Sequence record: MT682711.1
Reading direction: 5' to 3' (one strand)
DNA from: Escherichia phage vB_EcoM_FB
Length of the DNA: 64,000 nucleotides
The notes beneath the pieces were generated by a model. The model had not been told where the DNA came from, did no database searches, and was given only the letters and a program-made list of their open reading frames with translations. Within the stretch, counting starts at the first letter, position 1. Each line of letters begins with the position of its first letter. This document shows, piece by piece, positions 1 through 64,000 of the stretch. Both the position numbers and the translations under genes were made by a program.

Positions 1-522
1 TCATGGTCTGCAACCACTAAGGAATACAATGGACGGGCCAGGTCCTTATCATCAACTTGTTTGTAGCCATTGATTACAATTTTACCATTGTCTACAGTAA
101 TAGCAAATGTATCAATACTCAGTCCAGAGGACACACGCATCAACTGCTGGTAATCTTCGGCTTTAAGGTCAAAAATAACTTCAGCCACCGGGAACGGAAT
201 AGCTTTGCTTGGGAATGCAATTGTGCTTGGGTCGGCAATAGGCCACTTAATAGTTGAACGTTGGTCTTTAATAATTAAAGTGGTTTGGTCTTCACTTACC
301 GAAACTTCAGCACTTTCAGATACCAATGACAGAATACTTAAGAAGCCGTTCAGGTCGTAGATTGCGGCTTCGATATCAAAGGTGTCATTTACAGTAGCTT
401 CACCATAACTTGCACCCGTTACTGAACGAGTTAGAATAGTGTTACCAGGTTTAAGCATGATACCTGGGTTAATACCGGAGAAGTTTTTCAGAATGTTCAG
501 AGTTTCTTTAGAGAATTTCATA
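1..522 (-). CDS. 45: DNA polymerase sliding clamp gp45, N-terminal part (gene runs past window start)
   Basis: Minus-strand translation from ATG at 522 reads MKFSKETLNILKNF..GIMLKPGNTILTRSV, matching T4 gp45 N-terminus as recalled; no stop before position 1. Confidence 0.85.
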
Positions 523-549
523 ATGTTTCCTTATCAAGTCAAAAATTAA

Positions 550-963
550 TTAAGCAATAACGATCATTTGTTTACGAATGGATTCAGGCAGAGATTCAAT
601 ATACTCTGGAATCTGGGAAGCAACAATAGCACCAGCTTCAAGCAGTTGTTCGTCAAAATCTACACAATAATCATCTTCGAGACGTTCAGAACCATCACGG
701 TCGATAACCAGTTTAGCACCTGCGGCCAGTGAATCATTATAGTGGCGACGCATAATTTCTACCCACTTATCGGATACGTCGTTATCAATGATACCGTAGA
801 GCATGAACTTAGTTTCTTGTGGAAGAGACTGCAGACGACGTGCAGAGTCGGTATCAATATTCAGTACCCATGATTTACGGATACGGTTTTGATTATGTGG
901 GTTGGAATCAGTACGAATGGTTTTAACTTGGATATCTTTAACAGTAATAGCGTTAGCAAACAT
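550..963 (-). CDS. rpbA: RpbA-like RNA polymerase-binding protein (assigned by position only)
   Basis: ORF immediately upstream of gene 45 as in T4 order; track ORF 550..1005 begins at TTG, first ATG at 963. Confidence 0.4.
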   Translation of the reverse strand: MFANAITVKDIQVKTIRTDSNPHNQNRIRKSWVLNIDTDSARRLQSLPQETKFMLYGIIDNDVSDKWVEIMRRHYNDSLAAGAKLVIDRDGSERLEDDYCVDFDEQLLEAGAIVASQIPEYIESLPESIRKQMIVIA

Positions 964-1023
964 AATATTTTCTCTCATTTGGTTGGTAGATGTATTATAA
1001 ATCAATATTTTAAAGCACTTAAT

Positions 1024-1218
1024 TTAATCAAAGTATTCATAAACGAACCAGGCAGGATTCCTGTTCGACATGATTCTATCATACTCTGACTTAAAAGCAT
1101 TTCGGAGATAATCTTCAGTAACAAGATGTTCGTCTCCAGAGAAGTTATTAACTAAAACATACCGCTTTAGTTCAGGAACGGCCAACAAATGCTGGCCTGT
1201 TATAAAATTAGAAGCCAT
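1024..1218 (-). CDS. hypothetical small protein (45.2 position)
   Basis: 64-codon ATG ORF co-directional with neighbours. Confidence 0.4.
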   Translation of the reverse strand: MASNFITGQHLLAVPELKRYVLVNNFSGDEHLVTEDYLRNAFKSEYDRIMSNRNPAWFVYEYFD

Positions 1219-1261
1219 ATAAATATCTTTATCGGTCGCTGTATCAAATAAGGATTTGATA

Positions 1262-1978
1262 ATGAATTATAAATCAATATACGAAAAGCTTATTCAACGA
1301 GCAGTTAATAGAAATTTAACTACCTATAAAGAACGTCATCACATTATACCACAATGTATGGGTGGAACGGATGACGCTTTAAACTTGGTAGACTTAACAC
1401 CTGAAGAACATTACTTGGCTCATCAGTTGTTAGTTAAAATCCATCCAGATAATGTATCACTAGTCTATGCGGCAAGAATGATGACAATTAGCTCACCAAA
1501 TGCTGATAGGTCTAAAAATAAATTATTTGGATGGCTTCGTCGTAAGAATTCAGAAGTCCAAAAGGATAAAGAATTCTCGGAAGAAACCAGAAAGAAAATG
1601 TCGATTTCTGCTTTAAAAAAGCCTAGAGTTACCTGTCCACACTGTGGTAAAACCGGTTTGGTAGGCAATATGAACAGATGGCATTTTGATAATTGTCCTA
1701 AAGGCCCTAATAAAGTGGTTCATACTATACCAAAAGAACAAAAAGATAAAATATCAAACACTTTTAAGAATAAAGTATTTGAATTGGTTAATTGCCAGTT
1801 TTGTGGTATAGAAGGTAAGAAGAGCGTTATAGTAACCCATCAATATTTTTGCAAATTAAACCCTAACCGTAAAAAGAAAGAGGACCCTAAAATAAAGTGT
1901 CCTCATTGCGATAAAGTAGGAATACCTGCCAATATGAAACGTTGGCATTTTGATAATTGCAAATTAAAGCCTCAATAA
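1262..1978 (+). CDS. HNH homing endonuclease (Mob-like) with three C-terminal zinc-finger repeats
   Basis: N-terminal KERHHIIPQCMGGTDDALNLVDLTPEEHYLAHQ HNH motif; three CxxC..W/HxFDNC repeats; track start 1256 is TTG, ATG at 1262 with AAGGA upstream. Confidence 0.75.
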   Translation: MNYKSIYEKLIQRAVNRNLTTYKERHHIIPQCMGGTDDALNLVDLTPEEHYLAHQLLVKIHPDNVSLVYAARMMTISSPNADRSKNKLFGWLRRKNSEVQKDKEFSEETRKKMSISALKKPRVTCPHCGKTGLVGNMNRWHFDNCPKGPNKVVHTIPKEQKDKISNTFKNKVFELVNCQFCGIEGKKSVIVTHQYFCKLNPNRKKKEDPKIKCPHCDKVGIPANMKRWHFDNCKLKPQ

Positions 1979-1983
1979 GAGGC

Positions 1984-3666
1984 TTATTCCAATACAGTAA
2001 ATCTACCGACCTTCTTCATTTGAAGGTGTTGTCCATACGATTGAGGGTCATGGTCCTTATGAGAAATTATAAAGATATTAGAATCTTCCAAAGAATTTAT
2101 AATATTAGATACACCTTTAATACCCTCTGCATCAAAACTTCCATCAAAAACTTCATCTAAAATTAAAGTGCTTATATGTATTCCCGAGACTCGAGAAGCA
2201 ATATCACGCCATGTAAACAATAAAGCCACATCTATTCTAGACTTTTCACCTTCACTAAATGAAGCATAACTAAAGTCTTCACGTCCACGTGATTTAATCG
2301 TCTCGTTGAATTCTTCGTCTAGGGTAAAGACGTAGTCAGCTTCCATAATCTTCAAATAAGAATTTATCTGCTTATTAAAGATAGGAATGTATTTCTTAAT
2401 AATGGAACCTTTAATACCAGTATCCTTCAACATTTCTGTCAGAATTCCACGATGATATTTTTCCATTACTAAGGACGATTTGGTAGAGACGATTTTATCA
2501 AGCTCTGCTTGAAGCGCGGCAATCTCTTCGGCATTACTTACGAACTCAGCAGCTGCTTGGTCGATTAATACTTTAACTTTTTTAGCTTTCTCTACGGCAG
2601 TAATGGCTTGTTGCTTATGAGTAGCTATCTGAGATTTAATAGCCAGCGCTTTATTACGTTGTTCGGTTACTTGGTCCTTAATGAGCTTGAGTTCTTGGTA
2701 CTGCTCATTAATCTTATCCAAAGATTTTTGAAGTTCAAAGTTCTTATCCTTAATTTTAGTAAGGATGTTTCCATGCTCTTCCAATCCTTGCATACACGTA
2801 GGGCAGTGGCCGCCTGTTTCGTATAATTTCACAACCTTAGTAAAGGTTGCCATATCATTCTTGATTGCAAATCCTTTATTGCTCAGGTCACTCATAGAGT
2901 CGCTAGGGTCATCACCAACGATGACATTGAGTAATTCATCAGTCAGGTTTTCTATATTGCCCTTCGCAGTCCTGGCTTCTTTAACTAGCTCGTCATACAT
3001 TACTTGTAGACGTGCTGCGTTCTCACCGGATAATTTACGCTGACGTTCTTCGTTGTCATTATAAATTTTAATCTGTTGGGTAATAGAATCCTGTTTAACG
3101 TCGATTACTTGGATTTGGCTATTAGTCTCACGAATCAAAGATTTGTTCAACTTATCCATATCCGCTAATACAGAAACCTCTAAGAGGTCTTCCACAAGCT
3201 TTCGGCGCGCAGGGGTCGACAAACCCATGAAAGGGGTATACCCTGCTGTACCAAGTACGACAATCTGTTTGAAACTGGTATATGACATTCCGATAAGCTG
3301 TTCAAATTCTGCTTGGAAGTCTTTACTGCTGGCAGATTCATCAAGACGTTCACCGCCACAAGAGATTTCAAAAATATTGGGTTTTTGCCCGCGCTTGATA
3401 TAGTATTCTTTGCCATCATATTCCATCCACAGTTCGACCAAAAGGTCTTTCTTATTACTTGAGTTAATCAACTGCCCTTTCTTAACATCACGAAAAGGCT
3501 TACCGAACAGAGCAAATGTAACGGCTTCAAGGAACGTAGATTTCCCAGCGCCATTTTTACCGGTGACTAAGGTCTTTTGGACCTTATCAAGTTGGATTGT
3601 AATAGATTGCTGACCTACCGACATAATATTTTTATACGTTACTTTCTTTAACTTAAACGTTTTCAT
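1984..3666 (-). CDS. 46: recombination endonuclease subunit gp46 (Rad50/SbcC-like ATPase)
   Basis: 560 aa; Walker A GKNGAGKST near N-terminus, coiled-coil middle, C-terminal signature/Walker B (LILDEVFDG); T4 position and size. Confidence 0.9.
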   Translation of the reverse strand: MKTFKLKKVTYKNIMSVGQQSITIQLDKVQKTLVTGKNGAGKSTFLEAVTFALFGKPFRDVKKGQLINSSNKKDLLVELWMEYDGKEYYIKRGQKPNIFEISCGGERLDESASSKDFQAEFEQLIGMSYTSFKQIVVLGTAGYTPFMGLSTPARRKLVEDLLEVSVLADMDKLNKSLIRETNSQIQVIDVKQDSITQQIKIYNDNEERQRKLSGENAARLQVMYDELVKEARTAKGNIENLTDELLNVIVGDDPSDSMSDLSNKGFAIKNDMATFTKVVKLYETGGHCPTCMQGLEEHGNILTKIKDKNFELQKSLDKINEQYQELKLIKDQVTEQRNKALAIKSQIATHKQQAITAVEKAKKVKVLIDQAAAEFVSNAEEIAALQAELDKIVSTKSSLVMEKYHRGILTEMLKDTGIKGSIIKKYIPIFNKQINSYLKIMEADYVFTLDEEFNETIKSRGREDFSYASFSEGEKSRIDVALLFTWRDIASRVSGIHISTLILDEVFDGSFDAEGIKGVSNIINSLEDSNIFIISHKDHDPQSYGQHLQMKKVGRFTVLE

Positions 3667-3887
3667 GTATTGTTCTCACGAATTGTTTGTTCAGCATATT
3701 CTAGCATTTCTTCGGAAGAAGCAAACACGTCGTCAAGTTCCATGGCCCATGAAACACCTTCAGAATATTCAGAAGTGACATACATAGTTCCGGTATACCA
3801 AGAACCATCCACGTCCCATTCTACATTACCGAACCAGCCATCGCCAATATGAAAATCATGTTTATACATTTTCATCATTATAAGCAT
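3663..3887 (-). CDS. hypothetical protein
   Basis: ATG ORF between 46 and 47, overlaps gene 46 start by 4 nt. Confidence 0.4.
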   Translation of the reverse strand: MLIMMKMYKHDFHIGDGWFGNVEWDVDGSWYTGTMYVTSEYSEGVSWAMELDDVFASSEEMLEYAEQTIRENNT

Positions 3888-4125
3888 CCTTGATGCATGA
3901 TTCAGCCATATGAATTAATGTTTCTGGAGTATCATCTACCATTACATTAAAGCTAAATTCCACAGCCCAATCAGTAGCAACATAAACTTTAATAAGCTCG
4001 TTGGTATCGCGAGTGCTCACGGCTTCAAACCAGAACTTAATGATATTCGTTTGGTTATCGTCATCAATAACGATGCAGTCGTGTTCTAGTTCAAGGCCTG
4101 ATTTTTTGAATTCATCTAAAGTCAT
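3862..4125 (-). CDS. hypothetical protein
   Basis: ATG ORF between 46 and 47, stop overlaps gene 47 end. Confidence 0.4.
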   Translation of the reverse strand: MTLDEFKKSGLELEHDCIVIDDDNQTNIIKFWFEAVSTRDTNELIKVYVATDWAVEFSFNVMVDDTPETLIHMAESCIKDAYNDENV

Positions 4126-5144
4126 CGTGTAACCTCATTATAAAGTTGTGCGGCCATAGTCTTAAGGGCTTTAACATCGTCTTCAGTGTGGCCATCAGGA
4201 AGGGCATCGATATAATCATACATCATATCCAAGAGGGACTTAACTTCATCTTCCTCTTCAGAATCATCGATATCAACACTGTTATCTACCTTAGACACAA
4301 TACGTAAAGAGTGAACAACCTTTTCAAGTTCAGATTCGAACTTGGTAAGCCCGTCATCAATTTTATCGACTATAACACGAACCGCAATATTTGTAAAATC
4401 TTTGTAATCGATAGTCGCATTCGGATAATGAATCTTACGATGCCAACAAGTTTCATTGATGATGAAATCCATTTTATGGGTTTCTGTATCGAAAATCCAG
4501 AAGCCACGAGGGTCGTTCTCATCACCTGCAGTCAGGGTCCATGGCGTACCAATATACTTGACGTTTGCTGCATCAGAAATGGTGTGGAAGTGACCAGACC
4601 ATACTTGCTTATACTTCTTAAGGAAATCAGGTTCTAAACCATGTGATTTCATTCCTTTATAGAAATAGAAACCATTTAATTCCCAGTGGCCAATACAGAA
4701 ATCGGCAGTAGTATTTTTGATATGGTCCATGATATCGGTCGTGTTTTCTTCACACATCCATGGAATCAAATCAATTTCTGTACCATCAAAATTAACCGTA
4801 GTAGGTTTCTCAATAACCTTGATATGGTCGTATTTACCCAGAACTTCAGAAGCAGCGTTCGGAGTCAATGTGTTTTTGTAGTGCATATCATGGTTACCAA
4901 CGACCGTATACATGGTAATGCCGTTGGCTTTAAGCAAATCGGAGATTTCGCGAGCGAATTCCATACACTTATGGGTAATTGCTTTACGAACGTCAAAGAT
5001 ATCACCGTATTGAATCCATACAGTAATGCCATTTGCTTTAGAATAATTAATAGCGTCTTGGATACCTTGACGTTGGATATTTTGTACCCACACATCATCG
5101 GCCTTCACTCCAAGGTGCCAGTCACCTGTGTTTAATATTTTCAT
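4122..5144 (-). CDS. 47: recombination endonuclease subunit gp47 (Mre11/SbcD-like phosphoesterase)
   Basis: MKILNTGDWHLG..GNHD metallophosphatase motifs; start set at ATG 5144 (ATGA overlap with upstream small ORF). Confidence 0.9.
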   Translation of the reverse strand: MKILNTGDWHLGVKADDVWVQNIQRQGIQDAINYSKANGITVWIQYGDIFDVRKAITHKCMEFAREISDLLKANGITMYTVVGNHDMHYKNTLTPNAASEVLGKYDHIKVIEKPTTVNFDGTEIDLIPWMCEENTTDIMDHIKNTTADFCIGHWELNGFYFYKGMKSHGLEPDFLKKYKQVWSGHFHTISDAANVKYIGTPWTLTAGDENDPRGFWIFDTETHKMDFIINETCWHRKIHYPNATIDYKDFTNIAVRVIVDKIDDGLTKFESELEKVVHSLRIVSKVDNSVDIDDSEEEDEVKSLLDMMYDYIDALPDGHTEDDVKALKTMAAQLYNEVTR

Positions 5145-5284
5145 AAGCCAAGCGCCGTTATTGCAATGCAAAATAAAATTATTGAAATGAACCCGTCAGG
5201 AGTGGAAAAGAATCCTATCCAACAAGCTCGTGTGAATGTGTAGAATGCCATGAATAACACGACATATCCTAAAAGTAGTTCCAT
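5141..5284 (-). CDS. small hydrophobic protein (47 aa)
   Basis: Not in ORF track (<60 aa); GAGGAG 5 nt upstream of ATG; stop overlaps gene 47 ATG (ATGA). Confidence 0.35.
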   Translation of the reverse strand: MELLLGYVVLFMAFYTFTRACWIGFFSTPDGFISIILFCIAITALGL

Positions 5285-5304
5285 ATGTTCTCCTCAGTTG
5301 GTTC

Positions 5305-5328
5305 ATTTTATCATCCAAATATAAAGCA
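5305..5328 (-). promoter_or_regulatory. MotA-box middle promoter candidate upstream of the gene 47/46 operon
   Basis: Minus strand reads TTTGCTTTA, 11 nt spacer, TAAAAT; fits T4 middle promoter layout. Confidence 0.5.
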
Positions 5329-5347
5329 AAAAAGGAGCCTAAGCTCC
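5327..5347 (-). terminator. rho-independent terminator candidate
   Basis: GGAGC-CTAA-GCTCC hairpin followed on the minus strand by a U-run. Confidence 0.45.
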
Positions 5348-5512
5348 TTTACCAACTAATACACCGTACAGAGGTTCGTGATTAGACCTGAACTTGATAG
5401 GCTTATAGGTAATAGTACCTTCATTTTCTGCTTTAATACGAGCGGCTTCAAATTGAAGTATCATCTCATTTTTGTCAGATTTAATCTTATCAAAATCCAT
5501 CGAATTCGTCAT
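5339..5512 (-). CDS. hypothetical small protein (57 aa)
   Basis: Not in ORF track; AAGAGG 9 nt upstream of ATG; 3-prime end overlaps terminator hairpin. Confidence 0.3.
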   Translation of the reverse strand: MTNSMDFDKIKSDKNEMILQFEAARIKAENEGTITYKPIKFRSNHEPLYGVLVGKGA

Positions 5513-5570
5513 TCATACAACCTCTTAAACTTTTTCGTATTCGTCTTTCATTAGCCGCCTGTCCACGTTA

Positions 5571-5771
5571 TCATCGTTGCCACCATTTCTTAAGTTGATG
5601 AGAATCTACCCAAACCTTGGCTACGGGCTCAATCCGAAAAATTCCATCGGAATACTGGCCGACCATTTTATATTCGGTTTCGGACTGCTTAATACAGATA
5701 TTACCGTATGAGCGAAGTCTAAAGGCGGCTCCAATAAGAAGCCGTTTAAAGGGTTTATTTACTAGGGCCAT
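5571..5771 (-). CDS. hypothetical protein
   Basis: 66-codon ATG ORF co-directional. Confidence 0.3.
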   Translation of the reverse strand: MALVNKPFKRLLIGAAFRLRSYGNICIKQSETEYKMVGQYSDGIFRIEPVAKVWVDSHQLKKWWQR

Positions 5772-6066
5772 TGACGATTTCCCAAATTTGTTTGCGGGTA
5801 GATTCCCACATCAATTGAACAAGTTCATCAGTAACAGGTTGACGGTAAATACCACGTAATTTAATTAAAGCGTACTTATATGCTTCAAAGTTGTTTTCAA
5901 GTACAGCGCCTTGGGCATGGAGATTTAAACGACGGATTTCACGAGCATTCTTCTTAAGAATCTTAGCCGCTTGAGAATTAGCTTCTTTAATATTGTGCTC
6001 TTCTAAACGTTGCTGGGCTTCTTCAATTTGCTCATCAGTCAATTGAGAAATGTCATGGCTTTGCAT
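5755..6066 (-). CDS. hypothetical protein
   Basis: 103-codon ATG ORF in 55-47 interval. Confidence 0.45.
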   Translation of the reverse strand: MQSHDISQLTDEQIEEAQQRLEEHNIKEANSQAAKILKKNAREIRRLNLHAQGAVLENNFEAYKYALIKLRGIYRQPVTDELVQLMWESTRKQIWEIVNGPSK

Positions 6067-6067
6067 A

Positions 6068-6298
6068 TTAATCCTTTGGAGTCAATTCAATAGTGAAGTA
6101 GAAATTAGCGTTCTCAACATGATAACGATAATCTACGTTATTGTCAGGAGAAGTGAATTCAATATTCCTGACGTTAAGTGGGTCAATATCAATAGGAAGG
6201 CCTTTAACATCCCGTAATATCAATTTAATAAAATAAGGGAGTGCTTCGAAGTCTTCCATTCCATCTAAAAGTGGAGTGATATTAATCTGATGTTCCAT
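6068..6298 (-). CDS. hypothetical protein
   Basis: Track ORF starts at GTG 6334; first ATG at 6298 inside gene 55 3-prime end. Confidence 0.35.
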
Positions 6299-6839
6299 AT
6301 AAAAAATCCAGTTCACCAACTTTAGGTTCGGCACTCTTATCAGACCCTGGTGCTTTAGTTAAAGAGGTTTCATACTGAGTCATTTTGTCGTAGATATCTT
6401 GGATAAAGGTTTCATCTGCAATACCTACCATGTCGTCATCATTACTGTCATAGACATTATGGACGAAGTAGCTATATTTCTTTGCCATTTCTTTACGTTC
6501 TTTTTTGATACGCTGAACGAAGGCATTAAAACAAGCCATAGTGATATATGCATGTGGGTTGTCGTATTTTGTTTCGTCGAAATTGTGAAGACCTTTAATC
6601 GAAGCTTCGATTCCATCAGCTATCATTTCCTGCCGCCAAGATTGGGTATATCCTGAGAAGTTGAAACGCTTGCTGAGGCCTTCTGCTATAAGCATAATAG
6701 CCAATCCTATAGTATCATTTTGTCTAATGATTTTATTAGGGTCGGTGTTAGCATATAATTCCTGCTTCCAACTTGTAATAGCTTTAAGAAGCTCCTTGTT
6801 ATTTACATAATTATTTTTTGTTAACTTCACCTGATTCAT
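6282..6839 (-). CDS. 55: late-transcription sigma factor gp55
   Basis: [58 protein letters not shown] matches T4 gp55 as recalled; start at ATG 6839. Confidence 0.9.
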
Positions 6840-7506
6840 AAGCCCTCTTAAACCTATCAACTAGTGGTCTAAAATTATTTATCGTATATGGATAACCTAG
6901 TTCACAGCATTTGCGCCAGAATTTAGAATAACTAGGGCGTCCTTCCTTAATCCAAAGTTCATGGAACTCATCATATAATACATATGTTGGATTTTTAGCA
7001 AACTTGGAATAATTCTCTATAGAGTAATATTCTTTGTTCTTTTTACTTTTGGCCTCTCTAACTTCAGGATTAGCATTATACTCTTTATGGATTCGACGCA
7101 TCATTTCTCGATGCTCTTCATTTTCCCAAGACTTTTTAATAGAGTTGGAAACCCGCTCTTTATATTCAGGGTCCTGCCAGCGTTCGGTAACTTCTTTAGA
7201 CTGTTCTTCAAGTCTTTCCGGTGTCGGAGGAGCATAACCACCTATACCACCAGGTTTCATATTGACGCAGTTAGTTATTTCGGACATGGCATTTTCTACC
7301 AAAAGCTCTTCAAATTCAAAAGCAAGCTCACTTGTCTCAAAATAACATAAGGCCTCTATATTAAAAGAGCATTTCCCTGAGGCCTTAGCATCTTCTACGA
7401 ATTTGCCACTACCGACATACCCGTCATCTATAAATCCGGTGTGTTTACCGAAATAGTAATAAGTATCATTTTCGGATTTTATAGTGGTCATATAACAATA
7501 GTGCAT
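6811..7506 (-). CDS. GIY-YIG-like (Seg-type) homing endonuclease, motif partly degenerate
   Basis: [20 protein letters not shown] and [10 protein letters not shown] parallel the intact Seg-like protein at 44737; overlaps gene 55 start. Confidence 0.5.
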
Positions 7507-7538
7507 AATGATTAATCTTTAATTTAAATAATGAATCT

Positions 7539-7563
7539 ATTATATACCAATTGGCTTAAAGCA
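7539..7563 (-). promoter_or_regulatory. MotA-box middle promoter candidate
   Basis: Minus strand TGCTTTA, 12 nt, TATAAT. Confidence 0.5.
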
Positions 7564-7827
7564 TCAACGGAGTAAGCAATAAGCCTGAAATACGGTTTCA
7601 AGGATTTGTGTGAACTCGGAATAAGAAATTGTATCAGTACATCCATGTTCAGACATATATCCACAAAATTCTTTAAAAAGACCTGGATATTCGCGATGGT
7701 TGTATTTGGAAATATGAGACTTCCATACTAAAGAAGTCTCACCACAAACAAACTCAACATCCATACAGTTATCTATTAAGAAAAATCCGAGACCTTCGTA
7801 GGCGAGGGTGGTGGATATGGGTTTCAT
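7564..7827 (-). CDS. hypothetical protein
   Basis: 87-codon ATG ORF. Confidence 0.4.
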   Translation of the reverse strand: MKPISTTLAYEGLGFFLIDNCMDVEFVCGETSLVWKSHISKYNHREYPGLFKEFCGYMSEHGCTDTISYSEFTQILETVFQAYCLLR

Positions 7828-8090
7828 TGTAGGAATCGAGCTCCTTCCAAGGCATCATCTAGGTTATCGAACTCGTCGACGTAATCAACACCGCCAACCT
7901 CATCTTTTGCATACAGCCAATACTGTTTAAACTCGTATTCAATAATAAAGTGGTCGCCTTCAATTTGAAGAACCCCATCACCATTAAATTGAACTGCATA
8001 ACCTGTAAAGCGGACATCATTCAAGAGTTCTTCTTTCATAGCAATCATTTCCAAGTTTTTATCGTAATTAGAGAGTTTTATTTTAATCAT
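7824..8090 (-). CDS. hypothetical protein
   Basis: 88-codon ATG ORF, 4-nt overlap with neighbour. Confidence 0.4.
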   Translation of the reverse strand: MIKIKLSNYDKNLEMIAMKEELLNDVRFTGYAVQFNGDGVLQIEGDHFIIEYEFKQYWLYAKDEVGGVDYVDEFDNLDDALEGARFLQ

Positions 8091-8416
8091 TTCGCTGCCT
8101 TAACAATTTTCAGGTCAACAAATTTTTTCTTACGTTGGTTTTTCATACGACGGATAGTTTTATCAGAGATTTCACCAGGGGCCCAAGCTTTAGATTCTAC
8201 ACCAAAGGCAGCGACATCGAATTCATCGAGGATATATTGAACCAGAATTTCACGAATACCGTTCTTACCAATTTTCTGGTCTTTAGAGTGCATGATAGGT
8301 AACAGTTCAGCAACCCATTGGTCAAGAACCTGAGGAGTTACAAAACCAGTTTTCATCAGTTCGTTTACTTTATCGAAAGCGAAAGAGTTCAGTACGTTTT
8401 TAATAGCTTGTGACAT
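8087..8416 (-). CDS. hypothetical protein
   Basis: Start moved to ATG 8416 (MSQAIK) with GAGGAA upstream; the longer track ORF would run through the promoter. Confidence 0.45.
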   Translation of the reverse strand: MSQAIKNVLNSFAFDKVNELMKTGFVTPQVLDQWVAELLPIMHSKDQKIGKNGIREILVQYILDEFDVAAFGVESKAWAPGEISDKTIRRMKNQRKKKFVDLKIVKAAK

Positions 8417-8455
8417 AATAATTTCCTCAGTTTTAAAGTTATAATCCGTAGGACC

Positions 8456-8485
8456 ATTATACTCTGGTCCCAAGAGTTTGTAAAC
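8456..8485 (-). promoter_or_regulatory. sigma70-type early promoter candidate
   Basis: Minus strand GTTTACA, 17 nt, TATAAT; spacer and downstream form inverted repeat GGACC/GGTCC. Confidence 0.55.
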
Positions 8486-8685
8486 TATTTTTGACTCATT
8501 GCACCTTTCCAGCCTTCGTACATCATTGCGGCGGAAATTAACAAAGCGCCTGAACAACTTGAATATTTGTGATTCCAAAACCAGTTCAGAAAAACTTCGT
8601 CATCAATACCTTGGGCTATCATATTTTCAAAGAACTGACGACGAGCTTCAGCAATTCGCTGTGATAATTTAGATTCAGGATTCAT
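8485..8685 (-). CDS. hypothetical protein
   Basis: 66-codon ATG ORF. Confidence 0.4.
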   Translation of the reverse strand: MNPESKLSQRIAEARRQFFENMIAQGIDDEVFLNWFWNHKYSSCSGALLISAAMMYEGWKGAMSQK

Positions 8686-8813
8686 ATTTTCCAGTTACCG
8701 TTTTCATCAATAAATTTAATCCAGTCATTTACTGACCACTTAGTTGTATCGCCTTTTGGAGCAGAATTTAAAGTGTATAATCCTTGTTTAAAAAGCATTC
8801 GTTTGATATTCAT
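8682..8813 (-). CDS. hypothetical small protein
   Basis: Start moved to internal ATG 8813 to avoid out-of-frame overlap with upstream gene. Confidence 0.3.
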   Translation of the reverse strand: MNIKRMLFKQGLYTLNSAPKGDTTKWSVNDWIKFIDENGNWKI

Positions 8814-8820
8814 GTTTTCC

Positions 8821-9114
8821 TCAGCTGTAACGATAACACTCGTTTGATTTACGTTTTGCAACACGATGAGAAGTATTATAATCCAAATCATCCTCAACGT
8901 ATACATCTTTTTTCAACTGACGAACTTCTTTACGCAGTTGACGATTCATCTCATTCTTGACTTCTGAATCAACGCCACGCATACGCTTCCATTTGTCTGA
9001 ACGGAAGATATTTTCTTCAACTTGTTCCTGACTTACGCCGTCCGGTGCTTTACGACGTCCGGAATAATAAAAATCTTTTACAGACAATTCTTTACGACGA
9101 ATAGTTTTACCCAT
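8821..9114 (-). CDS. hypothetical basic protein
   Basis: 97-codon ATG ORF, Lys/Arg-rich. Confidence 0.4.
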   Translation of the reverse strand: MGKTIRRKELSVKDFYYSGRRKAPDGVSQEQVEENIFRSDKWKRMRGVDSEVKNEMNRQLRKEVRQLKKDVYVEDDLDYNTSHRVAKRKSNECYRYS

Positions 9115-9116
9115 AG

Positions 9117-9371
9117 TTACCTCAGCAGTTTGTATCCAATAAGATTTTTAATGTATTGGACATCTTTGACATCCAAATCTAACTTAATATCTTTCAGGCG
9201 TTCGGCCAGAGTAAGAAATGATACACGTTTCCAATTCTTAACAGGACAGCAATAAGTTTTCGGGCCATTGGCGATTTCAATATTCTTATCAGTGACGGTG
9301 AGAAAAATCAGGCGCTCATCATCCAGATTAAGGGTGACGACATTTTTCATTGAATGTAATTTCAGGCTCAT
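9117..9371 (-). CDS. hypothetical protein
   Basis: 84-codon ATG ORF. Confidence 0.4.
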   Translation of the reverse strand: MSLKLHSMKNVVTLNLDDERLIFLTVTDKNIEIANGPKTYCCPVKNWKRVSFLTLAERLKDIKLDLDVKDVQYIKNLIGYKLLR

Positions 9372-9550
9372 AATTTGATTTCCTTAGCTATTGAACAAAA
9401 CACGCTACGGTCACATACCATCATTGGAATATTTCTATGGTCCAGTACACGATACCATACGTCTGAATCGCTAGCAGCAATTACACGAACCGCACGCCCA
9501 TTCACCAAATAATACTGGTCGGCTTTAATTTCTTTATCTTGGATAGTCAT
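9368..9550 (-). CDS. hypothetical protein
   Basis: 60-codon ATG ORF with GAGGAG upstream, directly below a promoter cassette. Confidence 0.4.
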   Translation of the reverse strand: MTIQDKEIKADQYYLVNGRAVRVIAASDSDVWYRVLDHRNIPMMVCDRSVFCSIAKEIKL

Positions 9551-9567
9551 AATGTTCTCCTCATGTG

Positions 9568-9608
9568 TTGATAGGATAGACTATAACACGTGAGGAGAGG
9601 AAGTAAAC
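9568..9608 (-). promoter_or_regulatory. early promoter-hairpin cassette (PeSL-like), divergent copy
   Basis: Plus strand TTGATAGGATAGACTATAACACG..AGTAAAC; inverted repeat CTCCTCATGTG/CACGTGAGGAG encloses the core and covers the SD. Confidence 0.45.
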
Positions 9609-9609
9609 A

Positions 9610-9927
9610 CTAATCTTCAATTAAATCTTGGTCATAACCAAGTTCAATCAAAAGCGATTTGAAGGCAGGAATATTTTCTATTTTCTTATTATCGACAAAT
9701 ATGACAGGATAGCGTATCGCTAAGCTCTTGAAGCCTGCACGTTTGGCCAATGATACTATAAGAGGCTTGTCGTATACTGCGCCTGACGGCGTCTGGTTAA
9801 TCACAGGATAGAAAGTATGTAGGATAGAAAGGGAATTTAGGAGCGATAGAACAGCAATGCACCCTGGACAGCGCATGACTGTCTCAGGGATACCGTAAAT
9901 CTCAATTTTAGTTAACTTTTGGTCCAC
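9610..9927 (-). CDS. glutaredoxin/thioredoxin-fold protein (CPGC)
   Basis: KIEIYGIPETVMRCPGC redox motif; first codon is GTG with GGAG upstream. Confidence 0.5.
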   Translation of the reverse strand: MDQKLTKIEIYGIPETVMRCPGCIAVLSLLNSLSILHTFYPVINQTPSGAVYDKPLIVSLAKRAGFKSLAIRYPVIFVDNKKIENIPAFKSLLIELGYDQDLIED

Positions 9928-10204
9928 AGGAAATAACTCCTTGGTAGTCCCAAGTTTTTAGAACTTCGTCTTCATTAGTTCCGTATGGGACGTAAATCTG
10001 GATAAGGAACCCGGTATCATCAAAAGAGAAATAGACAGTAGGTTTAATACCATGAATCTCTGACAGAGCATAGATGTCCTTGAGGTCGTCTTCCTTACCT
10101 TTAAAGAATTCAGGGTTCAGGTCACAGTCATGGAAGTACCAATCATCACCAAACTTGTCCCAAGCGGTCCAATTCAAAGCTACATATTCTTCAAAACGTT
10201 TCAT
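9908..10204 (-). CDS. hypothetical protein
   Basis: 98-codon ATG ORF. Confidence 0.4.
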   Translation of the reverse strand: MKRFEEYVALNWTAWDKFGDDWYFHDCDLNPEFFKGKEDDLKDIYALSEIHGIKPTVYFSFDDTGFLIQIYVPYGTNEDEVLKTWDYQGVISCGPKVN

Positions 10205-10416
10205 TCTTTCACCTTCATCATTTTTGCAATAACACTATGAACAGCCTGGATTCGTTTGTCGAACTCGGACCCTTCAAGACCTTTTTCAGTACTCAGAGCA
10301 CCAATAATCATGAACAGCAATCCAAACGGAATAGCCAGGATTAAAAGGCATACGATAAACAGAACTAATGTAATATTGGCCAAGATATCAGAAACAGCAT
10401 TACGAAATTTGTTCAT
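10201..10416 (-). CDS. small membrane protein
   Basis: Hydrophobic core LVLFIVCLLILAIPFGLLFMIIGAL; track start is GTG, ATG at 10416. Confidence 0.4.
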   Translation of the reverse strand: MNKFRNAVSDILANITLVLFIVCLLILAIPFGLLFMIIGALSTEKGLEGSEFDKRIQAVHSVIAKMMKVKE

Positions 10417-10541
10417 TAAAGAACCCACATGTTAGTTACAACAAATAACCATTGAGCAGGATACTCAACACCCATACGGCGGATAATATCATTCATAGAT
10501 TCAGCTAGAGCATAGAATGTATAGCCATAAAAATTAATCAT
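10416..10541 (-). CDS. hypothetical small protein (41 aa)
   Basis: Not in track; GAGGAA upstream; stop overlaps next ATG. Confidence 0.3.
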   Translation of the reverse strand: MINFYGYTFYALAESMNDIIRRMGVEYPAQWLFVVTNMWVL

Positions 10542-10557
10542 TTAAGCGATTTCCTCA

Positions 10558-11631
10558 TTAAGATTTCAAATAAGTTATATAACTTTCCAACCATTCAATC
10601 ATTTCTGATTTTTCGGTGGCAGTCATAGGATTAACTATATCCTTAAAACTGTTAAGCATTACTTGGGACGTAACTTTTGTTTTTTCGGATTTTACCAATT
10701 CAATAGAGCTAAGTTTTTTAATATGCTCTTCTTTGCTTTCGACTACTAATTTAATAGCTCTTCCGTCTTTAATAGCTTTATTAGCCTGTCCACGGGTCAT
10801 ACCATAAAACTCTTCTAACTCAGAATTGGATAAAAATTTTGTGCCTGAAGAAACATCTTGGAATTTATAACGTTGACGAGAAATATCAGGCGGAAGGCCC
10901 CAGCGGCCTTTAATAAGGTCGAGGGTTCCTTGAAGAAGCCTGGTTAGATGGTTGCTACTTAAATCATTATTACGAGCAAACTCGTTTTGATTTAGAACTT
11001 CCACTGCTTTATTTTCTTCATAGTCCCATATAGTAAATTTAGAGCAATTATAGGTAACAGAATGTTTTTCTGTTCTAGAACGGCCTAATTGCCACCCAGA
11101 TTTAATATACTCAGCAACTTCATCGGGTTTAACATACTTAGTTTTCTGGCCGATTTTGTACATCATGGGCCAGGAAACGTGTTCGTTTCCTTTATCAAAT
11201 TCCATCCATCTTGCAATATCATCTTCGGATAAATCGTCAAAGCAGTTAGGGTTGAAATGACCGCCAATTTGTTTGTTGAGCCACATAGGGTCTCGTAAAA
11301 CATCATTGGCTAATTGCATTTCCATTTCGGCCATAAGGGTTTTACCCCAAGTAGGATACCACCCTACAATAAGGTACTCTTTAGGGCTTATACCCTTTTC
11401 TATCATTGCGTTTACTTCATTAGATGATGATGTATAGGTTTTCCAATCAGATTCCTCAAATCCTTTTTTAGGACCACGCTTAAATGTGCATGGCGCGGCT
11501 TTGATTCGTTTCCAAATCTTTTTAGCGCCAACATATTTTTTACCGTCTTCAAAAGTGATTACGTAGACAAACCCGATATGGTTTTTAATATCGGTTTCTT
11601 CAAATACCGCCCAATGACCAAAATCTTGCAT
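10558..11631 (-). CDS. GIY-YIG homing endonuclease (I-TevI-like N-terminus)
   Basis: GFVYVITFEDGKKYVGAKK GIY-x10-YVG motif near N-terminus; 357 aa. Confidence 0.6.
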   Translation of the reverse strand: MQDFGHWAVFEETDIKNHIGFVYVITFEDGKKYVGAKKIWKRIKAAPCTFKRGPKKGFEESDWKTYTSSSNEVNAMIEKGISPKEYLIVGWYPTWGKTLMAEMEMQLANDVLRDPMWLNKQIGGHFNPNCFDDLSEDDIARWMEFDKGNEHVSWPMMYKIGQKTKYVKPDEVAEYIKSGWQLGRSRTEKHSVTYNCSKFTIWDYEENKAVEVLNQNEFARNNDLSSNHLTRLLQGTLDLIKGRWGLPPDISRQRYKFQDVSSGTKFLSNSELEEFYGMTRGQANKAIKDGRAIKLVVESKEEHIKKLSSIELVKSEKTKVTSQVMLNSFKDIVNPMTATEKSEMIEWLESYITYLKS

Positions 11632-11669
11632 GACCTATACCTTTAATAATAATTAGATATAGGTATTTA

Positions 11670-11855
11670 TTATTTTTCAAATGTGCTATAGAACGAGCGA
11701 TGCAACCGTTTAAATTGGCGAATCATCTTTTTGGTAGGACGAGTATACAATCCTACGCAGGTGGCCATAAACTGGTCAGTAGGACTTCCTTTGATAAGAA
11801 GTTTCCAGACCTTACCACCATTTAACTTTTCGGTATAGACTAATTTAGTTTTCAT
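11670..11855 (-). CDS. hypothetical protein
   Basis: 61-codon ATG ORF. Confidence 0.35.
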   Translation of the reverse strand: MKTKLVYTEKLNGGKVWKLLIKGSPTDQFMATCVGLYTRPTKKMIRQFKRLHRSFYSTFEK

Positions 11856-12028
11856 CAGAACGCCCTATCAGAAAAGCGAAGTTGAGCTTCAAGCCAATGG
11901 ATATAATCTGCCGCGGCAAAAATTAAATCAGATTCTTCATCAGATAACTTACGAGAATCTGAAAGCTCGTAAAGCGAATGTTCAATTAGACGGCCTTTAT
12001 GCCGACCTACTTCAATTTTTGTACTCAT
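11855..12028 (-). CDS. hypothetical small protein (57 aa)
   Basis: Not in track; stop overlaps next ATG by 1 nt. Confidence 0.3.
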   Translation of the reverse strand: MSTKIEVGRHKGRLIEHSLYELSDSRKLSDEESDLIFAAADYIHWLEAQLRFSDRAF

Positions 12029-12153
12029 ACCCAAACTCTATATCGATTAATTCATTGTTTGAAGGTTCATTATACTCTATTTCGGAATCGTTGTAAACGG
12101 GTTCCTCTGGCTCGGTAGGTTCTATCGTATCCCACCGAGCGACATACCATGGC

Positions 12154-12525
12154 TTAACGGTCACACCACCAACTACTTACTTCAAAATCAGGTTCACCGT
12201 GTTCCCAGTACCAAGGACCGACTGGATGCCAATCACCGTGTTCATCTTCTTCAAATTCTTCAGATTCAAGGCCAACGTATTGCCATTGGACTTCATAAGC
12301 AGTGCCACCGATTACAACGGTGTTCTCGCCATATGGATGAGCTACAGCAAAGTCTACACCTTCTGCTTTAGCCAGCCAAACCATATATTCGTATAGTTTA
12401 TATTCTAGGTCATCTTCGGTACCATCACCTAGAAAAATGGTTTGTTCGTTTAATTCAATCATTTGAAGTTCCAGAATGAAGCACCAACCAGAAATAAAGG
12501 CCAACAAATCATAGACGTCAGCCAT
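12154..12525 (-). CDS. hypothetical acidic protein
   Basis: Track start is TTG; ATG at 12525 with AGGTGA upstream. Confidence 0.4.
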   Translation of the reverse strand: MADVYDLLAFISGWCFILELQMIELNEQTIFLGDGTEDDLEYKLYEYMVWLAKAEGVDFAVAHPYGENTVVIGGTAYEVQWQYVGLESEEFEEDEHGDWHPVGPWYWEHGEPDFEVSSWWCDR

Positions 12526-12616
12526 GAACAAAAGTCACCTGAATCATCTAATTTAGCTAGGGTCTTAGCATAACCAATACCGATGATAAGATACAAAACA
12601 ACCAACATTAATTCAA

Positions 12617-12880
12617 TCATTTGAAATACGCTCGCAGTTGGTCAAAGCCACCAATATGACTTCCATCAGGGGCAAATACTTGCGGCATGGTCAAACCGAT
12701 TTGAGATTCGTGACCAAGCGCAGCCAGGAGTTGAGCAATCTTCTCATCATCAAATACGCCTTTTTCCGGCATCACGTTAATGAATTCGTAAGGTTGTTTC
12801 TTAACATCAAGCAGACGTTTGGCATTATCGCAGAAAACACAACGGTGAATATTTGAATCATAACCATAAACTTTAAACAT
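12617..12880 (-). CDS. nrdC: thioredoxin NrdC
   Basis: MFKVYGYDSNIHRCVFCDNAKRLL..GLTMPQVFAPDGSHIGGFDQL matches T4 NrdC as recalled. Confidence 0.85.
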   Translation of the reverse strand: MFKVYGYDSNIHRCVFCDNAKRLLDVKKQPYEFINVMPEKGVFDDEKIAQLLAALGHESQIGLTMPQVFAPDGSHIGGFDQLRAYFK

Positions 12881-12881
12881 T

Positions 12882-13118
12882 TTAAATTCCTAATATTTGT
12901 TTGAATGCTTCAGAACGGTCAAGTTCTGTTCCATATTTTTCCATGTGCTCATATTTTAAATTATACACATCAGATAGTATATTATTATACGAGCGAGTTA
13001 AAGCAGATTTCAATACTGAATAACTGTCCGGAAATTTACCATGCTCTTTATAATAAGCTAGAGTAAGTTCTCGGACTGCCTTATCGGCAGCCTCTACATA
13101 TTCTTTACGCTTTGCCAT
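12882..13118 (-). CDS. hypothetical protein
   Basis: Start chosen at ATG 13118 to limit overlap with 13105..13416. Confidence 0.35.
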
Positions 13119-13416
13119 TTTCGTCTCGCTCAAATCGGTGTTTACAATGGCGGCATTTGTAACGAAGATTACTAGTCCGCCAATGGACCAATTGAACCTG
13201 TTCTGTGCCGCACTTAAGACAGTTAGGAACATTCTTAGAAGCTTGTTCTCGTCGTGCGACCATAGCCATTACAGCATCCCAATTAACGGCATCACCATAA
13301 TCATCACAACCATGAATTTTACCAACCAATTCAACTTCAACATCCTCGGCTTTAATAAATTTCAATAAACCAGTATTAGATGCTGAAGCAATATCTTCAG
13401 CTAAACGTTGTTTCAT
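13105..13416 (-). CDS. zinc-ribbon protein
   Basis: C-terminal CLKCGTEQ..(n)..CRHCKHRF four-Cys pattern. Confidence 0.45.
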
Positions 13417-14423
13417 TTCAGCAGCTCCAGAGCCTGTTCAAGACGGTCTAAACGATTGGTAGACTCTTCCAAAAGTTTTTTGGCAGCAGTATATTGTCCG
13501 GCCAGTTTTTTGTTGATAGCAAGGGCATCTTTATACGCTTTTTCTAAGGCAACGACTTCTGGTAACTTGGATTTAGTAATTGGTGTAGGGGCCATGATAG
13601 GGCCGTTCAAGTCGTTAATCAAATCTTCTAATGTAGCAGGCTCTTTATCAGTGTTCACAATTTCCTCACATTTTTCTTGGTAAATTTCAGCGTCAGTTTT
13701 TGGAACGGTACATTTGATTTCACGGACTGTTACTAAGACTTCATATCCTTTCCAGCCTAAGTGGTGTTTAACTTCTTGGGTCTCATATTTCTCTACGGTA
13801 TCCATCAGAGCTAAAGCCTGTTCGATAGTATTCAAGGTATCGTAAGCAATATCTTGATACTTTACAACTTCCACATCATCTTTAGGTTTCCTATTAGGTG
13901 ACCAAATAACAGAAATAATAGCTTTTCCTTTATAACTATTTGTTTTAATCATGCAATTAGCCATCGGGTGAATAGTACGACAATCACCGGAAACTATAGT
14001 TTTAGAGGCCGCTTTGAGAATTAATGCAGAGTTAGCCTTGAATTCGCTAACCCAACGTTGCGGAAATAAACTATTAGGGTCCATACCTTTAATTTTGATA
14101 TAACCTTTTATGGTATCACCAAACCATTTGTAGCTAACAACACGGTTGGAACCTGGATATTTCTCTTTGCCAAACTCTGAAAGGATGTCCTTATTGACCA
14201 GTCGCGAAAGCAGTCGAGAACCTTTAAATGTTTTAATGATATCATGAACGCACAAACGGCCTGCAATCTTTTCGATTTCGGCTTTGAAACAGCGCGATAA
14301 TGCATCATCAATTTGGTCGACCCATTTATTGATATTAGAAACTATTACCACATATGGGGTTAATGGAGGGGTATTGGCAGTGATATACGTAGTAAAGGCA
14401 TTAATGTATTCAGTACGAGTCAT
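13413..14423 (-). CDS. hypothetical protein (336 aa)
   Basis: Long ORF; start at ATG 14423 with GAGGAG upstream; C-terminal coiled-coil-like tail. Confidence 0.55.
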   Translation of the reverse strand: MTRTEYINAFTTYITANTPPLTPYVVIVSNINKWVDQIDDALSRCFKAEIEKIAGRLCVHDIIKTFKGSRLLSRLVNKDILSEFGKEKYPGSNRVVSYKWFGDTIKGYIKIKGMDPNSLFPQRWVSEFKANSALILKAASKTIVSGDCRTIHPMANCMIKTNSYKGKAIISVIWSPNRKPKDDVEVVKYQDIAYDTLNTIEQALALMDTVEKYETQEVKHHLGWKGYEVLVTVREIKCTVPKTDAEIYQEKCEEIVNTDKEPATLEDLINDLNGPIMAPTPITKSKLPEVVALEKAYKDALAINKKLAGQYTAAKKLLEESTNRLDRLEQALELLK

Positions 14424-14450
14424 GATATTCTCCTCAGTAGATTTAAAAAG

Positions 14451-14480
14451 ATTATACTCCATCCATCCTTGGATGTAAAC
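14451..14480 (-). promoter_or_regulatory. sigma70-type early promoter candidate
   Basis: Minus strand GTTTACA, 17 nt, TATAAT. Confidence 0.55.
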
Positions 14481-14481
14481 A

Positions 14482-15384
14482 TTATTTTAGAGCTAATACT
14501 GCCGCGCGGAGCTTGTCACGCTGGAGTTCCATGTTCTTGATGCGAATCAATACGTCTTGGATACTCTTTTTCTCATCTTCGATCTGGCCGTTTAAACGGT
14601 GGATTGATTCCTGGAGGTGGTCCTCATGATACTTCTCGATAGGTTTCATCGTAGGGTTAGTAACAACCAAAGAATTATCAGGTTTAATTTTCCAATGATA
14701 CGGTTCAGAATTGAATGGACTCGGTACAGCCGTGGTTTTGAATCTGTCATAGGCTGCATACTGGCCTACGCTGTCACATGATACTGCAGAGATACGACGT
14801 TCCATTTGTGGTTCCTTTTGTTGGGATTGATAAGGGGCATAAGACAAAAGATATTCACGAGTTAGTTTAATATTAAAATAAACTGCATCAGCCCGCTCAA
14901 AACAATCAGCATATTCATCGGTTGTAACTTTATATGATTCTACTGCCTTAATACGGGTCATTGCCTCTCTGAATAAGGTTTCGAATGCTTCACGAAGGGC
15001 CTTATTACCTTTTGAGGTAGGACGGAAACGAACTTGAATACCGTCAGGCAGAATATTAATGACTAGGTTACGAGCCGTAAAATTAATATTCTTGATATTG
15101 ACAGGAACCGTAGAAATACGTCCTGCAGTAGCCAAGAGGTCTTTGATATTAGCTCGTAGTGTTGCACCAAACAGGTGGGCTGGGCTTCGGCAATAATCAT
15201 TTAAAGAACTAATATAAGTCCCTTTACGACCTACACCATAAGTATAATTACCATTACAAATATGGCCAAAGTCTGCCAGCCGATCGATAGCGATGCATTT
15301 AGTTATCTTAGAGTAAAGGAACGGCGAGCAAGAATATTCTTTACGTGTTTTAATGTTCATATCAAAGTCCAAATAATTTTTCAT
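14482..15384 (-). CDS. hypothetical protein (300 aa)
   Basis: Long ATG ORF, no motif recognised. Confidence 0.55.
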   Translation of the reverse strand: MKNYLDFDMNIKTRKEYSCSPFLYSKITKCIAIDRLADFGHICNGNYTYGVGRKGTYISSLNDYCRSPAHLFGATLRANIKDLLATAGRISTVPVNIKNINFTARNLVINILPDGIQVRFRPTSKGNKALREAFETLFREAMTRIKAVESYKVTTDEYADCFERADAVYFNIKLTREYLLSYAPYQSQQKEPQMERRISAVSCDSVGQYAAYDRFKTTAVPSPFNSEPYHWKIKPDNSLVVTNPTMKPIEKYHEDHLQESIHRLNGQIEDEKKSIQDVLIRIKNMELQRDKLRAAVLALK

Positions 15385-15562
15385 AGAGTTTAGCTAAAGG
15401 CCAAGTCACAATAGAAACTATTCCAAATAAAGCAAGCACCGGCCAAATAAAGGTAGCGAATACTGCTTCGCCACCTGAGCTAATTTCCATATGTTTGCGG
15501 CCAATCAGAACAGTAATGAATCCTAATGCAAGGTACAGAAGAATAAAACCTGCGATTTCCAT
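15362..15562 (-). CDS. small membrane protein
   Basis: Two hydrophobic segments. Confidence 0.4.
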   Translation of the reverse strand: MEIAGFILLYLALGFITVLIGRKHMEISSGGEAVFATFIWPVLALFGIVSIVTWPLAKLYEKLFGL

Positions 15563-15564
15563 AA

Positions 15565-16404
15565 TTAATCCTTAAGAAGATTTAGGATATCGATATATTT
15601 CTGGCGTTCAGCCTTGGCTTTAGCATTCAGACCAGAGAGTCGGAAAATCTCATCATCTTGTTGCTGAATTGTAACATTCAAGCAAGTAAGCAAATTGCTA
15701 AAATACTCGATTTGAGCTTGATGCTTCTCATTGCTGCGCACTGGTACAGGTTCCGGTTTAGGAGCTTCTGAATGACTCTTAACTTCATTACCTGGCTTAA
15801 CAAGTTTAATACGCCAGCCTGTACTGGTATTAACATTATCGAAGGTAAGAATACCGCTACGTTCGAGTTCAGACAAAGCCAATCGAAGATGGAATTTCCA
15901 GTTGTCGTATTGACAACCACTAAAAGTTGAAGTAAGATACTCGTTTTCGTTACCTGGTTGGTTGACAATATTAAAGATAATCCAATCACCTGAGCCATTA
16001 GTCTTAAATGGCATTTGCTTATCTTTACCTAAAGCTAGACGAGCACCTAGTGCTAGTAGACGTCGTTGGTTGGCATGAAGGTCTTGAACCACTTCGTCAA
16101 ATGACATCGCCGGGATTAAACGACCATAGAGGTCGTAGCCTTTGTTATAATTTTTAAGAATAATTTTGGCATTAGCACGAGACAACATACCTGTTTTACG
16201 AAGAGTTTTCATGACCCGGTCTTCTAAGGTAAACGACCTGGTCTTGTCAAAGATTTTAGTGAAGTCATCTTTAACAGTACAAACGTTGAACTTGTCCCAC
16301 ATCATATATAGAACCTTTTCAACCACTTCTTTAGAACTCGGAATACGACCAAATTTAATAACTTTTTTAACTTCAGAACGAATTTGATTAATTGCCTGTG
16401 ACAT
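15565..16404 (-). CDS. hypothetical protein (279 aa)
   Basis: Long ATG ORF with GAGGAA upstream. Confidence 0.55.
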   Translation of the reverse strand: MSQAINQIRSEVKKVIKFGRIPSSKEVVEKVLYMMWDKFNVCTVKDDFTKIFDKTRSFTLEDRVMKTLRKTGMLSRANAKIILKNYNKGYDLYGRLIPAMSFDEVVQDLHANQRRLLALGARLALGKDKQMPFKTNGSGDWIIFNIVNQPGNENEYLTSTFSGCQYDNWKFHLRLALSELERSGILTFDNVNTSTGWRIKLVKPGNEVKSHSEAPKPEPVPVRSNEKHQAQIEYFSNLLTCLNVTIQQQDDEIFRLSGLNAKAKAERQKYIDILNLLKD

Positions 16405-16441
16405 AATAATTTCCTCAGTAAGTAATTAAGAACCTAGAACC

Positions 16442-16466
16442 ATTATACCATCCTTGGTATAAAGCG
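16442..16466 (-). promoter_or_regulatory. MotA-box-like middle promoter candidate
   Basis: Minus strand CGCTTTA, 12 nt, TATAAT; box deviates from TGCTT at first position. Confidence 0.4.
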
Positions 16467-16467
16467 T

Positions 16468-16992
16468 TTATGCGAGAACCGTCTTTAAACGCTCTTCAAA
16501 TTTCTGAAGCAGAGCTTGGCGTTCAGCTCGTTGTGATTTGTACTGCTCGATACGACCTGAAGTGAGGGCGTACTGTTCGTTTACTGATTCCCGCATAAAT
16601 TCAGGAATTTCTTTACAAGCTTTGATTTCGACAAACTTGTCAATAACAGCTTGTTGTTCAGCAATCAGATTATCGAAATAAGAGATATCTGATTTAACGT
16701 TTGCCAGGTCAGATTCGGTAGGCATTAAACGTTTGTTACGTTCAGCTTGATAAGCTTGGTTGGTTTCACGACTCCAGTGAAGAGTACGTTTTTTGTTAGT
16801 ATTTTTATAGAGCTCTACAATACCTACTGAATCGATGATAACAATCCAGTTCCAACGGCTTTTGTAAATCTCTCCTCCAGATATGGTAATCTCATTTCCA
16901 CAAGCAGCATCGTTAAAGAACTTGCTTTGTTTTTCAGATTTGAAATTACCGTTATTAAAATTAATCAGTGAAAAAATATCTTTAGCGTTCAT
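16468..16992 (-). CDS. hypothetical protein
   Basis: 174-codon ATG ORF with GGAGG upstream. Confidence 0.55.
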   Translation of the reverse strand: MNAKDIFSLINFNNGNFKSEKQSKFFNDAACGNEITISGGEIYKSRWNWIVIIDSVGIVELYKNTNKKRTLHWSRETNQAYQAERNKRLMPTESDLANVKSDISYFDNLIAEQQAVIDKFVEIKACKEIPEFMRESVNEQYALTSGRIEQYKSQRAERQALLQKFEERLKTVLA

Positions 16993-17007
16993 GTTAACCT
17001 CCAGTAG

Positions 17008-17047
17008 TTGATAGGTCTATAGTATCATTCCTACTGGAGATGTAAAC
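17008..17047 (-). promoter_or_regulatory. early promoter-hairpin cassette (PeSL-like)
   Basis: Plus strand TTGATAGGTCTATAGTATCA..TGTAAAC; flanking inverted repeat CCAGTAG/CTACTGG. Confidence 0.5.
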
Positions 17048-17049
17048 AA

Positions 17050-17391
17050 CTAATAGAAACTTTTTTCGCCGGCTTGTCCGCTAAACCAGGCTGATTGGGT
17101 ATTAGGTTTCCGTTGATGTTCAATACGGGTACGATATTCTTTTCTTATGGCACAGAGGTCATCCTGGAAGTCGCCTGCCAACTTTACCTGCTTACGGTCT
17201 AGATTTATTAAGGCCTGAGTCTTAGCTGCCAAGGCCAGTCTCTTGTAGTCTCCTTCTTCACAATCGGTTTTATAAACTCTATTAGCGTATCCTTCGATAA
17301 ATTCTTTATCATAGTCTTTGATAGACTGTTCCATGGCATTAGAGTACTTCAACTCTGCTTTTATAAGGTCATAACTAAATTGTTCAAACAT
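17050..17391 (-). CDS. hypothetical protein
   Basis: 113-codon ATG ORF. Confidence 0.45.
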   Translation of the reverse strand: MFEQFSYDLIKAELKYSNAMEQSIKDYDKEFIEGYANRVYKTDCEEGDYKRLALAAKTQALINLDRKQVKLAGDFQDDLCAIRKEYRTRIEHQRKPNTQSAWFSGQAGEKSFY

Positions 17392-17400
17392 AATTTACCT

Positions 17401-18381
17401 TTATTTCAGAAGTGTAACTTCGGCAATTTCAGACCAATCATTAGAATCGGTAGCAATGAAATCAGCCAAATAGAGGGCGGTACGCAATGAAACATTACGC
17501 AAACGTGATACATTAGCCTTCATCCATGAGAGTGCCTGGTAAGTCTGAGCGTCAGTCAGACCACGTTTCTGCATCATATCTGTAGACAGAATAACATCTT
17601 CAACACGAACCATAATCTCTTCGTTAGAGTGAACGCCTAAGTCAAGATAAACGGAACGAGATACTAAAGCCTGAAGGTGTGGAGCAAGTTTAGTACCACG
17701 TTCTAATTCACGGTCAATATCAACGTTAGTGATGAATACGATGGTGCCTTCATACTCAAATTCTTTATCGATATTTTTATCATCAAGATAAGAACTTGAA
17801 GTGCTCCAGCATACCTTACGTTTCTCACCGGTGTCCAATGCCGCTTTCAGAAGGTTCAGGATATCCATATCAGAGAATACATCAACATCATCAATAAGAA
17901 GAACACTATTAGGGCCGCGGTTATTCCAAAGCTGCTCGTAAAGACCGATTCCACTAATCTTTCCGTTGATTGATTTATATTCGATAGTTTCATTTTCGTG
18001 GGCATTCTGTAATGCTTTATCCAATGAATATGTTTTACCAATACCTGCTGCACCAGAGATGATAAGGGAACGAATTTTACCATCGATGATTCCATTAGTC
18101 ATCATATTCATTACTTTAAAACGTTTGTTGATGCGGTGTTTCATTTCATCCTGGGATTCGGTTACGACTGCAGGGGTTTCAACACCTTCAGTCTCGATAT
18201 CAGATTTGAACACCCATACACCACGCTCTACGCCATCAATCTGAACAAAGACCTTACCATCGCCGAGGTGGGCTTCTGATTCATGAATTTTATTAGGGAA
18301 CCAGGTTTTACCTGAACTCATGAACGTACCAGAGATTTCATTACCGCGGTAGATGCCTTTGTTGATTTTGATAGTTAACAT
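17401..18381 (-). CDS. P-loop ATPase (AAA-like)
   Basis: Walker A GAAGIGKTY, Walker B VLLIDDVD; track start GTG, ATG at 18381 with GAAGGA upstream. Confidence 0.6.
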   Translation of the reverse strand: MLTIKINKGIYRGNEISGTFMSSGKTWFPNKIHESEAHLGDGKVFVQIDGVERGVWVFKSDIETEGVETPAVVTESQDEMKHRINKRFKVMNMMTNGIIDGKIRSLIISGAAGIGKTYSLDKALQNAHENETIEYKSINGKISGIGLYEQLWNNRGPNSVLLIDDVDVFSDMDILNLLKAALDTGEKRKVCWSTSSSYLDDKNIDKEFEYEGTIVFITNVDIDRELERGTKLAPHLQALVSRSVYLDLGVHSNEEIMVRVEDVILSTDMMQKRGLTDAQTYQALSWMKANVSRLRNVSLRTALYLADFIATDSNDWSEIAEVTLLK

Positions 18382-18405
18382 TTTATTATCCTTCACTCAT
18401 TTGTT

Positions 18406-18445
18406 TTGATAGGTCTATCTTAACACGTTTAATCAGGTTGTAAAC
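18406..18445 (-). promoter_or_regulatory. early promoter-hairpin cassette (PeSL-like), variant spacing
   Basis: TTGATAGGTCTAT core then TGTAAAC about 5 nt further than in other copies. Confidence 0.4.
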
Positions 18446-18464
18446 AATTTTTTGCACTAAACCC

Positions 18465-18486
18465 AAAAAAGGAACCCGAAGGTTCC
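18465..18486 (-). terminator. rho-independent terminator candidate
   Basis: GGAACC-UUCG-GGUUCC hairpin followed on the minus strand by six U. Confidence 0.55.
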
Positions 18487-18681
18487 TAAATTGCACTCCA
18501 AAAATTATGGAATCTGATATAGTTTATAGCCAAGTTAACACAGCGTCTTATCTGCTTAGACGTGGGCTTACACACATACTTAAAATTGATTCGCCTACCG
18601 GTTTCTCTACAAACTACTTCAAGATACCAACGGCAGGTTTTATGAGGTCTTCCGTATGACAAGAAGACGTTGACTTCTTCT

Positions 18682-19692
18682 TTAGCGGTAATAAGCGTTG
18701 TGGTTGTCAAGGTATACCTCTTCGACAAATTTGTCCCAGAACTTCATATCTACCTTATCAGGCATACCGTTCTTGGCAGCCCAGACGGCATTGGTTTCGA
18801 CTTCATCGACGATTGCTTCAAGTTCAGCTTGTACATCTTTAAAAGCGTGTAGACCTTGTTTGATTTCAAGGATAAATGGAGCCGTACGTAAAGGATATTG
18901 AAGGTCACCGGTCATATAAATTTCCTTCAACTGGTATCCAGCACGATAAGCATGGCTCAGCGCTTTCCAGTCAATACCTTCGTTAGCTTCGGCCTTACGA
19001 GCGCGTTCACCATATTCGGCGTCCAGTTTATTCAGAGATTGCTTAAGCTCGATTAATGACAAAGTAGTTTGGTATTTGCGACCGAGAACAGTATAGAACG
19101 TCTGTGGACCAGTTTTCTCATGGTTATGGAATACCCATTCGCAGAATTCGTTCTCTGGGAGACGATGCTTAATATCTTCAACTTTAGTGCGACGTTGTTT
19201 AGTCGTACCATCTTCTTGGTAGTCAACCCACTGTTCAGGAATCTGGTTAACAATTGCCAGTACACCACGTAATGCAGCTAAACGAGAACCCTTAACACCA
19301 TACTTAGAAGCTTGCTTGCGGACGTACCCCAAATATGCTTTCATGTTAGTTGTATAAAACCGGGAACGGTTATCCTGGATAAACTTCCATACATCTGGTA
19401 AATCGGATTTGACTACCAGGTTAGCCGGAGTGTGAATCATGTCCAGAGCAACAGTTTCACCGTCAGCGGCCAGTTTAAAGAAATATTTCAGACTATAAAG
19501 TTCATGGTCAACATCGTCTTTAGTGTTTTTGGATGCCGTGTTATTCGTGTTCAAGTTGGTATGGTTCATGGCCGTACCTAACAGAATATTACGCGGATGT
19601 GGAACAAAGATTTCCTTAAAATCGACATCAGATTCCGGAGTACTTGTTCCATAAAGATGGCTACCGAAGTAGCCCTTCATAACTGTTCTCAT
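18682..19692 (-). CDS. Pol-beta-superfamily nucleotidyltransferase-like protein
   Basis: N-terminal GYFGSHLYGTSTPESDVDF fits the GS-x(n)-DxD nucleotidyltransferase signature. Confidence 0.55.
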   Translation of the reverse strand: MRTVMKGYFGSHLYGTSTPESDVDFKEIFVPHPRNILLGTAMNHTNLNTNNTASKNTKDDVDHELYSLKYFFKLAADGETVALDMIHTPANLVVKSDLPDVWKFIQDNRSRFYTTNMKAYLGYVRKQASKYGVKGSRLAALRGVLAIVNQIPEQWVDYQEDGTTKQRRTKVEDIKHRLPENEFCEWVFHNHEKTGPQTFYTVLGRKYQTTLSLIELKQSLNKLDAEYGERARKAEANEGIDWKALSHAYRAGYQLKEIYMTGDLQYPLRTAPFILEIKQGLHAFKDVQAELEAIVDEVETNAVWAAKNGMPDKVDMKFWDKFVEEVYLDNHNAYYR

Positions 19693-20141
19693 TTCTTCGC
19701 CTCAAAATGGATTACCGGACACATCTTAGATTTACGAGCTTTGATATATTGAATGAAAACGTTTTCTTTAGTTTCTCGGCCTTCACGCTCAGCTTTAATT
19801 CGTTCCCATTCTTTTTCTTCTTTACGTAAATCGTACCAGGACCAGAAATTCATTAGAGCATACACTAAACCAAATGCTACCGCCAGAATAAGGGCCATTG
19901 TAGCTAGTCCTAAAATAAACCCCAACCCTAAACCAACAGGAATACTTAATACAAAGAACTGGTCTAATACGCCAGCACCTGCAACAGTTAAGGCGAAGAT
20001 TGTACTACCTACAAGCACAGAACAAATAAAGCAGGCCCATACAATTTTCCAGAAGTAAGCACATAAAGAGTGTGGGCGAGAATAATGGCTATAAAAACGG
20101 TCGTGTAATTTAGTGTGCCAAGAGTTCGTATTGATAATCAT
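19689..20141 (-). CDS. membrane protein
   Basis: Several hydrophobic helices (e.g. GLGLGFILGLATMALILAVAFGLVYALM). Confidence 0.5.
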   Translation of the reverse strand: MIINTNSWHTKLHDRFYSHYSRPHSLCAYFWKIVWACFICSVLVGSTIFALTVAGAGVLDQFFVLSIPVGLGLGFILGLATMALILAVAFGLVYALMNFWSWYDLRKEEKEWERIKAEREGRETKENVFIQYIKARKSKMCPVIHFEAKK

Positions 20142-20151
20142 AATATTTTCC

Positions 20152-20706
20152 TTAAGGGTTCATAGTTGGGATAATAGTGTTCAGGTATTTTACCAGAACT
20201 TTTAATTCGTCTTTAGTGAATACTACTTCAGCTTCACCATCGTGGGTCTGGATGATAGATAACATATCGCGACCTTGATATTGGTAGACACTGAATTCGG
20301 TATTATAATCGCCTTCTTCATCACCTTCAAAGGTTTCGCTTGAATGCATAATAGCATCACAACCAGGGATTTTCCACTCGAGCTCAGGTACACACTCTTC
20401 TTGGAAGAGTTTAAAAATTTTCTCTAAAAATTCTGAACGGTTTTTAATAGATAAACAAGCCCATTCGGTTTCCAGATTAAAGCCATTTTCACCTAGATAC
20501 AACCAGGCCACAACTTCATCGTTAATTTTAAAGACACGATTATGAGTTCGAATATACTGCTCTGCATCAATAACAGACAACTCGTACAGGTTCTGAATAT
20601 CTTGAATGGTCAAAACGACTGTATCATCTTCTTGTTTAAGCACGATTGCATTATCAATTACATCGGCAGTCAGGTCACCAAACAACCCAGATTTTTCAAT
20701 AATCAT
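20152..20706 (-). CDS. hypothetical acidic protein
   Basis: 184-codon ATG ORF. Confidence 0.5.
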   Translation of the reverse strand: MIIEKSGLFGDLTADVIDNAIVLKQEDDTVVLTIQDIQNLYELSVIDAEQYIRTHNRVFKINDEVVAWLYLGENGFNLETEWACLSIKNRSEFLEKIFKLFQEECVPELEWKIPGCDAIMHSSETFEGDEEGDYNTEFSVYQYQGRDMLSIIQTHDGEAEVVFTKDELKVLVKYLNTIIPTMNP

Positions 20707-20718
20707 TTTAATTTCCTC

Positions 20719-20934
20719 TTAACGGTTATGTTTTAAAATACTATAAAGAGCTTCTACTTGGCTTGCATCCAGGTAAATAACATCATCATCTTGCTCAATG
20801 GAAATACCACCAGTATTACCTGCAACAAAATTGCATTCGCACACTTCAACGGGACGGTATACGTCACCAACTGGATGCTCAGGCTCCAGAACAATCACAC
20901 CATTTTCAGAATTACCACTTGGGTCGTATAACAT
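20719..20934 (-). CDS. hypothetical protein
   Basis: Track start is TTG; ATG at 20934 has GAGGAA 6 nt upstream. Confidence 0.4.
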   Translation of the reverse strand: MLYDPSGNSENGVIVLEPEHPVGDVYRPVEVCECNFVAGNTGGISIEQDDDVIYLDASQVEALYSILKHNR

Positions 20935-21025
20935 TACAGTTTCCTCGCTAACCATGAAAAGAATAAACCAATTAAAACAGGCCCTACAGCCATTATTAAC
21001 CAAGCCCAAGGTTCAAGATAGTAAA

Positions 21026-21283
21026 TCATCTCATGCTCCTGTGCCAACAATTACGTGGCTCACGTTTAAAAATTTCATCATGCATTGATTGACAACCAAC
21101 ACAATATATCACACCCTTGATAGCTTTACGTCGTGCTTCAGGAATCTCTTCATCGCAATCAAAGCAATATTCAGCGGATTCACGTTCAATAGCCACTTGC
21201 TTACGAGCGTGTACAATAGCGGCTTGTACAACCGCTTCCATTTCGAGCTGTTCGGCTCCGTCCTTTGCAAAACCGACAGCCAT
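21026..21283 (-). CDS. DksA/TraR-family C4 zinc-finger protein
   Basis: CFDCDEEIPEARRKAIKGVIYCVGC: CxxC-x17-CxxC. Confidence 0.55.
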   Translation of the reverse strand: MAVGFAKDGAEQLEMEAVVQAAIVHARKQVAIERESAEYCFDCDEEIPEARRKAIKGVIYCVGCQSMHDEIFKREPRNCWHRSMR

Positions 21284-21465
21284 TATGCTTTCAACTCATT
21301 AAGATACTCAACCAAGGCTGCTTTAGAGTTAGCCAAATCTCGTTTACATTGCTCTATTCCGGAATATGAATAGCCTTCACAATGTTCTACTGCAATATCA
21401 TAAGAATCACGTTCAATAGCAGTAGCGAGTTTAAGGATTTGTTCAATCTGTTCAGTAGTTAACAT
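21283..21465 (-). CDS. hypothetical protein
   Basis: 60-codon ATG ORF. Confidence 0.4.
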   Translation of the reverse strand: MLTTEQIEQILKLATAIERDSYDIAVEHCEGYSYSGIEQCKRDLANSKAALVEYLNELKA

Positions 21466-21469
21466 ATTA

Positions 21470-21706
21470 TCACCAGTATTTGCTAATGGTAGAAATTAAT
21501 TCTTGGACCTGGGCTGTATTCAGTTTACATCCACAACCCTTTAATGTGTCTTTAAGGAGCCACGGTTCCTTGAGCTCGTCCTTTTCTAGACGAATTCTGT
21601 ATCCTCGATAATCGGCGAAGATACTTCGGTCGTCGAATATCTTAATCTCAAGGATACGACCGTTGATTTCATATTCTAACGAAACCGTAGTACTTGTAAG
21701 TTTCAT
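21470..21706 (-). CDS. hypothetical protein
   Basis: 78-codon ATG ORF below a promoter cassette. Confidence 0.45.
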   Translation of the reverse strand: MKLTSTTVSLEYEINGRILEIKIFDDRSIFADYRGYRIRLEKDELKEPWLLKDTLKGCGCKLNTAQVQELISTISKYW

Positions 21707-21723
21707 TCTGTTCTCCTCATTAG

Positions 21724-21763
21724 TTGATAGGTCTATAGTATCATGTTCCTAGAGGATGTAAAC
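21724..21763 (-). promoter_or_regulatory. early promoter-hairpin cassette (PeSL-like)
   Basis: TTGATAGGTCTATAGTATCA..TGTAAAC. Confidence 0.5.
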
Positions 21764-21772
21764 ACCTAAACG

Positions 21773-21799
21773 AAAAAAGGTCCCACCGAAGTGAGACCT
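21773..21799 (-). terminator. rho-independent terminator candidate
   Basis: AGGUCUCAC-UUCG-GUGGGACCU hairpin followed on the minus strand by six U. Confidence 0.55.
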
Positions 21800-21803
21800 T
21801 TGA

Positions 21804-22190
21804 TTATTCTAACGTTAGCAAATACTTGGTCTGGTAAAAGACACCAGTGATATCGTCCAAAGTCGACTGGATGGCCTTAGGAAGATTTTTGTAGATTTTA
21901 TCAGATGCTTTAATAAGTTCATCAAGAAAATCTATAGGGTCTTTAGGCAGTTCTGAAGCAGACGGCAGTGATGCTTTATATTCTTTGCCACTGAATCCAA
22001 GATATTGCTCACTAAATTGGTCCAGTGGTCCTTGAACTTCTACGTAATAGAAGTCATACGCTTTGTGTCTTGCATAGCTTTTGGTTTCTAAATGGGCTGA
22101 CTTAAAATAGGCTAAAGAAACCAACAGCCAGCCAATATAAGAATCTACTTCAGTCCCTCGACTAAGTACGAAATCATTGAATTTCATCAT
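21804..22190 (-). CDS. hypothetical protein
   Basis: 128-codon ATG ORF. Confidence 0.5.
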   Translation of the reverse strand: MMKFNDFVLSRGTEVDSYIGWLLVSLAYFKSAHLETKSYARHKAYDFYYVEVQGPLDQFSEQYLGFSGKEYKASLPSASELPKDPIDFLDELIKASDKIYKNLPKAIQSTLDDITGVFYQTKYLLTLE

Positions 22191-22467
22191 CTACCTTCAT
22201 TAGTTTAACGTATCGTTCTCCGACCTCCCGACCTTCAATCGAGCAAGACACTATTGTATTGCAATTTGAAAGTTTCCAAGAAGCAGTTAAATAAGCCCAG
22301 TAGTCTTTAGAGGCCTTTACGCTAGGTTTACTCATTTGCGCATAAACTGGCATCGCACTACTAGCAAAGGCATCCATCAATTTAGGATCGGATTTGTTTG
22401 CTAGTGAAACTGTTGGGCTTAAACATCCGATCATAAGGATACAAGCCACTGTACGGAAAATACCCAT
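22174..22467 (-). CDS. putative lipoprotein
   Basis: Signal peptide with lipobox-like LMIGC. Confidence 0.45.
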   Translation of the reverse strand: MGIFRTVACILMIGCLSPTVSLANKSDPKLMDAFASSAMPVYAQMSKPSVKASKDYWAYLTASWKLSNCNTIVSCSIEGREVGERYVKLMKVDDEIQ

Positions 22468-22559
22468 ACAAAAGTCCTTTGTTGTTTTATACTATTTGCC
22501 TTTCGGCCTTAACCGATAGCGATTACCAAAAGCTAAAGCTCTACGGTTAGTATTATTAT

Positions 22560-22838
22560 TTATAGCTTTTTAAGCTTACGACAATAAGAATAGAACACGT
22601 CGTTAAAATTATATTCAACCCAATTCCTCTGTATAGGCGAGGTAATGGAAAGCATATAATGCGCTTTAATTAAATCCATCCCATTTTTATTAGGACATTC
22701 TTTATTATTAGCATTATACGTCGCTGCTACAACCTCTATCTCTCTTTTGTAAGCCACATCATCCATGATAGGCGAAAGAACAATATAAGAAATAGCCACA
22801 GCGAACGCTAGAATTAAAATCTTTGAATTTAGGTCCAT
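22560..22838 (-). CDS. membrane-anchored small protein
   Basis: N-terminal hydrophobic helix. Confidence 0.45.
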   Translation of the reverse strand: MDLNSKILILAFAVAISYIVLSPIMDDVAYKREIEVVAATYNANNKECPNKNGMDLIKAHYMLSITSPIQRNWVEYNFNDVFYSYCRKLKKL

Positions 22839-22845
22839 AATACCC

Positions 22846-23418
22846 TCAACTCGTTATTTCTATCCAGTGCTTCCTGCACAATGACACGTAAGAATCGTTG
22901 CCACCTATAGAAACTTGGTCACCGTCCTTAATTGCGATACCATTTTGGATACGAGCTGTCATAGTAGCCTTACGTCCACAATGGCACACACCTTTGTACT
23001 CAACGAGTTTATCTGCTGTAGCCAATAATTCAGCAGAGCCAGGAAACAGTTTACCCTGAAAATCAGTTCTTAGACCGTAACACATGACCGGTATATTATA
23101 ATTATCTACTATCTTTGCCAATTGTTTTATTTGCAAAGGTTCTAAGAACTGTGCTTCATCCACAAACACGCAGTGGATATCTTTTTGAGATTCAGCCCAA
23201 CGATAGAACTCGTATAGGTCCATATCCGGAGTCACTGCATTAGCCTCTTGACTAATCCCTATACGAGACGAAATGGTATGGCTTGATTCTCTATTGTCTA
23301 TCGCAGGCTTTAAAAGGAGTACGCTCATACCTCGTTCTTTGTAGTTATGAGCGGCCGTTAGCAATGAAGCAGTCTTCCCGGAATTCATTGCCGCATAGTG
23401 AAAATAAAGTTGAGCCAT
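22846..23418 (-). CDS. tk: thymidine kinase
   Basis: P-loop AMNSGKT, VDEAQF, C-terminal Cys cluster; T4 tk position. Confidence 0.85.
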   Translation of the reverse strand: MAQLYFHYAAMNSGKTASLLTAAHNYKERGMSVLLLKPAIDNRESSHTISSRIGISQEANAVTPDMDLYEFYRWAESQKDIHCVFVDEAQFLEPLQIKQLAKIVDNYNIPVMCYGLRTDFQGKLFPGSAELLATADKLVEYKGVCHCGRKATMTARIQNGIAIKDGDQVSIGGNDSYVSLCRKHWIEITS

Positions 23419-23427
23419 ATTACCTTC

Positions 23428-23613
23428 TTAAAGACTATTTACATAAGCAATTAATTCGTTTTCTTTCTCATCAAACCGACTGGCGAATTCTTCCTGGTGT
23501 TCGGCATCTATAGGGCCATATTCATCATAAAAAGAATTTGCTTCTGCATGCTCATCCAAAAGCTCATGGATAAGCTCAAATAATTTATCTTTCTGTTCTT
23601 TACTCAGACTCAT
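23428..23613 (-). CDS. hypothetical acidic protein
   Basis: Track start is TTG; ATG at 23613 gives ATGA overlap with upstream stop. Confidence 0.4.
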   Translation of the reverse strand: MSLSKEQKDKLFELIHELLDEHAEANSFYDEYGPIDAEHQEEFASRFDEKENELIAYVNSL

Positions 23614-23822
23614 AACCATTGCACCTTTAAGCAATATTCTTCTACATGCTGTTTACGTTTATTTTTATCTATAAAAGTATATTCAACATATTCGCCGATA
23701 TACCATTTATCGGTGTTGTGTTGACTTTTTATAGGGCATTTAGTTACTCGGGTTTCGGTCCAGCGTCGAATAATTTCCGCTTTGTTTTTAGGGTCAAACG
23801 GATGCGGGTAATGGGCTTTCAT
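23610..23822 (-). CDS. hypothetical protein
   Basis: 70-codon ATG ORF. Confidence 0.4.
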   Translation of the reverse strand: MKAHYPHPFDPKNKAEIIRRWTETRVTKCPIKSQHNTDKWYIGEYVEYTFIDKNKRKQHVEEYCLKVQWL

Positions 23823-24261
23823 AATCTACCACCACTAAATTAATATCAGGAGTAAACAAATTAATCAATTGATAAACCTTGTCCCAATCACCACCGGCAA
23901 TACCACAACCGATGCGAGGAATATAAATTCTGGGTTTAAACAAAAGACCCTTTGCGGTACGGTTTAATTCTATCATACAGTTTACTAAAGCACCATAATC
24001 AAGATTAGGGCCTGGTTCGTATTGGGTGTATAAATTATAGCAAATTTGGCCCTTATTACCTGTGGCTTGAGTAAACGTGCCAAGTTTTTCCAAATTGCCT
24101 AAATAAGTGGTTTTATCAATAGCAAGAATAGGTGGATATGCCTTAGCCAATTGACCTGCTACACCTGAACCCATAGTATGAAAACAGTTACACCCATGAG
24201 CAACGTTATTACCCTGAAGAAACAGGGCGACGATATCGCCCTTAATATAATCAATAATCAT
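23794..24261 (-). CDS. macro-domain (ADP-ribose binding/processing) protein
   Basis: GDIVALF..NNVAHGCNCFHTMGSGVAGQLAKA and IGCGIAGGDW resemble macro-domain motifs. Confidence 0.6.
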   Translation of the reverse strand: MIIDYIKGDIVALFLQGNNVAHGCNCFHTMGSGVAGQLAKAYPPILAIDKTTYLGNLEKLGTFTQATGNKGQICYNLYTQYEPGPNLDYGALVNCMIELNRTAKGLLFKPRIYIPRIGCGIAGGDWDKVYQLINLFTPDINLVVVDYESPLPASV

Positions 24262-24614
24262 TTAGAGTTTAGCCCTCGGTTGTAAGAGTCAACGAGTCTG
24301 TCTACCATAGACGCGCATATTTCTTTGTACTTTTTATCAGACGGAACACATTCAGTAACGTTTAGACGTTGCTCGTATCTTTTAGAAAGGGTTTTCTCTT
24401 TCATTCGACGATGCTCGACGTCATTCTGTCCATCTTTAAAAGCAGCCGTTATTTTTGAACTGAATTCAATAACACATTCAGTATTACTTGGATGACAATA
24501 ATCTTTTGCTGTACGGGTAGCATACTCGACAATTGAATTATTGGTATCATCAACCTGTGACGCTAATACTCCCGGAGCAATCAACATAAGCGCTATAGTC
24601 ATCTGTTTAATCAT
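24258..24614 (-). CDS. secreted/periplasmic protein
   Basis: N-terminal signal peptide; four Cys. Confidence 0.45.
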   Translation of the reverse strand: MIKQMTIALMLIAPGVLASQVDDTNNSIVEYATRTAKDYCHPSNTECVIEFSSKITAAFKDGQNDVEHRRMKEKTLSKRYEQRLNVTECVPSDKKYKEICASMVDRLVDSYNRGLNSK

Positions 24615-25172
24615 TTAATATACCGCCTCAAACATCTTTTTAGATTTTAGGTAATTGGCCTTTTCTAGAACTTCCGAAGCATATTTACTACCTGCTTTGA
24701 AATTCCAGCCCGCATTATAAGAAGCAATCGCTTTTCTCAGGTCACCTTTGTGAACATTAATCCAATAAGACAGCTCAATGTAGGCCCAAGAGGCACTGTA
24801 CTGTCGGTTTTGGACCATACGAATTATTTCTTTATCTGACATCTTCCAACCTACCTGTTTAACACGACTTCTTAACGTAGGCAAGTAATTTTGGAACATG
24901 CCATAAGCATGGTGCTTATCTTTATTTAAACCTTGATTAATCCCAGCAGATGATTCCTGCCATAATAATCCAGCCATTATATATCCTAATCCTTTTTGAT
25001 TAGGGGTTTCTTTGAACTTTCCCGACTTTTGGTATTGTTCACCGAAAGCATACGCATAATGTAAATTATCTAGCTGGGTTTCTGTAAATACGGGTTCTGC
25101 TGCACTTACAGAAAACGAACCGCACATAATAGCCGCTATTAAAGAATATTTAAGTTTTTTTAGAAAAATCAT
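24615..25172 (-). CDS. secreted lytic transglycosylase-like protein
   Basis: Signal peptide then LLWQESS..GMFQ..YNAG motifs; track start TTG, ATG at 25172. Confidence 0.55.
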   Translation of the reverse strand: MIFLKKLKYSLIAAIMCGSFSVSAAEPVFTETQLDNLHYAYAFGEQYQKSGKFKETPNQKGLGYIMAGLLWQESSAGINQGLNKDKHHAYGMFQNYLPTLRSRVKQVGWKMSDKEIIRMVQNRQYSASWAYIELSYWINVHKGDLRKAIASYNAGWNFKAGSKYASEVLEKANYLKSKKMFEAVY

Positions 25173-25884
25173 AATCAATAAGTCCTCGGTAATCTACATT
25201 AGGGAAGCCATTCTTAATTGCGATTTTACTAAATCTTCCACACTTTGGTTTATTATTATCTACCCATAATTTATATAATTGTGAATACATTGGTTCACGC
25301 CATATAGGAGCCTTTCGCAAAGAGGCCTTTTTCCTTTCTATAGTTTCCTTAGAATTTTGTATGGCTTTAAATTTTTGTCTATTTTCAGGATTTTCAAAAT
25401 ACTTAACCCGTTTTTCAGACATTTTAGCTTTTACTTTTGGCGAATTTAAAATTTCTTTGAGCCGTTCTTTAGAGCCTTCCTTTTCAAAATATTTTATTAA
25501 AGCCTTTGAATGGGCCGCCCTATTTTCATTTTTAGAGAAGAATAAAATTTTATTAATAGATTGCAGTTTTGAAAATGATTCTTTAGCCAACTTATAATTT
25601 TCAGCATCTACAAAATAAGACCTTTGCTTTGAATTTGAAGTAGAGCTCATATTTAGCCAAGCAAAATTCAACCCGTAGTGGTTTGGATTAGCTTTGGCTA
25701 AATACATATGGGCTAAATAGTGTTCGTCAGCATAAAGCTCGACTAAATTGTCTTGGGTGTCAGGACCACCAACACAACTCGGTATTATATGGTGCTTTTC
25801 TGTATAGGCATCATTAGGTGTATCCCTAGATAAGGCAGCATTTATTATTTTATAGTAGTCATATGGATATTTTATAGTTTCCAT
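25150..25884 (-). CDS. HNH homing endonuclease (Mob-like)
   Basis: EKHHIIPSCVGGPDTQDNLVELYADEHYLAH. Confidence 0.75.
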   Translation of the reverse strand: METIKYPYDYYKIINAALSRDTPNDAYTEKHHIIPSCVGGPDTQDNLVELYADEHYLAHMYLAKANPNHYGLNFAWLNMSSTSNSKQRSYFVDAENYKLAKESFSKLQSINKILFFSKNENRAAHSKALIKYFEKEGSKERLKEILNSPKVKAKMSEKRVKYFENPENRQKFKAIQNSKETIERKKASLRKAPIWREPMYSQLYKLWVDNNKPKCGRFSKIAIKNGFPNVDYRGLIDYDFSKKT

Positions 25885-25891
25885 ACTATCC

Positions 25892-26350
25892 TCACAAGTA
25901 AATAACTTTCGTGCTGGTTTTACCTTCTAAACGTTTAGAGTTAACAAATGCCATACGACATTTAAGGGAATATCCTTTATCAGGATGTTTACGGTCTACT
26001 GTCATACCTAGCCATAAGGTTTTATCGGTAATTTCGAGACGCAATGGACGATACACTTTACCAGGGACAATTTCGGATTCTACATCAGGTAGAGGTTCCT
26101 GGATTAAAAATTCATGAATTTCTTTAACATGGTTATGGAGTTGCTTGAATAAAGCAAAAACGTATTTTTCGTCGATTTCACGTTGGATAGCACGGTCCAA
26201 CAAGTGATTAGAGTACTTAATAAAGAAGGCTGGGACTCCGCTCTTGATGGCGGCTTTTTTGATGGACGTATTCAGTTCACGGAATTCGGTTTCGAACTGA
26301 CGACGTAATTTATTGCGGCGGATGAATACTTCTGAATTAATTTCTGACAT
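25892..26350 (-). CDS. regB: RegB-like endoribonuclease
   Basis: 152 aa; EVFIRRNKLRR..HLLDRAIQREIDE matches T4 RegB as recalled. Confidence 0.7.
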   Translation of the reverse strand: MSEINSEVFIRRNKLRRQFETEFRELNTSIKKAAIKSGVPAFFIKYSNHLLDRAIQREIDEKYVFALFKQLHNHVKEIHEFLIQEPLPDVESEIVPGKVYRPLRLEITDKTLWLGMTVDRKHPDKGYSLKCRMAFVNSKRLEGKTSTKVIYL

Positions 26351-26367
26351 TTTGTAATCTCCTGTAG

Positions 26368-26407
26368 TTGATAGGTCTATAGTACCACGTCTACAGGAGA
26401 TGTAAAC
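26368..26407 (-). promoter_or_regulatory. early promoter-hairpin cassette (PeSL-like)
   Basis: TTGATAGGTCTATAGTACCA..TGTAAAC; inverted repeat CTCCTGTAG/CTACAGGAG covers the SD. Confidence 0.5.
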
Positions 26408-26411
26408 TGCT

Positions 26412-26621
26412 TTATTCTTGGAATGGGGTAAGTTTTCCAGCAGCTGAACAAATTTCTACCAGTACAGGGTAAAACTCTTTCACTTGTTCAAGGCGTTGGG
26501 CTGCATACTGTACTTCACCTTCTTCGAGACAAGCCATTTGGTCGTCAAGCAAGTATTTGTGGTAGCCAGTACAGGCTTCACCGATAATACGCTGGAAATC
26601 TTGTAAACTTTCAATTTTCAT
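26412..26621 (-). CDS. hypothetical protein
   Basis: Start at ATG 26621 with GAGGAA upstream. Confidence 0.4.
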   Translation of the reverse strand: MKIESLQDFQRIIGEACTGYHKYLLDDQMACLEEGEVQYAAQRLEQVKEFYPVLVEICSAAGKLTPFQE

Positions 26622-26899
26622 CAGTATTTTTCCTCGGGTTGGAAAACGGAACGACACGCCCACATGCTTGCTTCTTTCAGACGGTCAATTGCATTACGAA
26701 TCTGGGTGATGCGTTCATGAGCCTGGTCTAGTTCTTGTTCATAAACCTCTTCGGTATCTAAGTTCATATAATGAGTAACATGTTCTTCTTCCAGAGCTTT
26801 AAACATTAACCCAAGACGAACTTCAGCATCTTTGATAGCTTTTACTTTACCGATTTTATCGTCGGTATGCGGCTTATAACCCTTGATATCTTCAATCAT
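26621..26899 (-). CDS. hypothetical protein
   Basis: 92-codon ATG ORF, ATGA coupling. Confidence 0.45.
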   Translation of the reverse strand: MIEDIKGYKPHTDDKIGKVKAIKDAEVRLGLMFKALEEEHVTHYMNLDTEEVYEQELDQAHERITQIRNAIDRLKEASMWACRSVFQPEEKY

Positions 26900-27114
26900 T
26901 TCACTTCCTCGCCAGTTGCGATATCATATTCTACCAAACGAAGGCCTTCAGTCCAACCTTGCACGGAGATATAGGTAGTCGGGTAAATCATTTCTTTACC
27001 ATTCCACCGACCGCCATCCCAGACTTCCAGAAAGTCTTGTTCACCTGGTCCATTAAGCCATTCAACAAATCTTTTCAGAGCTTCTTCAGAACCTTCAATT
27101 GTCAATTTAGACAT
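26896..27114 (-). CDS. hypothetical protein
   Basis: 72-codon ATG ORF. Confidence 0.4.
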   Translation of the reverse strand: MSKLTIEGSEEALKRFVEWLNGPGEQDFLEVWDGGRWNGKEMIYPTTYISVQGWTEGLRLVEYDIATGEEVK

Positions 27115-27403
27115 ATTTTTTCCAATCAGAAATCATATGAATCTCTTGGTCATAAGTCAAGAGACTACGAGCAATAATACCCTTACAAGGCCCTGAGATG
27201 AACTCGAGAGTGAAGTAAGGAACCTGTTTCATTAATCGGATACTAGGAGCATGACATCTAAAACGAGAGCCCTTAAAGGGCCCTGTCATGAATACATATT
27301 CCAATGGGTAGAAATAAGCATATTCGAAATTTGCAGTAAGGTCCTCTCTTCGAACCTTACGTGAGAAATAACAGAACTCAAAAAGTTCTTCATCAGTCAT
27401 CAT
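27107..27403 (-). CDS. hypothetical protein
   Basis: Start at ATG 27403, ATGA overlap with upstream stop. Confidence 0.4.
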   Translation of the reverse strand: MMTDEELFEFCYFSRKVRREDLTANFEYAYFYPLEYVFMTGPFKGSRFRCHAPSIRLMKQVPYFTLEFISGPCKGIIARSLLTYDQEIHMISDWKKYV

Positions 27404-27927
27404 TGCATTCCTATCACAAAGAACAGAGGCAAAGGCTTGTCGCCTTGGCACATAAATTTATTAATCATTACCTGGTAAGCTTCATAGAACTTATCCATCG
27501 CTGGAAGGCGCATTGGCTCTTCGATAATAATCAATAATCGAGTAACAGATAGTCCACGATACTTATGGAAATTGTCTTCATCAAGGAAACTGCGCACAGT
27601 ATCATAGACAACAAAACCAGGACCTTCGACTTGGAGATGTGGGTGTGCCTTAGAAACCTGTTTTATTACATTACAAATTTCTCGCGAGCGATGCGAAGAA
27701 CTCGACATAACAATCACATCATTACCCTTGGAAACCCAATCAGCGGCGAACTGGGCAAGGGCACTTGTTTTACCTGTTTGGCGTCCGCCATCAAGTCGAA
27801 GAGTACCAAACTCTTGCATTCTTGAAGCAGGTTCATACCATGTGTATTGGTCTGAGTCTAAACGTTCAATGGCGCGTTCAGCGAAGGCGTGCATTAAGGT
27901 TAGATAAATGGGAGTTAAAAATTTCAT
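27400..27927 (-). CDS. P-loop NTPase-like protein
   Basis: Walker A-like GGRQTGKTSA. Confidence 0.45.
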   Translation of the reverse strand: MKFLTPIYLTLMHAFAERAIERLDSDQYTWYEPASRMQEFGTLRLDGGRQTGKTSALAQFAADWVSKGNDVIVMSSSSHRSREICNVIKQVSKAHPHLQVEGPGFVVYDTVRSFLDEDNFHKYRGLSVTRLLIIIEEPMRLPAMDKFYEAYQVMINKFMCQGDKPLPLFFVIGMQ

Positions 27928-28087
27928 AGTAGTCTCTTAGTGGTGGGGCCATTCCTTGGCACATAATTCGTCCATGTATCCGTATGTAAACCCTTTACCG
28001 CACTTGGGCTCGACCTTATTACAGGTAGGGAAAGGTCCATCACTCAGAGGACGCGACGTTCATGAGGAGAGGGCCGGCTTGCCTTTA

Positions 28088-28387
28088 TTAGAAAGAACCA
28101 GAACCTCTAATTGTGTTCTGGCGACCTTTATTTTCTAATTCGGAGTGGTCGATTTCATATGCTTGTGCTACGCCAAAGGCCTTTTTAACTTTAGCTAAAG
28201 AACCTTTAGATGTAACAATATTAAAAGTATTACCTTTGGTAAAATCAACAAAATCGACTTGTACGCCCTGTTTACCGAGGCTTGCTACAATAGCATCAAC
28301 ATATTCTTGGTCTAAATTGCCTTGAACTCCAATTTGAAATGCTTTAGGAGCTTTGGCTTCTGTGATAAATTCTTGATAAGTTTTCAT
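28088..28387 (-). CDS. internal head protein (IPII-like) with capsid-targeting leader
   Basis: N-terminus MKTYQEFITEA matches T4 internal-protein leader; 99 aa. Confidence 0.6.
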   Translation of the reverse strand: MKTYQEFITEAKAPKAFQIGVQGNLDQEYVDAIVASLGKQGVQVDFVDFTKGNTFNIVTSKGSLAKVKKAFGVAQAYEIDHSELENKGRQNTIRGSGSF

Positions 28388-28430
28388 TGTTATTCCTTAA
28401 GTTGATAGAAGTATTCTATCACGGATTTAA

Positions 28431-28847
28431 TTAAGCGTAAATAGCCTTGCCATAATGTTTGTACCAGGTAGGACGCTGTGCAATTTTTTCATCCAAACGG
28501 GTCTGAGATATAGCAATAGAAGCTTCGTGTGGAGTATAGTCACCACGGAATTCCTGAGGAATGTCACTAATGTCCTGGACAGTAGTATCCTTGATATTAA
28601 AACCACGTTTTAAACATTCGGCTATAAGCTCAATTTGTCGCTTACGTAAAAATTCAAGCTTATCGTAAAAGAATGTAACATGGCCTGTGCCAAGGATAAA
28701 AGTAGGACTGATTTTGAAATCACGGACACGTTTACCATTAGCAACATGCTTACGAACTGCACCGAAAACACGTGGTAATTCACGATATTCAGCCATTAAG
28801 TGTTGGTCAGCCAATTCAGATACTAAGGTAAGGTTGATACGAGTCAT
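28431..28847 (-). CDS. denV: endonuclease V (pyrimidine-dimer DNA glycosylase) DenV
   Basis: 138 aa, [31 protein letters not shown].. almost identical to T4 endonuclease V as recalled. Confidence 0.9.
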
Positions 28848-28863
28848 TTTTAATCTCCTGTAG

Positions 28864-28903
28864 TTGATAGGTCTATAGTATCATGACTACAGGAGATGTA
28901 AAC
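28864..28903 (-). promoter_or_regulatory. early promoter-hairpin cassette (PeSL-like)
   Basis: TTGATAGGTCTATAGTATCA..TGTAAAC; inverted repeat CTCCTGTAG/CTACAGGAG. Confidence 0.5.
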
Positions 28904-28927
28904 AACTTTTATCAAGTATAGGCTTTA

Positions 28928-29524
28928 TTAATTACCACGGGCTGCATTAGCAACGGCGTAAGCGTACTGAATATTAGCGTCTTTAAACGTACCTTTAGAG
29001 GTATCTATCTCTGCCTTAAAGCCGCCTTTAACCATAACATCAGCAAATTCTTTACGGAAAGTCATTGCATCAAGACCTTTCCATGCGGATTTATGCTTGG
29101 CAAATTCAAGACCGGCGAAGTTAACTGCTTTAGCCAATTTATTATCAATAGTCCATTTACCTGCTTTAGGTACAAACACCGGGCCTTTCTGTTTAGAGAA
29201 CAGTTTTAAATTCCAGCGACGAAGGTCACCGTCAGCTTTAACAAAAGCTGCGTCCAAGTTACTAGCAACAACATCTTGGATATGGGCAAATTTAAGTCCA
29301 TCAGCTTCAATATTTAGGTCGTTACGCCAGCGAAGTCCTTCCCAGGCGAAAGCTTTAAAGTCGGAAGCTTTTGTAGCCAAGTACCGTTCAATAGGAGCTG
29401 TTTTAGCGTCAAAACCGTTTCCTGGGTTGTCAACGCCGTTTCCTTTGTAAGTCCACTCATCTTTATTAATGCCTTGGACCTTTCCTACAGAAGCTTCGGC
29501 GATAAATTCTTTATACGTTTTCAT
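28928..29524 (-). CDS. internal head protein (IPIII-like) with capsid-targeting leader
   Basis: N-terminus MKTYKEFIAEA; 198 aa. Confidence 0.6.
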   Translation of the reverse strand: MKTYKEFIAEASVGKVQGINKDEWTYKGNGVDNPGNGFDAKTAPIERYLATKASDFKAFAWEGLRWRNDLNIEADGLKFAHIQDVVASNLDAAFVKADGDLRRWNLKLFSKQKGPVFVPKAGKWTIDNKLAKAVNFAGLEFAKHKSAWKGLDAMTFRKEFADVMVKGGFKAEIDTSKGTFKDANIQYAYAVANAARGN

Positions 29525-29562
29525 ACGGGTTCCTTAAAGGTAAATATTTTAATTGGTCTGTT

Positions 29563-29606
29563 CAAGTAACTGTAGATATACTATCACAATTCTAGGAGAT
29601 GTAAAC
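29563..29606 (-). promoter_or_regulatory. early promoter candidate, divergent cassette
   Basis: TGTAAAC present but core replaced by ..GTAGATATACTATCA.. Confidence 0.35.
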
Positions 29607-30005
29607 TTATTTATGGGTCTTCATCCAATTCTTGAACAAAGCCGCGACGTCTTTCTCTTTAACGTTCAGTTTAATGTCCAACATTTTACCACCCGCTGCT
29701 CTGGTTTGGCGAATCTTAGCAGTACCGGTTTCGCCATTCCACTCAACATAATACTGTCCAGTGTTCATTGCAATACCATCACCGTAGTCTTCATTTTTAG
29801 AAGTGGTGAATGCTAGCTTCATAGTCTTAGATACACGAGCCTGCATGCCTGTCTGAAGGGCATTACGAACGCGAATAACCTGAGGAGTGGCCTGGGTCAA
29901 GTTCTCATTCAGTTCTTCAGTGAACTCTTCAGATTCAAACATCGCCAAAAGTTCTTTAGATGCAGGAATTACATTCTCTGCGATAAATTCATTATAAGTT
30001 TTCAT
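29607..30005 (-). CDS. additional internal-protein-like gene with capsid-targeting leader
   Basis: N-terminus [11 protein letters not shown]; 132 aa. Confidence 0.55.
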
Positions 30006-30486
30006 ATGCTTTCCAAGTACCTGTTTTAAATGTTGAAATCACGCGCTTAGCACGATTAGGAGTTTGTTTATACCAACGGGATTGAGCCAGGTTAACTGCC
30101 GCATCGTTCCAACGTTTCTGTTGGAGCATACGTAAAGAGTTAGTGAACCCTGCTACGCCTGCTTCACCCATTTGGAAGACCATGTTAATTAAAGCACAAC
30201 GACGAACTTCGTCCAGTACATCATAAACAGGTTTCAATTTAGGATTACGCAGAATAGCTCTACGAGCATTTTCAACCGATCGATTAAAGAGTTGCTCGGC
30301 TTCAGCCATAGTAATACGACCATTACAAACTCGACCCATAAGCTTATCAAGTTCAGCGCGAGCAACGTCTTTAGATGGGTTCTTGGTAATCAACTGACCA
30401 ATGCCAATAGTCCAATAACCTTCGGTGTCTTTATAAAGATTTAAATCAAGACCTTCGTCTTGACGTAACATATCAAAAATATCCAT
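29992..30486 (-). CDS. e: lysozyme e (endolysin)
   Basis: 164 aa; Glu11, Asp20, Thr26 conserved; [31 protein letters not shown] as in T4 lysozyme. Confidence 0.9.
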
Positions 30487-30489
30487 AAT

Positions 30490-30515
30490 ACCTCCGAGTA
30501 TAGGAGGTATTTATA
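30490..30515 (-). promoter_or_regulatory. late promoter TATAAATA plus SD-sequestering hairpin for gene e
   Basis: Minus strand TATAAATA at 30515..30508, then ACCTCC-loop-GGAGGT hairpin whose downstream arm is the SD. Confidence 0.6.
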
Positions 30516-30965
30516 TCAAAAGAGCGAACTCAAAACTTTATACATCGACGGGCCCATGACATATTCCCATTGCGGACGTTTAATCAAAGCGAACGCATCG
30601 AATTCAGGAATCGTACGGCCGTCAGGGAACGTATGGTAAGCTGTACATTTGCAATCCTTGAACTGCTCGTGTTCCACAGGCACTGTATATAAGAACAGAT
30701 GTAGATTCTTATTGCTTGAATATTTGAACTCACCTAGGTCTTTCAGGAATGCAGGATCGTATGCTGTGAATCCAATCTCTTCTTCGGTTTCGCGCATTGC
30801 CGCTTGAATAGGCTCTTCGCCTGGTTCGACATGACCTTTAGGAATGTCCCATTTATGACGCATGTTCTCTGGATTACGAGAGCCTGTTACACGACCCATG
30901 ACCAGTTCTTTATCAACGGTCATGAACAAAATACCTGCCGATAATTCCTTAGCTTTCTTACCCAT
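30516..30965 (-). CDS. nudE: Nudix hydrolase NudE
   Basis: Nudix box GHVEPGEEPIQAAMRETEEEIG; start at ATG 30965. Confidence 0.75.
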   Translation of the reverse strand: MGKKAKELSAGILFMTVDKELVMGRVTGSRNPENMRHKWDIPKGHVEPGEEPIQAAMRETEEEIGFTAYDPAFLKDLGEFKYSSNKNLHLFLYTVPVEHEQFKDCKCTAYHTFPDGRTIPEFDAFALIKRPQWEYVMGPSMYKVLSSLF

Positions 30966-31194
30966 CGTCTCGTTCCCATGATTGTTTAAAAATATCTTGC
31001 ATAATAATTTGAAGTCTATTTTCTGATGATGGACTTTCACTATCAGACACTTGAAGCATATAGTCACCAATAGGACAGAACATATCCATATCGCTTTCTA
31101 AGTCTTCTTTAATTTTCTCTTCTGATGTTCCAGTATCATAGGAATACAGATAAGAATCACATGACTCAGATTTAATATAAATTGCAATGCTCAT
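30958..31194 (-). CDS. hypothetical acidic protein
   Basis: 78-codon ATG ORF. Confidence 0.4.
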   Translation of the reverse strand: MSIAIYIKSESCDSYLYSYDTGTSEEKIKEDLESDMDMFCPIGDYMLQVSDSESPSSENRLQIIMQDIFKQSWERDDG

Positions 31195-31778
31195 TTACGG
31201 CATTCCTTAATAAAAGAGTTTAATGTATTTTTCTTAGTGATATCGTCATATACCTTTTTAACTTTAGAAATACGAAAAGGTACTTCGATAACAGAGGTCC
31301 ATAAAAATGATGCGATAAGACCTAAGATAGCAGCAGACATCGCTGAAGCGAATACACAAATAGGCAGGTCATTATCTGTTGGCAGGAAAAACCCTAGGAG
31401 TGGGAAAAATAATATACCCATCCAAACATAGAATCTAGAACTCACCAATTTGTCGTATTCATCACTCCAGGCACGGAAGCCGTATTTTTTGCTATAACAA
31501 ATCAATGGGTCTGGAGTCTGTTCTTTATGTGGTTCCGCTTGCCAGCCGTTTACGATGTAGCCCATTTTATATTCCTCAATTAAAAGCTGTTTCATTTCGG
31601 CAGTACAACCTGACCAATCTATTGTACTGGCTGAAAGACCTTCATCACCATCATCAAGATTTCGCCAGGACTTTTTAATAACCATATTTTCACCGCTTGG
31701 TACAATGATTCCGGCGTTTTCAGAACGACGGATGAAGTTTACATCGAGGCCCATACATCCGGGTTCATAAAGGGCCAT
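31191..31778 (-). CDS. membrane protein
   Basis: C-terminal half has two hydrophobic helices; ends ..FIKECRK. Confidence 0.5.
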   Translation of the reverse strand: MALYEPGCMGLDVNFIRRSENAGIIVPSGENMVIKKSWRNLDDGDEGLSASTIDWSGCTAEMKQLLIEEYKMGYIVNGWQAEPHKEQTPDPLICYSKKYGFRAWSDEYDKLVSSRFYVWMGILFFPLLGFFLPTDNDLPICVFASAMSAAILGLIASFLWTSVIEVPFRISKVKKVYDDITKKNTLNSFIKECRK

Positions 31779-32464
31779 TACCAGCCCTCCATAGGGAATT
31801 CAAGATAAACCTGAGCATTAACACGAATTTCATTGGTAATATTTTTAACACGGTCAGTGTTACGAGATACACGACCAAACCATCGCCATCCATTACTTAC
31901 CGTACGAGAACCAGTATGCCAGGTTTGCCAATCAAACTGCAAGAGCGTACGGTCCGGGGCTTCCCACTGCTTCAATTCACCTGATTCAATTTTAGCCAAG
32001 ACTTCTTTGTGCCATTGTCGATAAATCAATTCACCTTCCGGGATTTCACTAAAGGTAGCTTCACCGGTAGCAAAATGGGTAGGACACACATCAGCGTTAA
32101 CAAGACCAAGAATGTGTTCAGACAAATAGCGAGGATTGTCATAATCGGGTTGTCCTGCAGTAATAAAATGTTGACCTGTTGGAATAGGTGGACGAGGAAC
32201 ATCGTCGTGGTGATAACCTGGGATAGCCGGATACCAACCAGGCATCAACATATGCACACGCGAATCAAACACTACTTGGTCATTGTTCCAATCATCAGGC
32301 AAGTTCATAATAAAAGAGCGCGTAATAGGGCCACCATTATTATAAGCAAATTCTAAACTACAGTTGAAGAACATCGGTTCGTTCTTGATTTTATCATTAG
32401 AAATACCGCCGGCAAAACCACCTACTACACGAGCTTGACTATTAAAAGTTTTAGGACCGTTCAT
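31778..32464 (-). CDS. hypothetical protein (228 aa)
   Basis: Start at ATG 32464 with GAGGAA upstream. Confidence 0.5.
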   Translation of the reverse strand: MNGPKTFNSQARVVGGFAGGISNDKIKNEPMFFNCSLEFAYNNGGPITRSFIMNLPDDWNNDQVVFDSRVHMLMPGWYPAIPGYHHDDVPRPPIPTGQHFITAGQPDYDNPRYLSEHILGLVNADVCPTHFATGEATFSEIPEGELIYRQWHKEVLAKIESGELKQWEAPDRTLLQFDWQTWHTGSRTVSNGWRWFGRVSRNTDRVKNITNEIRVNAQVYLEFPMEGW

Positions 32465-32477
32465 AATATTTTCCTCA

Positions 32478-32690
32478 TTACTTTTTATTGAAAAAGTACA
32501 TTTTACCTTTAGGAGATAAAGATACACGAAGCGCGTTACCGATACCAACTGAACACTTAACCAAGTCAGCAGATTTCAATTCACCAAATGCTTGACGAAG
32601 GTCTGCATCACGGGTATTAACCATCAGACATTTAGCACCAGCTGCACGAACTTCGTTTAACATGTTGATTGCTTGATTAGAAAGTTTCAT
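32478..32690 (-). CDS. hypothetical small protein
   Basis: Start at ATG 32690 with GGAG upstream; longer track ORF would run through the promoter. Confidence 0.4.
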   Translation of the reverse strand: MKLSNQAINMLNEVRAAGAKCLMVNTRDADLRQAFGELKSADLVKCSVGIGNALRVSLSPKGKMYFFNKK

Positions 32691-32716
32691 TTTATTCTCC
32701 ATTTCACTCTGTTGTT

Positions 32717-32756
32717 TTGATAGGTCTATAGTATCACACCTATAGACCTTGTACAC
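32717..32756 (-). promoter_or_regulatory. early promoter-hairpin cassette (PeSL-like), -35 variant TGTACAC
   Basis: TTGATAGGTCTATAGTATCACACCTATAGACC; inverted repeat GGTCTATAG/CTATAGACC. Confidence 0.45.
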
Positions 32757-32768
32757 TGTTTTATGCAA

Positions 32769-33728
32769 TTATTTTTCGAAAGGACGAATTAAATGATGAT
32801 TGTCTTGGAATCGCTTGATGTAATCATTTTCACCCAGAGATTTATACATATTCACTACGGCTTGATAGTTTTCCCACGCGTATTCGCGGAACCATCCGGA
32901 AGTGATAGAGGTGCACACTTTCTCAAGAGCCATATAAAAACTTAACGACGGTGAAATATTGAAGTCGTTAGGAACCTGTGAACGTTCTAGGGCCAGGACA
33001 CAAGTTTCTTCGTATACGCCAGCCAGTTTAATAGCTTCAGGCAAAGCTTCAAACTTCTCACGAGAGGTCATGACTTCAGACCCATCTTTCATATAAAAGG
33101 TATATGCAGGGCGTCCAGCCAATGCCACAGCTTCATGGATAGAGTCGTGGTCCAGAGTATAAATTGTGTCATTAAAGAATGAAGATTTGTTAACGTCCAG
33201 TTTAGGATGAGAATAGCTCAACGTTTCTTTCTGACGTTGCAGCATGATTTCCTGGAGCTCTTCGTTCAGGGTTACACCTTTATTACGAAGGTATTTGATG
33301 TGGGACATAGTTTTCAAGAAGAACGGATTATTCTTCAGGAAACGATGAGAGGTTTTAATAGCCAGACAGATATCAGGAGTAGCCCAATAGAAACCTGTCA
33401 TACGATCTTTCTTAATATGATTTTCAGCATATTTCAGAAGACGATAACTTGAGGTGAAGTCTTCGTCTTGAAGCTCACCAGTGATTTCTCGTACGTTAGT
33501 CAAAGCGCGAACGATATAAGCTTCAAAATAGGTTTCTTTACCGTTGTGCATACATTTGAAAGCCTGGACATCAGGGTTGTCTACGTGTACATGGGCACCA
33601 AACATCTGTGCTTTAAAATTATTCCATGACCCCTGGTCGGCAATGAAATCCCAATCAGAATTTTCGATATACTTACTTTCAATAAGACCTGCGTTATGTA
33701 ATGCACGAGAACCGATAACTAGCATCAT
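32769..33728 (-). CDS. hypothetical protein (319 aa)
   Basis: Long ATG ORF, no motif recognised. Confidence 0.55.
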   Translation of the reverse strand: MMLVIGSRALHNAGLIESKYIENSDWDFIADQGSWNNFKAQMFGAHVHVDNPDVQAFKCMHNGKETYFEAYIVRALTNVREITGELQDEDFTSSYRLLKYAENHIKKDRMTGFYWATPDICLAIKTSHRFLKNNPFFLKTMSHIKYLRNKGVTLNEELQEIMLQRQKETLSYSHPKLDVNKSSFFNDTIYTLDHDSIHEAVALAGRPAYTFYMKDGSEVMTSREKFEALPEAIKLAGVYEETCVLALERSQVPNDFNISPSLSFYMALEKVCTSITSGWFREYAWENYQAVVNMYKSLGENDYIKRFQDNHHLIRPFEK

Positions 33729-33749
33729 ATTATTTTCCTCAGAATTAAA

Positions 33750-33986
33750 TTAAATGTCCCAGCGGGCGCTATCATATTCATCCCATAGAGCTTCATGGGA
33801 GTTACAAACGATAGGAGCAATGACTCCGTTAATATCTTCGTTGTAAGGGCAGATAGTACAAAATGCATCTTCGAAACGAACACCGTAATCAGACTTCTTA
33901 TACGCAATGTCAAAAATCTTTTTAAACTTTTCACGAGTAATGGTTTTAGCAACAACTTCAGTACCAATACTTTCGTAATAAATCAT
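33750..33986 (-). CDS. hypothetical protein
   Basis: 78-codon ATG ORF preferred over overlapping low-complexity frame. Confidence 0.4.
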   Translation of the reverse strand: MIYYESIGTEVVAKTITREKFKKIFDIAYKKSDYGVRFEDAFCTICPYNEDINGVIAPIVCNSHEALWDEYDSARWDI

Positions 33987-33996
33987 GGTTATCTCC

Positions 33997-34197
33997 TCAG
34001 ATAGGACCGTAAAGGTATGTCCAACGTTTAACGAAAGAAACTACTTCTTCCAAGGTATCGAAGACCTCTGTAGTGCCTGGAACGCCATCGCCACTGATGG
34101 TTACTTTAATGCCATCTGAAACTTCCTGGAGGTTAATCTCCAGTTGGTTGGCTTTGGCTTCGTTCAGAACTTTGATTAATTCGTTTGCGATAGACAT
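33997..34197 (-). CDS. hypothetical acidic protein
   Basis: 66-codon ATG ORF. Confidence 0.4.
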   Translation of the reverse strand: MSIANELIKVLNEAKANQLEINLQEVSDGIKVTISGDGVPGTTEVFDTLEEVVSFVKRWTYLYGPI

Positions 34198-34261
34198 TTT
34201 TATTCTCCTGTTCTGATAACGTGATTGTCATCAGTTGATAAGAGAATAGTACCACAGTTTT

Positions 34262-34591
34262 CTAGAGTTGTACATCACTTCTGCAATATTCTAAAAATAA
34301 TTTATTGTTGTCAACTGTATCCCAACGTCGCCAAGATGGATTCCAGACCAAAGCGTTGTCACCACAATCATTGAGCTTAAAATGGTCATAGTACATAGCT
34401 ATATGTCTAGTCTCGTCACCAGAGAACCCTAGTATAGGCTCGCCGTGGGTGTGATACATATGATGGTGCATTGAGAGGTCGCATTTATAAAACATTTCAC
34501 GTTTACCGCGAATGAACAAGAATGCTTGTCCGTTCATATAAAATTCTTTATCTGTTTTTAAAAGATATTTGAATACTGAATCTTTGTGCAT
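34262..34591 (-). CDS. hypothetical protein
   Basis: 109-codon ATG ORF, His-rich stretch. Confidence 0.45.
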   Translation of the reverse strand: MHKDSVFKYLLKTDKEFYMNGQAFLFIRGKREMFYKCDLSMHHHMYHTHGEPILGFSGDETRHIAMYYDHFKLNDCGDNALVWNPSWRRWDTVDNNKLFLEYCRSDVQL

Positions 34592-34628
34592 AAGTCCTCC
34601 TTCACATCCGTGTGATTATTATATCCTA

Positions 34629-34853
34629 TTAACAGCTACTTGGATACCAGATTTTACCATCAGCTTGAGCAACGAAGGTACGACCAGCTTCTTCACCATA
34701 ACAAGAGCTATTCAGCCAATCTTCGAGACGAACTTCGCCGTCATAATCATCTAGCTCAACACCAAAATCCTGAGCAGAAGCCATATCTTTTACTTTCTTA
34801 TACAGTGCAGCCAGTTCAAGAGCAGCTTTTTCTAATTCATTAATATCAGACAT
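34629..34853 (-). CDS. small acidic protein, paralog family member 1 (C-terminal ..WYPSSC)
   Basis: Start at ATG 34853 with AAGGAA upstream; C-terminal W-x-SS-C. Confidence 0.45.
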   Translation of the reverse strand: MSDINELEKAALELAALYKKVKDMASAQDFGVELDDYDGEVRLEDWLNSSCYGEEAGRTFVAQADGKIWYPSSC

Positions 34854-34863
34854 TTTTATTTCC

Positions 34864-35076
34864 TTAGCAAGACATAGAAGAAGTAAACCAGAAACCATCG
34901 CCATCTGGGATACCGTAATCATCACGGACCCATTCGTAATCATCATATTCCGGATTCTTTGGAGAAATGTATTGTCCACGACCGGAAACATGGAACTCTT
35001 CACCTGTTTCGTCAGCCACGGACTGGCCTTTACGTACTAATTCGTGGATTTGTTTTTCAATTTCATCAATAGTCAT
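34864..35076 (-). CDS. small acidic protein, paralog family member 2 (C-terminal ..WFTSSMSC)
   Basis: 70 aa; shares C-terminal motif with three neighbours. Confidence 0.45.
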   Translation of the reverse strand: MTIDEIEKQIHELVRKGQSVADETGEEFHVSGRGQYISPKNPEYDDYEWVRDDYGIPDGDGFWFTSSMSC

Positions 35077-35085
35077 TTTATTACC

Positions 35086-35367
35086 TTAACATTCAGAAGA
35101 AGAGGACACCCATCCACCTTTTTCAAGGTCTGTGGTGTAGTCGTGGGTGTTAACGATAGCGTATTGAGGCTCACCGTATTCTTCCCAGTGGGCAAGGTCA
35201 GCTTTCAAGGCGCCAGGAGAATAATAGTCACCGCCCATACCGCGAGCAGGGTATATATTAAAATGAGTCTCATATTTGTTTGCAATTTCCTCGGCGTGGC
35301 GAATAGCCTTATGGATGTCATTTACTGCGTTGGCCAGTTCTTTATTTTTACTGTAATCATTCATCAT
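35086..35367 (-). CDS. small acidic protein, paralog family member 3 (C-terminal ..WVSSSSEC)
   Basis: 93 aa; shared C-terminal motif. Confidence 0.45.
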   Translation of the reverse strand: MMNDYSKNKELANAVNDIHKAIRHAEEIANKYETHFNIYPARGMGGDYYSPGALKADLAHWEEYGEPQYAIVNTHDYTTDLEKGGWVSSSSEC

Positions 35368-35376
35368 AACGTTTCC

Positions 35377-35667
35377 TTAGCACAATGCCGAAGAGGAGAC
35401 CCAAGCACCAACTGTAACGACGCCGTTTTCAACTTCACCGCCGTTGTTTTCAATTTCATCTTTAAACCACTGGGAGCATTCATAGCCGATAGGGTAATAT
35501 GTACGACCTGAACCATAATCGCCCGTACCGAATTGAATACCATACTTATCAGCAATTACTTCACATTCATGTTCGATGGTATCCACTTTATTCAGAAGAG
35601 CATAGATAGCTTTTTCTGCAGATTTCTCGTCGTTGTGTTCTGGGATTTCAATTTCAATTTTATTCAT
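35377..35667 (-). CDS. small acidic protein, paralog family member 4 (C-terminal ..WVSSSALC)
   Basis: 96 aa; shared C-terminal motif. Confidence 0.45.
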   Translation of the reverse strand: MNKIEIEIPEHNDEKSAEKAIYALLNKVDTIEHECEVIADKYGIQFGTGDYGSGRTYYPIGYECSQWFKDEIENNGGEVENGVVTVGAWVSSSALC

Positions 35668-36017
35668 GATTTACATTCCTTAATAAAGGTTTCAAGGTCA
35701 TTACATTTGGTTTGTTTTACATACTCATTATACTTAGCCATAGCTAAAGCATAACTCTTTTTACGTGGCTTGTTTAATTTATTAGTTTGGACAACATCAA
35801 AGACTAATGGGATAAAGTATCCTACTAAAGATGGAACCCAAATCCACGCAAGACTCATATCTTCAAACGGATGACGAGGCATACCATTAATAATCCCGCC
35901 AACAAGGAATCCTATTATTCCTGCAATCATACTAGTAGCAATGCCGAGGAATAAGGAAATAGAGATATCGTAATCTTCTAATGCATAACCTGGATCGGTT
36001 TTACTAGGCTTATACAT
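35664..36017 (-). CDS. membrane protein
   Basis: Two hydrophobic helices; start at ATG 36017 with AAAGAGG upstream; ends ..FIKECKS. Confidence 0.45.
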   Translation of the reverse strand: MYKPSKTDPGYALEDYDISISLFLGIATSMIAGIIGFLVGGIINGMPRHPFEDMSLAWIWVPSLVGYFIPLVFDVVQTNKLNKPRKKSYALAMAKYNEYVKQTKCNDLETFIKECKS

Positions 36018-36546
36018 TTTGAACCTCTTTAGCATATTCGCGGCATTCTTTAATAAAACGATTAAGCTTGCGTTGCTGTTTACGACTTTCTAACGTGTAT
36101 TCGTCGGCCAAAACAATAAGCTCGTCTTTATCGTAATTTTTAATATCAGAGTAAGATGGACGACGGTCGACCATACCAAAATGGTCACCATTTTCTAACA
36201 TCAAATAACATACTAAATGATAATCATCATCTGCATTAGTAAGCTGCTTATAATCACTCGGTTCGTTTAAAGCATATACCGAATATCTTACTCCGGCGAA
36301 TTCCACTCGTTGAATAGCCAGATTTACGTCAATAATTTCTAAAGCTTCTGCAAAAGAAAGGTCTTCAGCTAAAGCAAAGATAAAGGGTAATTTAGTAGTA
36401 TAGCCACGGTTATTTGTTCTGCTTAAGAAATCGTTAGAATAACCTAGGTCCTGGCGAATTCTATAAAGAACCGCATTAGTTTCATGGGAAAGACCACTAT
36501 GCTTAAACCAATCAACATTTGATATCAGGTCATCATATAAACCCAT
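36010..36546 (-). CDS. hypothetical protein
   Basis: Start at ATG 36546 with GGAGGAGAGGAG upstream; ends ..FIKECREYAKEVQNV. Confidence 0.5.
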   Translation of the reverse strand: MGLYDDLISNVDWFKHSGLSHETNAVLYRIRQDLGYSNDFLSRTNNRGYTTKLPFIFALAEDLSFAEALEIIDVNLAIQRVEFAGVRYSVYALNEPSDYKQLTNADDDYHLVCYLMLENGDHFGMVDRRPSYSDIKNYDKDELIVLADEYTLESRKQQRKLNRFIKECREYAKEVQNV

Positions 36547-36569
36547 AATATTCTCCTCTCCTCCAAATG

Positions 36570-36587
36570 GGGAGACCGAAGTCTCCC
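36570..36587 (-). promoter_or_regulatory. intergenic UUCG-tetraloop stem-loop
   Basis: Minus-sense GGGAGAC-UUCG-GUCUCCC, no U-tract; sits between a stop and the next SD. Confidence 0.35.
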
Positions 36588-36595
36588 GGGTAACA

Positions 36596-37189
36596 TTACT
36601 TAAGTGAATTGATGTAGTCGTCGATATCAGCAGAAGTCGTATCCATTCCAACTTGTGGGCCTTTAAACGTTTCTACACGCATCAAGGTATCTTCAATATC
36701 AATCTTAGTCAGTGCAGCGATTTCAACAACATCATCGGCAGTAGCAATACCAAGGGCAGCCATATTACGAGTTTCACGGATATACTCGAGCTTAACGGCT
36801 AGTTCCTGACGAGAGTCATCAAGTTCCTTGACCTTAAGCTTAATTTCATTACGCATTTCAACATAATCATCAGCTTTCTTACGAAGTTGAGTAGCCGTAC
36901 GACGATAAAGGAGGCCCAGTTTAGCATGCACCTGAACATCGGCGCCTTCTTTAATCAGCTTACGAATTTCACGTTCTTTAGAACTAGCCAGTTGGTCCTT
37001 TTCATTAGCGAGTTCACGAATACGTTTTTCTTCATTCACAGACTTAACATGGGCAGTCTGGAGCTCAGTGATTTTATCAATCAGAGTAGAAGCAGCTTTA
37101 GTATACTGGTCTTCGATTGACAGGTTCTGAGCCATTGCGGTACCCAGTTTAGAACGGATGAATTCAACGATTTTCTTTAAAGTGTTCAT
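36596..37189 (-). CDS. coiled-coil protein
   Basis: 197 aa, mostly heptad-like charged helix. Confidence 0.5.
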
Positions 37190-37231
37190 AGTATTTCCTT
37201 CAGTTGGTTAAGATTTATAATCCATGAGGAC

Positions 37232-37261
37232 ATTATACCCTGTCCTCTGAGGTTTGTAAAC
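37232..37261 (-). promoter_or_regulatory. sigma70-type early promoter candidate
   Basis: Minus strand GTTTACA, 17 nt, TATAAT; inverted repeat GAGGACAG/CTGTCCTC flanks the -10. Confidence 0.55.
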
Positions 37262-37264
37262 ATT

Positions 37265-37663
37265 TTATTTCATTTTTGCGAGGCAAATTTCATTGGCTTC
37301 CCATTGAGCTTGCTTAATAATAGCTTTGGATACAGGAGCCCTTTGGCCATAAGTTTTTGACGTTGAGAGAACAATACATTTGTTTGCCTCATTATGCCAG
37401 CCCCGTGATTTTTCGCCATGAGTACCTTTAACTACAGCTGACACCTCAACAGAGCAACCACCATCAGAAATCTTGGTTTCGACAATCCATTCATTTCTTT
37501 CGACAGCTTCAAGTTCTAATCTAGTTTTTTCTTCATACATGGCGGCCCAATCAGTTTTTGCCAGGTTGAAAGTGAGAGCTTTCTCCAATTCTTTGGCAGC
37601 TTTTTGTTGTTCAGGCGTTAATGAATTGTACAACTCTTGCATTTCTTTATCTTCGATATTCAT
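37265..37663 (-). CDS. hypothetical protein
   Basis: 132-codon ATG ORF. Confidence 0.5.
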   Translation of the reverse strand: MNIEDKEMQELYNSLTPEQQKAAKELEKALTFNLAKTDWAAMYEEKTRLELEAVERNEWIVETKISDGGCSVEVSAVVKGTHGEKSRGWHNEANKCIVLSTSKTYGQRAPVSKAIIKQAQWEANEICLAKMK

Positions 37664-37720
37664 TATGTTCTCCTCAAATTATGGGCTCATAATATCTTAA
37701 TCATGAGCCCATGTAAACAA

Positions 37721-37984
37721 TTATTTCATATTATTGAAATAATCTTCCGCATCAAAATCGTTATCATGATAAACTTTGGTAGACGATTTAGCATAACCTT
37801 CAGCTGAGAACATATTAACCACAACCTTAATTGTATACCATTGTCCGTCTTCATTACCCATTACAGCATACGTTTCATATACCGGATGTTCAGGACCGAT
37901 AACCTTAATATCGTTAACAGTAGCACCAAATTCTTCAGGAACGCATTTCATAAAGAAATTAAACAATTCACCGTAATTATCCAT
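37721..37984 (-). CDS. hypothetical protein
   Basis: Track start GTG; ATG at 37984 with AAGGAG upstream. Confidence 0.45.
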   Translation of the reverse strand: MDNYGELFNFFMKCVPEEFGATVNDIKVIGPEHPVYETYAVMGNEDGQWYTIKVVVNMFSAEGYAKSSTKVYHDNDFDAEDYFNNMK

Positions 37985-38008
37985 TTTACTCTCCTTCACT
38001 CTGTTGTT

Positions 38009-38048
38009 TTGATAGGTCTATAGTATCATGTTTAAAGGAGGTGTAAAC
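38009..38048 (-). promoter_or_regulatory. early promoter-hairpin cassette (PeSL-like)
   Basis: TTGATAGGTCTATAGTATCA..TGTAAAC. Confidence 0.5.
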
Positions 38049-38071
38049 ATCTTTTTAAACTTTTTAGAAAC

Positions 38072-38099
38072 AAAAAAGGCCCAACCTTTCGGAAGGGCC
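38072..38099 (-). terminator. rho-independent terminator candidate closing the tRNA region
   Basis: GGCCC..GGGCC hairpin followed on the minus strand by six U. Confidence 0.5.
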
Positions 38100-38149
38100 T
38101 TTAACCTAGGGTAACCTTGTCGGGGTTTCACCTGCTAGGCAAGTGTTTG

Positions 38150-38240
38150 TACGATACGCCGGGATTCGAACCCGGTTATTAAGTAGTTGACGCTACTTAA
38201 TATTTTAAAAGGCCATATCTCGACCATATCCGAACGTTCC
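38150..38240 (-). ncRNA. structured small RNA candidate with tRNA-like T-arm
   Basis: Minus-sense GGTTCGAATCC T-loop between CCGGG/CCCGG and a 9-bp hairpin; no canonical acceptor pairing found. Confidence 0.25.
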
Positions 38241-38409
38241 GTCAAAAACGCTACTCGGCTTACGGCAAAGATATTTCCTCGAATCGATAATTCTGTGCGC
38301 CGTTTAAGCTGTGATATAAGGGGTCATTAACAAAACATAAAGATTTATTAATGTCGGTCCTTAAACAGGGAACTTCAGTCCGACGACTTACCGGTAGCGA
38401 CCCGGTTTC

Positions 38410-38760
38410 TTAATATTCTTTTAAAGAATCAATATATTCACGGCGTTTACGCCACAAATCAATTGCTTCATACGCGGATTCAGCATTTCGAATTAGCCGG
38501 CATTTATGTAAAGACTTATGATTTTGATATTGTGTAGATAACGGAATTGTATCTAAAAGGTCTTTACGATCAAAATATTCGTAACCATCTAAACCAAATG
38601 AACGATTTTTGAGAAATTGCCAATGACCATATTCGTTTTCGACATAAACATAATCTGCATGCTGATAAAGCAAATTAATTACACGTTCAGAAATAACAGT
38701 ATCATTATGATTAAAATAGAATGTTAAATCATGAACTACTAAATAAACATTACCTTTCAT
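38410..38760 (-). CDS. hypothetical protein
   Basis: 116-codon ATG ORF with GAGGAA upstream, inside the tRNA cluster. Confidence 0.45.
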   Translation of the reverse strand: MKGNVYLVVHDLTFYFNHNDTVISERVINLLYQHADYVYVENEYGHWQFLKNRSFGLDGYEYFDRKDLLDTIPLSTQYQNHKSLHKCRLIRNAESAYEAIDLWRKRREYIDSLKEY

Positions 38761-38778
38761 ATTTTCCTCACTTATAAT

Positions 38779-38854
38779 TGGTCGAGGCAGTAGGGATCGA
38801 ACCTACGACCTAGGACTTAGAAGGTCCTTGCTCTTCCTTCTGAGCTATGCCCCG
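38779..38854 (-). tRNA. tRNA-Arg (anticodon UCU), CCA encoded
   Basis: 76 nt cloverleaf folded by hand: 7-bp acceptor with one G-U, GG in D-loop, anticodon loop CUUCUAA, T-loop TTCGATC. Confidence 0.8.
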
Positions 38855-38857
38855 TAA

Positions 38858-39490
38858 TTAAAATTTCATTTTTCGACCTTTAAACCATCCTTCTGGAATT
38901 GGGTCAGTTTTCTTAATACGTTTAGAAACTTTTTCATCTAATGAATGAATCCACATCATACCAAATTGGGAATTCTTTTCGCCCTGTTGATGTTTATTTC
39001 TGGCGTGAGATTCTTTCATTTTATTAATAGTTTCAGGAGTATGATGCTTATTTAAAAATCTGCTATTATTTAAAAATTTTTCCCTGTATTCAGGAGTTGA
39101 CCACAAGCGTTTAAATACATTTGAACCATGTTTACGATATTTTTCTTGAAGTAAAATATCACTTTTAAAACGTGACTTAAACGATTTAGCTCCTTTTAAA
39201 CTAGCGTCTTTCTTCTGGTTTAGCATCCCAGGAATATTTATATGGTCCCAACCACCTTCACCACCTAATTTCAAATTATAAACATCAGGGCGCTTTAAAA
39301 ACTCTTCAGTCACAATATTCTTTTCTGACTCAAACATAGAGGTTTTATCGTCAAAGAACTCTCTAATATTTCTTTAGAAAAATTTTCTATACCATACTTA
39401 TCTTGGGCTCTTTTTAATAATTTACCAGAACCCATATATCCATCATCTAAATTTTCGGTAGAATGAGCGCCTATATAGATTTTTATTATT
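38858..39490 (-). pseudogene. decayed GIY-YIG (Seg-like) homing endonuclease gene
   Basis: Upstream frame encodes ..[23 protein letters not shown] with no ATG, stop immediately upstream; downstream 159-codon frame continues the homology after a frameshift at GAGAG. Confidence 0.6.
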
Positions 39491-39567
39491 AATTTTATTT
39501 GTTATTTTATAAATGTAATGGAACATAAATATCTCCTATTTCTAAGAGTATTTATGTTCCCAAAATA

Positions 39568-39638
39568 TGGCCCTGGGTGGAATCGAACCACCATCCAGCG
39601 ATTATGAGTCGCTCGCTTGACCGTCCAGCTACAGGGCC
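39568..39638 (-). tRNA. tRNA with CAU anticodon (Met or Ile2 type), CCA not encoded
   Basis: 71 nt: perfect 7-bp acceptor GGCCCTG/CAGGGCC, anticodon loop CTCATAA, T-arm GGTGG-TTCGATT-CCACC. Confidence 0.7.
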
Positions 39639-39699
39639 TTAATTCTATTATGAAAGGCTCTTTGAGGGAAGAACCTTTGGTAATAGAGGGTACTTATTA

Positions 39700-39724
39700 A
39701 TAATAACACACAACTCTTAAAGCA
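39700..39724 (-). promoter_or_regulatory. MotA-box middle promoter candidate upstream of the tRNA cluster
   Basis: Minus strand TGCTTTA, 12 nt, TATTAT. Confidence 0.45.
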
Positions 39725-39733
39725 TATTACTTG

Positions 39734-40114
39734 TTAACCTTCATCAACAATAGTGTGGGTATTGGCATTAACAATTTGCCACCAGTCGAAACGATTAGAA
39801 CCGTATTGAGGCTTATTCTCGTTTTCTTTAATGATATCACGCAGTTCATCTTCAGTCGCGGCCTTTGCGATTAAGTCGGCATAACCGCCACGGGGATAAT
39901 AGTTATCACCAGCAAAGAGTAAAAAGTTTGTTTTAATATTCTTGAATTCTTCAAGAGTAATAACTGTTCCAGATGGTTGGACAATATCTACGTAACTATA
40001 TCCTAATTTCTGGGCTTCATTTACTGCTTCAAGCAGGGTGTCATGGGCCCATCCAATTTGACAATCCGGTTTTTCAGATGGGTTGGCTTGATAATCTGCG
40101 TACACTTTATACAT
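39734..40114 (-). CDS. hypothetical protein
   Basis: Start at ATG 40114 with AGGTGA upstream. Confidence 0.45.
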   Translation of the reverse strand: MYKVYADYQANPSEKPDCQIGWAHDTLLEAVNEAQKLGYSYVDIVQPSGTVITLEEFKNIKTNFLLFAGDNYYPRGGYADLIAKAATEDELRDIIKENENKPQYGSNRFDWWQIVNANTHTIVDEG

Positions 40115-40115
40115 T

Positions 40116-40301
40116 TTACTCACCTTTAGAGATTTTATCCATAACGAAAGAGATTGAACCAATTAAAAATGCCACTACTAAAGAGATTGTATTCTCAGAA
40201 GTTGTAAGCAAATCCAACATGAATCCTGCAAACATACTAAAACTAAAAGTGGTAATAGCAATAAGGGCAGTAGCATTTCTAATTAATTCACAACGTTTCA
40301 T
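40116..40301 (-). CDS. small membrane protein
   Basis: Track start TTG; ATG at 40301 with GGAG upstream. Confidence 0.4.
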   Translation of the reverse strand: MKRCELIRNATALIAITTFSFSMFAGFMLDLLTTSENTISLVVAFLIGSISFVMDKISKGE

Positions 40302-40326
40302 TTTATTCTCCAATCACTCATTTGTT

Positions 40327-40367
40327 TTGATAGGGCTATAGTATCATCACTAAAGCCCGTTGTAAAC
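40327..40367 (-). promoter_or_regulatory. early promoter-hairpin cassette (PeSL-like)
   Basis: TTGATAGGGCTATAGTATCA..TGTAAAC. Confidence 0.5.
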
Positions 40368-40369
40368 AA

Positions 40370-40630
40370 TTATTTTAGATAAATTGCATATTTTTTATAG
40401 CCAGCTGTCTCGTGGCGCAACCCTTTGTCATTAGCAAAGCGTTCAATATTATTAATTTGGTTTTGGTCGAGTTCTGAAATATCAAATACAAAAAAGTTTC
40501 TCTTATTGCCTAAAGTTACGTGATTAGTCAAATCGATGTTATAGAGATGATTTATATTATCAATCACGGTCTTAACAGATTTGTTAATTTTTACTTCCTC
40601 ATTAAGAATAAATTCTTGATAAGTTTTCAT
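40370..40630 (-). CDS. internal-protein-like gene (IPI position) with capsid-targeting leader
   Basis: N-terminus MKTYQEFILNE; 86 aa. Confidence 0.55.
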   Translation of the reverse strand: MKTYQEFILNEEVKINKSVKTVIDNINHLYNIDLTNHVTLGNKRNFFVFDISELDQNQINNIERFANDKGLRHETAGYKKYAIYLK

Positions 40631-40656
40631 TTTGGGTTCCGTTTGGTTAGTTTGTT

Positions 40657-40696
40657 TTGATAGGTCTATAGTATCATATTTATAGACCTTGTAAAC
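40657..40696 (-). promoter_or_regulatory. early promoter-hairpin cassette (PeSL-like)
   Basis: TTGATAGGTCTATAGTATCATATTTATAGACC..TGTAAAC. Confidence 0.5.
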
Positions 40697-40703
40697 AACT
40701 TTT

Positions 40704-41381
<678 letters not shown>

Positions 41382-41389
<8 letters not shown>

Positions 41390-42143
41390 TTTTATTTCCT
41401 AATAATTTATCAATAGTAGTGTATAGTTCAGAAAGGGTTCCGTTATTTTCAACAACAACGTCACCAGGTAAAATTGGTAGACCCGCTTCAGTAATGTGCG
41501 AGTCTTGTACTTGACCGGTATCAGCGCGAACTACATGAATAATCGTAGCACCCATCGCCCTGAGCGAATCAATTTCATGTGTTTGACGAACATCAGGTAC
41601 GACATAGTATTTCGCATCAGAGTATATTTTATCAAAATAGTCTAAAGCGAATAACTTAACCCAATACATTTTATCAAATCGGTTAACAATAATATCAGTC
41701 CCAAGGGTCTGCATGAGACGACGTACTGACCAATTGTTATTTTTATTTATTACTTCAAACAGTTGGTCTTTTGTTTCTTCAGACAGATACTGGACTGGGG
41801 TAAGACCATAATGATATGCGGTACGAACATCCATTCCTGGAATAGGAAGGATATTATTCAGTTTGACAATAGCATTTTCAAAGATATCAATCACATCATA
41901 TGGTTTTAAAGGAATGATTTCTTCACGGTCGTAACCGATACCTTCAAAACAGTTAAAATCTAGTTTAGGCATGTAACTACGGTCGAATACAGGGTCATCA
42001 GAGATGTATTCATAGGCTTCAGCCAGATACTTTTTAATAGGACCTGCGAGCTGAAATTTTACCGAATCCATATTTTCGATTACATAGTTAGCAACGGTAT
42101 CCTTACCGCTACGTTTGATTCCTACAATTGATATTAGTTTCAT
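41382..42143 (-). CDS. 1: dNMP kinase gp1
   Basis: MKLISIVGIKRSGKDT P-loop N-terminus; T4 position. Confidence 0.85.
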
Positions 42144-42733
42144 TATTTTCTCATAGATGGATGCATAGACATACGAGCCACTCGTTGTTCGGCATACGAA
42201 TCAATTTGTGGACGACCTGTAACTATTGTACCATCTATTTCTACAGCAAACGATTTGAAGTTGAATGTTGCTGTGGCGATTATCGCCGGGTCAGAATCCT
42301 CTTTATAAGAGTACTGGATTTCCGAGAGGTCGGATGGCCAACCACCGTAGTAATGAATGCTCATTACGATTTTCTGTTTGTTGTTATCAAGGATGTGGAG
42401 GGTGATAGCTTCCGGTTGACCTTTAGGATGCCAGGCTTCTGAATCATGGGTTACATAGTTGTTTAATGACAACATCCACTTATAAACGTCAAGCCACGAT
42501 TTCAATTCACGGTCCACAAGAAAGTTCACAATCAATGGGTCGAATTCTACAGTAGAACCTGGCAGCTTAGCACGATGTATACCCTGGGTCGATCCTGGGA
42601 CGTCTGAGACCGGAATATGGATACCAGGTAGTGTTACATCTTGCACGTTTAATTTGAATGCCTGCGTCATTCCTGCGTCACTAACCTCTAAGATAAAGTT
42701 AGTAGTGTTAGTTTGGTTAAATAAACCGTTCAT
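42143..42733 (-). CDS. 3: tail completion / sheath stabiliser gp3 (by position)
   Basis: 196-codon ORF between genes 1 and 2. Confidence 0.55.
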   Translation of the reverse strand: MNGLFNQTNTTNFILEVSDAGMTQAFKLNVQDVTLPGIHIPVSDVPGSTQGIHRAKLPGSTVEFDPLIVNFLVDRELKSWLDVYKWMLSLNNYVTHDSEAWHPKGQPEAITLHILDNNKQKIVMSIHYYGGWPSDLSEIQYSYKEDSDPAIIATATFNFKSFAVEIDGTIVTGRPQIDSYAEQRVARMSMHPSMRK

Positions 42734-42815
42734 AGGGTTCCTATATTGCTTAAGTCCTAGCCAGTGTATAATGGTCCTAGGTCTGTTCCATTCAATAACT
42801 GGCTGGGATAATAGA

Positions 42816-43643
42816 TTAAGAATTCTTCCATACTTTCTGAGCTGAGTAACGCTTACCTTTAGACATGAACTGTTGGAGAGGCATCATTACGACATTAGCC
42901 CAATCAGATGGTTTTATCTCTACTAAAGGTCCCTTAATATTTCCAGGGATATAAGCCTTAATCATCACGTCGGCGCCAGCGAATCCTTTTACCTTACTCC
43001 AATCGATTTTTAATTTAGTCGAGTTCGTAATGGTAGGCGTACTCGCGTATTGCTTCAGCAATTCTTCCAGAAATTGTTGTCGTGCTTTAGGTGGGATATA
43101 GTGTAAGTTCAGCCCGTACATTAAATTATGCTTACCTAGCCCAAGATAAATGATTAATGGATATTTGTCCCAGTACGGTAGGGTATCCTTATGTTTGGCA
43201 TCATAGATATACGCATAAAGCTTACCAGGAGATGGTTTAGATACCTGGTGCCCACGAATTCCTTTCTTTAATGTTTCTGTAAACCATTTAGCCGATTTAT
43301 TGTTTACAGCGGCGCCCTCGTTAGCAATCTTATCACGAATACTCTTTCTAAAACTATTCACCAAAATTAATTGACGTTCTGCTTTGGTTAATTTATTGCC
43401 AGGTTTCTTCTGAAGTTTTTCAACCTGTACAGCAGTTTTAATTCGACTCGAGTATCGAGACATCGCAGATGTAAAGCTAGAATACTTGATGCCTTTATCT
43501 TCAGCGAATTTCTTAGCCGAAACACCTTTAGCCTTAGCGTTGGCATATTCAACGCCTAAAGTTATCCATTGTTGTTCTGAACGAGTAGGCTTGGAACCTT
43601 TTGTAGTTTCAGTAGCCTCGTTGATGTAAGAAAATATACTCAT
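42816..43643 (-). CDS. 2: DNA end protector gp2 (by position and size)
   Basis: Start at ATG 43643 forming ATGA overlap with gene 4 stop. Confidence 0.6.
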
Positions 43644-44089
43644 CCTTTCCATCCTAATTTTTTCAGTGAGTTTTCGGTAATCAATCTGAAATTAATTCCC
43701 ATTTTATCTGCTGTAGCTTTAGCAGCTTTCCATTTATCTTTATTTACACTCCATGTATAATGTTCGTTGATATATCTCTTTTTAGCAGCTGTAGTCATTT
43801 TAGCAGGCGCCGCTGGAGGATGGGTCTCTTTAAAAGGTTTGACTTCGAAAAAGAATTGTTGACCATTGTCGAACTTCACCCAGAAGTCCATAAAATACCG
43901 ACGTTTCTTTCCATCAGCGTTACTAAAATATGGAATCACAACCTCTTCCGAGTTCCACTGGACGACATTAGGATGGTTGTCAAGCCAACGCATAAGCCAT
44001 GCTTCCCAAGAGGAACGATATTGGATTTTCTTCCAATCACCTTTATATTTTTGTAAGTTTGTAGGTTTAAATTTCCCTGAGTAGGCCAT
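43640..44089 (-). CDS. 4: head completion protein gp4
   Basis: MAYSGKF.. N-terminus and 149 aa as recalled for T4 gp4. Confidence 0.75.
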
Positions 44090-44099
44090 AGTGCCTCCT

Positions 44100-44107
44100 T
44101 ATAAATA
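44100..44107 (+). promoter_or_regulatory. late promoter TATAAATA for gene 53
   Basis: Exact TATAAATA 28 nt upstream of gene 53 ATG, GGAGG SD between. Confidence 0.65.
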
Positions 44108-44114
44108 TTAATAT

Positions 44115-44122
44115 TATTTATA
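44115..44122 (-). promoter_or_regulatory. late promoter TATAAATA for gene 4
   Basis: Exact TATAAATA on minus strand; the two boxes sit inside a 9-bp inverted repeat AGTGCCTCC/GGAGGCACT. Confidence 0.6.
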
Positions 44123-44134
44123 CTCGGAGGCACT

Positions 44135-44737
44135 ATGCTCTTCTCATTTTTCGATCCTATAAATTACGAATCAAAAACAGTCAAGCCAGATTCCGGCTCA
44201 TTAACTGATGCCGATGTACTGAGCGTACCGATGACTGATATATTTAGAAACTATAAAGAATATTTTGATAAAGTGGCTAAAAATTATACACTTAAAACAT
44301 ATTATATCAGTGGGGCCCCTCGTCCAGAAGAATTAGCCCATCAACTTTATGGTAACGTGCAATTATATTGGATCCTTTTAATGTGTAACAATATCTATGA
44401 CCCTTATTACGGCTGGATTACAGGCCAAGAATCTGCGTATCAAGCAGCTATTCAACGTTATGCTACTGCAGGCGGAAACCAAGTCCTTTATCATGTCAAT
44501 GAAAAGGGTGAGAAATTCTGGAATCTAGTAAATACTCCGGAAAATCCTTATACTTGGTACGATAAAGGTGATACAGAAAAACGTTATCCTCAATATGAAG
44601 GTCCTTTGGCTGCAGTAGATATTTACGAGGACGCCATTCGTAAAAATGAATATAAGCGCGAAATAAAGATTATAGACCCTAATGACATCGAGTCCTTTGT
44701 TTCCGCTTTAATTAGAGAAATGGAGAAGTCACTCTAA
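44135..44737 (+). CDS. 53: baseplate wedge protein gp53
   Basis: MLFSFFDPINYESKTV.. N-terminus and 200 aa as recalled for T4 gp53. Confidence 0.8.
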   Translation: MLFSFFDPINYESKTVKPDSGSLTDADVLSVPMTDIFRNYKEYFDKVAKNYTLKTYYISGAPRPEELAHQLYGNVQLYWILLMCNNIYDPYYGWITGQESAYQAAIQRYATAGGNQVLYHVNEKGEKFWNLVNTPENPYTWYDKGDTEKRYPQYEGPLAAVDIYEDAIRKNEYKREIKIIDPNDIESFVSALIREMEKSL

Positions 44738-45249
44738 TGTTTTATTACGTCTATAAAATAACCAATATAATTAATGGTAAATTTTATATCGGTGCTCATA
44801 GTACATCAAATATGGATGACGGTTATATGGGCTCAGGTAAATTAATTAAACGCGCTATACTAAAATACGGCATTGAAAATTTCAAAAAAGAAATATTAAA
44901 ATTTGTTGATTCTAAAAAAGAAATGTATGAACTCGAAAAAGAACTTGTTGTCCTTACTGAAAATTCATACAATTTAAAACCGGGCGGTTCCGGTGGGTTT
45001 TTAAAACATGATAACTTTAAAGGCAGGTCCCATAGTCAGAAAACCAAAGATATTATGAGCGCTAATAACTCAGGCAAAAACAATCCTATGTATGGTAGAA
45101 AACGAGACCAACACGGAGAAAAAGCACCTAATTATGGTAAAAAGTGCTCTGAGGCTAAAAGAAAATTACTTTCTGAAAAATCTAAATCCTATTTTGAAAA
45201 CCTTCAAACCATAACTAAAAAATCTCGGCTTTGGTCCTACATCGGTTGA
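44737..45249 (+). CDS. GIY-YIG homing endonuclease (Seg-like)
   Basis: FYYVYKITNIINGKFYIGAHS GIY-YIG motif, [14 protein letters not shown]-like Gly/Lys repeats. Confidence 0.8.
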   Translation: MFYYVYKITNIINGKFYIGAHSTSNMDDGYMGSGKLIKRAILKYGIENFKKEILKFVDSKKEMYELEKELVVLTENSYNLKPGGSGGFLKHDNFKGRSHSQKTKDIMSANNSGKNNPMYGRKRDQHGEKAPNYGKKCSEAKRKLLSEKSKSYFENLQTITKKSRLWSYIG

Positions 45250-45369
45250 AACTAGATATGTATCAAGACATATTAAAAAGCTAGGATTAGATTTTTATAA
45301 ATTTAATCGTGATATAACAGAAACTAATGTTTCCATAGTTAGAAATATTTTAGAACAAAGGAAAGCGCT

Positions 45370-47157
45370 ATGATTAACATGTCTGATAATGTAAGTTGGT
45401 TCGTCGGTGTAGTTGAAGACCGAATGGACCCGCTCCAACAAGGCCGAGTACGCGTGCGCGTATGGGGTATGCATCCTTACGAAAAGGTCCAAGGTCCTGT
45501 AAAAGGCCTTCGTACAGAGGATTTACCGTGGATGTCCGTATTAATGCCTACATCTTCTGCCTCTGTTTCTGGTATCCAAACCGCTATGACTGGTATGGTT
45601 CCAGGTACTCAGGTTTATGGGCACTTTCTTGATAAGTGGAAATTAAACGGGCTTGTCCTCGGTACATATGGTTCCGCTTCAAGACAAAAGGCTAATCCTA
45701 ATGAAGGTTTTAGTGACCCGACAGGTCAATACCCACTTTATTTGGGTAATGATGCTGCAGCACTAAACCGAGGTGGTGAAGTTGGATACGATGCCACTTC
45801 CAACGTAATACAAGATGCAAACACCGATGTAGGTATTAATCCTGATGGTTTAGATTTGAGCCAGGTTAAGCCTGATGATAATCCTAATTTCACAATAGAA
45901 AACATGCTTCACCGTGATGAAGGGCTTCGACTGAAGGTATATTGGGACACCGAAGGATACCCTACTATCGGTATAGGTCACCTTATTACACCACAACCTA
46001 TTAGAGATATGAATCAAATAAACAAAATATTATCTAATCAGGTAGGACGAGAAGTTAAAGGTAACCCTGGTGCAATATCAATGGACGAGGTTTCTAAATT
46101 ATTCCAAGACGACCTTAAAAAAGTCCAAAACGATATAGGCAGGCATAGTGTTGTAGGTCCTGTTTATAATAAAGAAAACCGTTCGAGACAAATGGCTCTT
46201 GAAAACATGGCTTTCCAAATGGGATTGGGCGGCTTGGCTAAATTCCGTGGAATGCTTAGTGCAATGCTAATAGGCGATTATAAAAAGGCATTTGAGGAAG
46301 CTCGTAATTCAGTATGGTTTAACCAAACTAAAGGCCGTGCATCAAGGGTGTCAATGATTATCCTCACAGGTAACATGGAATCATATGGTATTATGGCCCC
46401 TAAAGAAAGGTCATTTAATGGCCGTTCGTATAGAATGATTCAAACCTTTGTGGCCCCTACAAATTCAGACCCTGCCGACCCGTGGACTCCAGAAGACACA
46501 AGGATTCTTTTTAAAGAACCTGATTCTAGTTATAAAGGCGAATATCCATATGTCCAAACCATGCAAACTGAAGGCGGGCATATCCAAGAATTCGATAATA
46601 CTCCAGGGCAAGAACGATACCGTTTAATCCATCCTACCGGTAGTTATGAAGAAGTTGCTCCTGATGGACGTAAAACTTCTAAGACGGTAGCCGATGGTTA
46701 TTATATGACCCAAGGCGATTCAAATACTTATGTTGGTGGTAATAATAAAGTCAACGTTGGTGGCGATGAAACCTATTATAATATGGCAAACGTGCGCCGT
46801 CAAACTGATGGGTCTGAAAGCATTCATATTCGAGGGAATGAAACCAAAACTGTAGAAGGTAATGGAACTCTGCTTGTTAAAGGAAATGTTAAAATAGTTA
46901 TTATGGGTACTGCTGATATAACTGTTGAACAAGAAGCATATATTACGGTTGAAAAAGATACAACAGTTAATGTCAACCAGAATGCAGATATAAGCGTTAA
47001 ACAAAAGGCCACAATCAATGCTCAAAATATGGATGTAAATGTCGAACAAGATTTAAATTTTGCAGCGACGAACATTAATTTAAACGCATCAAATACTGTG
47101 CATATGGATGGCGGTTCATTAGCTAAAGTATCTGGTGGCAACGTACAGGTCGGTTAA
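45370..47157 (+). CDS. 5: baseplate central spike gp5 with lysozyme domain
   Basis: N-terminal OB-like region, internal lysozyme block (HRDEGLRLKVYWDTEGYPTIGIGHL), C-terminal V-N-V repeat beta-helix. Confidence 0.85.
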   Translation: MINMSDNVSWFVGVVEDRMDPLQQGRVRVRVWGMHPYEKVQGPVKGLRTEDLPWMSVLMPTSSASVSGIQTAMTGMVPGTQVYGHFLDKWKLNGLVLGTYGSASRQKANPNEGFSDPTGQYPLYLGNDAAALNRGGEVGYDATSNVIQDANTDVGINPDGLDLSQVKPDDNPNFTIENMLHRDEGLRLKVYWDTEGYPTIGIGHLITPQPIRDMNQINKILSNQVGREVKGNPGAISMDEVSKLFQDDLKKVQNDIGRHSVVGPVYNKENRSRQMALENMAFQMGLGGLAKFRGMLSAMLIGDYKKAFEEARNSVWFNQTKGRASRVSMIILTGNMESYGIMAPKERSFNGRSYRMIQTFVAPTNSDPADPWTPEDTRILFKEPDSSYKGEYPYVQTMQTEGGHIQEFDNTPGQERYRLIHPTGSYEEVAPDGRKTSKTVADGYYMTQGDSNTYVGGNNKVNVGGDETYYNMANVRRQTDGSESIHIRGNETKTVEGNGTLLVKGNVKIVIMGTADITVEQEAYITVEKDTTVNVNQNADISVKQKATINAQNMDVNVEQDLNFAATNINLNASNTVHMDGGSLAKVSGGNVQVG

Positions 47158-47158
47158 T

Positions 47159-49222
47159 ATGAATTACTACGATAAAGTTGATGAAGTGGTAGGGACTGTA
47201 ACAAGTCCCTGTGATGACGCAGTAGGACCCGGTGAATATCGCCGGGTTAAATGGGAATTATATAACCCAACAGGTGCTTTTATTCAACCTGGGAATGGCG
47301 TTGAATGGGATACCGAGATTATTCCACTAGCTACACATTTATACACACAAAATCCATTTGGTAATAAGTCCGAAACTTTTCCTGCACCTCCCCCACCGGA
47401 AGATGGAACAAGTCAAGGTATCTGGTGTGCTAAACTCGGAATATTCTTTATTACGCAATTGGATTTAGAAAATTATGTAGAATCGATTGGTGCAACTCTT
47501 TTGCCCGGTAATGATTGGTACGGCGCTGATTTATCAAAATCTGTATTGTATAAAACATCTATTGAATATGATATGTATCGCATCGAAAACTGTGGCGGTG
47601 TATGGACATCACAAGGCCCCAGAATGGACCCCAGGACGATGATTGCAGTTACGGCTGATTATCATATGTATGTCAACTTTAACGGCCTTGGTGACTCCCG
47701 CAGGGCTTATTTGAAGTACTATGAGACAAAACCTTGTACTTATGTTGGACTGGTATTAAATCTAGATGTTGATACGAGTATCCCAGGAACTCCGATTCCG
47801 GGACCGGTATCCATCGGGTCTTTACCGCCAGAAATAACCGGGCGAGCCAGGGCAATAGGCTGTGTTCCTTTTACAGCGGAATTCCCTTACAACGGATTGA
47901 CCAATGCGATTATGGCTTCATGGAATACATCTAGGAATTCATTCAAATTATATTGGGATATGCTCCCTGGATGGCCATCATCTGGTGGAACCGATTGGGA
48001 AAAATTCTTCGATTCTGGTTATAGTAAGCTATCGGTCGCAATGGAAGAGCTAGGCAACTCAGCTGTTGCTATGTGTCAATATGTTCAGCAAATGGCTTTT
48101 CTTGCATTTAAAGATGCCATATCACAGGTCTTGAATATTGTTGGCGGTGGGTGGGACTTACTTAAAAGCTTTTTACCCTCGATTACTATTATGGGCATGA
48201 CTATTGACCTAGAAGACCTCTGCACTTCAGGTGATGGTGTACAGAAATTAAAAGAAGCATGGAAAAACTTTAATTTAGAAGAAACCATCCAATCGATTTA
48301 TTCTGCCATTGGGTCTGCATACGATTATTCGGTTGAACGCGTCAAGATGTATTCGCGTGACCTTATTGATGCAATTACAGACTTGTATGACTGGGCCTGG
48401 TCTCAATTGCTTATGGCTGGTGTTGCATTATCAAAACTGTGTGTAGACCTCGCTCAAATATGGAGTATGCCTCCTATAGTTCCGAACCCAGTTTGGAGCG
48501 TTATTACTGCGGTCAAGGAAATGATGAAGCAAGTTAAACCACTGGACATGATAATGAGCGGTAACTTTCCAGGATTCACAGCATCAGATGTTTATCAAAT
48601 GGTTATGGAAAAGGTAGACCAGAAAATAGACGAAGCTTATGCAATGATTGAGGCTCTTAAAACCCAGGCACTCAATCTGTGGAATGAGATTAAGCTCAAA
48701 AAGCAAGAAGTACAAAAACAAGCTATTGAATTTAAACAATATCTTTCAGGAATGTACGAAAAAGTTACAGACGAGCTAACTGCTCAGAAGGAAGCCGCAT
48801 TAGCACAAGCTGAAGCTGCACTCGAACTTTTAAAGAATAAATATAATCAGATTAAGAACTCTATTACCGAAAGTCAAACCTCCGTTTCTGATGTATTAGA
48901 TATGGCTTTAGAAGAATTCAAAAAACTTCCTATTGTGGCTCAAATGGAAGAACTTCTCGGTATGCTCGGAGCTACTGTAGATGATATCATGGTTATATAC
49001 GAGAACTCAGTAACTAAAGCAAAATCTTTATATCACGAATTTACTGATGGTTCCAGGTCAATGAAAGACTTGTGCAAATCAATGTATAACCAAATATCAA
49101 CATTATCCTTAAGTAAGGTGGTACAATGGATTAATAAGATGCTGGGAATATTCGGTTTAACGATTGCATTTCCATCCCTTTCCATTTGCATACCTTGTTT
49201 AGAATCTCCTACTAGGAATTAA
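47159..49222 (+). CDS. large protein of unknown function between genes 5 and 6
   Basis: 687-codon ORF; ATG overlaps gp5 stop (TAATATG), ends 1 nt before gene 6 ATG; no motif recognised. Confidence 0.6.
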   Translation: MNYYDKVDEVVGTVTSPCDDAVGPGEYRRVKWELYNPTGAFIQPGNGVEWDTEIIPLATHLYTQNPFGNKSETFPAPPPPEDGTSQGIWCAKLGIFFITQLDLENYVESIGATLLPGNDWYGADLSKSVLYKTSIEYDMYRIENCGGVWTSQGPRMDPRTMIAVTADYHMYVNFNGLGDSRRAYLKYYETKPCTYVGLVLNLDVDTSIPGTPIPGPVSIGSLPPEITGRARAIGCVPFTAEFPYNGLTNAIMASWNTSRNSFKLYWDMLPGWPSSGGTDWEKFFDSGYSKLSVAMEELGNSAVAMCQYVQQMAFLAFKDAISQVLNIVGGGWDLLKSFLPSITIMGMTIDLEDLCTSGDGVQKLKEAWKNFNLEETIQSIYSAIGSAYDYSVERVKMYSRDLIDAITDLYDWAWSQLLMAGVALSKLCVDLAQIWSMPPIVPNPVWSVITAVKEMMKQVKPLDMIMSGNFPGFTASDVYQMVMEKVDQKIDEAYAMIEALKTQALNLWNEIKLKKQEVQKQAIEFKQYLSGMYEKVTDELTAQKEAALAQAEAALELLKNKYNQIKNSITESQTSVSDVLDMALEEFKKLPIVAQMEELLGMLGATVDDIMVIYENSVTKAKSLYHEFTDGSRSMKDLCKSMYNQISTLSLSKVVQWINKMLGIFGLTIAFPSLSICIPCLESPTRN

Positions 49223-49223
49223 A

Positions 49224-51182
49224 ATGGCTACTCCTACGAATTACCAATTAACAAGAACCGTTAACGCTATCCCAAAAGTATTTGTGGGAGCTACGTTTGA
49301 AGAGATTAAAAAGAATATTATTGATTGGCTTTCTAGCCAGGACGAATTTAAGGATTACGATTTCGTTGGTTCGCGAATGAATATCCTGATTGACATGTTA
49401 GCTTACAACACCCTGTATATGCAGCAGTTTGCTAATACCGCGGTATATGAATCTTTCATCGGTACCGCTAACTTGCGTTCCTCCGTCGTCCAGGCTGCAC
49501 AGGATAACGGCTATTTGCCAAGTTCTAAATCAGCAGCCAAAACAAGTATCATGTTGACCTGTACCCAAGCCCTGAATGAAAAGAATATTCGTATCCCGCG
49601 TGGTACTAAATTCTTGGCCTATGCCCGTGATACTTCAGCAGACCCGTATGCTTTTGTTACCACGGAAAACGTTATTGCCGTACGTGATGTTAATAACCAA
49701 TATCTTCCTATCGTATCTTTAGCACAAGGTCGTATTATCCGTACTGAACTTAAGTATGACCCTAAAACTCCTATTCTTATTCGTGACCCGGATATTGATA
49801 GACAGGAAGTTAAACTTTATGTCGATGGCGCAGAATGGACTAACTGGACTAATAAATCCATGGTTCATGCTGGTAGTACATCAACAATTTACTATATGCG
49901 TGAAACCGTAGATGGTAATACTGAATTCTTCTTTGGTGAAGGTGTTGCTGAAAAATCAGTTGCAGGTGGGGTATTAGAAGCTAATTATATTGGTGGTTTA
50001 AAACCTGTTAAAGATGCTACCATTGTTATAGAATACCTTCGTACAGATGGTGAAGTTGCTAACGGGGCAGTGGACTTTAGTTATGCGGATTCTTTGGCAT
50101 ATATTACGGTTGAAAAAATTACAGAAAACTACGATGAAAACCCGGATTATGTAGGTGCTGACGGTGGTGGTGACCCTGAAGATATTGAACGTATTCGTGA
50201 ACTTGCTGTAGTTAAACGTGAAGCCCAGATGCGTGCTGTAACCGGTACAGATTATGATACATTCGTTTCGGAGCGATTTGGTTCTATTGTACAAGCAGTA
50301 CAAACCTTTACAGACCCAAATAAACCAGGTTATGCCTTTGTTACCATTAAACCTAAATCAGGATTGTATTTGACTGCGGTTCAACGCGAAGATATCCAAA
50401 ATTATCTTTCAGAATTTAACTTGGCACCTATTACCCCTTCGGTTATTTCTCCTGACTACTTGTTCTTGAAGCATAAAATTAAGGTTTCATATGCACTGAA
50501 CAAATTACAGGAATCCGAACAATGGTTAACGGCTCAAATCCTTTCCCAAATAGACCGTTATTATATTAACGAAGTTGAAATATTCAACCACGGATTTGCC
50601 AAGTCTAAAATGCTGACTTATATTGATAATGCAGACCACAGTATCCTTGGCTCTTCGGCTACGGTAACAATGGTTCGCGAGGTATTAAACTTCTTCAAAA
50701 CACCTGAAGCGGGTATTAAATACTATAATCAATACACCAACCGTTCTGTAACTTCTAGTGAATTTGAGTTCGTCCCAACAAACGTATCGGATGTTGTTAA
50801 ATCTTACAACGTACGTATTGTTGCCACAGATAAAGACGAACGAGGCGATGGTAAAATGGTTATAGGTCCTTTCCGACCTGGCGATGTAATTGAAAACCAA
50901 TACATCCAACCTTACACCGGAGATGACTTTGATAAAATGGCAGCGCCTGCAGACCAATCAGTCTACTATGTTATTGGCGAAATTGATTATTACTCAGATT
51001 TTATTTTCTGGGATATTGCCGCAATAGGCCTTACTTCCGACCGTTTTGAAGTCCAGTCTATTGAACTGTATGCAGGGCCAGACCAAGACAACATCTTTAC
51101 CAAAGACGGTTCTTTAATCGTATTTGAAGATGACCTTCGTCCTCAGTACACAACTATAGAGTTGGAACCAATTACAATATAA
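49224..51182 (+). CDS. 6: baseplate wedge protein gp6
   Basis: MATPTNYQLTRTVNAIPKVFVGATFEEIKKNI..LAYNTLYMQQF matches T4 gp6 N-terminus as recalled. Confidence 0.85.
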   Translation: MATPTNYQLTRTVNAIPKVFVGATFEEIKKNIIDWLSSQDEFKDYDFVGSRMNILIDMLAYNTLYMQQFANTAVYESFIGTANLRSSVVQAAQDNGYLPSSKSAAKTSIMLTCTQALNEKNIRIPRGTKFLAYARDTSADPYAFVTTENVIAVRDVNNQYLPIVSLAQGRIIRTELKYDPKTPILIRDPDIDRQEVKLYVDGAEWTNWTNKSMVHAGSTSTIYYMRETVDGNTEFFFGEGVAEKSVAGGVLEANYIGGLKPVKDATIVIEYLRTDGEVANGAVDFSYADSLAYITVEKITENYDENPDYVGADGGGDPEDIERIRELAVVKREAQMRAVTGTDYDTFVSERFGSIVQAVQTFTDPNKPGYAFVTIKPKSGLYLTAVQREDIQNYLSEFNLAPITPSVISPDYLFLKHKIKVSYALNKLQESEQWLTAQILSQIDRYYINEVEIFNHGFAKSKMLTYIDNADHSILGSSATVTMVREVLNFFKTPEAGIKYYNQYTNRSVTSSEFEFVPTNVSDVVKSYNVRIVATDKDERGDGKMVIGPFRPGDVIENQYIQPYTGDDFDKMAAPADQSVYYVIGEIDYYSDFIFWDIAAIGLTSDRFEVQSIELYAGPDQDNIFTKDGSLIVFEDDLRPQYTTIELEPITI

Positions 51183-51209
51183 GCCTCTTCGGAGGTTTAA
51201 GGAGATTTA

Positions 51210-54200
51210 ATGTCTGTACAAGCGCCTTATGTTACTAGTCTGAGAATTGATAAACTCTCGGCCAACCATGTGAGCATTCTTTGGGATGACGTAGGCGCCA
51301 ACTTCTATTATTTCGTAGAACTGGCCCAAACGAAGGATGCGGGTGTAGAAATTCCCGACGATAGATTATTTTGGAGAAATTTAGGTTACACCCCTAATAA
51401 CGAATGGTTTGAAGAGGCATTCATTTCTCCTAATTCATTTTATAAAATGCGAGTTGCGGTGGCCGCCCAGGGGTTTGAGCAGTCTGAATGGGTTTACACT
51501 GAAGAATTTGAAACTTTCTCTACCAACGCATATACATTTGAGCATATGCGCGAATTCGCGTTGTCTAATAAATTTATTGAAGAAAAATTCACAAAAAATA
51601 ATCAGAATTATGTGAACTTTAATACTGACGCCATTATGGCTTCTTTGATGAGTGAAGATTTTAACTTTACGCCAGCGTATTCGCATTTGTCATCTATATC
51701 AAATTATGTTTTAAAAGCCGACCGTTTCCATGAAATCCAAGGAAGCATCCAAGCGGTTTGTAAAGACCCTAAACGTTCTATTTTAATGGAACTTGGTGGT
51801 GTACTTTACCTTTTAGAAAGATTCCAAAGTACCGCTAAGGTTTCTAATGATAAAGGGCAGAACTGGCATTATATCCGTTTGTTTAATGACCGAGTAGGTA
51901 ACCCTGTTTCGCGTACAGCACATTACCAAACTGAAACTACTACGTATGTTCTAGGTTATGACCAAATATTTTACGGACGTAAATCAAGTGATATTCGTTG
52001 GTCTGCCGACGATGTCCGTTTTAGCTCTCAAGATGTAACATTTGCTAAAATAGGTAGTGATATCGACCTTCCATTTGAAATCGAGATATTTGGTTCTTAT
52101 GCAAAACTTCCTTTGCCTATTTCCACTATTGCTGAAGCTATATGCGCTTCTGACGATTTCATTTATGTTGCAGGTAGAGACAGAGTTTATAAAGCAAAAA
52201 CATCTGAGGCTCCTATAGACACCGACCCTAGTTCTCCGACTTATGGAGAGAAGATATTTGAAAGCGGATATTCAACTATCACAGGGAACCCTAAAGCAGT
52301 TTGTTATAAATTAGATTCTATCCAAGGCCGTACATTTGCTTTAATTACAGGTGAAGTTAAAGAAGAAAAAATGGACCCTACGGTCGAATCCAATGTGGTT
52401 GATTCTGAATCCAAAGGTGTTTATTGGTTAGACACTTCAACTGATACATGGACTCGTGTATTTGGAAACACCGAAGAAGAACGTCGTCGTATAGAGCATG
52501 GGTATACCAGCATGTCTACCGACGGAGAGGAATTATTTTTCAGTTCAAGCAACTTTAGATATGAAGTAGAGGTTGATTCTGAGCTTCCTTTGGAATACCC
52601 TGAAATTGTCACCTCCGCCGTTAAATATGTTAAAGATGAACAATGGATTCACGATAAACATTATTTGATGATGAGTTTTAGGTCTAACTCTAAATCCGAT
52701 TTCAAAGAATTTAAACCTGGGCGTATGGCTTATTATGCCGAACCATTCTTTAGTTGGTCTCGACGCGATGGAACCCGTTCATGGATTACCACCGGTGACC
52801 ATGCGATGGTTGTTTATAACGATGCTTTATACCAGAAAATTATCGACCTGAACAGTGGTTCTTCACCTGAACGTATTGTTCATGAGATTTGGAATAAAGG
52901 TTTTTGTAAAGTCACATCTCCTAATATAGAGTTCAACGGCTTTAAGAAATATTCTTCTGGAATGATGATTCACAAATCTACAGGTGAATTGGTTGGATAT
53001 TTTGAATTCGACTATCGTGTACGCGATGAAGTCCGTGTTATTTGGAAGCCTAAAGAAATTATGTTTACGGCTGAATTGCAAAACCAAGAACATGAAATCC
53101 CGTGGAAACCTAAAGAGGAAGTTGGTGAGCAAGACCCGGACCTCCAGCCTTTACTGGTTAAAATGATTCCAGATAGTTATTTGCTTCAAGATAGCAACTT
53201 TGAAAAATTCTGTGAATACTATCTCCAATTTATTAGTGATGGCTCAGGTACACACTATAATAATTTGTTGAATCTTATTCGTAACCAATACCCACGTGAA
53301 GAAGATTCATGGGAATATTTGTGGTCGGAAATCTATAAGCGTAATATCTATTTGTCGAAAGAAAAACGCGACGAAGTAGTTCGTTTTTTCCAGGCGCGCC
53401 AAACCGATTTTTGGTCTACAAAAGGTACCGAAGCTTCATATAAATTCCTGTTTAAATTGCTTTACAATGAAGATGTAGAAATTGATATCGAGTCCAAGAA
53501 CTCTATCGAATATGATATCATCGTAGAATCTGATAATATCAGTGAAGATATCGTAGGCCAAACGATTTATACTCCTACAGGTCGTAGTAATGTTACTTAT
53601 ATAGAACGAAATTACAAAGATGGTAAACTGCAATGGCGTTTAACCATTCATAATCTTTTAGGTCGTTTTATAGTCGGACAGGAAATTAAATCTGAACGTA
53701 CTTCGTTCAAGGGTATGATTGTTCAGGGCGTACGTGGTAAAGAGCTTTTGAGTAACAATATCGACTATATCAACCGTAACCGTTCTTATTATGTGATGAC
53801 CATTAAGTCTAATCTCCCTACTTCTCGTTATCGCAACGATGTTTTGAGATTTGTTCATCCAGTAGGTTTCGGCTTTGTAGGTATAACTTTGCTTTCTATG
53901 TTCGTTAACGTAGGTTTAACGCTAAAACATACAGAAACTATTATTAATATCCTTAAGAACTACAAATGGGACTCAGGTTTGCCATCTGAATGGTATGATA
54001 GAGTTGCTGTAATAGGTTTTGATGGTAATATAGAACGAGACCCTAGAACAGGACTTCCGGTTTATAACGTTGGACCTAAAGCAGGAGAACCGTTTGATAT
54101 CCCTGCAGATTATGATGCGGAAAATGATTTCTCTGTATTCCAAGGTCAATTACCACACGAACGTATTAAAAAGCATAGTCCATTGTTTGACCAAAGTGCT

Positions 54201-54305
54201 GTGACCTTTGCCAATTGGCGTGCACTGGTTGATAAGCGTCTTAAAGACGATATTGGAAATCCTAGAGACCCTAAAGTTCCAACTCAGGTAAAAATTAATG
54301 ATTAA
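51210..54305 (+). CDS. 7: baseplate wedge initiator gp7
   Basis: 1031 aa at the T4 gp7 position and size. Confidence 0.8.
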   Translation: MSVQAPYVTSLRIDKLSANHVSILWDDVGANFYYFVELAQTKDAGVEIPDDRLFWRNLGYTPNNEWFEEAFISPNSFYKMRVAVAAQGFEQSEWVYTEEFETFSTNAYTFEHMREFALSNKFIEEKFTKNNQNYVNFNTDAIMASLMSEDFNFTPAYSHLSSISNYVLKADRFHEIQGSIQAVCKDPKRSILMELGGVLYLLERFQSTAKVSNDKGQNWHYIRLFNDRVGNPVSRTAHYQTETTTYVLGYDQIFYGRKSSDIRWSADDVRFSSQDVTFAKIGSDIDLPFEIEIFGSYAKLPLPISTIAEAICASDDFIYVAGRDRVYKAKTSEAPIDTDPSSPTYGEKIFESGYSTITGNPKAVCYKLDSIQGRTFALITGEVKEEKMDPTVESNVVDSESKGVYWLDTSTDTWTRVFGNTEEERRRIEHGYTSMSTDGEELFFSSSNFRYEVEVDSELPLEYPEIVTSAVKYVKDEQWIHDKHYLMMSFRSNSKSDFKEFKPGRMAYYAEPFFSWSRRDGTRSWITTGDHAMVVYNDALYQKIIDLNSGSSPERIVHEIWNKGFCKVTSPNIEFNGFKKYSSGMMIHKSTGELVGYFEFDYRVRDEVRVIWKPKEIMFTAELQNQEHEIPWKPKEEVGEQDPDLQPLLVKMIPDSYLLQDSNFEKFCEYYLQFISDGSGTHYNNLLNLIRNQYPREEDSWEYLWSEIYKRNIYLSKEKRDEVVRFFQARQTDFWSTKGTEASYKFLFKLLYNEDVEIDIESKNSIEYDIIVESDNISEDIVGQTIYTPTGRSNVTYIERNYKDGKLQWRLTIHNLLGRFIVGQEIKSERTSFKGMIVQGVRGKELLSNNIDYINRNRSYYVMTIKSNLPTSRYRNDVLRFVHPVGFGFVGITLLSMFVNVGLTLKHTETIINILKNYKWDSGLPSEWYDRVAVIGFDGNIERDPRTGLPVYNVGPKAGEPFDIPADYDAENDFSVFQGQLPHERIKKHSPLFDQSAVTFANWRALVDKRLKDDIGNPRDPKVPTQVKIND

Positions 54306-55302
54306 TTCTACAGTAGTTTATCGTTCTATTGTTACTTCAAAATTTAGAACGGAAAAAATGTACAACTTTTACAGAACAATAGGTGATGGTGAAGACCAGA
54401 ACACCATGTATGTATCTTTCGGAAGGGCCCGACCATGGGCCGATAACGAAAACGACCCAGGTTTTGCCCCGCCATATCCTGTAGATGATTCTGAAGGCGT
54501 AGAAGACGTCTGGACAAACATGATGGGATGCGTTAAGGTTTATAAGAGCATGTTGGATTGTGTTGTCCCGCGCAAAGACTGGGGCGATACCTCTTATCCT
54601 AATCCGTTTACTTTCCAGATTGGTGAAATTGTAGTGGCGAACAGCCAGCCGCAAAACCGTACTGATGTCGGTGCCGGGTGGATGGTTTATCGTTGTGTAG
54701 ATATCCCAGAATCAGGTACATGTTCTATTTTGTCCCTTGATAATAAAACTGAGTGTATTAAACTTGGTGGTAAATGGACCTCAAATGTACAGTCGGTTAA
54801 AGCTCCAGCAGGTCAAGGTGATACGGAAGGTATGGTTGATACGGGTGATGGGTATCTCTGGGAATATTTGTATGAGATTCCACCTGATGTAAGTATTAAC
54901 CGTTGCACTAATGAATATATCGTGGTTCCATGGCCAGAAGAAATTGCCGAAGACCCGGAACGTTGGGGATACGAGAATAACCTTACTTGGCAGCAAGACG
55001 ATTATGGATTGATTTATCGTATTAAAGGCAATACCATTCGTTTTAAAGCATTCTTAGATTCAGTTTACTTCCCTGAATTTAGTCTTCCTGGTAACAAAGG
55101 ATTTAGACAGCTTTCGATAATCTCTAATCCATTAGAAGCTAAAGCTCACCCATCCGATCCGATCATTAAAGCCGAAAAAGAGTACTATGATGTTATAGAC
55201 CTCTCCCGCCATTCAGGTGAAATGATTTATATGGAAAACCGTCCTCCGGTTATTCGTTCCATGGACCAAACAGAAGAAATTAACATTATCTTCGAATTCT
55301 AA
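54298..55302 (+). CDS. 8: baseplate wedge protein gp8
   Basis: 334 aa; VYRSIVTSKFRTEKM..INRCTNEYIVVPWPEE matches T4 gp8 as recalled. Confidence 0.85.
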   Translation: MINSTVVYRSIVTSKFRTEKMYNFYRTIGDGEDQNTMYVSFGRARPWADNENDPGFAPPYPVDDSEGVEDVWTNMMGCVKVYKSMLDCVVPRKDWGDTSYPNPFTFQIGEIVVANSQPQNRTDVGAGWMVYRCVDIPESGTCSILSLDNKTECIKLGGKWTSNVQSVKAPAGQGDTEGMVDTGDGYLWEYLYEIPPDVSINRCTNEYIVVPWPEEIAEDPERWGYENNLTWQQDDYGLIYRIKGNTIRFKAFLDSVYFPEFSLPGNKGFRQLSIISNPLEAKAHPSDPIIKAEKEYYDVIDLSRHSGEMIYMENRPPVIRSMDQTEEINIIFEF

Positions 55303-55304
55303 TA

Positions 55305-55329
55305 AGGGCCGCAAGGCCCTTTCGGGTTT
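55305..55329 (+). terminator. weak terminator-like hairpin after gene 8
   Basis: GGGCC-GCAA-GGCCC then TTTCGGGTTT; followed by near-consensus late box TAATAAATA. Confidence 0.35.
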
Positions 55330-55363
55330 AATAAATACAGTATATCAATAATGAGGCATACCT

Positions 55364-56224
55364 ATGATTAAGCAAACTGGTAAAGAACTAATTGACGTCG
55401 GTGAAATTGGTAATGCCAGCACCGGCGACATTCTTTATGATGGCGGTGTTAAACTGAACACTGACTTAAACAACATATATAATACTTTCGGCGACCAACG
55501 CAAAACTGCTTTAACTGGTGAATTAACCGGTCAGAAATTACACGCTACAGGTTATTATCAAAAATTTGGTGATATGGACCAAGCAAGCTCAGTAGATTTA
55601 GGCTCTTTGGTGGATATCGATGCTTCTACCGGTTCTATCGTATTAACCACTGTAAAAGGTGCAGTCGGTGAAGGAATCGAGATTATCAACTCTAACGGGA
55701 GTATTTCTTCCACTAATTATCTTGAAATCCGTATATTGGATACTTTTGCAAGCCATTCAACTTCGACTTTGCGTATCGTAACACCCTATACACGGGTTCT
55801 TTTATGGTGTGTATCGGATACAAACGGCGTTGCAGTATGGGATTATTCAATTGAAAGTATGTTTGGTGATAAACGAGTTCCATTAAATAAGACATATAAT
55901 ATATCTTCTGTCGCTCGTGATATTCCGGTGGTTTATTCCGGCCAGTATTCATTGGTCAAACTTTTAGTTACGGCAGTGAATGCCAACGAAACCATTTACA
56001 AAGCTTCAGAATATCTTGTGTTTATCGACAACCAAGCTAAAAAGATTTATTCCACCGAATACGCTGTTATTAAACGTGGGCAAACTTCAGATGATGACGA
56101 AATTTATTCCCTAGATTTTAAATTCGATACATCAAACTATATTATCGCGACCGCTTCTTCTGTCAATCCTATGAGGCTTGCAATTAAGGTCGTAGAAACC
56201 CAAACTATTGGAGTTCCAGTATAA
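55364..56224 (+). CDS. 9: baseplate wedge / long-tail-fibre socket protein gp9
   Basis: 286 aa; LIDVGEIGNASTGDILYDGG matches T4 gp9 as recalled. Confidence 0.85.
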   Translation: MIKQTGKELIDVGEIGNASTGDILYDGGVKLNTDLNNIYNTFGDQRKTALTGELTGQKLHATGYYQKFGDMDQASSVDLGSLVDIDASTGSIVLTTVKGAVGEGIEIINSNGSISSTNYLEIRILDTFASHSTSTLRIVTPYTRVLLWCVSDTNGVAVWDYSIESMFGDKRVPLNKTYNISSVARDIPVVYSGQYSLVKLLVTAVNANETIYKASEYLVFIDNQAKKIYSTEYAVIKRGQTSDDDEIYSLDFKFDTSNYIIATASSVNPMRLAIKVVETQTIGVPV

Positions 56225-58035
56225 TGAAACAAGACTTAAAAGTAGGTTCCGCTGTTGATGACGGGTCCGGTGATTACCTGCGTGCAGGTGGTCTTAAAAT
56301 TAATAACAACTTCAATGAGCTTTATTACCAATTAGGTGATGGCAACAACCCTCATGCAGCAGGCGCTTGGAAACAGCATTCTACTGCAGATGGTGCTTTG
56401 TTGAACGCTGTAATGGGTCATAGCTATACCCTTAATACTCAAGGTGGGCGTATTAACGTTCAGCTTCCTAAAGGCTCTCCTGAAGAATATAACTTTGTTA
56501 TCCGTGTACGTGATGTGTATTCCTCATGGCAAGCTAACCCTGTAACCCTAATCCCTGCCACGGGTGATACCATTAAGGGTTCAGCTACTCAAGTAGAAAT
56601 TGCTCGCAACTTCTCGGACCTTGAATTAGTTTATTGTGCCCCAGGACGATGGGAATACGTTGAAAATAAGCAAGTAAACCGTATTCCAAATAACGACCTC
56701 GCTACTGTAGCAACTAAGCAGTTTATTGCCACTGAAGGCCAAACAGATTTTCTAGACATTTTCCCAGGGCTTTCTTATAACGTAGCAAGTTTAAGCGTTT
56801 CGCAACGTGGTAACAATTTGTTCTACGGTGTTGATGATATTTTTGATGCGGCTACTGCAGAGTTCGGTTCTCCGGGTGCTCAACCAGGCGAATTGGTTGC
56901 CTTGAATGGTAAAGACATCCGTTTAAAATATCCTTGTGAAGCAGGTGATACTGTTATTATCAAATCATATAATGACGGGCTTGCTCAATGGCGCAGTTCT
57001 TATAACCGCCGTGATATAACAATCCAAAGTTCAGAATTGACTAAAAACGTTTCTGTTCCTGGTTCTTCTTTCGTGGCTGATTTGAATACTTCGCATGTTA
57101 TATCGGCCGCAGATTTGAATATTTCTGTTAACAGCCCTATCAACCCAAATGCTTGTCAAGTCATGCTTAATAGCACATTACTTCATCAAGCGGGTACAGC
57201 AGGACTTCCTTCGTTTTATTGTGAAGGTGCTGATGGTCGTACTGCTACCGAGTGTTTTAATGCTGGTGGTCAATGGACCCAATCTAAATCAGATTATATT
57301 TTTAATTTGACTCCTGAAGACAAGATTGAATCTATTGAATTTGGACGTAACTTTGAACACGGCGATATTCTTACAGTAATTTGGTACAATAATGATATCG
57401 GTACCACCATGGAAATTGATGAGATTTTGGATTATACCAACAACATCTATATTTCTAAAGGGCCTTCTATCGATATAACAGGTCAAGTTCGTATCACTGA
57501 TGTAGATAATCCTTTTGCACCTAACGTTGAACCGGTCGCCGCGTCCAATATTACAATAGATACAGCAGCAACGTTTTTTGATTTGGTCTATCCAATAGGA
57601 ACCATCTATGAGAATACGGTGAACCCTAATAACCCTAAAACTTATATGGGCTTTGGTTCATGGAAGCGTTTATCTGATGTGTTCTTGGTAGGTTGGTCTC
57701 CAGACGCAGCTTCTTTGTTTAATGCAAATAATAACGATCTGGATTCTGCTGGTATTCCACAGTCAACTGCCGGTGGTACTGGTGGTGCTCATGTGGCTAA
57801 TTTGAAATATGAGAATATCCCTGAACTTAATACCGATGATAAAGTCCTTATTGCTGATAACGATGGCCCTATTTTTGTAGGTGGATGTTTAGTTGACCCT
57901 GATTCACAAGGACCGGCTTATACAAAATATCGTGAAGATAAAGCCAGTATTAATAAGGCTCAAGGAACCACTCCTATCCCGGTTAATACTCTACCACCAT
58001 ACTTAACTGTTCATCGCTGGATGAGGATTGCATAA
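56224..58035 (+). CDS. 10: baseplate wedge / tail pin protein gp10
   Basis: 603 aa at T4 gp10 position and size. Confidence 0.8.
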   Translation: MKQDLKVGSAVDDGSGDYLRAGGLKINNNFNELYYQLGDGNNPHAAGAWKQHSTADGALLNAVMGHSYTLNTQGGRINVQLPKGSPEEYNFVIRVRDVYSSWQANPVTLIPATGDTIKGSATQVEIARNFSDLELVYCAPGRWEYVENKQVNRIPNNDLATVATKQFIATEGQTDFLDIFPGLSYNVASLSVSQRGNNLFYGVDDIFDAATAEFGSPGAQPGELVALNGKDIRLKYPCEAGDTVIIKSYNDGLAQWRSSYNRRDITIQSSELTKNVSVPGSSFVADLNTSHVISAADLNISVNSPINPNACQVMLNSTLLHQAGTAGLPSFYCEGADGRTATECFNAGGQWTQSKSDYIFNLTPEDKIESIEFGRNFEHGDILTVIWYNNDIGTTMEIDEILDYTNNIYISKGPSIDITGQVRITDVDNPFAPNVEPVAASNITIDTAATFFDLVYPIGTIYENTVNPNNPKTYMGFGSWKRLSDVFLVGWSPDAASLFNANNNDLDSAGIPQSTAGGTGGAHVANLKYENIPELNTDDKVLIADNDGPIFVGGCLVDPDSQGPAYTKYREDKASINKAQGTTPIPVNTLPPYLTVHRWMRIA

Positions 58036-58700
58036 TGACTTTAACTGAAATGAAAAGCGGGTTAAAATCCCGCTTAGCCGATTATTTGGAATTATCTTAC
58101 ACTAGTGACAAGCCTACTGCTGTCGCTGACCAACGTCCTATCGGTGGGCCTTCTGCAAACCAAACCCAGAAGGGTGTTTATTTTCCTACAGTCCAAAGTG
58201 CAATAGATGATATTGCATTTAGAACAGAGCTTCCTGTGAACTCCGTTATTATTACCACAGAAAACAGAGCACCTGGATTTATTCAGCAATCTGATAAAAT
58301 TACATTTACCGGTTCTATTTCTTCAGGCGGTGAACTTGGCGACCCGGTTATTATTAAAGTGTTCGGACTTCCTGTAGAGGTCTTAGTTGGCGATTCATCT
58401 GTATTGGTTGCATCTAAAGTAAATGATGTGTTTTTAGACGCTATTGCTAATAGCTATATTTTAGCCGAAACTGCTATTGATGCCTTAGACCAATCTACCT
58501 TGAATATTAAATACAATGACTATCAGAATCATATTTTTTCACCATATAAACAATCGGGTTGTACAATTTCCCATACTATAGTCCAACAGCCAAGGGCTGG
58601 ATACGGTAAGTGGGAATACTTAGGTAACTCTACCCAATCGTTAGCAGGTGGTACAGTTAACGGCACGATTCCTTTATATTACTATAAGAGATTATATTAA
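58035..58700 (+). CDS. 11: baseplate wedge / short-fibre attachment protein gp11
   Basis: 221 aa at T4 gp11 position and size. Confidence 0.75.
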   Translation: MTLTEMKSGLKSRLADYLELSYTSDKPTAVADQRPIGGPSANQTQKGVYFPTVQSAIDDIAFRTELPVNSVIITTENRAPGFIQQSDKITFTGSISSGGELGDPVIIKVFGLPVEVLVGDSSVLVASKVNDVFLDAIANSYILAETAIDALDQSTLNIKYNDYQNHIFSPYKQSGCTISHTIVQQPRAGYGKWEYLGNSTQSLAGGTVNGTIPLYYYKRLY

Positions 58701-60226
58701 TGTCAACAAACACACTAAAACACATTAGTGATAAATCGGAATTCAAATCATTCGACCCTACTGGGTCGAATTTCCCGCCTGATATTACTAATGTTCAAGA
58801 AGCATTGGCAACTATTTCATTAATCGGCGTCACAGGTAATGTTCCTTCAGCTACAGAAACGTCCCAAGGCATTATTCGTCTTGCCACAACACAAGAAGTA
58901 ATGGATGGTCTGGATGCTTATAGTGCAGTGACACCGGCAACTTTAAAAGCCCGTTTAGATATTCCTACTCAGGCAACAGAAACTTATGTAGGTATCACCC
59001 GTTATGCTACTAATGCTGAAGCTATAGCAGGCACAGAGCCCCAGGCTGCAATCGTAGCAACCTCTTTGAAAGCGGTAATGGATTATACATTTGAGAACCG
59101 TTTATCAACAGAGAACGCCACAGGCGTTATCAAGATTTCAACTACACCTGCCGCATTAGCTGGTACCGATGATACCACAGCAATGACCCCACTTAAAGTA
59201 TCTCAGGCAATTGGTGCAGCGACGGCCGCGTTACCGGTTTATTCTACAGCAACGACTACAAATGAAGGTTTAGTTCGTTTAGCGACCAATGCAGAGGTTG
59301 GTAATGGAAGTCTTTCGGTAGGTATCGCTATTTCTCCGGCAGGATTAGCCACATTAACTTCCACCGAAGAACGAAGCGGTATTATTAAACTCGCAGGTTG
59401 GGATATGGTATCTAATGGTACCGACCATACCGCCGCAGTTACACCGGCTTCTTTGTTAGCTCGTACAGGTAATACTGGACGTATTGGGTTGGTTCGTTTA
59501 TCTACTACTGTAGGCCAAGGCGATGGTAATACGGCGCTGGCTTATAATGCTAACGTTATTTCTACTTCAGGCGGCGAAATATGGGGTACTTTAAACGTTA
59601 ATGGAGCATTACGTCGTAATGGTGTTGATGTTGTTACCCATGACCAATTATCAGATAGCGTTCCGGTGGGTACTATTTGCATGTGGGGTGGCAATGAAGG
59701 TAATATACCTGGTAAATGGCGTGCTTGTGTAGGTGGGACTTACACTGGTGGTGCATATTTAAATGCTGTTGGCGGGCGTTGGGGATGGTGGGGTGCTATT
59801 CCAGATTTCCGTGGATTATATCCTCGTGGCGCTAACATGGTCGGTGGATATTCTGAAGGCGAAGTTAACCCGCATATTGCCGGTAACCGAGGAGAAGACG
59901 GTAAAGGTAAAGCCCGTTTAGGTAATGGTGTTGGTTCTTTCCCGCAATCTTCCGTTCAAGCCCAAGCATTACGTTATCATAAACATGCTGGTGGTTTTGG
60001 TGAACATGATAACTATGGCGCTTTTGGTAACACCGCTAACTCCGGATATGTTGGTACTCGTAAAGGCCTTGACTGGGATAACCGTAGTTATTATACCAAC
60101 GAAGGTTTTGAGACCACCGATCCTTGGAACCGTGATGGACATACCACATTGAATAGTGAAGGTCTTATTGCCAACGAAACACGTCCATGGACAATGTCCG
60201 TTCTTTTTATTATTAAAGTAGAATAA
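58700..60226 (+). CDS. 12: short tail fibre protein gp12
   Basis: C-terminal YHKHAGGFGEHDNYGAFGNT..GTRKGLDWDNRSY..NETRPW as in T4 gp12. Confidence 0.85.
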   Translation: MSTNTLKHISDKSEFKSFDPTGSNFPPDITNVQEALATISLIGVTGNVPSATETSQGIIRLATTQEVMDGLDAYSAVTPATLKARLDIPTQATETYVGITRYATNAEAIAGTEPQAAIVATSLKAVMDYTFENRLSTENATGVIKISTTPAALAGTDDTTAMTPLKVSQAIGAATAALPVYSTATTTNEGLVRLATNAEVGNGSLSVGIAISPAGLATLTSTEERSGIIKLAGWDMVSNGTDHTAAVTPASLLARTGNTGRIGLVRLSTTVGQGDGNTALAYNANVISTSGGEIWGTLNVNGALRRNGVDVVTHDQLSDSVPVGTICMWGGNEGNIPGKWRACVGGTYTGGAYLNAVGGRWGWWGAIPDFRGLYPRGANMVGGYSEGEVNPHIAGNRGEDGKGKARLGNGVGSFPQSSVQAQALRYHKHAGGFGEHDNYGAFGNTANSGYVGTRKGLDWDNRSYYTNEGFETTDPWNRDGHTTLNSEGLIANETRPWTMSVLFIIKVE

Positions 60227-60235
60227 GGGTAAAAA

Positions 60236-61825
60236 ATGATTAACAAATTGGAACTTAGTGAGTTACCATTTGTTGACGGCGTACCTGATGCTCCTCAAAA
60301 GCGTATCCAATGGATACGCGAGGGTGATTGTATGTCTGCAGCAAAAACAAAATACGGCAATGAAGGTAATTTGAACGCTGCTGCTTTAGGAGTTCAGAAA
60401 AACGTTGAAGCTCTTGATGCGAATGATTTGAAAACCGCAGATAAAGTTAACGAACTGGTAGAAAACGTTAATAATATCAATGATGCCTTAGAAATGGCTA
60501 CGGATATTTCCGTCATCCAACAAATTGAGAAAACCCGTGTTGATATCGTAGAGCTTAAGAGAGTAGAAGGCGAAACCACTACTGGGCTAAACAATTTAAC
60601 CATAAATTTAGACCACCTAAAAGAAGACGTTGGTTACCATGACCCTTTACAAGATGGCCCATATTTAACTGTACGTGAAAATATTGTTCTTCTTAAAACC
60701 GAAATAGGTCATTATGAAAACCAGGATATAAATGGTAATCCGTTGCCTCCTGGTGAAACCAGCGAAGCCACCGGTATGAAACGTCGCATCATTGATAATA
60801 CCACTCAATTGGTCGACCATCGTCTTCGCATTGATACCCTTGAAAGGAATTATGAAGATTCTGACGTCGGGCAACTAGGTATTAAATTAAATGAAATTCG
60901 TGCTGAACTTGGGCCCCATTCCGATACGGTAGGTAAACAACAGGCTTATACCCGAATTTCTGTATTAGAAACGGCTGCAATTAATTTCAATACATCTATC
61001 GACGAAATTAAGACTAATATTGATTTCTCCGGTATGCCTATAAAGGACCGAGTAACTACTTTAGAAAGCAAAACTCTTACCCTAGAAAATTCAGTCAACG
61101 TTGATTTAAAACCTCGTGTAACATCAATTGAAACCCAAATAGGTTCTGAATCAACTCCTACTTCTATTAATGGACGTTTAAGCGGTCTTCGTACTGATGT
61201 AAATGACCTTAAAACCATAGTGGGTGTTAGTTCAAGTGATGGCTTACGTTTCCAAGTTACTGATATCAACCGCCGTTTAGGTAGTGAAGTATCTCCGGCA
61301 GCTGGGACCATTAATAAGCGTTTAAATGACGTTATTATCCAAGCAAACCAATCTACTTCATCTATCCAGGATATTCAAGTAGAAATTGGAAATAACCAAT
61401 CCGGTATTAAGGGTACTTTACTTAAACTCACCAATAAGGTTGACGGGACAAACCCTAACGGTACTACTGTAGAAGAACGTGGTCTTATTAACGCGGTTAC
61501 TTCTTTAGAAACCCAGATGTTAGGTAAGTTGAATGATGCCCCTTCCGATGGTAAGCTTTATGCTCGTCGTAATGCTACGTGGACCGAAGTTCCTAACGTT
61601 TCTACTGAAATAGGGACCGTTAAAGCTGATTTAGTTGTTACCGATGGTAATGTGGCAGCTTTAACTTCTAGAGTTACTACAGCAGAAGATAAAATCACTG
61701 CATTAGAAACTGAACTTGCTAAACGTCCACCAGTGGCTCCAGTTGCTGATGGACTTCCATATGTTCTTGTTGATAATGCGTGGGTGCTATTGTCAGATTT
61801 TGTGACTTTAAACCCAGCACCATAA
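60236..61825 (+). CDS. wac: fibritin (whisker antigen control) with foldon-like C-terminus
   Basis: N-terminus ..LPFVDGVPDAP..; long coiled-coil; C-terminal ..DGLPYVLVDNAWVLLSDF foldon-like. Confidence 0.8.
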   Translation: MINKLELSELPFVDGVPDAPQKRIQWIREGDCMSAAKTKYGNEGNLNAAALGVQKNVEALDANDLKTADKVNELVENVNNINDALEMATDISVIQQIEKTRVDIVELKRVEGETTTGLNNLTINLDHLKEDVGYHDPLQDGPYLTVRENIVLLKTEIGHYENQDINGNPLPPGETSEATGMKRRIIDNTTQLVDHRLRIDTLERNYEDSDVGQLGIKLNEIRAELGPHSDTVGKQQAYTRISVLETAAINFNTSIDEIKTNIDFSGMPIKDRVTTLESKTLTLENSVNVDLKPRVTSIETQIGSESTPTSINGRLSGLRTDVNDLKTIVGVSSSDGLRFQVTDINRRLGSEVSPAAGTINKRLNDVIIQANQSTSSIQDIQVEIGNNQSGIKGTLLKLTNKVDGTNPNGTTVEERGLINAVTSLETQMLGKLNDAPSDGKLYARRNATWTEVPNVSTEIGTVKADLVVTDGNVAALTSRVTTAEDKITALETELAKRPPVAPVADGLPYVLVDNAWVLLSDFVTLNPAP

Positions 61826-61828
61826 TAA

Positions 61829-61848
61829 AAGGGCTTCGGCCCTTTTTT
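61829..61848 (+). terminator. rho-independent terminator after wac
   Basis: AAGGGC-UUCG-GCCCUU hairpin followed by six U. Confidence 0.65.
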
Positions 61849-61850
61849 GC

Positions 61851-61858
61851 TATAAATA
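61851..61858 (+). promoter_or_regulatory. late promoter TATAAATA for gene 13
   Basis: Exact TATAAATA 22 nt upstream of gene 13 ATG. Confidence 0.6.
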
Positions 61859-61879
61859 CGGTTATTAGAGGAATAAACC

Positions 61880-62815
61880 ATGGCAAGTGAATCATATAAC
61901 CCTAAGCAACTCAAGGACGCAATCCTGCGCCGCCTGGGTGCACCGATTACGAATATTGAAGTAACTACAGACCAAGTATACGATTGCATCCAGCGCGCCC
62001 TGGAGCTCTACGGTGAGTATCATTATAACGGCTATAACAAAGGTTATCAGGCTTTTTATATAGGCCATGATGACGAAGAAAAATTCCGTAACGGCGTATT
62101 TGACCTTAAAGGCCGTAATATATTTGCAGTAACACAAATTTTAAGAACTAATGTGGGTTCTTTAACATCTATGGATGGCCAAGCGACTTATCCATGGTTT
62201 ACTGATTTTGTATTAGGCCTAGCTGGTATTAATGGCGGTCTTGGAACTTCTTGTAATAGCTTCGGACCTAATGCCTTCGGCGCTGACCTCGGTTATTTTA
62301 CACAATTAATGCAATATCGTTCTATGATGCAGGACCTTTTGGTTCCATTGCCTGATTATTGGTATAACGATGCCACCGAACAATTGAAGGTAATGGGTAA
62401 CTTTGTTAAAGGTGATTTTATTGTAATTGAAGTTTATACTCGCTCTTTTAATGGGGTTGATTCTATGGTAGGAAATACCGCAGGATATGGATATGCCTCT
62501 GGCGGGTGCGACGAAAATGAATGGAGTCCTGGAGCTATTTGGGATAACCCGGCCCGTCGTATTTCAGGTATGAGGGCAGGTGAAGACCTTGGTTTGCAAG
62601 ATGGTTCATATAATAACCGTTGGGTCAAAGATTATGCGACGGCATTGGTTAAAGAAGTCAATGGTAATATTTTGGCCAAACACCAAGGCATGCAACTTGC
62701 GGGTGGAACCACTGTAGATGGTATTCGATTGATTGAAGAAGCTCGTTTAGAAAAAGAACGCCTTCGCGAAGAATTAGATTTACTCGACCCACCAACACCT
62801 ATTTTAATTGGATAA
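61880..62815 (+). CDS. 13: neck protein gp13
   Basis: [38 protein letters not shown] matches T4 gp13 as recalled. Confidence 0.85.
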
Positions 62816-62817
62816 TT

Positions 62818-63462
62818 ATGAACTATAATAAGATTTACAAATCTTTAATAAATAAGGGCCTCGAAAGAGGTCTAAATAAAAAGAAGGTAGGGTTTTATAC
62901 AGAGAAGCATCATATTGTCCCTAAATCCATGGGTGGTAGTGAAGACAAATCTAATTTTGTTCTTTTAACCGCTAGAGAACATTTTGTAGCTCATCAATTA
63001 TTGTATAAAATACACAAAAACCGTTCTATGGCCCATGCTATGATTAATATGTGTGCTGATAGCACAGGTAATAGGGTTAATTCTAAGTTATTAGATTGGC
63101 ACCGTAAAGCTAAGGCTAGGGCCCAAAGCGAGATGGTTTCAGGTGAAAACCATCCTATGTATAACAAGAAACATAAAAAAGAAACATTAGAAAAAATGAG
63201 ATTGGCCAAATTAGGCGTCCCATGGACTGAAGAAGTTAAGGAATCTAGAAGAGAAGAATTACTTAAAACCTCTGAACATGCTAGGACTTTCATCGACTAT
63301 AAATCTGGCGGAGAAAATTCAGCCGCAAAGAAAATATGTATAGAAGGTATAGTATTTGATTATATGGAAGAAGCGGTTCCTTGGTGTAATATATCAAGAA
63401 GAACTCTTTTAAATAGAATCAAATCTTCAGACCCTAAATGGAGGGATTGGAATTATGTCTAA
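62818..63462 (+). CDS. HNH homing endonuclease (Mob-like)
   Basis: [32 protein letters not shown]; starts 3 nt after gene 13 stop, overlaps gene 14 start. Confidence 0.75.
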
Positions 63463-64000
63463 CACTTTTGATTCAAGCTTATTTGCTAGGCTTGAGGATG
63501 GTTCAGGTTACGTTAATACAAATAAAAGCGAAATTCTCAATCCGTTCGTCAACTTTTATCGCCATGAGAATACTCAAACATTGGCCGATGCTTTAGTTGC
63601 AGAATCTATCCAAATGAGGGGAATTCCTTTATATTATATCCCTAGACAGTATGTTAAGCCTGACCAATTGTTCGGCGAAGACCTCCAAAACAAGTTTACA
63701 GTGGCCTGGAAATTTGCAGGTTATTTGGATTCCTTTGAAGGTTATTCCGGTGACAATACTTATTTCAGTAAGTTCGGTATGATGGTTAATGATGAAGTAA
63801 CAATCACAATTAACCCTAACCTTTTTAAACATCAATGCAATGGCACTGAACCTGTTTCAGGTGATTTGATTTATTTCCCAATGGACAACAGCCTATTCGA
63901 AATTAACTGGGTACAACCTTACGACCCATTCTATCAAGTAGGAGCTAACGTCCAGCGGCGCATCACCGCTACCAAGTTCATTTACAATGGTGAAGAACTT
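63455..64000 (+). CDS. 14: neck protein gp14, N-terminal part (gene runs past window end)
   Basis: ..[49 protein letters not shown] matches T4 gp14 as recalled; no stop before 64000. Confidence 0.8.

Follow-up and report, generated by a model that had tools for sequence, protein, structure and literature searches.

The denV gene of Escherichia phage vB_EcoM_FB raises the question of where its close likeness to phage T4 comes from. In the following, the window is the whole stretch of 64,000 nucleotides that was analysed. An earlier note, made from the letters of the window, had described denV as almost identical to the T4 gene among clearly diverged neighbours, and had called this consistent with a recent horizontal exchange of a module bounded by two promoter cassettes. 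The gene in question is:

28431-28847, minus strand: denV, encoding a 138-aa pyrimidine-dimer DNA glycosylase/AP lyase of the T4 endonuclease V type (from the ORF list, Pfam and an alignment to 2END)

The PDB and Pfam matches settle the identity of the protein. The product matches the Pfam family Pyr_excise (PF03013) with a score of 54.8 bits (cut-off 23; E 1.3e-14), and it can be aligned end to end, over residues 1-138, to the crystal sequence 2END of T4 endonuclease V, with 134 of 138 positions identical. Its length of 138 aa is that of the T4 enzyme (PF03013; PDB 2END, 1VAS). From T4 to the window, the substitutions are A54T, I105T, A116T and Y131H. The N-terminal Thr2, Arg3, Arg22, Glu23 and Arg26 are the same in both proteins; we take the Thr2 amine at the N-terminus, Glu23 and Arg3/22/26 to be catalytic or DNA-binding residues of the T4 enzyme. 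We predict that the window encodes a functional T4-type endonuclease V. At the level of the gene, window and T4 are 97.1% identical in amino acids and 91.3% in nucleotides, and most of the approximately 36 nucleotide differences are silent. The nucleotide identity to denV of Dhakavirus QL01 is 100%. The gene also occupies the same slot as in T4, between internal-protein genes and vs.8; unlike in T4, a 99-aa internal-protein gene lies downstream of denV in the window, with a promoter that overlaps the last denV codons.

We compared 66 annotated T4 genes (NC_000866, locus L005) to the window using blastp-anchored codon alignments and Nei-Gojobori counts of the differences at silent (pS) and other (pN) sites. 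A match in the window was found for 46 of the 66 genes. Three neighbours of denV are central to the comparison:

29992-30486, minus strand: e (lysozyme), a backbone comparison gene; 74-76% aa and 73% nt identity to T4, pS 0.62
27400-27927, minus strand: homologue of vs.8, a backbone comparison gene; 38% aa and 53% nt identity to T4, pS 0.66
28928-29524, minus strand: ipIII (internal head protein III); 91.0% nt and 87-90% aa identity to T4, pS 0.23

Among the 46 matched genes, denV has the highest amino acid identity to T4, and the median for the 43 background genes is 61%, with a maximum of 86% (nrdC). The gene-by-gene comparison that the earlier note had called for thus places denV above its flanks, where amino acid identity is 38% for vs.8, 47% for vs.7, 58% for regB and 60.5% for nudE. 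The note was also right that the denV product differs from T4 at a handful of positions (four in 138 aa) and that lysozyme and the baseplate proteins carry many substitutions, as the identity is 74-76% for e, 62% for gp53, 64% for gp5 and 69% for gp6. Its description of the neighbours as clearly diverged is correct for most flanking genes (38-76% aa) but not for ipIII, which is adjacent upstream and as close to T4 in its DNA as denV. The amino acid identity of ipIII is lower than that of denV because ipIII is less constrained (pN 0.053 vs 0.012). Downstream of denV, the genes in 26412-28387 have 38-63% amino acid identity to T4 or are unmatched.

A protein may be similar because it is constrained. 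If denV had descended vertically under very strong purifying selection, it would be the slowest-evolving gene of the region and no exchange would be needed. Its pN of 0.012 to T4 is indeed the lowest in the window, and RB69 denV is still 91% identical in amino acids to T4 or to the window at saturated silent sites (pS 0.63-0.69), so that constraint explains much of the amino acid identity. The silent sites of denV, however, do not follow the background. In the 43 background genes pS to T4 ranges from 0.50 to 0.95 and is saturated (pooled 0.73); only three of the 46 genes fall below 0.50, namely ipIII (0.23), segB (0.28) and denV (0.36). The denV value of 0.356 is thus about half of the background, with a binomial P of 3e-13 against the pooled background and of 4e-3 against the lowest background gene. 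Silent sites in denV are free to diverge, since the alleles of T4, ime09 and RB69 differ from each other at pS 0.63-0.70. Furthermore, the weakly constrained neighbour ipIII has a similarly low pS, and T4 denV is just 70% identical in nucleotides and 77% in amino acids to its congener ime09, though the flanks are at 89-98%. Purifying selection as the only cause is rejected by the synonymous differences and by the incongruence described below, and we consider vertical descent without exchange extremely improbable. Protein constraint accounts for part, but not all, of the likeness of denV to T4. Because ipIII also has a low pS, the island of low divergence comprises ipIII and denV, and for these two genes the common ancestor of window and T4 is more recent than for the remainder of the genome.

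Whose allele is it? The best 20-kb matches of the window are C6, AnYang, MX01, IME08, Bp7 and QL01, at 91-95%, and in denV, ipIII, vs.8, vs.7, vs.3 and regB its identity to QL01 is approximately 100%. We classify the window on these matches as a Dhakavirus, that is, a T-even phage of the JS98/QL01 type. When T4 is compared to the Tequatrovirus ime09, the genes e.2, nudE, e, vs.8, vs.7, vs.4, vs.3, regB, vs.1, vs and tk have 89-98% nucleotide identity, whereas the same genes have 52-73% between T4 and the window. The pattern is reversed in denV, where T4 is at 91% nt and 97% aa to the window and at the much lower values given above to ime09; ipIII is absent from ime09 and RB69. The gene trees of denV and its flanks are thus incongruent, which is the phylogenetic test that the earlier note had suggested, and this incongruence requires that some DNA was exchanged horizontally between the lineages of T4 and Dhakavirus.

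The window itself does not stand out within its genus. Its pS to T4 (denV 0.36, ipIII 0.23) matches its pS to VR5, a comparison within the genus (0.37 and 0.22), so that the window denV is ordinary for the genus and the T4 allele is of the Dhakavirus type. The window has the normal Dhakavirus allele, and the odd one out is T4. Between T4 and VR5, denV has 95% nt and 97% aa identity and a pS of 0.19.

A second case of incongruence is found at the tk.4 homologue (23794-24261, minus strand). Here T4 and ime09 are 63% identical in nucleotides and the window and ime09 76%, while the genes neighbouring tk.4 are at 95-98% between T4 and ime09. This suggests a separate allele replacement within Tequatrovirus.

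Similarity is symmetrical, and a direction cannot come from distance alone. A T4-like Tequatrovirus might thus have been the source from which the window phage or an ancestor of the Dhakaviruses took denV, either alone or together with ipIII. The distribution of the allele argues against this. We used the denV genes of the window and of T4 as separate megablast queries against 50,697 phage records, and 66 records matched each. The 60 of 66 matches listed per query are Dhakavirus-type phages (89-100% nt), T4 records and RB55/RB59. Among the matches listed, the Dhakavirus-type allele occurs at 89-100% nt in about 50 genomes, and every Dhakavirus record listed has it, at that identity to the window or to T4. 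Tequatroviruses are represented among these 60 of 66 only by the T4 records and by RB55/RB59, in which the block does not differ from that of T4 (100% identity); no other Tequatrovirus with the Dhakavirus-type denV was found there. In many other Tequatroviruses (ime09, phiD1, DalCa, PhiZZ6), denV aligns at approximately 76% and over nt 1-290 only. A neighbour-joining tree of 12 denV alleles points in the same direction, as T4 groups with VR5 inside the diversity of Dhakavirus. The clade of Dhakavirus and T4 has 100% bootstrap support and T4 with VR5 has 72%, whereas Dhakavirus without T4 is monophyletic in just 13% of the replicates. Lastly, T4 ceases to resemble ime09 over precisely the ipIII-ipII-denV block. 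A transfer from a T4-like phage into Dhakavirus is thus unlikely. The opposite direction, in which the window denV belongs to its own genus and the likely recipient is T4, is based on the nesting of T4 with VR5, which has moderate support (72%), and on the distribution. It could also be that an unsampled third lineage gave the block to both.

We conclude, with a probability of about three in four, that T4 carries a Dhakavirus-type block of approximately 1.6 kb, which consists of the last ~50 nt of e, ipIII, ipII and denV, and that the rest is Tequatrovirus backbone. The identity between T4 and ime09 is 92.6% as far as the end of e and is again high, at 95.5%, from the denV stop onwards. Between e and the denV stop, ime09 has no counterpart of T4 ipIII and ipII, and its denV is 76% identical over the first 330 nt. 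We mapped the crossovers with a T4-anchored 60-nt identity profile and informative sites. The left crossover is at L005 18799-18802, which corresponds to about 66,554-66,557 in NC_000866, inside e and 52-55 nt before its stop; sites to the left of it are mostly ime09-like, and all informative sites after it agree with VR5 and ESCO10. On the right, the last codons of T4 denV (ATTTATGCATAA) are VR5-like, and the sequence is ime09-like from the base after the denV stop, at about 64,939 in NC_000866. The right-hand junction adjoins the following element:

27928-28087, minus strand: conserved non-coding element upstream of vs.8, where the similarity between T4 and ime09 resumes; right-hand junction region of the T4 block

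This element (L005 20418-20556 in T4) has a core of approximately 36 nt, ACCTGTAATAAGGTCGAGCCCAAGTGCGGTAAnGGG, that is nearly invariant in eight phages from four genera. Its neighbours, vs.8 and similar genes, are only ~50-55% identical in nucleotides between the window and T4, ime09 or RB69. The core is preceded by a hairpin that occurs in two forms with changes on both sides, and is then followed by the hairpin GCCAnGGAATGGC. The annotated T4 vs.8 (219 aa) overlaps the element, and the orthologues in ime09, RB69 and VR5 begin at a methionine of the MRTFLTGPYLS type. The annotated start of T4 vs.8 is probably ~40 codons early, which concerns L005 20444-20560 (NC_000866 about 64,796-64,912).

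The T4 modules have different closest relatives: VR5 for ipIII (95.8% nt) and denV (95% nt), and MX01 for ipII (94.7% nt). The best match thus varies by module, and the block may have been assembled in more than one step. As the closest Dhakavirus alleles differ by 4-5% from T4, no sequenced phage is the donor. The T4 order ipIII-ipII-denV is found in several Dhakaviruses, including MX01, C6, AnYang and fDHCT2. Against our conclusion, pairs of ipIII and ipII are also present in some of the phages listed whose denV is about 77% identical. The pS of T4 to the closest Dhakavirus alleles is 0.13-0.20, similar to the 0.09-0.26 between T4 and ime09 in the backbone. By this measure, the exchange has about the same age as the Tequatrovirus diversification and is not recent in absolute terms. 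Of the claim of a recent horizontal exchange, the exchange is supported by low pS and incongruence, whereas recent can be said only in relative terms, given the pS of 0.36 between window and T4.

We next consider the proposed boundaries. The repeats that the earlier note called cassettes combine an early promoter with a stem-loop, and three full-length copies are present in the window:

28854-28903, minus strand: early-promoter/stem-loop cassette of 50 nt upstream of denV, with the sequence GTTTACATCTCCTGTAGTCATGATACTATAGACCTATCAACTACAGGAGA
26358-26407, minus strand: second copy, upstream of regB (25892-26350), with three mismatches; not a boundary of the T4-like tract
16998-17047, minus strand: third copy, full-length, upstream of a homologue of nrdC.8, with five mismatches and a compensatory A/T swap in the stem

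No such 50-nt copies occurred in 20 shuffles of the sequence. Partial copies are located at 38009-38063, 32717-32760 and 21709-21763. In the denV cassette, the promoter has a -35 box TTTACA (28902-28897), a 16-nt spacer and a -10 box TACTAT with TG (28880-28875). A sigma-70 scan of the window gave no overall enrichment (10 sites vs 8.1 expected); we therefore read the element as a promoter because of its position, its repetition and the published early consensus of the T4 type, and not because of the number of sites. The hairpin of the denV cassette has a folding energy of -20.7 kcal/mol (z = -5.2), within a range of -18 to -21 kcal/mol (z -3.3 to -5.2) for the cassettes overall. The promoter spacer contains the 5' arm of its stem (28897-28887), and the Shine-Dalgarno motif GGAG (28858-28855) is part of the 3' arm (28863-28853). 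The stem is kept by changes on both sides, both in the copy at 16998 (CTCCAGTAG/CTACTGGAG) and in ime09 (CCTCCAAG/CTTGGAGG). From this arrangement we infer that the hairpin would form only in transcripts that begin upstream, where it would mask the ribosome-binding site or attenuate read-through. At the gathering score, Rfam matched only two tRNAs in the window, and neither the cassette nor the element upstream of vs.8 had a match.

Cassettes do flank denV as described, with ends at 28903 and 26407, but the copy at 26407 is unrelated to the T4-like tract. The proposed module from 28903 to 26407 does not agree with the data: the unit includes ipIII, T4 similarity stops at the denV stop (28431), and 26412-28387 is not T4-like. 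We therefore rejected this interval as the exchanged module. Cassettes were likewise rejected as ends of the T4 block on both sides, as the breakpoints, which the earlier note had proposed to map at the flanking cassettes, lie inside the 3' end of e and at about the denV stop. Where the cassette does coincide with a junction is in the presence or absence of ipII. The tract of high identity between window and T4 ends exactly at 28903, the 5' end of the denV cassette, and resumes in the tail of ipIII; it breaks there because the window lacks ipII at this position. The cassettes thus appear to mark indels of single internal-protein genes, and not the two ends of the T4 block.

Further elements of the internal-protein locus in the window are:

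29525-29607, minus strand: upstream promoter element of ipIII (GTTTACATCTCCTAGAATTGTGATAGTAT...), with its -35 box at 29605; a homologous element precedes ipIII and ipII in T4
28088-28387, minus strand: 99-aa internal-protein-like gene with the leader MKTYQEFITEA, between denV and vs.8; absent from T4 and VR5
29607-30005, minus strand: 132-aa gene with an IP-type leader, between e and ipIII

The order of the modules from e to vs.8 varies between phages:

Window and QL01: 132-aa gene, ipIII, denV, 99-aa gene
JS98: ipIII, 132-aa gene, denV, 99-aa gene
MX01: 132-aa gene, ipIII, ipII, denV, 99-aa gene
VR5: ip3, ip7, denV
ESCO10: denV, 119-aa gene, 99-aa gene

In JS98 (locus L014 4909-5944), the 132-aa gene is on the other side of ipIII compared to the window (28928-30005), QL01 and MX01. 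This swap of ipIII and the 132-aa gene is a rearrangement within one genus, so module order varies even among close relatives. The promoter region of the 99-aa gene (28413-28441) has its -35 box, TTTACG (28441-28436), within the final denV codons. Phages with the 99-aa gene have ATTTACGCTTAA at the 3' end of denV, and phages without it have ATTTATGCATAA; T4 and VR5, which do not have the gene, have TTTATG at the -35 position. In the phages compared, the 3' end of denV thus co-varies with the presence of the downstream 99-aa module.

Homing endonucleases offer another route into the locus. A seg or mob enzyme might have cut nearby during a mixed infection, and repair might have co-converted the flanking ipIII-denV DNA. 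Several homing-endonuclease genes are present in the window, including an HNH mobD-like ORF (25150-25884) at ~2.5 kb from denV, and the third T4-like island is segB itself. Homing-endonuclease genes have also been discussed as possible mediators of mosaicism at a distance (PMC2993671), although the same source states that action at distant loci is without experimental evidence. Against this route, there is no endonuclease gene between e and regB in T4, nor beside denV in the window, QL01, JS98, VR5 or MX01, and the DNA from the HNH ORF to denV is not T4-like. We consider this explanation very unlikely.

The homing-endonuclease-like ORFs of the window are at 25150-25884 (minus strand), 1256-1978 (plus), 62818-63462 (plus) and 6811-7506 (minus); of these four, three resemble mobD (HNH) and one resembles segB (31% aa). 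The ORF at 25150-25884 sits between vs.1 and regB, where T4, JS98 and QL01 have no endonuclease. Separately, a segB-like GIY-YIG gene (38858-39526, minus strand) adjoins a tRNA (38782-38854) and has 90.6% nt identity and a pS of 0.28 to T4 segB. It has a pair of frameshifts, out and back, in the N-terminal GIY-YIG region, which suggests that the copy is decaying or that the sequence contains an error. At this site, JS98 has the tRNAs and lacks segB.

We thus return to a replacement in T4 as the best explanation. During a mixed infection, homologous recombination would have brought the version of a Dhakavirus-like donor into the T4 lineage, where it took the place of this part of the internal-protein locus. 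One crossover would have occurred in the conserved 3' end of e, and the other at the denV stop, beside the conserved element upstream of vs.8. The cassettes before each small gene would be the junctions where ipII, the 99-aa gene and the 132-aa gene come and go. A bolder version, which we put forward tentatively and hold to be rather doubtful, is that T4 endonuclease V, IpIII and IpII are all non-native to the T4 lineage and derive from Dhakavirus as one block, and that denV might be a fixed anchor in a locus that is shuffled by way of the cassettes and travels between T-even genera, perhaps via cassette-bounded mini-circles.

The locus provides a clean and quantified module exchange between two T-even genera, with both crossovers placed within a few bases. 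Because T4 itself is mosaic here, genes of this locus are poorly judged by their similarity to the T4 orthologue. For the annotation and phylogeny of T4-like phages, denV and the internal-protein genes are thus unsuited as lineage markers. The denV locus reveals no new mechanism and no new gene function. In the papers searched, we found no statement that describes the T4 ipIII-ipII-denV block as Dhakavirus-like or that links denV with JS98/T4 mosaicism. Events of this kind are well known from this hypervariable segment (PMC2993671, PMC2839356, PMC4122927), and the Dhakavirus-like block in T4 is a modest addition.

Lastly, we compared the cassettes and the block to known systems. Promoter/stem-loop elements that flank the internal-protein loci of T-even phages have been proposed to have a role in gene shuffling (Repoila et al. 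1994, as cited in a passage of PMC2839356; PMC4122927), and regulatory cassettes of a related design, the promoter-early stem-loops (PeSL), have been described (Arbiol et al. 2010, PMC2839356; Comeau et al. 2014, PMC4122927). In PMC2839356, reporter assays and inverse PCR were used for promoter and terminator activity and for mini-circles. Like the PeSL-type and T-even elements, the window cassette is a short intergenic repeat with an early promoter and a stable stem-loop. It is close to the consensus reported for the PST/T4 pair, TTTACW...N17...TAYWAT, with a -35 box GTTTACA and a -10 box TACTAT. As for PeSL-type elements, it is located in a hyperplastic region before small non-essential genes, and the presence, absence and order of genes appear to vary at such cassettes between close relatives. 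Unlike in PeSL, the stem of the window cassette is AT-rich and has no polyG/polyC, as the papers state for T-even elements, and its 5' arm lies in the promoter spacer and its 3' arm over the ribosome-binding site. By this layout, the cassette would resemble a device that masks translation of read-through transcripts more than a terminator ahead of a promoter. Furthermore, in contrast to PeSL-bounded shuffling, neither end of the T4 block maps within a cassette. On a larger scale, a segment of ~40-75 kb in T4-related genomes is hypervariable and mosaic (Petrov et al. 2010, PMC2993671). The denV locus lies in this segment and has the same allele replacement and indels between lineages. Compared to the mosaicism described there, the recipient is here apparently the reference phage T4, and the type of the donor, Dhakavirus, can be named.

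Follow-up and report, generated by a model that had tools for sequence, protein, structure and literature searches.

The window analyzed here is a stretch of 64,000 nucleotides from Escherichia phage vB_EcoM_FB (MT682711.1), about 90% identical to Dhakavirus genomes, which belong to T4-like coliphages (Bp7, JS98, IME08, WG01, MX01). Between positions 34629 and 35667 it carries four consecutive small genes on the minus strand, which we name after the lengths of their products. The first paralog, p96 (35377-35667, minus strand, 96 aa), contains the glycine-rich loop GDYGSGRTYYP and ends in ...GAWVSSSALC, with WVSSSALC as its tail; it is the ortholog of RB69 ORF139c+138c, a gene split by a frameshift. 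The second, p93 (35086-35367, minus strand, 93 aa), is the ortholog of RB69 ORF137c and carries the loop ARGMGGDYYSPG and the tail WVSSSSEC (end ...GGWVSSSSEC). In the third, p70 (34864-35076, minus strand, 70 aa), the loop is shortened to GRGQYISP and the tail reads WFTSSMSC (end ...GFWFTSSMSC). The fourth and most divergent paralog, p74 (34629-34853, minus strand, 74 aa), has no glycine-rich loop and ends in ...KIWYPSSC; it holds two tail modules, WLNSSC internally and WYPSSC at the terminus. Isoelectric points are 4.35 for p96, 5.02 for p93, 4.26 for p70 and 4.16 for p74, with net charges of -7 to -11. A first-pass annotation had described four small acidic minus-strand genes with W-SS-C ends at this locus, and the ORFs, with pI 4.2-5.0, lie exactly where it placed them. 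All four end in W-x(1-2)-S-S-x(0-2)-C, and among the 994 ORFs of 30 aa or more in the six frames of the window no other has a W..S..C ending. Nor did any further ORF in the 64 kb match a profile built from the four proteins.

Three of the four junctions share the form Cys-TAA-GG(A/T)AA...ATG and read TGC TAA GGAAACGTT ATG, TGT TAA GGTAATAAA ATG and TGC TAA GGAAATAAAA ATG. The junction between p74 and the next gene deviates, with TAATAG followed by the Shine-Dalgarno sequence GAAGGAGG 41 nt further on. The earlier description of a stop codon, Shine-Dalgarno sequence and ATG at every junction is thus correct for three junctions and does not extend to that of p74.

The array had also been read as a tandem duplication with divergence, and full-length profile matches of all four proteins bear this out. 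Matches to phrog_899 (PHROG 899, annotated as function unknown) cover essentially the entire sequences, from residues 1-2 to 70-96, with E values of 1.7e-21 for p96, 1.8e-20 for p93, 1.2e-13 for p70 and 4.3e-10 for p74. A family HMM of 149 sequences, comprising 145 representatives from other phages and the four window proteins themselves, gave E values of 7.5e-23 (p93), 3.3e-21 (p96) and 3.2e-15 (p70), and only 0.01 for p74. BLASTP aligned 78-97 residues of the pairs p96/p93 and p93/p70 at E of about 1e-5. Similarity extends over the whole proteins rather than just the last codons and the ribosome-binding site, an outcome opposite to the one named as telling against paralogy. The motif serines are encoded by TCN codons in p96, p93 and p70 and by AGT AGC in p74, and this use of both serine codon families indicates that the motif is conserved at the protein level. 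Sequence comparison therefore confirms the four genes as true paralogs that diverged after duplication. The duplications are old and not recent, since DNA identity among the four copies is 41-51% and other T4-like genera, among them Mosigvirus, Marfavirus and Karamvirus-like ones, share the order p96 - p93 - (65-aa copy) - p70/p74.

The 65-aa gene in this order, of the RB69 ORF136c type, is a fifth copy located between p93 and p70 in most Dhakaviruses and absent from the window. Phage ESCO10 has this gene flanked by nearly identical 3' ends of about 30 nt (TGGGTGTCCTC.TCTT..GAATGTTAAGG), and the p93-p70 junction of the window is the exact product of recombination between those ends. From this comparison, the tail, stop codon and Shine-Dalgarno sequence together behave as a recombination repeat of roughly 30 nt, through which the fifth copy was deleted cleanly in the window. 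The conservation of junctions is real, but it serves the gain and loss of copies and is not the source of the protein similarity.

The small proteins belong to a large family, with at least 233 clusters (50% identity) at E <=1e-3 among 1.84 billion representatives. The 150 best representatives listed are all 64-155 aa long, and no fusion of the small protein with the enzyme described below was found among them. The family consensus is M..kkeA.k.I.eLv..A..li.EAE.IADE.G..FsFs.aYGMGGTYyPkg....dW..sd....eGGW.SSS.sC, and 95% of the members have a pI below 5.5. The glycine-rich loop, Y-G-x-G-G-x-Y-x-P, follows an F-x-F strand and is typical of the family, not universal: p96 (DYGSGRTYYP) and p93 (ARGMGGDYYSP) have it, p70 has a shortened form and p74 none, and loop-less members retain the helix at the N-terminus, the F-x-F strand and the tail. 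Across all subtypes, loop-less members included, the sole positions kept are Trp, Ser-Ser and Cys. The spacing Trp-x6-Cys occurs in 145 of 149 family sequences, and p74 is an outlier in having a shorter one (W-x4-C) in addition to missing the loop. Extra internal W-x-S-S-x-C modules were found in 13 of 149 members, p74 among them. The first-pass annotation had left the terminal cysteine unexplained and proposed looking for it in related phages; it is conserved there and far beyond, being the exact end of 138 of 148 representatives, while in six more the Cys is followed by 1-4 further residues.

No Pfam, NCBIfam or PADLOC model matched the small proteins, even when 67 diverse members were queried. 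The alignment of the diverse family had no stretch conserved enough for a search of loci, and the codon pattern of YGMGGTY was used instead. In viral contigs this pattern identified 73 stretches, leading to 43 new loci with family genes. The same pattern had 103 matches in 185,579 bacterial and archaeal species genomes, none of them a family member, in a search to which only members with the exact motif are visible. The family is apparently restricted to phages, with no chromosomal or prophage reservoir found in these scans.

An AlphaFold model of p96, computed from a mixed alignment of the four proteins and their relatives, has a pLDDT of 91 and a pTM of 0.77. It consists of a long helix (residues 14-42), a small sheet, a short helix (66-74), three further strands and a terminal turn. 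This confidently predicted model had no fold match in the PDB. Between members the bodies diverge strongly, in contrast to the invariant tail. In the AlphaFold model this tail forms a packed short helix and not a free peptide, and confidence for the last six residues, about 71, is below that of the body. This packing and the variation of the Ser-to-Cys spacing from 0 to 2 residues count against the acceptor role of the tail proposed below.

Downstream of the array, on the same strand and about 0.9 kb away, lies a gene (32769-33728, minus strand) for a 319-aa protein with the Pfam domains DUF7277 and DUF7275 and a predicted Pol-beta-type nucleotidyltransferase (NTase) fold. Five residues, G6, S7, D25, D27 and E69 (GS...DxD...E), are invariant in 42 diverse enzyme sequences. 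In the enzyme model (pLDDT 92, pTM 0.84) this signature is placed on strand 2-5/helix 6-12, strand 26-31 and strand 64-73, the strand-helix-strand-strand elements expected of a Pol-beta-type NTase core, which is the basis for this assignment. The closest solved folds are the toxins MenT1, MenT3 and MenT4 and ANT(2''), and superposition on them covers only about 144 of the 319 residues. The all-helical C-terminal domain (DUF7275) has no fold counterpart; it is very strongly conserved and contains the motifs SHRYKKNSPHF, YDHDSIHEA, GVYEExCVLALERSQIP and KVCTSITSGWFREYAWENY. Invariant basic residues of the enzyme are K125, R129, K132, K139, R165, K225, R249 and R281. Among the C-terminal motifs of DUF1814 proteins, motif III is tRNA-NTase-like and motif IV is unique to DUF1814 (PMC10435456); in the phage enzyme an invariant helix, K125-x-S127-H128-R129, follows the NTase core, and no motif IV was identified. 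The Pfam AbiEii/DUF1814 model did not match the enzyme at E values up to 10, DUF7277 and DUF7275 being the only domains reported, and PADLOC gave no match. The model thus predicts an NTase with MenT-like architecture that, since the AbiEii/DUF1814 model does not match, is by sequence not a DUF1814 member. The enzyme is not basic overall, its median pI being about 6, so that simple charge complementarity with the acidic proteins was rejected, a point against a partnership of the two.

Among 50,697 deposited phage genomes, at least 734 encode the enzyme. It is carried by T4-like phages that infect Escherichia, Klebsiella, Enterobacter, Aeromonas and Acinetobacter, and it also occurs in phages of Pseudomonas, Xanthomonas and Stenotrophomonas, in jumbo phages and in many metagenomic viruses. 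Databases nearly always name it 'hypothetical protein', and the single listed exception looks mis-transferred. Elsewhere one annotator used 'putative nucleotidyltransferase' and one pipeline 'DefenseFinder protein'.

Linkage of the array to this enzyme is not peculiar to the window. When neighbors of the family genes in viral loci were clustered, a homolog of the enzyme (about 300 aa) was present in 30 loci, and the next most widespread cluster in 8; no conserved protease, exporter or cyclase gene was found near the family loci. With an HMM of the enzyme, 33 of the 43 pattern-found loci proved to encode a homolog downstream in the same orientation, and in the remaining 10 the sequence ends less than 1 kb downstream of the family genes. 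Wherever enough downstream sequence was available, a DUF7277-DUF7275 protein was therefore encoded there on the same strand (33/33). Conversely, the family HMM detected genes on the same strand upstream of the enzyme in 70 of 80 viral loci selected by the latter, and on the opposite strand in no case. Five of the 10 HMM-negative loci hold divergent tail-bearing ORFs, bringing the count to 75 of 80, with 1-6 copies per locus. The contigs that bear the enzyme-selected loci measure 13 kb to 371 kb, with enzyme identities from 97% down to 40%, a breadth which argues that the linkage is not an accident of T4-like synteny. The coupling of array and enzyme is near-obligate and same-strand across very different phages. 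Sequence scans point to a conserved module in which one enzyme follows 1-6 small acidic proteins, found in phage sequences only. The enzyme lacks an accompanying gene of the small family in about 5 of the 80 loci, as do more distant homologs from Gordonia, Streptomyces and Vibrio phages, which counts against a role of the small proteins as its partners or acceptors. A linkage to tRNA genes, suggested by a Gordonia phage and by the T4-type context, turned out not to be general, with 8 of 55 loci having tRNA genes within 5 kb.

The array occupies an accessory region with e.6/e.5/e.4-like genes on one side and e.2 on the other. T4 has e.3 next to e.2 and lacks a block corresponding to the array module at that locus. 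Three small minus-strand ORFs lie between array and enzyme in the window, encoding 109 aa (34262-34591), 66 aa (33997-34197) and 78 aa (33750-33986), the last an ortholog of RB69 ORF135c. Since the gap between array and enzyme in other phages is as small as 12-100 bp, these ORFs (33750-34591) are regarded from genome comparison as lineage-specific fillers outside the conserved core. Such an interruption by three unrelated ORFs (~0.9 kb) is a point against partnership in this phage. A candidate early sigma-70-type promoter (37232-37260, minus strand; TTTACA-17-TATAAT, 11/12) was located upstream of the e.6-like gene by a consensus scan in which promoter-like sites were not enriched over shuffles. 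No convincing terminator was found between this candidate and the nucleotidyltransferase gene. Given the strong sigma-70-like site and the absence of a good terminator before the enzyme gene, the e.6, e.5 and e.4 genes, the array and the enzyme probably share a single transcript.

From this conserved gene order, the small proteins are very probably functional partners of the downstream NTase. Granting the partnership, a role as covalent acceptors would be the leading candidate, though still tentative, a non-covalent regulator or inhibitor would be a serious contender, and adaptor or other functions would be a lesser possibility. In the version to which we commit, itself offered tentatively, each small protein would dock on the NTase via its folded body, formed by the long N-terminal helix and the small beta-sheet, and would offer its invariant tail to the catalytic center. 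The tail would then be the acceptor of a nucleotidyl (or phosphoryl) group at a Ser-OH or Cys-SH, and the paralogs would be alternative protein substrates with one common 'handle'. This version is slightly favored on several grounds. Nucleophiles (Ser-Ser, Cys) beside a Trp are the sole residues that never vary in the family; the tail is located at the less confidently modeled C-terminus and the tail module can be repeated within one protein; several small genes precede one enzyme; and the small family never occurs without the enzyme, which is sometimes found alone.

A precedent for the acceptor mechanism comes from the HEPN/MNT (type VII) toxin-antitoxin systems, in which an NTase-fold enzyme is likewise encoded beside a small protein and this protein is covalently nucleotidylylated: MntA, an NTase, adenylylates its partner HepT (PMC7641770). 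The phage partner differs in being a 70-96 aa alpha/beta protein which is not HEPN and has no Pfam, NCBIfam or fold match. Its candidate acceptor is a C-terminal Ser-Ser/Cys tail, whereas that of HepT is a Tyr beside the RNase active site. The enzymes differ as well, MntA being a minimal NTase and the phage protein having 319 aa and an extra domain.

Gene clusters for ribosomally synthesized and post-translationally modified peptides (RiPPs) also combine arrays of several precursor genes with a single modifying enzyme. The phage module resembles them in its tandem divergent small genes ahead of one enzyme and in a shared, sometimes repeated, C-terminal element with Ser and Cys. In contrast to RiPPs, the body of the phage proteins is predicted to be a stable folded domain and not a leader peptide, and conserved and variable parts are reversed. 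An invariant tail on a variable body is the reverse of the usual leader/core logic of modified peptides, an observation which speaks against the tail as an acceptor.

Regulator and adaptor roles are close rivals of the acceptor proposal, and the regulator is almost as likely. By analogy to MenA, the small acidic proteins may form a non-covalent complex with the NTase that inactivates or retunes it, for instance by obstructing the cleft or by causing the serine of the GS motif to become auto-phosphorylated. This would let the phage time the action of an enzyme that modifies host RNA such as tRNA 3' ends. MenA1 (68 aa) is the cognate antitoxin of MenAT1; it binds and controls MenT1, and through its N-terminal helix it makes MenT1 auto-phosphorylate a residue of the active site (PMC10435456, PMC11375011). 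The phage module shares with MenAT1 the two-gene logic of a short protein and a Pol-beta-type NTase, with motifs I and II invariant here. The gene order of small protein followed by NTase, often 12-100 bp apart, and the MenT toxins as three of the four best fold matches fit this rival, as does the combination of acidic small proteins with an enzyme rich in invariant Lys and Arg. However, it is unusual for a single enzyme to have 2-6 different 'antitoxins', it is not obvious why a lytic phage should neutralize its own enzyme, and the enzyme stands alone in some loci (about 5/80). The absolute conservation of Ser-Ser and the terminal Cys suggests chemistry over mere binding. The missing match to the AbiEii/DUF1814 model and the few loci with tRNA genes within 5 kb (only 8/55) also weigh against it, and taken by itself we consider this function less likely than not.

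Other differences from MenAT1 and DUF1814 proteins are that the phage enzyme does not match their sequence profile, that only about 144 of its 319 residues superpose and that its DUF7275 domain has no counterpart. The fold of the phage small proteins has no solved match, a W-SS-C tail has not been described for MenA proteins, and several paralogs are present per enzyme. MenAT systems are chromosomal, whereas the phage module was found in many kinds of phages, with no instance among the 185,579 species genomes scanned.

A second possibility is that the small proteins are specificity adaptors, whose tail handle plugs into the NTase while the variable bodies bind different host targets, such as defense proteins, and bring them to it, in which case the number of paralogs would mirror the target range. 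Strong divergence of the bodies against an invariant tail fits this role. Copy numbers of 1 to 6 across phages, with gain and loss by recombination at tail repeats, and the location of the module in an accessory region missing from T4 at this locus, where e.2 and e.3 are adjacent, are also consistent with such a role. Yet the bodies keep one compact fold with the conserved motifs EAExIADE and YGMGGTYYP, not diverse binding surfaces, and adaptors seem unlikely and less probable than a regulator.

The first-pass annotation had suggested host-interference or DNA-mimic proteins, which would act independently of the neighboring enzyme. Ocr, ArdA and Arn are similarly small, acidic, early-expressed phage proteins, and the pI of 4.2-5.0 and net charge of -7 to -11 in the array, the pI below 5.5 in 95% of the family and the position in an accessory region of early type, preceded by a sigma-70-like promoter, would suit such a function. 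But in neither fold nor sequence do the small proteins resemble Ocr, ArdA and Arn, whose genes are not obligately linked to that of an enzyme, and PADLOC and other family models did not match them. An NTase was present wherever the sequence permitted a check (33/33). The suggestion had acidity as its only support, and the family is tied to an NTase gene about 0.9 kb away, outside the stretch that had been annotated; free-standing proteins of this type now seem improbable. Finally, that the likeness of the four lies only in their junctions (tail codons, stop codon and Shine-Dalgarno sequence), or that the ORFs are not genes, is an artefact reading with next to no probability, which the near identity of the ~30-nt 3' ends of p93-type and 65-aa-type genes and the clean deletion they mediated might suggest but which is refuted by profile matches spanning the full proteins, a shared fold predicted with confidence, motif serines drawn from both codon families and at least 233 diverse clusters with the same architecture in unrelated genomic junction contexts.

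The pairing of an NTase with a small partner is already known from MenAT and HEPN/MNT. The phage module differs from both: its partner family matches no solved structure, its enzyme has an additional domain, several paralogs form an array, and in our scans its distribution is confined to phages. We found no paper on RB69ORF137c, phrog_899, DUF7275/7277, the YGMGG motif or phage MenT-like enzymes, and every gene of the module is annotated 'hypothetical'.

The nearest solved relatives of the enzyme are bacterial toxins that halt translation by extending tRNA ends. The phage version could be a host-takeover weapon with built-in control, a counter-defense or a new protein-nucleotidylation chemistry. 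The conserved repeat of tail, stop codon and Shine-Dalgarno sequence offers a way in which phages gain or drop paralogs, and the terminal cysteine, unexplained before, has become a testable hypothesis. It is possible, though on balance doubtful, that the module represents a new phage protein-modification system, in which a MenT-like NTase covalently nucleotidylylates or phosphorylates the invariant C-terminal W-x-S-S-x-x-Cys handle on a set of small acidic proteins whose fold has not been seen before. If this is true, protein-nucleotide conjugates would act on the host in early infection, and the number of paralogs and of handle repeats would tune the output.

Most Dhakaviruses carry a fifth, 65-aa paralog ending in ...WVSSSYEC between p93 and p70, two of the four small acidic paralogs of the array (in phage ESCO10, OM386655.1, at 4560-4810 of the comparison locus). 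The gene for this paralog is bordered on both sides by near-identical repeats of about 30 nt comprising tail, stop codon and Shine-Dalgarno sequence, and it is absent from the p93/p70 junction of the window (35076-35086). This junction is the exact product expected from recombination between the flanking repeats. The product names deposited for the array region of ESCO10 (helicase, head outer capsid protein, UvsY, baseplate subunits and others) are clearly shifted relative to the genes, and the small paralogs are labeled there as "DNA helicase", "group I intron endonuclease", "helicase" and "inhibitor of prohead protease".

The ortholog of p96, another of the four paralogs, is divided by a frameshift in the reference genome of RB69, giving ORFs of 71 and 33 aa (ORF139c and ORF138c; 3676-3982 of the RB69 locus), while an unbroken 101-aa version of this ortholog is found in Shigella phage phi25-307. 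The three-gene array of Acinetobacter phage Lazarus includes orf068 (1200-1376 of that locus), which ends in ...VWHNSNWSNSES with no cysteine, a rare natural loss of the terminal Cys that is otherwise invariant in the family.

The e.3/e.4/e.5/ORF133c-type proteins encoded upstream of the array, which are membrane proteins or of unknown nature, all share a FIKEC(R/K)-like C-terminus (window 35664-35700 and 36010-36060; also in RB69). Embedded in the codons of this motif, ATT AAG GAA TGT, is the Shine-Dalgarno sequence that serves the following gene. Unlike the W-SS-C tail of the small paralogs, these endings look like true junction conservation.

The minus strand of the window also carries two phage tRNA genes, Arg-TCT (38779-38854) and Met-CAT (39568-39638), 3-4 kb upstream of the array. 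Only eight of 55 loci have tRNA genes close to the gene for the nucleotidyltransferase encoded downstream of the array; in one T4-like contig (3615-4567 of its locus), seven tRNA genes rather than small-protein genes precede it.

Remote homologs of this enzyme, 250-263 aa in length, occur in Gordonia, Streptomyces and Vibrio phages, with no W-SS-C gene upstream of the homolog in these three loci. Common to them is a gene of about 100-120 aa downstream of the homolog, with a product ending in ...EV.P..KTIT.Y (3100-3393, 3130-3468 and 3108-3473 of the respective loci). This protein may be a different partner in the Gordonia/Streptomyces/Vibrio branch.

Follow-up and report, generated by a model that had tools for sequence, protein, structure and literature searches.

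Between two tRNA genes of Escherichia phage vB_EcoM_FB (sequence record MT682711.1) lies an open reading frame of 159 codons which resembles the end of a homing endonuclease gene, and the question raised by this locus is what became of the beginning. The window, to which all positions below refer, is the whole analysed stretch of 64,000 nucleotides. The original prediction saw here a decayed Seg-like gene, a relic of the segB insertion known from phage T4. The analysis described below points, with a probability of about 85%, to a recently inactivated segB allele which, in the Dhakavirus vB_EcoM_FB, would have been imported from a Tequatrovirus, broken by replication slippage and carried passively since then.

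A segB gene in three pieces

The elements of the locus, all on the minus strand, are as follows:

38858..39526, minus strand: the whole segB pseudogene, from the native ATG (39526-39524) to the TAA (38860-38858), delimited by alignment with five intact segB genes
39533..39537, minus strand: Shine-Dalgarno sequence AGGAG, 6 nt 5′ of the native ATG, read directly from the sequence
39482..39526, minus strand: first piece, codons 1-15, in the native frame (frame A) shared with the 159-codon reading frame
39480..39484, minus strand: lesion 1, a run of five A (T5 on the plus strand), one A more than the A4 of the aligned intact relatives
39364..39480, minus strand: second piece, codons 16-54 (IYIGAHS...SKEIL), the GIY-YIG catalytic core, in frame B
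39443..39445, minus strand: premature stop TGA, met from the native start after 27 codons
39359..39364, minus strand: lesion 2, (AG)3, two nucleotides more than the (AG)2 of the aligned intact relatives
39361-38858, minus strand: third piece, in frame A, EFFDDKTS followed by the 159-codon reading frame (39337-38858)
38858..39337, minus strand: the 159-codon reading frame, SegB residues 63-221, comprising the end of the nuclease domain and a NUMOD3-type DNA-binding region
38779..38854, minus strand: tRNA-Arg(UCU), 3 nt downstream of the segB stop
39568..39638, minus strand: tRNA-Met/Ile(CAU), of Dhakavirus-type sequence

Reading of the sequence bore out that the 159-codon frame is real, that it encodes the C-terminal part of an endonuclease and that its ATG, preceded by GATAAAACCTCTATG, lacks a Shine-Dalgarno sequence; the strand, left unstated before, is the minus strand, and GenBank lists the product as hypothetical protein FB_0141. 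A peptide of 39 residues had been placed upstream in another frame, at 39338..39490; it is indeed present, this range being approximate (the actual one is 39480..39364), and, as proposed, it aligns with residues 16-54 of the Seg-like protein encoded at 44737 (82% identity, E 2e-21). The suggested lack of an ATG, with a stop just upstream, is correct for frame B, which has no ATG and a stop 8 codons upstream of the middle piece, but not for the gene, whose native ATG stands in frame A behind an AGGAG that is invariant across all aligned relatives.

The segB pseudogene measures 669 nt, compared with 666 nt in intact relatives, and differs from them in length at exactly two places (+1 and +2), A4 and (AG)2 being found in every intact relative. 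The aligned genes include those of JEP6, 235Ecol030PP, IME537 and RB32, with T4, CJY920 and PTE-Eco15 added later; T4 segB is of the A4/(AG)2 type and carries neither insertion. Lesion 1 shifts the frame just 5′ of the YIG motif (I16-Y17-I18-G19), and lesion 2 restores it, such that codons 16-54 are out of frame with both adjoining segments, as seen by six-frame translation and direct reading, while the C-terminal 167 codons (E55 to F221) are in the native frame, the 159-codon frame beginning at M63. The meeting of two frames at GAGAG, attributed earlier to a small indel, was thus located properly (AGAGAG, 39359-39364), but it is not the sole lesion, the extra A at 39480-39484 being the second. 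Nowhere do the GIY-YIG motifs, Y17 and G19 among them, share an uninterrupted reading frame with the DNA-binding domain. Because the catalytic and DNA-binding parts share no single frame, the locus is filed as a segB pseudogene and not as a functional SegB member.

Removal of the three inserted bases yields a repaired segB gene encoding 221 amino acids. Its product is identical to T4 SegB (NP_049745) at 206 of 221 positions (93.2%, E 3e-159), to JEP6 SegB at 98.6% and to that of 235Ecol030PP at 97.3%, and to SegB of the Dhakaviruses LHE83, AnYang and IME540 at about 78%. The gene order tRNA-Arg, segB, tRNA-Ile/Met(CAU) is that of the T4 annotation, and JEP6 and RB32 were also compared. Both the position between two tRNA genes, now identified as tRNA-Arg(UCU) and tRNA-Met(CAU), and the kinship with T4 segB, which likewise lies beside tRNA-Arg, had been foreseen. 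[quoted passage not shown] The assignment to the SegB family is based on orthology to SegB of T4 and T6, both characterised experimentally, because the repaired protein scores just under the Pfam thresholds for GIY-YIG (22.1, cut-off 22.6) and SegE_GIY-YIG (24.3, cut-off 25); the paralogue at 44737 reaches 27.1 in the same test, above the threshold.

The design is that of T4 and T6 SegB, a GIY-YIG domain at the N-terminus being followed by a C-terminal DNA-binding region of NUMOD3 type (Brok-Volchanskaya et al. 2008, PMC2330249; Chihara et al. 2026, PMC13096335), and, as in the T4 system, the adjoining tRNA genes contain the GGTTCRANTCC recognition core. Unlike T4 SegB, the FB frame is broken twice, the YIG motif is not translated together with the rest, and activity and homing of the allele are predicted to be lost. 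The setting differs too: as a Dhakavirus, FB has only two tRNA genes, whereas T4, a Tequatrovirus, has eight.

Two repeat expansions and their reading

Both insertions are one-unit expansions of short repeats, a pattern which suggests that A4 became A5 and (AG)2 became (AG)3 by replication slippage. The first and third pieces share a frame because +1 and +2 sum to +3. A meaning behind this sum was considered and rejected: a stop lies inside the shifted stretch, and either lesion alone kills the gene. Since that stop codon separates the two insertions, the sum is probably a coincidence. Two lesions accompanied by a single private substitution and adding up to exactly +3 are nevertheless mildly unusual, and would not be predicted under pure neutrality. 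Alleles with one insertion alone, which might reveal the order of events, were sought by exact pattern: neither the A5 nor the (AG)3 context had a match in IMG/VR, and in JGI metagenomes (AG)3 had none, the one match to A5 there being discarded as an unrelated AT-rich chance sequence.

It might be argued that the real gene is intact and that one or both insertions were miscalled in the deposited genome. Lesion 1 is, after all, a change in homopolymer length, the second Seg-like gene also carries an additional A in an A run, and other public segB records contain single frameshifts, one of them being flagged UNVERIFIED. However, a dinucleotide insertion would be an atypical platform error, and both insertions recur in three other assemblies, two of them from a clearly different phage. 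The exact 159-residue frame was found on 4 contigs in public assemblies, and A5 together with (AG)3 is present at the loci in ENA ERZ27280550, Logan SRR12228472 and Logan ERR2241765. Over 11.3 kb the SRR12228472 sequence matches the window at 100% identity and by this measure is the same phage, assembled independently. The ERZ27280550 and ERR2241765 contigs, on the other hand, lack a seg gene between gp53 and gp5, and they have a gp5 of 88% identity and flanks diverged by 3-10%, which by sequence marks them as a phage different from FB. The same indels in independent assemblies speak against a sequencing error at the junction, which the original prediction had named as grounds for its dismissal.

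The remainder of the window tells against miscalling as well. In a comparison with the closest relative, LHE83, 89 other genes, with 16,763 aligned residues from about 50 kb of coding DNA, are free of frameshifts and internal stops, and segB is the only genuine gene with internal stops, all other flags being due to window edges, antisense frames or mosaic ends. This survey employed a greedy non-overlapping set of LHE83 reading frames combined with a stop-codon check; the full set of six-frame LHE83 frames is unsuitable here, as antisense frames flag falsely and tblastn reads across the compensated segB frameshift. The FB segB allele is real and heritable, being found again in datasets obtained independently and in another phage lineage, although these datasets could in principle share an origin in related laboratory stocks. 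A miscalled record is accordingly a most improbable explanation.

Along these lines, the second Seg-like gene of the window deserves attention:

44737-45373, plus strand: Seg-like paralogue, whose A run at 45217-45222 has one A more (A5 to A6) than in IME540, KIT01 and P479

This gene had been taken as an intact comparator, which it is not: its own +1 A frameshift ends the protein at 170 residues, compared with 211 in IME540, KIT01 and P479, with a loss of 41 residues, and its last 50 codons follow in the +1 frame, ending at a TGA that overlaps the gp5 ATG. It forms an insertion between gp53 and gp5 that neither LHE83 nor the ERZ27280550/ERR2241765 phage possesses. An exact look-up of the 170-residue protein gave no match, though one Logan contig carries it. 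Three slippage insertions were found in the window, all in these two Seg-like genes.

Two further loci were noted in the course of this survey. At 10558-11631, on the minus strand, an intact SegE-like GIY-YIG homing endonuclease of 357 residues (Pfam PF19835, E 5e-34; phrog_7363) occupies the place held by gp49, endonuclease VII, in LHE83 and AnYang; tblastn of LHE83 gp49 gave no match in the 64-kb window, and a SegE-like gene stands at the gp49 place also in Bp7, PSD9, E33 and others. The product of 60236-61822, on the plus strand, is the orthologue of a 720-residue LHE83 structural protein, 96% identical over residues 1-492 and sharply divergent thereafter, a pattern that by sequence marks its C-terminal end as mosaic and not as frameshifted.

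Broken segB genes occur elsewhere. In a spread sample of 60 records, drawn from 202 matching SegB, segB is split into pieces in three, namely PTE-Eco15 (PQ352352), CJY920 (PQ349265) and a T4 variant (OL964745), with small indels in otherwise normal T4-like genomes, each break being known from its deposited record alone. The segB gene of PTE-Eco15 has gained an A and that of CJY920 has lost one nucleotide, at positions that differ from those in FB, and neither contains A5 or (AG)3; judged from these alignments, both indels are events independent of the FB lesions. In OL964745, a T4 variant of 159.8 kb, segB was seen as four tblastn pieces.

The gene could also be thought to escape its own lesions by programmed recoding. 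A +1 shift on AAA-AAU, with tRNA-Lys re-pairing on the A5 run, followed by a +2 shift on GAG-AG, with tRNA-Glu re-pairing on the next GAG, would release a trickle of full-length SegB and throttle a toxic nuclease. By inspection, the P-site tRNA could re-pair perfectly at both sites and the recoded product has the native sequence; SegB is, moreover, toxic when over-expressed and thought to require tight control (PMC13096335; PMC2330249). However, the frame is uninterrupted in every diverged relative and the shift sites are not conserved, the RNA folds downstream of the two sites do not differ from shuffles (z = -1.3 and -0.3), and neither a slow codon nor an upstream Shine-Dalgarno-like stimulator can be made out. 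It would take two rare events, one after the other, and one of them a +2 shift. Programmed frameshifting, held in reserve by the original prediction as the observation to be set against it, finds no recoding signal here, present or conserved, and would be very surprising.

The age of the lesions bears on the reading as a pseudogene. Repaired segB differs from that of JEP6 at 10 positions and from that of 235Ecol030PP at 25, and it forms a patchwork of these two intact alleles, with N121S as the sole private substitution. Because there is only this one, the gene must be regarded as freshly disabled and not as decayed; neither accumulated substitutions nor relaxed constraint after inactivation are seen beyond it, and by this count decay has not yet had time to become visible. 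Of the description as a gene both inactivated and decayed, the former stands, by virtue of two frameshifts and a stop after 27 codons, and the latter does not.

A different fate would be a split gene, in which the 159-residue DNA-binding fragment is made and selected, binds the TΨC-arm sequences of tRNA genes and, for example, protects these genes against SegB from co-infecting Tequatroviruses or regulates the locus. The C-terminal part remains open and has returned to the native frame, the dead allele has persisted across two phage lineages, and SegB core motifs are found in the phage's own tRNA-Met, tRNA-Arg and rnaC/D-like region. Translation of the fragment is doubtful, however, as its ATG lacks a Shine-Dalgarno sequence, an overlapping frame of 41 codons ends 28 nt past this ATG, so that translational coupling is unlikely, and no promoter-like signal rises above chance upstream, the promoter and terminator scan at the segB locus having yielded results at chance level. 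One private substitution leaves no time for visible selection, and since the inactivation is so recent, an open frame of 159 codons is expected by default and is no evidence of selection. A selected fragment is therefore an unlikely, though not the least likely, alternative. A shade less likely still is the broader proposal that the doubly frameshifted allele is a maintained state, be it through a shielding fragment conferring anti-homing immunity or through two-step recoding with trace nuclease, with the cassette still spreading. The reading as a freshly disabled gene is retained in the following.

A probably imported block at a tRNA target

The relic was not simply that of a T4 insertion. 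The gene is a segB orthologue, as envisaged, but it sits in a Tequatrovirus-like block within a Dhakavirus genome, and the segB of Dhakaviruses themselves is only 78% identical:

38070..39567: Tequatrovirus-like block inside the Dhakavirus backbone, containing an rnaC/rnaD-like region, a 116-residue reading frame, tRNA-Arg and segB

The sequence from 38070 to 39643 is collinear with, and 95.4% identical to, that of the Tequatrovirus JEP6, while the flanks of the block are 92-96% identical to Dhakaviruses and only 84-90% identical to JEP6 or unmatched there. The backbone of the window is 91-95% identical to the Dhakaviruses VR5, LHE83, JS10 and IME08. The body of tRNA-Met is the Dhakavirus version and the bases immediately 3′ of it are of JEP6 type, and for this reason the right junction is placed at about 39568-39584. 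It adjoins the SegB core motif GGTTCGATTCC at 39579-39589, inside tRNA-Met/Ile(CAU). The overall count of this motif in the window is at the chance level, but its matches fall in tRNA genes, and SegB recognises the core when cutting the 3′ ends of tRNA genes (PMC2330249). Dhakaviruses devoid of segB, such as IME08, have tRNA-Arg, tRNA-Asn and tRNA-Met at the same place, and tRNA-Asn is the preferred SegB target (PMC2330249).

Several observations concern the remainder of the block. An Rfam scan of 37500-40200 found only the two tRNAs above threshold. The segment 38064-38410 is a non-coding homologue of rnaC/rnaD of T4, the genes of the species 1 and 2 RNAs, with 88% identity to T4; it matches no Rfam family and contains a perfect tRNA TΨC-like motif at 38162-38172. 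Its 78-nt core (38070-38147), whose position matches the left end of the imported block, is 97-99% identical in the six relatives in which it aligned as a segment of its own, five of Dhakavirus type and one unclassified. Between this region and tRNA-Arg, at 38410-38760 on the minus strand, lies the frame of 116 residues (phrog_3355, uncharacterised), whose product had no Pfam hit. Of the relatives examined at this locus, only the Tequatroviruses JEP6, 235Ecol030PP and IME537 and the phages with dead segB gave a match to it, and it is absent from the other Dhakaviruses examined.

Read from these identity patterns, which also suggest the direction and mechanism of transfer between the genera, the cassette probably entered the Dhakavirus from a Tequatrovirus donor by SegB-type homing with flanking co-conversion. 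The incoming DNA would have replaced the tRNA-Asn target, with repair junctions at the tRNA-Met 3′ end and in the conserved rnaC/rnaD-like region, and segB would have been disabled after entry.

The dead allele has apparently travelled further. From 38070 to about 41740, FB and the ERZ27280550/ERR2241765 Dhakavirus show 3 mismatches in 3.7 kb, whereas beyond 41740 the divergence jumps to 5-16% per 250 bp; at the left flank the two are separated by a 1.3-kb indel. To judge by this step in divergence, the tract from 38070 to 41740 is a recent mosaic exchange that carried dead segB along. As both phages carry the two insertions on a near-identical tract, the insertions would predate the exchange or the shared ancestry of the tract, and the allele has since presumably been carried passively by ordinary recombination.

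In this context one may recall I-TevIII, encoded in the T4 nrdB intron, a defunct homing endonuclease mobilised in trans by MobE (PMC2790892). Both cases concern naturally inactivated homing endonuclease genes of T-even phages that persist and move in the absence of an activity of their own. I-TevIII differs from FB segB in being intron-encoded, in belonging to the HNH family and in having been inactivated by truncation; furthermore, no trans-acting nuclease was found for FB segB, and ordinary recombination would suffice for the spread.

Predicted consequences of the inactivation

Published mutants help to predict what the lesions mean for the phage. The T6 SegB variant Y17A/G19A is catalytically dead and non-toxic and drives no segmental amplification of the tRNA locus (PMC13096335), and deletion of the catalytic domain of T4 segB lowered inheritance in crosses from 99.6% to a background of 65% (PMC2330249). 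As Y17 and G19 cannot be translated in frame with the rest of the protein, we infer by analogy with these mutants that the FB allele is homing-incompetent; it would give no active nuclease, and both homing and SegB-dependent amplification would be lost. The assessment of lost function joins the FB sequence to the behaviour of the T4 and T6 proteins.

For annotation, it follows that the hypothetical protein in GenBank is the tail of a disabled segB gene. The locus represents an early stage in the decay of a homing endonuclease gene, an ordinary event of a known kind, and leaves current understanding unchanged. A natural segB null whose locus is otherwise intact could be of use as a control strain, because SegB activity has recently been shown to drive the amplification of tRNA and anti-defence loci. 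What the locus offers beyond this is a clean, dated view of the life cycle of a homing endonuclease, in which a Tequatrovirus cassette would have invaded a Dhakavirus at a tRNA-Asn/tRNA-Met target, segB would have been knocked out almost at once through repeat slippage, and the dead allele would then have spread passively.

Follow-up and report, generated by a model that had tools for sequence, protein, structure and literature searches.

The 45-nt spacer between the divergent genes 4 and 53 is best read as the Dhakavirus ortholog of the T4 4/53 late control region, in which two gp55-dependent late promoters cross each other and the conspicuous inverted repeat around them is a consequence of the mirror-image layout; we put the probability of this reading at about 0.85. 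The arrangement as such is already known: it is orthologous to the 4/53 late control of T4 and RB69, and the RB69 pair was predicted in 2006. The window, by which we mean the whole stretch of 64,000 nt that was analysed, belongs to a T4-like coliphage, a Dhakavirus, with 99.5% identity to IME540 and LHE83 and ~99% to WG01 and QL01.

Layout of the junction and the predicted late promoters

Read directly on the plus strand, the spacer (44090-44134) is composed of AGTGCCTCC-T-TATAAATA-TTAATAT-TATTTATA-CTC-GGAGGCACT, where TATTTATA (44115-44122) corresponds to TATAAATA on the minus strand (Table 1). An earlier reading of the letters alone (hereafter the sequence-only reading) had placed an exact octamer on each strand, at 44100-44107 (plus) and 44115-44122 (minus), and both occupy precisely these positions; likewise, the two 9-nt arms (44090-44098 and 44126-44134, AGTGCCTCC and GGAGGCACT), which it had described as reverse complements with a GGAGG in each, are exactly that. 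The GGAGG of each arm stands on the coding strand of its own gene, 4 nt 5' of the start codon, and with both start codons counted the perfect inverted repeat measures 12 nt; a 21-nt version of the repeat, 86% complementary, extends into both coding regions. The octamers form a second, inner palindrome of 8 bp, the axis of which is shifted by 1 nt from that of the outer palindrome, so that a hairpin folded from the two would carry a 1-nt/3-nt internal loop.

Table 1. Coordinates in the window of the junction elements, of the two flanking genes and of the gene for the late sigma factor
Feature	Position	Strand	Remarks
Left arm CATAGTGCCTCC	44087..44098		Minus-strand reading: GGAGG (44098-44094), CACT, ATG, i.e. 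SD, spacer and start of gene 4
Late-promoter box P53, TATAAATA	44100..44107	+	Predicted for gene 53; positions -13 to -6
Inter-box spacer TTAATAT	44108..44114		7 nt, all A/T; contains both predicted late starts
Late-promoter box P4, TATAAATA	44115..44122	-	Predicted for gene 4
Right arm GGAGGCACTATG	44126..44137	+	SD (44126-44130), spacer CACT and start of gene 53
Gene 4, head completion/head closure	43640..44089	-	149 aa; leads the leftward late unit 4-2-3
Gene 53, baseplate wedge subunit	44135..44737	+	200 aa; leads the rightward late unit 53-(seg-like)-5...
Gene 55, late sigma factor	6285..6839	-	PHROG 'late sigma transcription factor', E 7e-68

The product of gene 4, which starts with the ATG at 44089-44087 of the minus strand (CAT on the plus strand), matches the PHROG family 'head closure' with E-values of 1e-63 to 1e-65, carries a Pfam TnsA-like N-terminal domain and is annotated as head completion protein in relatives of 99.5% identity; the product of gene 53 matches Pfam Phage_gp53 (E 1.7e-72) and the PHROG family 'baseplate wedge subunit'. 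The factor expected to act in trans on both boxes is gp55, and the gene 55 product of the window is 94.6% identical to the '55 gene product' of IME540 (tblastn). The sliding clamp gp45 lies partly inside the window, at its left edge (3-521).

T4 late promoters consist of an 8-bp box at -13 to -6 (PMC1524935) with an A/T-rich segment downstream of it, and they need no -35 element (PMC2988020); gp55 recognises the box inside the bubble, on the single-stranded non-template DNA, and the polymerase is tethered by gp45 with a defined polarity (PMC7892883). The junction displays the features expected of promoters of this type, namely exact octamers, a segment from -5 to -1 made up of A and T throughout (TTAAT for P53, ATATT for P4), virion genes downstream, a gp55 encoded by the same genome, and conservation at the orthologous site, where near relatives carry consensus boxes, and Krischvirus and distant relatives carry variant ones. 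In boxes of this type an A is tolerated at -13. Each of the two boxes lies 18-19 nt upstream of its own SD, and besides them no further (T/A)ATAAATA is present upstream of gene 4 or gene 53. A sigma-70 promoter in the spacer was considered and rejected, a sigma-70-like scan having found no match there. As regards activity, Geiduschek and Kassavetis caution that it has not been shown in vivo for all of the 50 listed T4 late-promoter sites (PMC2988020).

Could such a pair arise by chance in A+T-rich sequence? The window holds eight exact copies of TATAAATA, where 8.4 are expected from shuffles, so the argument for promoters rests on position and conservation, not on the count. When the window was simulated 300 times with a first-order Markov model, an opposed pair of octamers no more than 15 nt apart never appeared, and when the 27-nt A+T spacer was shuffled, only 0.2% of the shuffled sequences contained both octamers; these simulations and shuffles, together with the conservation of the pair across genera, led us to reject chance as the explanation.

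The predicted promoters cross, in that P53, which points rightward, is the closer of the two boxes to gene 4, and P4, which points leftward, the closer to gene 53; 7 bp separate them. At late times the host RNA polymerase, equipped with gp55 and together with gp33 and the gp45 clamp, would melt the A/T-only centre, read TATAAATA on the strand that is non-template for the direction taken and start about 6 nt downstream. P53 is predicted to start at the A at ~44113 (plus strand), which would yield a 22-nt leader, AUUAUUUAUACUCGGAGGCACU-AUG, and P4 at the A at ~44109 (minus strand), with a predicted 20-nt leader, AAUAUUUAUAAGGAGGCACU-AUG. The box of one promoter would then appear, in complementary form, at the beginning of the other's leader, at +3 to +10 of that transcript, and each leader would close with GGAGG-CACT-AUG. 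Both open complexes would further need the same melted stretch of ~10 bp, roughly 44107-44115, and because these base pairs would be shared, only one direction could be taken per initiation event; the two promoters are thus probably overlapping and mutually exclusive. Finally, since the predicted starts at 44113 and 44109 fall inside the loop of the hairpin, neither late mRNA would possess both arms and the hairpin could not form there. The idea of a hairpin in the late mRNAs was accordingly rejected: the leaders, with one arm each, gave z-scores of -0.3 and -1.0 when folded alone.

The junction in other T4-like phages

A comparison of this junction in other T4-like genomes had been suggested by the sequence-only reading. 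Carried out on 29 IMG/VR loci and 14 further phage records, it revealed paired boxes in T4, RB69 and some dozen further lineages; wherever gene 4 directly faces a divergent late gene in the lineages sampled, late-promoter-like boxes stand on both strands. The pair is absent where a homing-endonuclease gene or another gene lies codirectionally just upstream of gene 4. The T4 junction reads CAT-TGGATTCTCC-T-TATAAATA-GATAATA-TATTTATA-AACAGGAGGGCCC-ATG, with the boxes, their order and the 7-nt gap as in the window, and both octamers and the 7-nt gap recur in RB69. Besides these two phages and Dhakavirus, consensus-type boxes were found in Gaprivervirus, in Kanagawavirus, in a Jiaodavirus-like Klebsiella phage and in several contigs. 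Krischvirus JSE has a perfect TATAAATA on the gene 53 side and GATAAATA on the gene 4 side; the gene-4-side box is off consensus in Slopekvirus and Pseudotevenvirus as well, in both of which it is only a loose match. Variants of the CTAAATA type occur in Slopekvirus, Pseudotevenvirus, the KVP40-like vibriophage phi-ST2, cyanophage syn9 and rhizobiophage phiN3. The partner of gene 4 in phi-ST2, syn9 and phiN3 encodes gp48 and not gp53, and their short spacers carry late boxes of the CTAAATA or the CATAAATA type on both strands, those of phiN3 forming a symmetric CCTAAATA pair.

When 14 distinct junctions were aligned with MAFFT, the only invariant columns were the two ATAAATA cores (TATTTAT for the minus-strand box). 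Most lineages show the crossing arrangement, in which the boxes are 6-11 nt apart. Two other geometries were encountered: at the 4/53 junction of Serratia phage SP1, as at the 26/51 junction of RB69, the boxes overlap back to back in the palindrome TATTTATAAATA, and in phi-ST2 two separate boxes point away from each other. The RB69 26/51 pair (118604-118689) coincides with a prediction by Nolan et al. 2006 (Pl:118620/118672). As to the reach of the searches, scans for the exact core returned only six Dhakavirus contigs that were already in the set and two metagenome contigs, the latter being used for arm variants; a scan of IMG/VR for TATAAATA-N3-15-TATTTATA was uninformative, unrelated A+T-rich contigs, including those of giant viruses, being among the matches listed.

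How much of this was on record? The late promoters Pl:80613(+) and Pl:80684(-) of RB69, predicted with an HMM (Nolan et al. 2006, Additional file 5; PMC1524935), cover exactly the two boxes of the RB69 4/53 spacer (start positions 80626 for gene 4 and 80688 for gene 53), Pl:80684 being the counterpart of P4. The T4 records NC_000866 and AF158101 carry no annotated promoter features, and the sequence of the T4 4/53 junction was not found as text in the literature searched. The T4 late-promoter list of Miller et al. 2003 reportedly includes promoters for genes 4 and 53. A T4 dRNA-seq preprint, with data in GEO under GSE255091, gives 150 phage TSSs.

Taken together, the comparison lends strong support to one half of what the sequence-only reading had proposed, namely that a single module provides a promoter and an RBS for each of the two divergent genes, and on these alignments the promoter and RBS assignment is well supported; the other half, the palindrome as a structural element in its own right, draws no support from it.

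The inverted repeat: selected structure or by-product of symmetry

The sequence-only reading had added that the palindrome could form a cruciform or an RNA hairpin, and in folding calculations the predicted structure is stable. An RNA reading through the whole module folds with -32 to -33 kcal/mol (z ~-8), with SD and AUG paired on both strands. Such stability invites the view that the repeat is a selected RNA element, in which the 5' arm of any read-through RNA, on either strand, would mask SD and AUG, and from which the late RNAs, lacking the 5' arm, would escape; early or middle minus-strand RNA that crosses gene 53 in antisense and hides the SD and AUG of gene 4 would be one example. This would amount to a two-way version of the mechanism established for T4 genes e, soc, 49 and I-TevI (PMC3014915), and the predicted late starts do lie within the loop. 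The window even contains a gene e of the classic design, TATAAATA-CCTCC-TATACTC-GGAGG-TATT-ATG. We nevertheless consider a selected switch of this kind unlikely, for the reasons that follow.

The first concerns conservation. The arms were not conserved and showed no covariation: across the 14 junctions the outer helix was 73% paired with covariation not above shuffles (46/500), the two central spacer pairs were unpaired in 11 and in 9 of the 14, and past the SD core and the start codons nothing in the outer arms was conserved. The inner helix is invariant, being made up of the two promoter boxes. The corresponding T4 hairpin, moreover, is of low stability (-13 to -17 kcal/mol, z -1 to -2).

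The second concerns what symmetry alone would produce. Mirror-image SDs are complementary automatically, and a motif-only null, in which boxes, SD cores and start codons are held fixed and the SD-to-start spacers are randomised, already reaches ~-14 kcal/mol for the layout of the window. Against this null, the arms of Dhakavirus pair significantly better (z -2 to -3.8), which speaks for selection, as does the borderline value for Krischvirus (z -1.9); Gaprivervirus and T4 are borderline too, the values for these four running from -1.3 to -3.8, but in six of ten lineages (z +0.2 to +0.9) the arms pair no better than the null. Among Dhakavirus sequences, three left spacers (CACT, CAACT and CGACT) and three right ones (CACT, CCCT and CTCT) were met with, in eight of the nine possible combinations, the perfect repeat arising from CACT/CACT alone; QL01 represents this perfect type and IME281, with CAACT/CCCT, an imperfect one. 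The sequences of these variants indicate free assortment and not compensation, which argues against a maintained helix.

The third concerns the RNA on which a switch would act. The early-type genes of the window lie on the minus strand, making minus-strand read-through conceivable, but no upstream early or middle promoter was found: to the right of the junction, a search of the minus strand for middle promoters with a MotA box found none in either the window or T4, and sigma-70-like matches stay at chance level. A terminator-like hairpin also stands upstream in the minus-strand sense, and the documented examples of the gene e mechanism include neither gene 4 nor gene 53 (PMC3014915). The hairpin in question, followed by a T-run, occupies 44172-44200 on the minus strand, within the 5'-terminal part of gene 53; wobble variants in other Dhakaviruses keep its central pair twice and break it twice, so it is probably due to chance. 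In tblastn searches antisense to gene 5, similarity to T4 repEB appeared at 45395-45502 (minus strand, E 7e-5) and to repEA at 46532-46654 (minus strand, E 6e-9); because both are confounded by the conservation of gene 5, they were not used as a sign of early antisense transcription.

Were a two-way switch, against the odds, to operate, the translation of genes 4 and 53 would be silenced on read-through RNA arriving from either side, and the late RNAs would escape by virtue of their starts in the loop. A more elaborate version, in which Dhakavirus and, independently, the RB49-like Krischvirus have extended the module to a strong hairpin that silences read-through translation both ways, and in which the crossing geometry, kept from T4 to cyanophages, forces head-completion and baseplate transcription to alternate at one shared melted site, strikes us as equally doubtful.

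A hairpin followed by T residues also calls to mind an intrinsic terminator. The plus-strand hairpin at 44078-44146 (-32.8 kcal/mol) is followed directly by five T (44147-44151) and might insulate the junction against antisense RNA from genes 2 and 4, P53 RNA being spared by its start inside the loop. This is highly improbable: the T-run encodes conserved Phe-Phe codons of gp53, the terminator-shaped hairpin is weak or absent in most relatives, a consensus terminator scan did not flag 44078-44151, and no plus-strand promoter is known upstream. At the DNA level, the near-perfect 51-bp palindrome folds as single-stranded DNA with -13.5 kcal/mol (z ~-7.5), and DsbA is reported to bind with low affinity at A/T-rich sites that overlap two T4 late promoters (PMC2988020), so one might think of a cruciform or of a site for a dimeric protein (an operator, or a DsbA-like site) in place of the promoters or in addition to them. 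What is conserved, though, are the promoter cores only, and with a gap of 6-11 nt and variable arms two independent boxes fit better than one dimer site, for which no candidate regulator is known either; we regard this possibility as extremely improbable.

The reading that we prefer is that the repeat is, as judged from these comparisons, a by-product and not a conserved structure. The palindrome would be the geometric outcome of box, SD and start codon being laid in mirror image, and the perfect arms, with CACT on both sides, a coincidence at the level of lineage or strain, perhaps aided by templated correction of quasi-palindromes. Such correction is a mutational process first described in T4 rII, and it would favour perfect arms without selection. 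The pairing beyond the null in Dhakavirus and Krischvirus, and weakly in Gaprivervirus and T4, can be accommodated by the by-product model only through chance or through such quasi-palindrome correction.

Relation to known systems and significance

What, then, sets this junction apart from the systems it resembles? With the T4 4/53 region (NC_000866, 77338-77384) it shares orthologous genes, a crossing pair of TATAAATA, a 7-nt gap, an A/T-only centre and an SD on each side; the T4 spacer, however, measures 47 bp as against 45 bp, and its arms pair merely through CTCCT/AGGAG and a few further bases, so that its hairpin reaches -13 to -17 kcal/mol compared with -25 to -33 kcal/mol in the window. 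The T4 counterparts of the two predicted starts would lie at ~77362 (plus strand) and ~77358 (minus strand). RB69 differs in a longer gene 53 leader, a TTG start and the absence of the extended inverted repeat. The TATTTATAAATA type of RB69 26/51 and SP1 4/53 likewise provides each of two divergent virion genes with a late promoter from one short A/T palindrome, but there the boxes overlap by 4 nt and point apart, with predicted starts ~23 bp apart and leaders that are free of the other promoter's box, whereas the boxes of the window cross, with predicted starts 4 bp apart, and its predicted leaders would contain that box. The leaders of gene e, soc, 49 and I-TevI resemble the window in the placement of a late promoter within a hairpin able to hide SD and AUG, the 5' arm of which is missing from the late transcripts and, by prediction, would be missing from those of the window; in those cases, however, the hairpin is kept among relatives and upstream early transcripts are documented, whereas the hairpin of the window is not conserved.

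A further parallel is offered by bacterial bidirectional (pseudo-symmetric) sigma-70 promoters (Warman et al. 2021; PMC12825309), the symmetry of which allows RNA polymerase to bind either way, one binding event excluding the other, as might also apply to the symmetric boxes of the window. They differ in using a shared or overlapping -10 hexamer, with starts typically 18, 10 or 23 bp apart, where the window has two separate 8-bp boxes that would be read by the phage's gp55, with predicted starts ~4 bp apart. The pseudo-symmetry of the window is accordingly that of an inverted 8-bp pair spaced by 7 bp, i.e. of separate gp55 boxes, and not that of a shared sigma-70 -10 element.

The value of these findings lies mainly in annotation, in that Dhakavirus keeps the T4 late-signal layout at 4/53 and the predicted starts at 44113 (plus strand) and 44109 (minus strand) can be added. 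Two points were not found stated in the literature searched, both of them minor: that the gene 4 junction retains an opposed pair as far out as cyanophages and rhizobiophages, and that it comes in two geometries, crossing and back-to-back. Since they recur in T4-like phages that are very distant from one another, those with gp48 as the partner included, the opposed late boxes may serve as a landmark, and as a compact natural bidirectional late promoter the module might be of use in phage engineering. A more general lesson is that mirror-image promoter and RBS modules can yield striking palindromes and very negative folding z-scores without any selection for structure.

Some minor observations may be added. 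In the leader of gene e (lysozyme; 30484-30515, minus strand), the late promoter feeds the 5' arm of the SD-hiding hairpin, and the 12-mer TATACTCGGAGG is common to this leader and that of gene 53 (44119-44130). In the IMG/VR contigs L020-L022, in the stretch just before position 1501, the gene 4 homolog has its ATG only 4 nt past a perfect TATAAATA (TATAAATATAGTATG); the late mRNA of gene 4 would be leaderless there, or nearly so, unless the true start lies further downstream. Between genes 53 and 5 of the window lies a GIY-YIG/NUMOD3 seg-like homing-endonuclease ORF (44737-45249, plus strand) of 170 aa, which has 211 aa in IME540; in the feature lists of QL01, WG01 and LHE83, gene 53 is adjoined by gene 5 and not by the seg-like gene, which is apparently absent. 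The ORF resembles a mobile insertion, and it may be truncated in the window.

Follow-up and report, generated by a model that had tools for sequence, protein, structure and literature searches.

The 64 kb stretch of the Escherichia phage vB_EcoM_FB genome analysed here (record MT682711; hereafter the window) carries a short ORF between the baseplate genes 53 and 5, which raises the question of what this gene is, how it came to lie there and whether it is still functional. Our analysis makes it likely that a Seg-type homing endonuclease gene (hereafter seg) invaded the 53/5 overlap of JS98-like and VR7-like coliphages, and that the vB_EcoM_FB copy is frameshifted and probably crippled. Judged by its sequence, the window belongs to a JS98-like coliphage (genus Dhakavirus); megablast of the region led to JS98-like coliphages of this genus, with vB_EcoM_IME540 as the best match (98.9 %).

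The ORF list of the window gives an ATG-initiated frame of 170 aa (Table 1), the start codon of which shares one A with the TAA of gene 53 (44735-44737), i.e. the junction reads TAATG, as had been described from the sequence beforehand. QLF81398.1 (‘hypothetical protein FB_0152’ of vB_EcoM_FB) has exactly the sequence of this product, which is composed of the authentic residues 1-161 followed by nine out-of-frame residues (KSRLWSYIG) and a TGA (45247-45249). Gene 5 begins 120 nt past this stop. The expected order, with seg directly upstream of gene 5 in the late operon, was thus found, without the zero spacing that ‘directly’ implied.

Table 1. Features of the 53/5 junction of vB_EcoM_FB (positions in the window)
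Feature	Position	Strand	Remarks
T4-type late promoter box TATAAATA	44100-44107	+	Exact box, 28 nt upstream of gene 53
Gene 53, baseplate wedge subunit, 200 aa	44135..44737	+	PF11246 Phage_gp53, E 1.7e-72
Three-SNP cluster (44728, 44729, 44731)	44728..44731	+	Last gene 53 codons
Truncated seg ORF	44737..45249	+	GIY-YIG, aa 3-79; NUMOD3, aa 96-125
Inserted segment	44737..45369	+	Missing in empty-site relatives (gap versus LHE83 and WG01)
Frameshift site A6	45217..45222	+	A5 in all six other allele-A copies; AAGAA in allele B
Out-of-frame 3' part of seg, +1 frame	45218..45373	+	Encodes residues 161-211, KNLGFGPTSVETRYVSRHIKKLGLDFYKFNRDITETNVSIVRNILEQRKAL
Shine-Dalgarno-like AAGGAAAG for gene 5	45358..45365	+	Inside the seg 3' end
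Gene 5, baseplate hub and tail lysozyme, 595 aa	45370..47157	+	Gp5_OB, lysozyme and Gp5_C (Pfam)

The assignment to the GIY-YIG superfamily was borne out by Pfam, in which the 170-aa product matches GIY-YIG (PF01541) with 27.1 bits (cut-off 22.6; profile positions 2-78 of 78) and NUMOD3, also above its cut-off, with 44.9 bits. The SegE_GIY-YIG profile (PF19835) scores exactly at its cut-off (25.0 bits), and PHROG 314 (‘homing endonuclease’) matches with an E value of 3.5e-49. The closest T4 paralogue is SegC, with 45 % identity over 156 aa, i.e. the GIY-YIG and NUMOD3 part (E 9e-39), and this similarity, together with PF19835 and PHROG 314, places the protein among the relatives of the Seg proteins. 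An AF2 model of the allele-B orthologue (88 % identical), built with 22 homologues, reaches pLDDT values of 94-98 for residues 1-80 and of 39-56 in the C-terminal part, too low for that part to be used. Among PDB folds, the model came closest to the catalytic domain of I-TevI (1mk0 and 1ln0; probability 1.00, target TM-score 0.59), i.e. the GIY-YIG alpha/beta fold. Residues Y6, Y17, E67 and N79 are invariant in the 22 homologues and all kept in the window ORF, as are all 27 family-invariant residues, every one of which lies within positions 3-84. These four are candidates for the two Tyr, the Glu and the Asn of the I-TevI catalytic set, which also comprises Arg27.

The C-terminal 50-74 aa of the protein found no match in Pfam (E up to 10) or the PHROGs, alignment revealed no homology between the C-terminal 50 aa and the C-termini of other Seg proteins, and neither a zinc finger nor a recognisable I-TevI-type DNA-binding domain was detected. 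Searching the PDB by sequence with the full-length protein gave no match at E<=1, and a profile of the 22-sequence family found I-TevI at an E value of about 1 only. The sequence pattern of the tail and the modular build of such enzymes lead us to guess that it forms a helix-turn-helix targeting module. Distant homologues of the protein (31-39 % identical in the alignment) occupy other junctions of structural or replication genes (loci L034 1501-2244 and L035 1504-2307). In Acinetobacter phage Apostate, one of them lies between the baseplate genes 8 and 9, and in Aeromonas phage Aes002 another splits gene 43, which encodes the DNA polymerase.

The original prediction held the gene to be intact, a view that does not survive comparison with its other carriers. 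All five phage records with the gene, i.e. IME540 and KIT01 (Dhakavirus) as well as P479, P896 and PSD2001 (Gaprivervirus), have a full-length form of 636 bp and 211 aa, which runs from the gene 53 stop to an ATGA on the start of gene 5, and the same form is found in 26 of 26 other contigs (16 + 10, one protein allele each). In the window, a single extra A shifts the frame after codon 161, leaving the last 50 codons out of frame and the protein without its C-terminal 50 aa; the insert accordingly measures 633 nt, compared with the 632 nt of other carriers. Codons 162-211, the authentic last 50 (NLGFGPTSVETRYVSRHIKKLGLDFYKFNRDITETNVSIVRNILEQRKAL), remain readable in the +1 frame, the TGA of which (45371-45373) overlaps the gene 5 ATG as ATGA. 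While stop/start coupling to gene 5 is kept in the intact copies, it is lost in the window, where the truncated ORF ends 120 nt early and gene 5 must therefore initiate from its own ribosome-binding site.

The orthologues described at the same 53/5 site differ from the window copy in this respect. QJA42683.1 of IME540 (‘putative Seg-like homing endonuclease’) is identical to the window ORF over residues 1-161, with one SNP and one indel separating the DNA sequences, and BBI57502.1 of KIT01 and QWQ55977.1 of P479 (‘hypothetical protein’) are 88 % identical to the window protein; all three are 211 aa long and end in ATGA on gene 5, whereas the window copy is frameshifted and has 170 aa. The two alleles of the gene, A and B, differ at 52 % of synonymous and 7 % of non-synonymous sites over the whole 211-aa ORF (pN/pS 0.14). 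For residues 161-211 alone pN/pS is 0.225, i.e. selection also acts on the tail that the window copy has lost. For annotation purposes, the 170-aa ‘hypothetical protein’ would be better labelled a frameshifted Seg-like endonuclease gene.

Because MT682711 was assembled from Illumina MiSeq data at 134x coverage (PMC7471389), the frameshift, as found in this one deposited assembly, is probably a real mutation. It seems unlikely that the extra A arose during sequencing or assembly and that the phage in fact has an intact 211-aa gene for a fully functional endonuclease, even though the change concerns a single base in a homopolymer, the 170-aa form occurs in one record and one contig only in the protein cluster listing, and the window copy equals the otherwise invariant allele A apart from a private synonymous SNP (44868). 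With this platform and coverage, a consensus error in an A5/A6 run is unlikely, and the 170-aa sequence is listed under both Logan and NCBI, a hint that it was also assembled independently from reads. Moreover, the adjacent essential structural genes (45361-61675, 16.3 kb), which are 97.9 % identical to those of LHE83, contain just one non-3n indel; the assembly is therefore not riddled with indel errors, and an error-prone assembly was rejected as an explanation on this ground.

Taking the frameshift as real, the 170-aa protein could itself be a working endonuclease with a dispensable tail, considering that GIY-YIG and NUMOD3 are untouched, that the invariant residues are complete and that several database homologues are only 140-180 aa long. 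We regard this as quite improbable, since the tail is under purifying selection between alleles that differ at about half of their synonymous sites, the full-length tail is kept in each of the 26 other contigs, and in I-TevI specificity is supplied by the C-terminal DNA-binding domain (PMC2988022).

Alternatively, the A6 run might act as a slippery site (CATAACTAAAAAATCTCGG), at which either a +1 slip of tRNA-Lys, with AAA AAA T read as A AAA AAT, or slippage of the polymerase, with one A lost, would yield low levels of the 211-aa protein, the gene being a down-tuned copy. A +1 shift on the run would indeed restore ...ITKNLGFG..., identical to allele A, and homing endonucleases are commonly held at very low expression (PMC2988022). 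However, six A's are short for efficient slippage and the A6 is absent from every other carrier, hence the run is not conserved, which makes this mechanism highly improbable. If true, it would mean a throttled, still mobile endonuclease, and the abundant 170-aa product, comprising nuclease and NUMOD3, might have a separate role.

We therefore return to a real and probably damaging frameshift. The product in the window retains the nuclease domain and NUMOD3 and loses the C-terminal 50 residues, which would belong to the DNA-targeting module; with the tail seen as such, the copy is probably in early decay and inactive or badly crippled for homing, although some activity might persist in a shortened enzyme with NUMOD3 still in place. 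An inactivated copy would fit the degeneration phase in the life cycle of homing endonuclease genes, and the locus is in sum an ordinary free-standing Seg-type homing endonuclease gene, probably in early decay.

A second Seg-like GIY-YIG gene of the window (38858..39526, -) is decayed as well, being spread over several frames with ORFs of 41 and 159 aa. It shows 80 % nucleotide identity to an intact 666-bp ‘homing endonuclease’ gene of LHE83 (locus L017 24782-25447) and carries a 2-nt insertion at 39359 and a 1-nt insertion at 39480. Decay of endonuclease genes is therefore under way in this genome, which speaks for a real mutation in the 53/5 copy too, as does the private SNP at 44868 in an otherwise invariant allele.

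Regarding its origin, the gene behaves as a true insertion. It is present in five of the 63 records that match the window locus, and the same five are occupied among the 102 that match the Gaprivervirus locus, so the interval is empty in around 95 % of close relatives. In empty sites, gene 53 overlaps gene 5 directly, by TAATG in Dhakavirus and by ATGA in Gaprivervirus, and in T4 (strain GT7 record) the two genes overlap by 17 nt with nothing in between, in agreement with the original prediction, in which the interval is empty in T4. The position is the same on all 26 carrier contigs, and seg is free-standing, flanked by intact genes 53 and 5 and not within an intron. In the closest empty-site relative, LHE83, gene 53 abuts gene 5, and over 43380-45432 the flanks of the window are identical to those of LHE83 save for one private SNP and the SNPs at 44728, 44729 and 44731, all three of which lie less than or at most 10 nt from the junction. 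The alignment of the junction in relatives, which had been proposed as a check, thus revealed a clean insertion polymorphism, and the precise insertion of a homing-endonuclease-type GIY-YIG gene between genes 53 and 5 holds both by Pfam and by the comparison with empty sites.

Several observations argue for recent mobility of the element. Allele A shows no difference over 621 nt among five other carriers, in the same genomes in which gene 53 is 89.8-98.5 % and gene 5 90.7-96.8 % identical. Allele B spans the two genera Dhakavirus and Gaprivervirus and is 99.4-100 % identical, with gene 53 identity going down to 70.8 % and that of gene 5 to 80.7 %; KIT01 and P479, for example, differ at three of 636 nt in seg, and their gene 53 sequences are 74.6 % identical. 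With seg far more similar than its flanks, and with presence and absence at a fixed site among close relatives, the pattern, as read from the sequences, is the expected population signature of homing, and the near-identity of seg across diverged flanks makes the element look recently mobile and spread by homing. That seg is instead an immobile, ancestral gene of the 53-5 operon which most relatives have deleted can practically be dismissed, for although presence and absence by themselves give no direction of change, near-identical copies (99.4-100 %) between flanking genes of 71-92 % identity in two genera are incompatible with vertical descent, and at empty sites genes 53 and 5 join seamlessly by a start/stop overlap, in T4 as in many other lineages; the ancestral-gene scenario was rejected because of this near-identity in diverged backgrounds.

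As to how a homing gene would have spread here, we infer endonuclease activity, target and homing for every allele by analogy with known systems. In a co-infecting relative, the uninterrupted 53/5 region would be the substrate of the 211-aa enzyme, in analogy to T4 SegA-G and I-TevI (PMC2988022), and seg would enter the cut site as the break is repaired by recombination with the carrier genome. Carriers, with the halves of the junction 632 nt apart, would be immune. The flanking haplotype shared by independent carriers is short, at around 36-44 nt on the left and <24 nt on the right. Within this left interval, loci L028, L031 and L032 change from Bp7-like to LHE83-like sequence, and KIT01 from Dhakavirus-like to Gaprivervirus-like. 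The original prediction had placed the target in gene 53 or gene 5 of endonuclease-free relatives as a possibility; such short haplotypes suggest a break at or beside the 53/5 junction, which is probably the target, although they could alternatively come from later recombination that trimmed the tracts. The SNP cluster in the last gene 53 codons is AAGTCACTC in the window, versus AAAGCCCTC in empty-site Dhakaviruses, and is common to all allele-A carriers; it stems either from co-conversion of donor sequence or from a change in the target.

At the left junction of the insert, gp53 is given a new, equivalent C-terminus and stop (…EMEK[S/A]L*). At the right, the last ~15 nt of seg, AGGAAAGCGCTATGA in the Dhakavirus carriers, mimic the way in which gene 53 originally ends in Gapriverviruses with an empty site, GGAGAAGGCGCTATGA, and in allele-B carriers the final few bases of seg vary with the local background. 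By bringing its own gp53 C-terminal codons and a gene 5 ribosome-binding site, the cassette thus keeps both and leaves the essential late operon undisturbed.

Transcription would likewise be provided by the neighbourhood. The late box upstream of gene 53 is the sole exact one on the + strand between 1225 and 61851, and gene 53, seg and gene 5 therefore appear to form a single late transcription unit; on this reading of the sequence, seg is a promoter-less cassette without an exact late-promoter box of its own. Scanning 43900-45600 for sigma-70-like promoters and terminators gave nothing clearly above shuffles. A terminator-like hairpin, ACCGGGCGGTTCCGGT followed by GGGTTTTTAA, lies within the seg coding region (44979..45004, +), where it covers the conserved PGGSGGF motif; the whole scan was barely above shuffles.

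Among known systems, T4 SegC offers the closest parallel. Located between genes 5.1 and 5.3, its gene is part of the same late baseplate operon and is likewise a cassette without a promoter and with a start that overlaps the upstream gene (PMC2988022). In contrast to the shared N-terminal part, the C-terminal region of SegC is unrelated to the tail of the window seg, and a different target is therefore expected; the SegC site also lies ~2.2 kb downstream of the 53/5 site. The mechanism proposed here is that of T4 SegF and SegG, in which intronless homing and marker exclusion proceed through a break in the seg-less relative, repair and co-conversion of flanking sequence (PMC2988022), and the population-level signature of the 53/5 seg fits this mechanism. 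Compared with SegF and SegG, the flanking haplotype shared by the 53/5 copies amounts to only tens of bp, which again suggests a cut at or beside the insertion site. I-TevI, encoded in the td intron of T4, is the best structural match by its catalytic fold and shares the plan of N-terminal nuclease, linker and C-terminal targeting module; in contrast to I-TevI, the window seg is not in an intron, and sequence similarity between the two is marginal (E about 1, with the family profile).

T4 has 15 endonuclease genes, none of which is at 53/5 (PMC2988022), and JS98 was without homing endonuclease genes in a 2010 survey (PMC2993671). In the literature searched, we found no report of a seg gene at the 53/5 junction and no experimental study of the IME540, KIT01 or P479 orthologues. 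The insertion site is thus new to that literature, the kind of gene itself, i.e. Seg-type, being known. Scientifically, the result is modest in that it adds one insertion site, the stop/start overlap of the essential baseplate genes 53 and 5, to the Seg catalogue. It also offers a useful natural data set, with two alleles that are each near-invariant across diverged flanks in two phage genera, and with short shared haplotypes that predict a cleavage site at the junction. It further comprises matched pairs of an occupied and an empty site (vB_EcoM_FB and LHE83) and of an intact and a frameshifted copy (IME540 and vB_EcoM_FB). With all of these to hand, mapping the target and testing the C-terminal region become straightforward.

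The 53/5 neighbourhood appears to be a hotspot for homing endonuclease genes. Some Gapriverviruses, namely P479, PSD2001 and Yersinia phage P8, have another gene annotated as a homing endonuclease (648 bp), which is placed between genes 4 and 2 at a distance of ~1.1 kb from the 53/5 site (loci L003 466-1113, L005 467-1114 and L014 367-1014, all -), and DK-13 has a 729-bp ORF at the gene 4/2 position. Elsewhere in the window, a further Seg-like GIY-YIG ORF (6811..7506, -; 231 aa; PHROG 314, E 6.5e-20) is apparently intact. It is only 26 % identical to the 53/5 seg and overlaps, with its 3' end, the beginning of an ORF of 192 aa (6282..6860), which, going by its sequence, putatively encodes the late sigma factor gp55.

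Two further observations concern the genes around the junction. The head completion protein gp4 (43640..44089, -) matches the Pfam family Tn7_TnsA-like_N, which has an endonuclease fold, with an E value of 2.9e-24. Downstream of seg, the C-terminus of the 595-aa form of gp5 is followed by a 695-aa ORF (47135..49222; PHROG 5296; region 46750..49222, +), an arrangement that is also present in LHE83, WG01 and Bp7 and that looks like an alternative spike-tip cassette. The other version, consisting of a 580-aa gp5, gp5.1 and a PAAR protein (gp5.4), is found in JS98, MX01, IME540 and KIT01 and in every seg carrier other than the window, which is the only seg carrier seen with the 595-aa gp5 and the 695-aa ORF.
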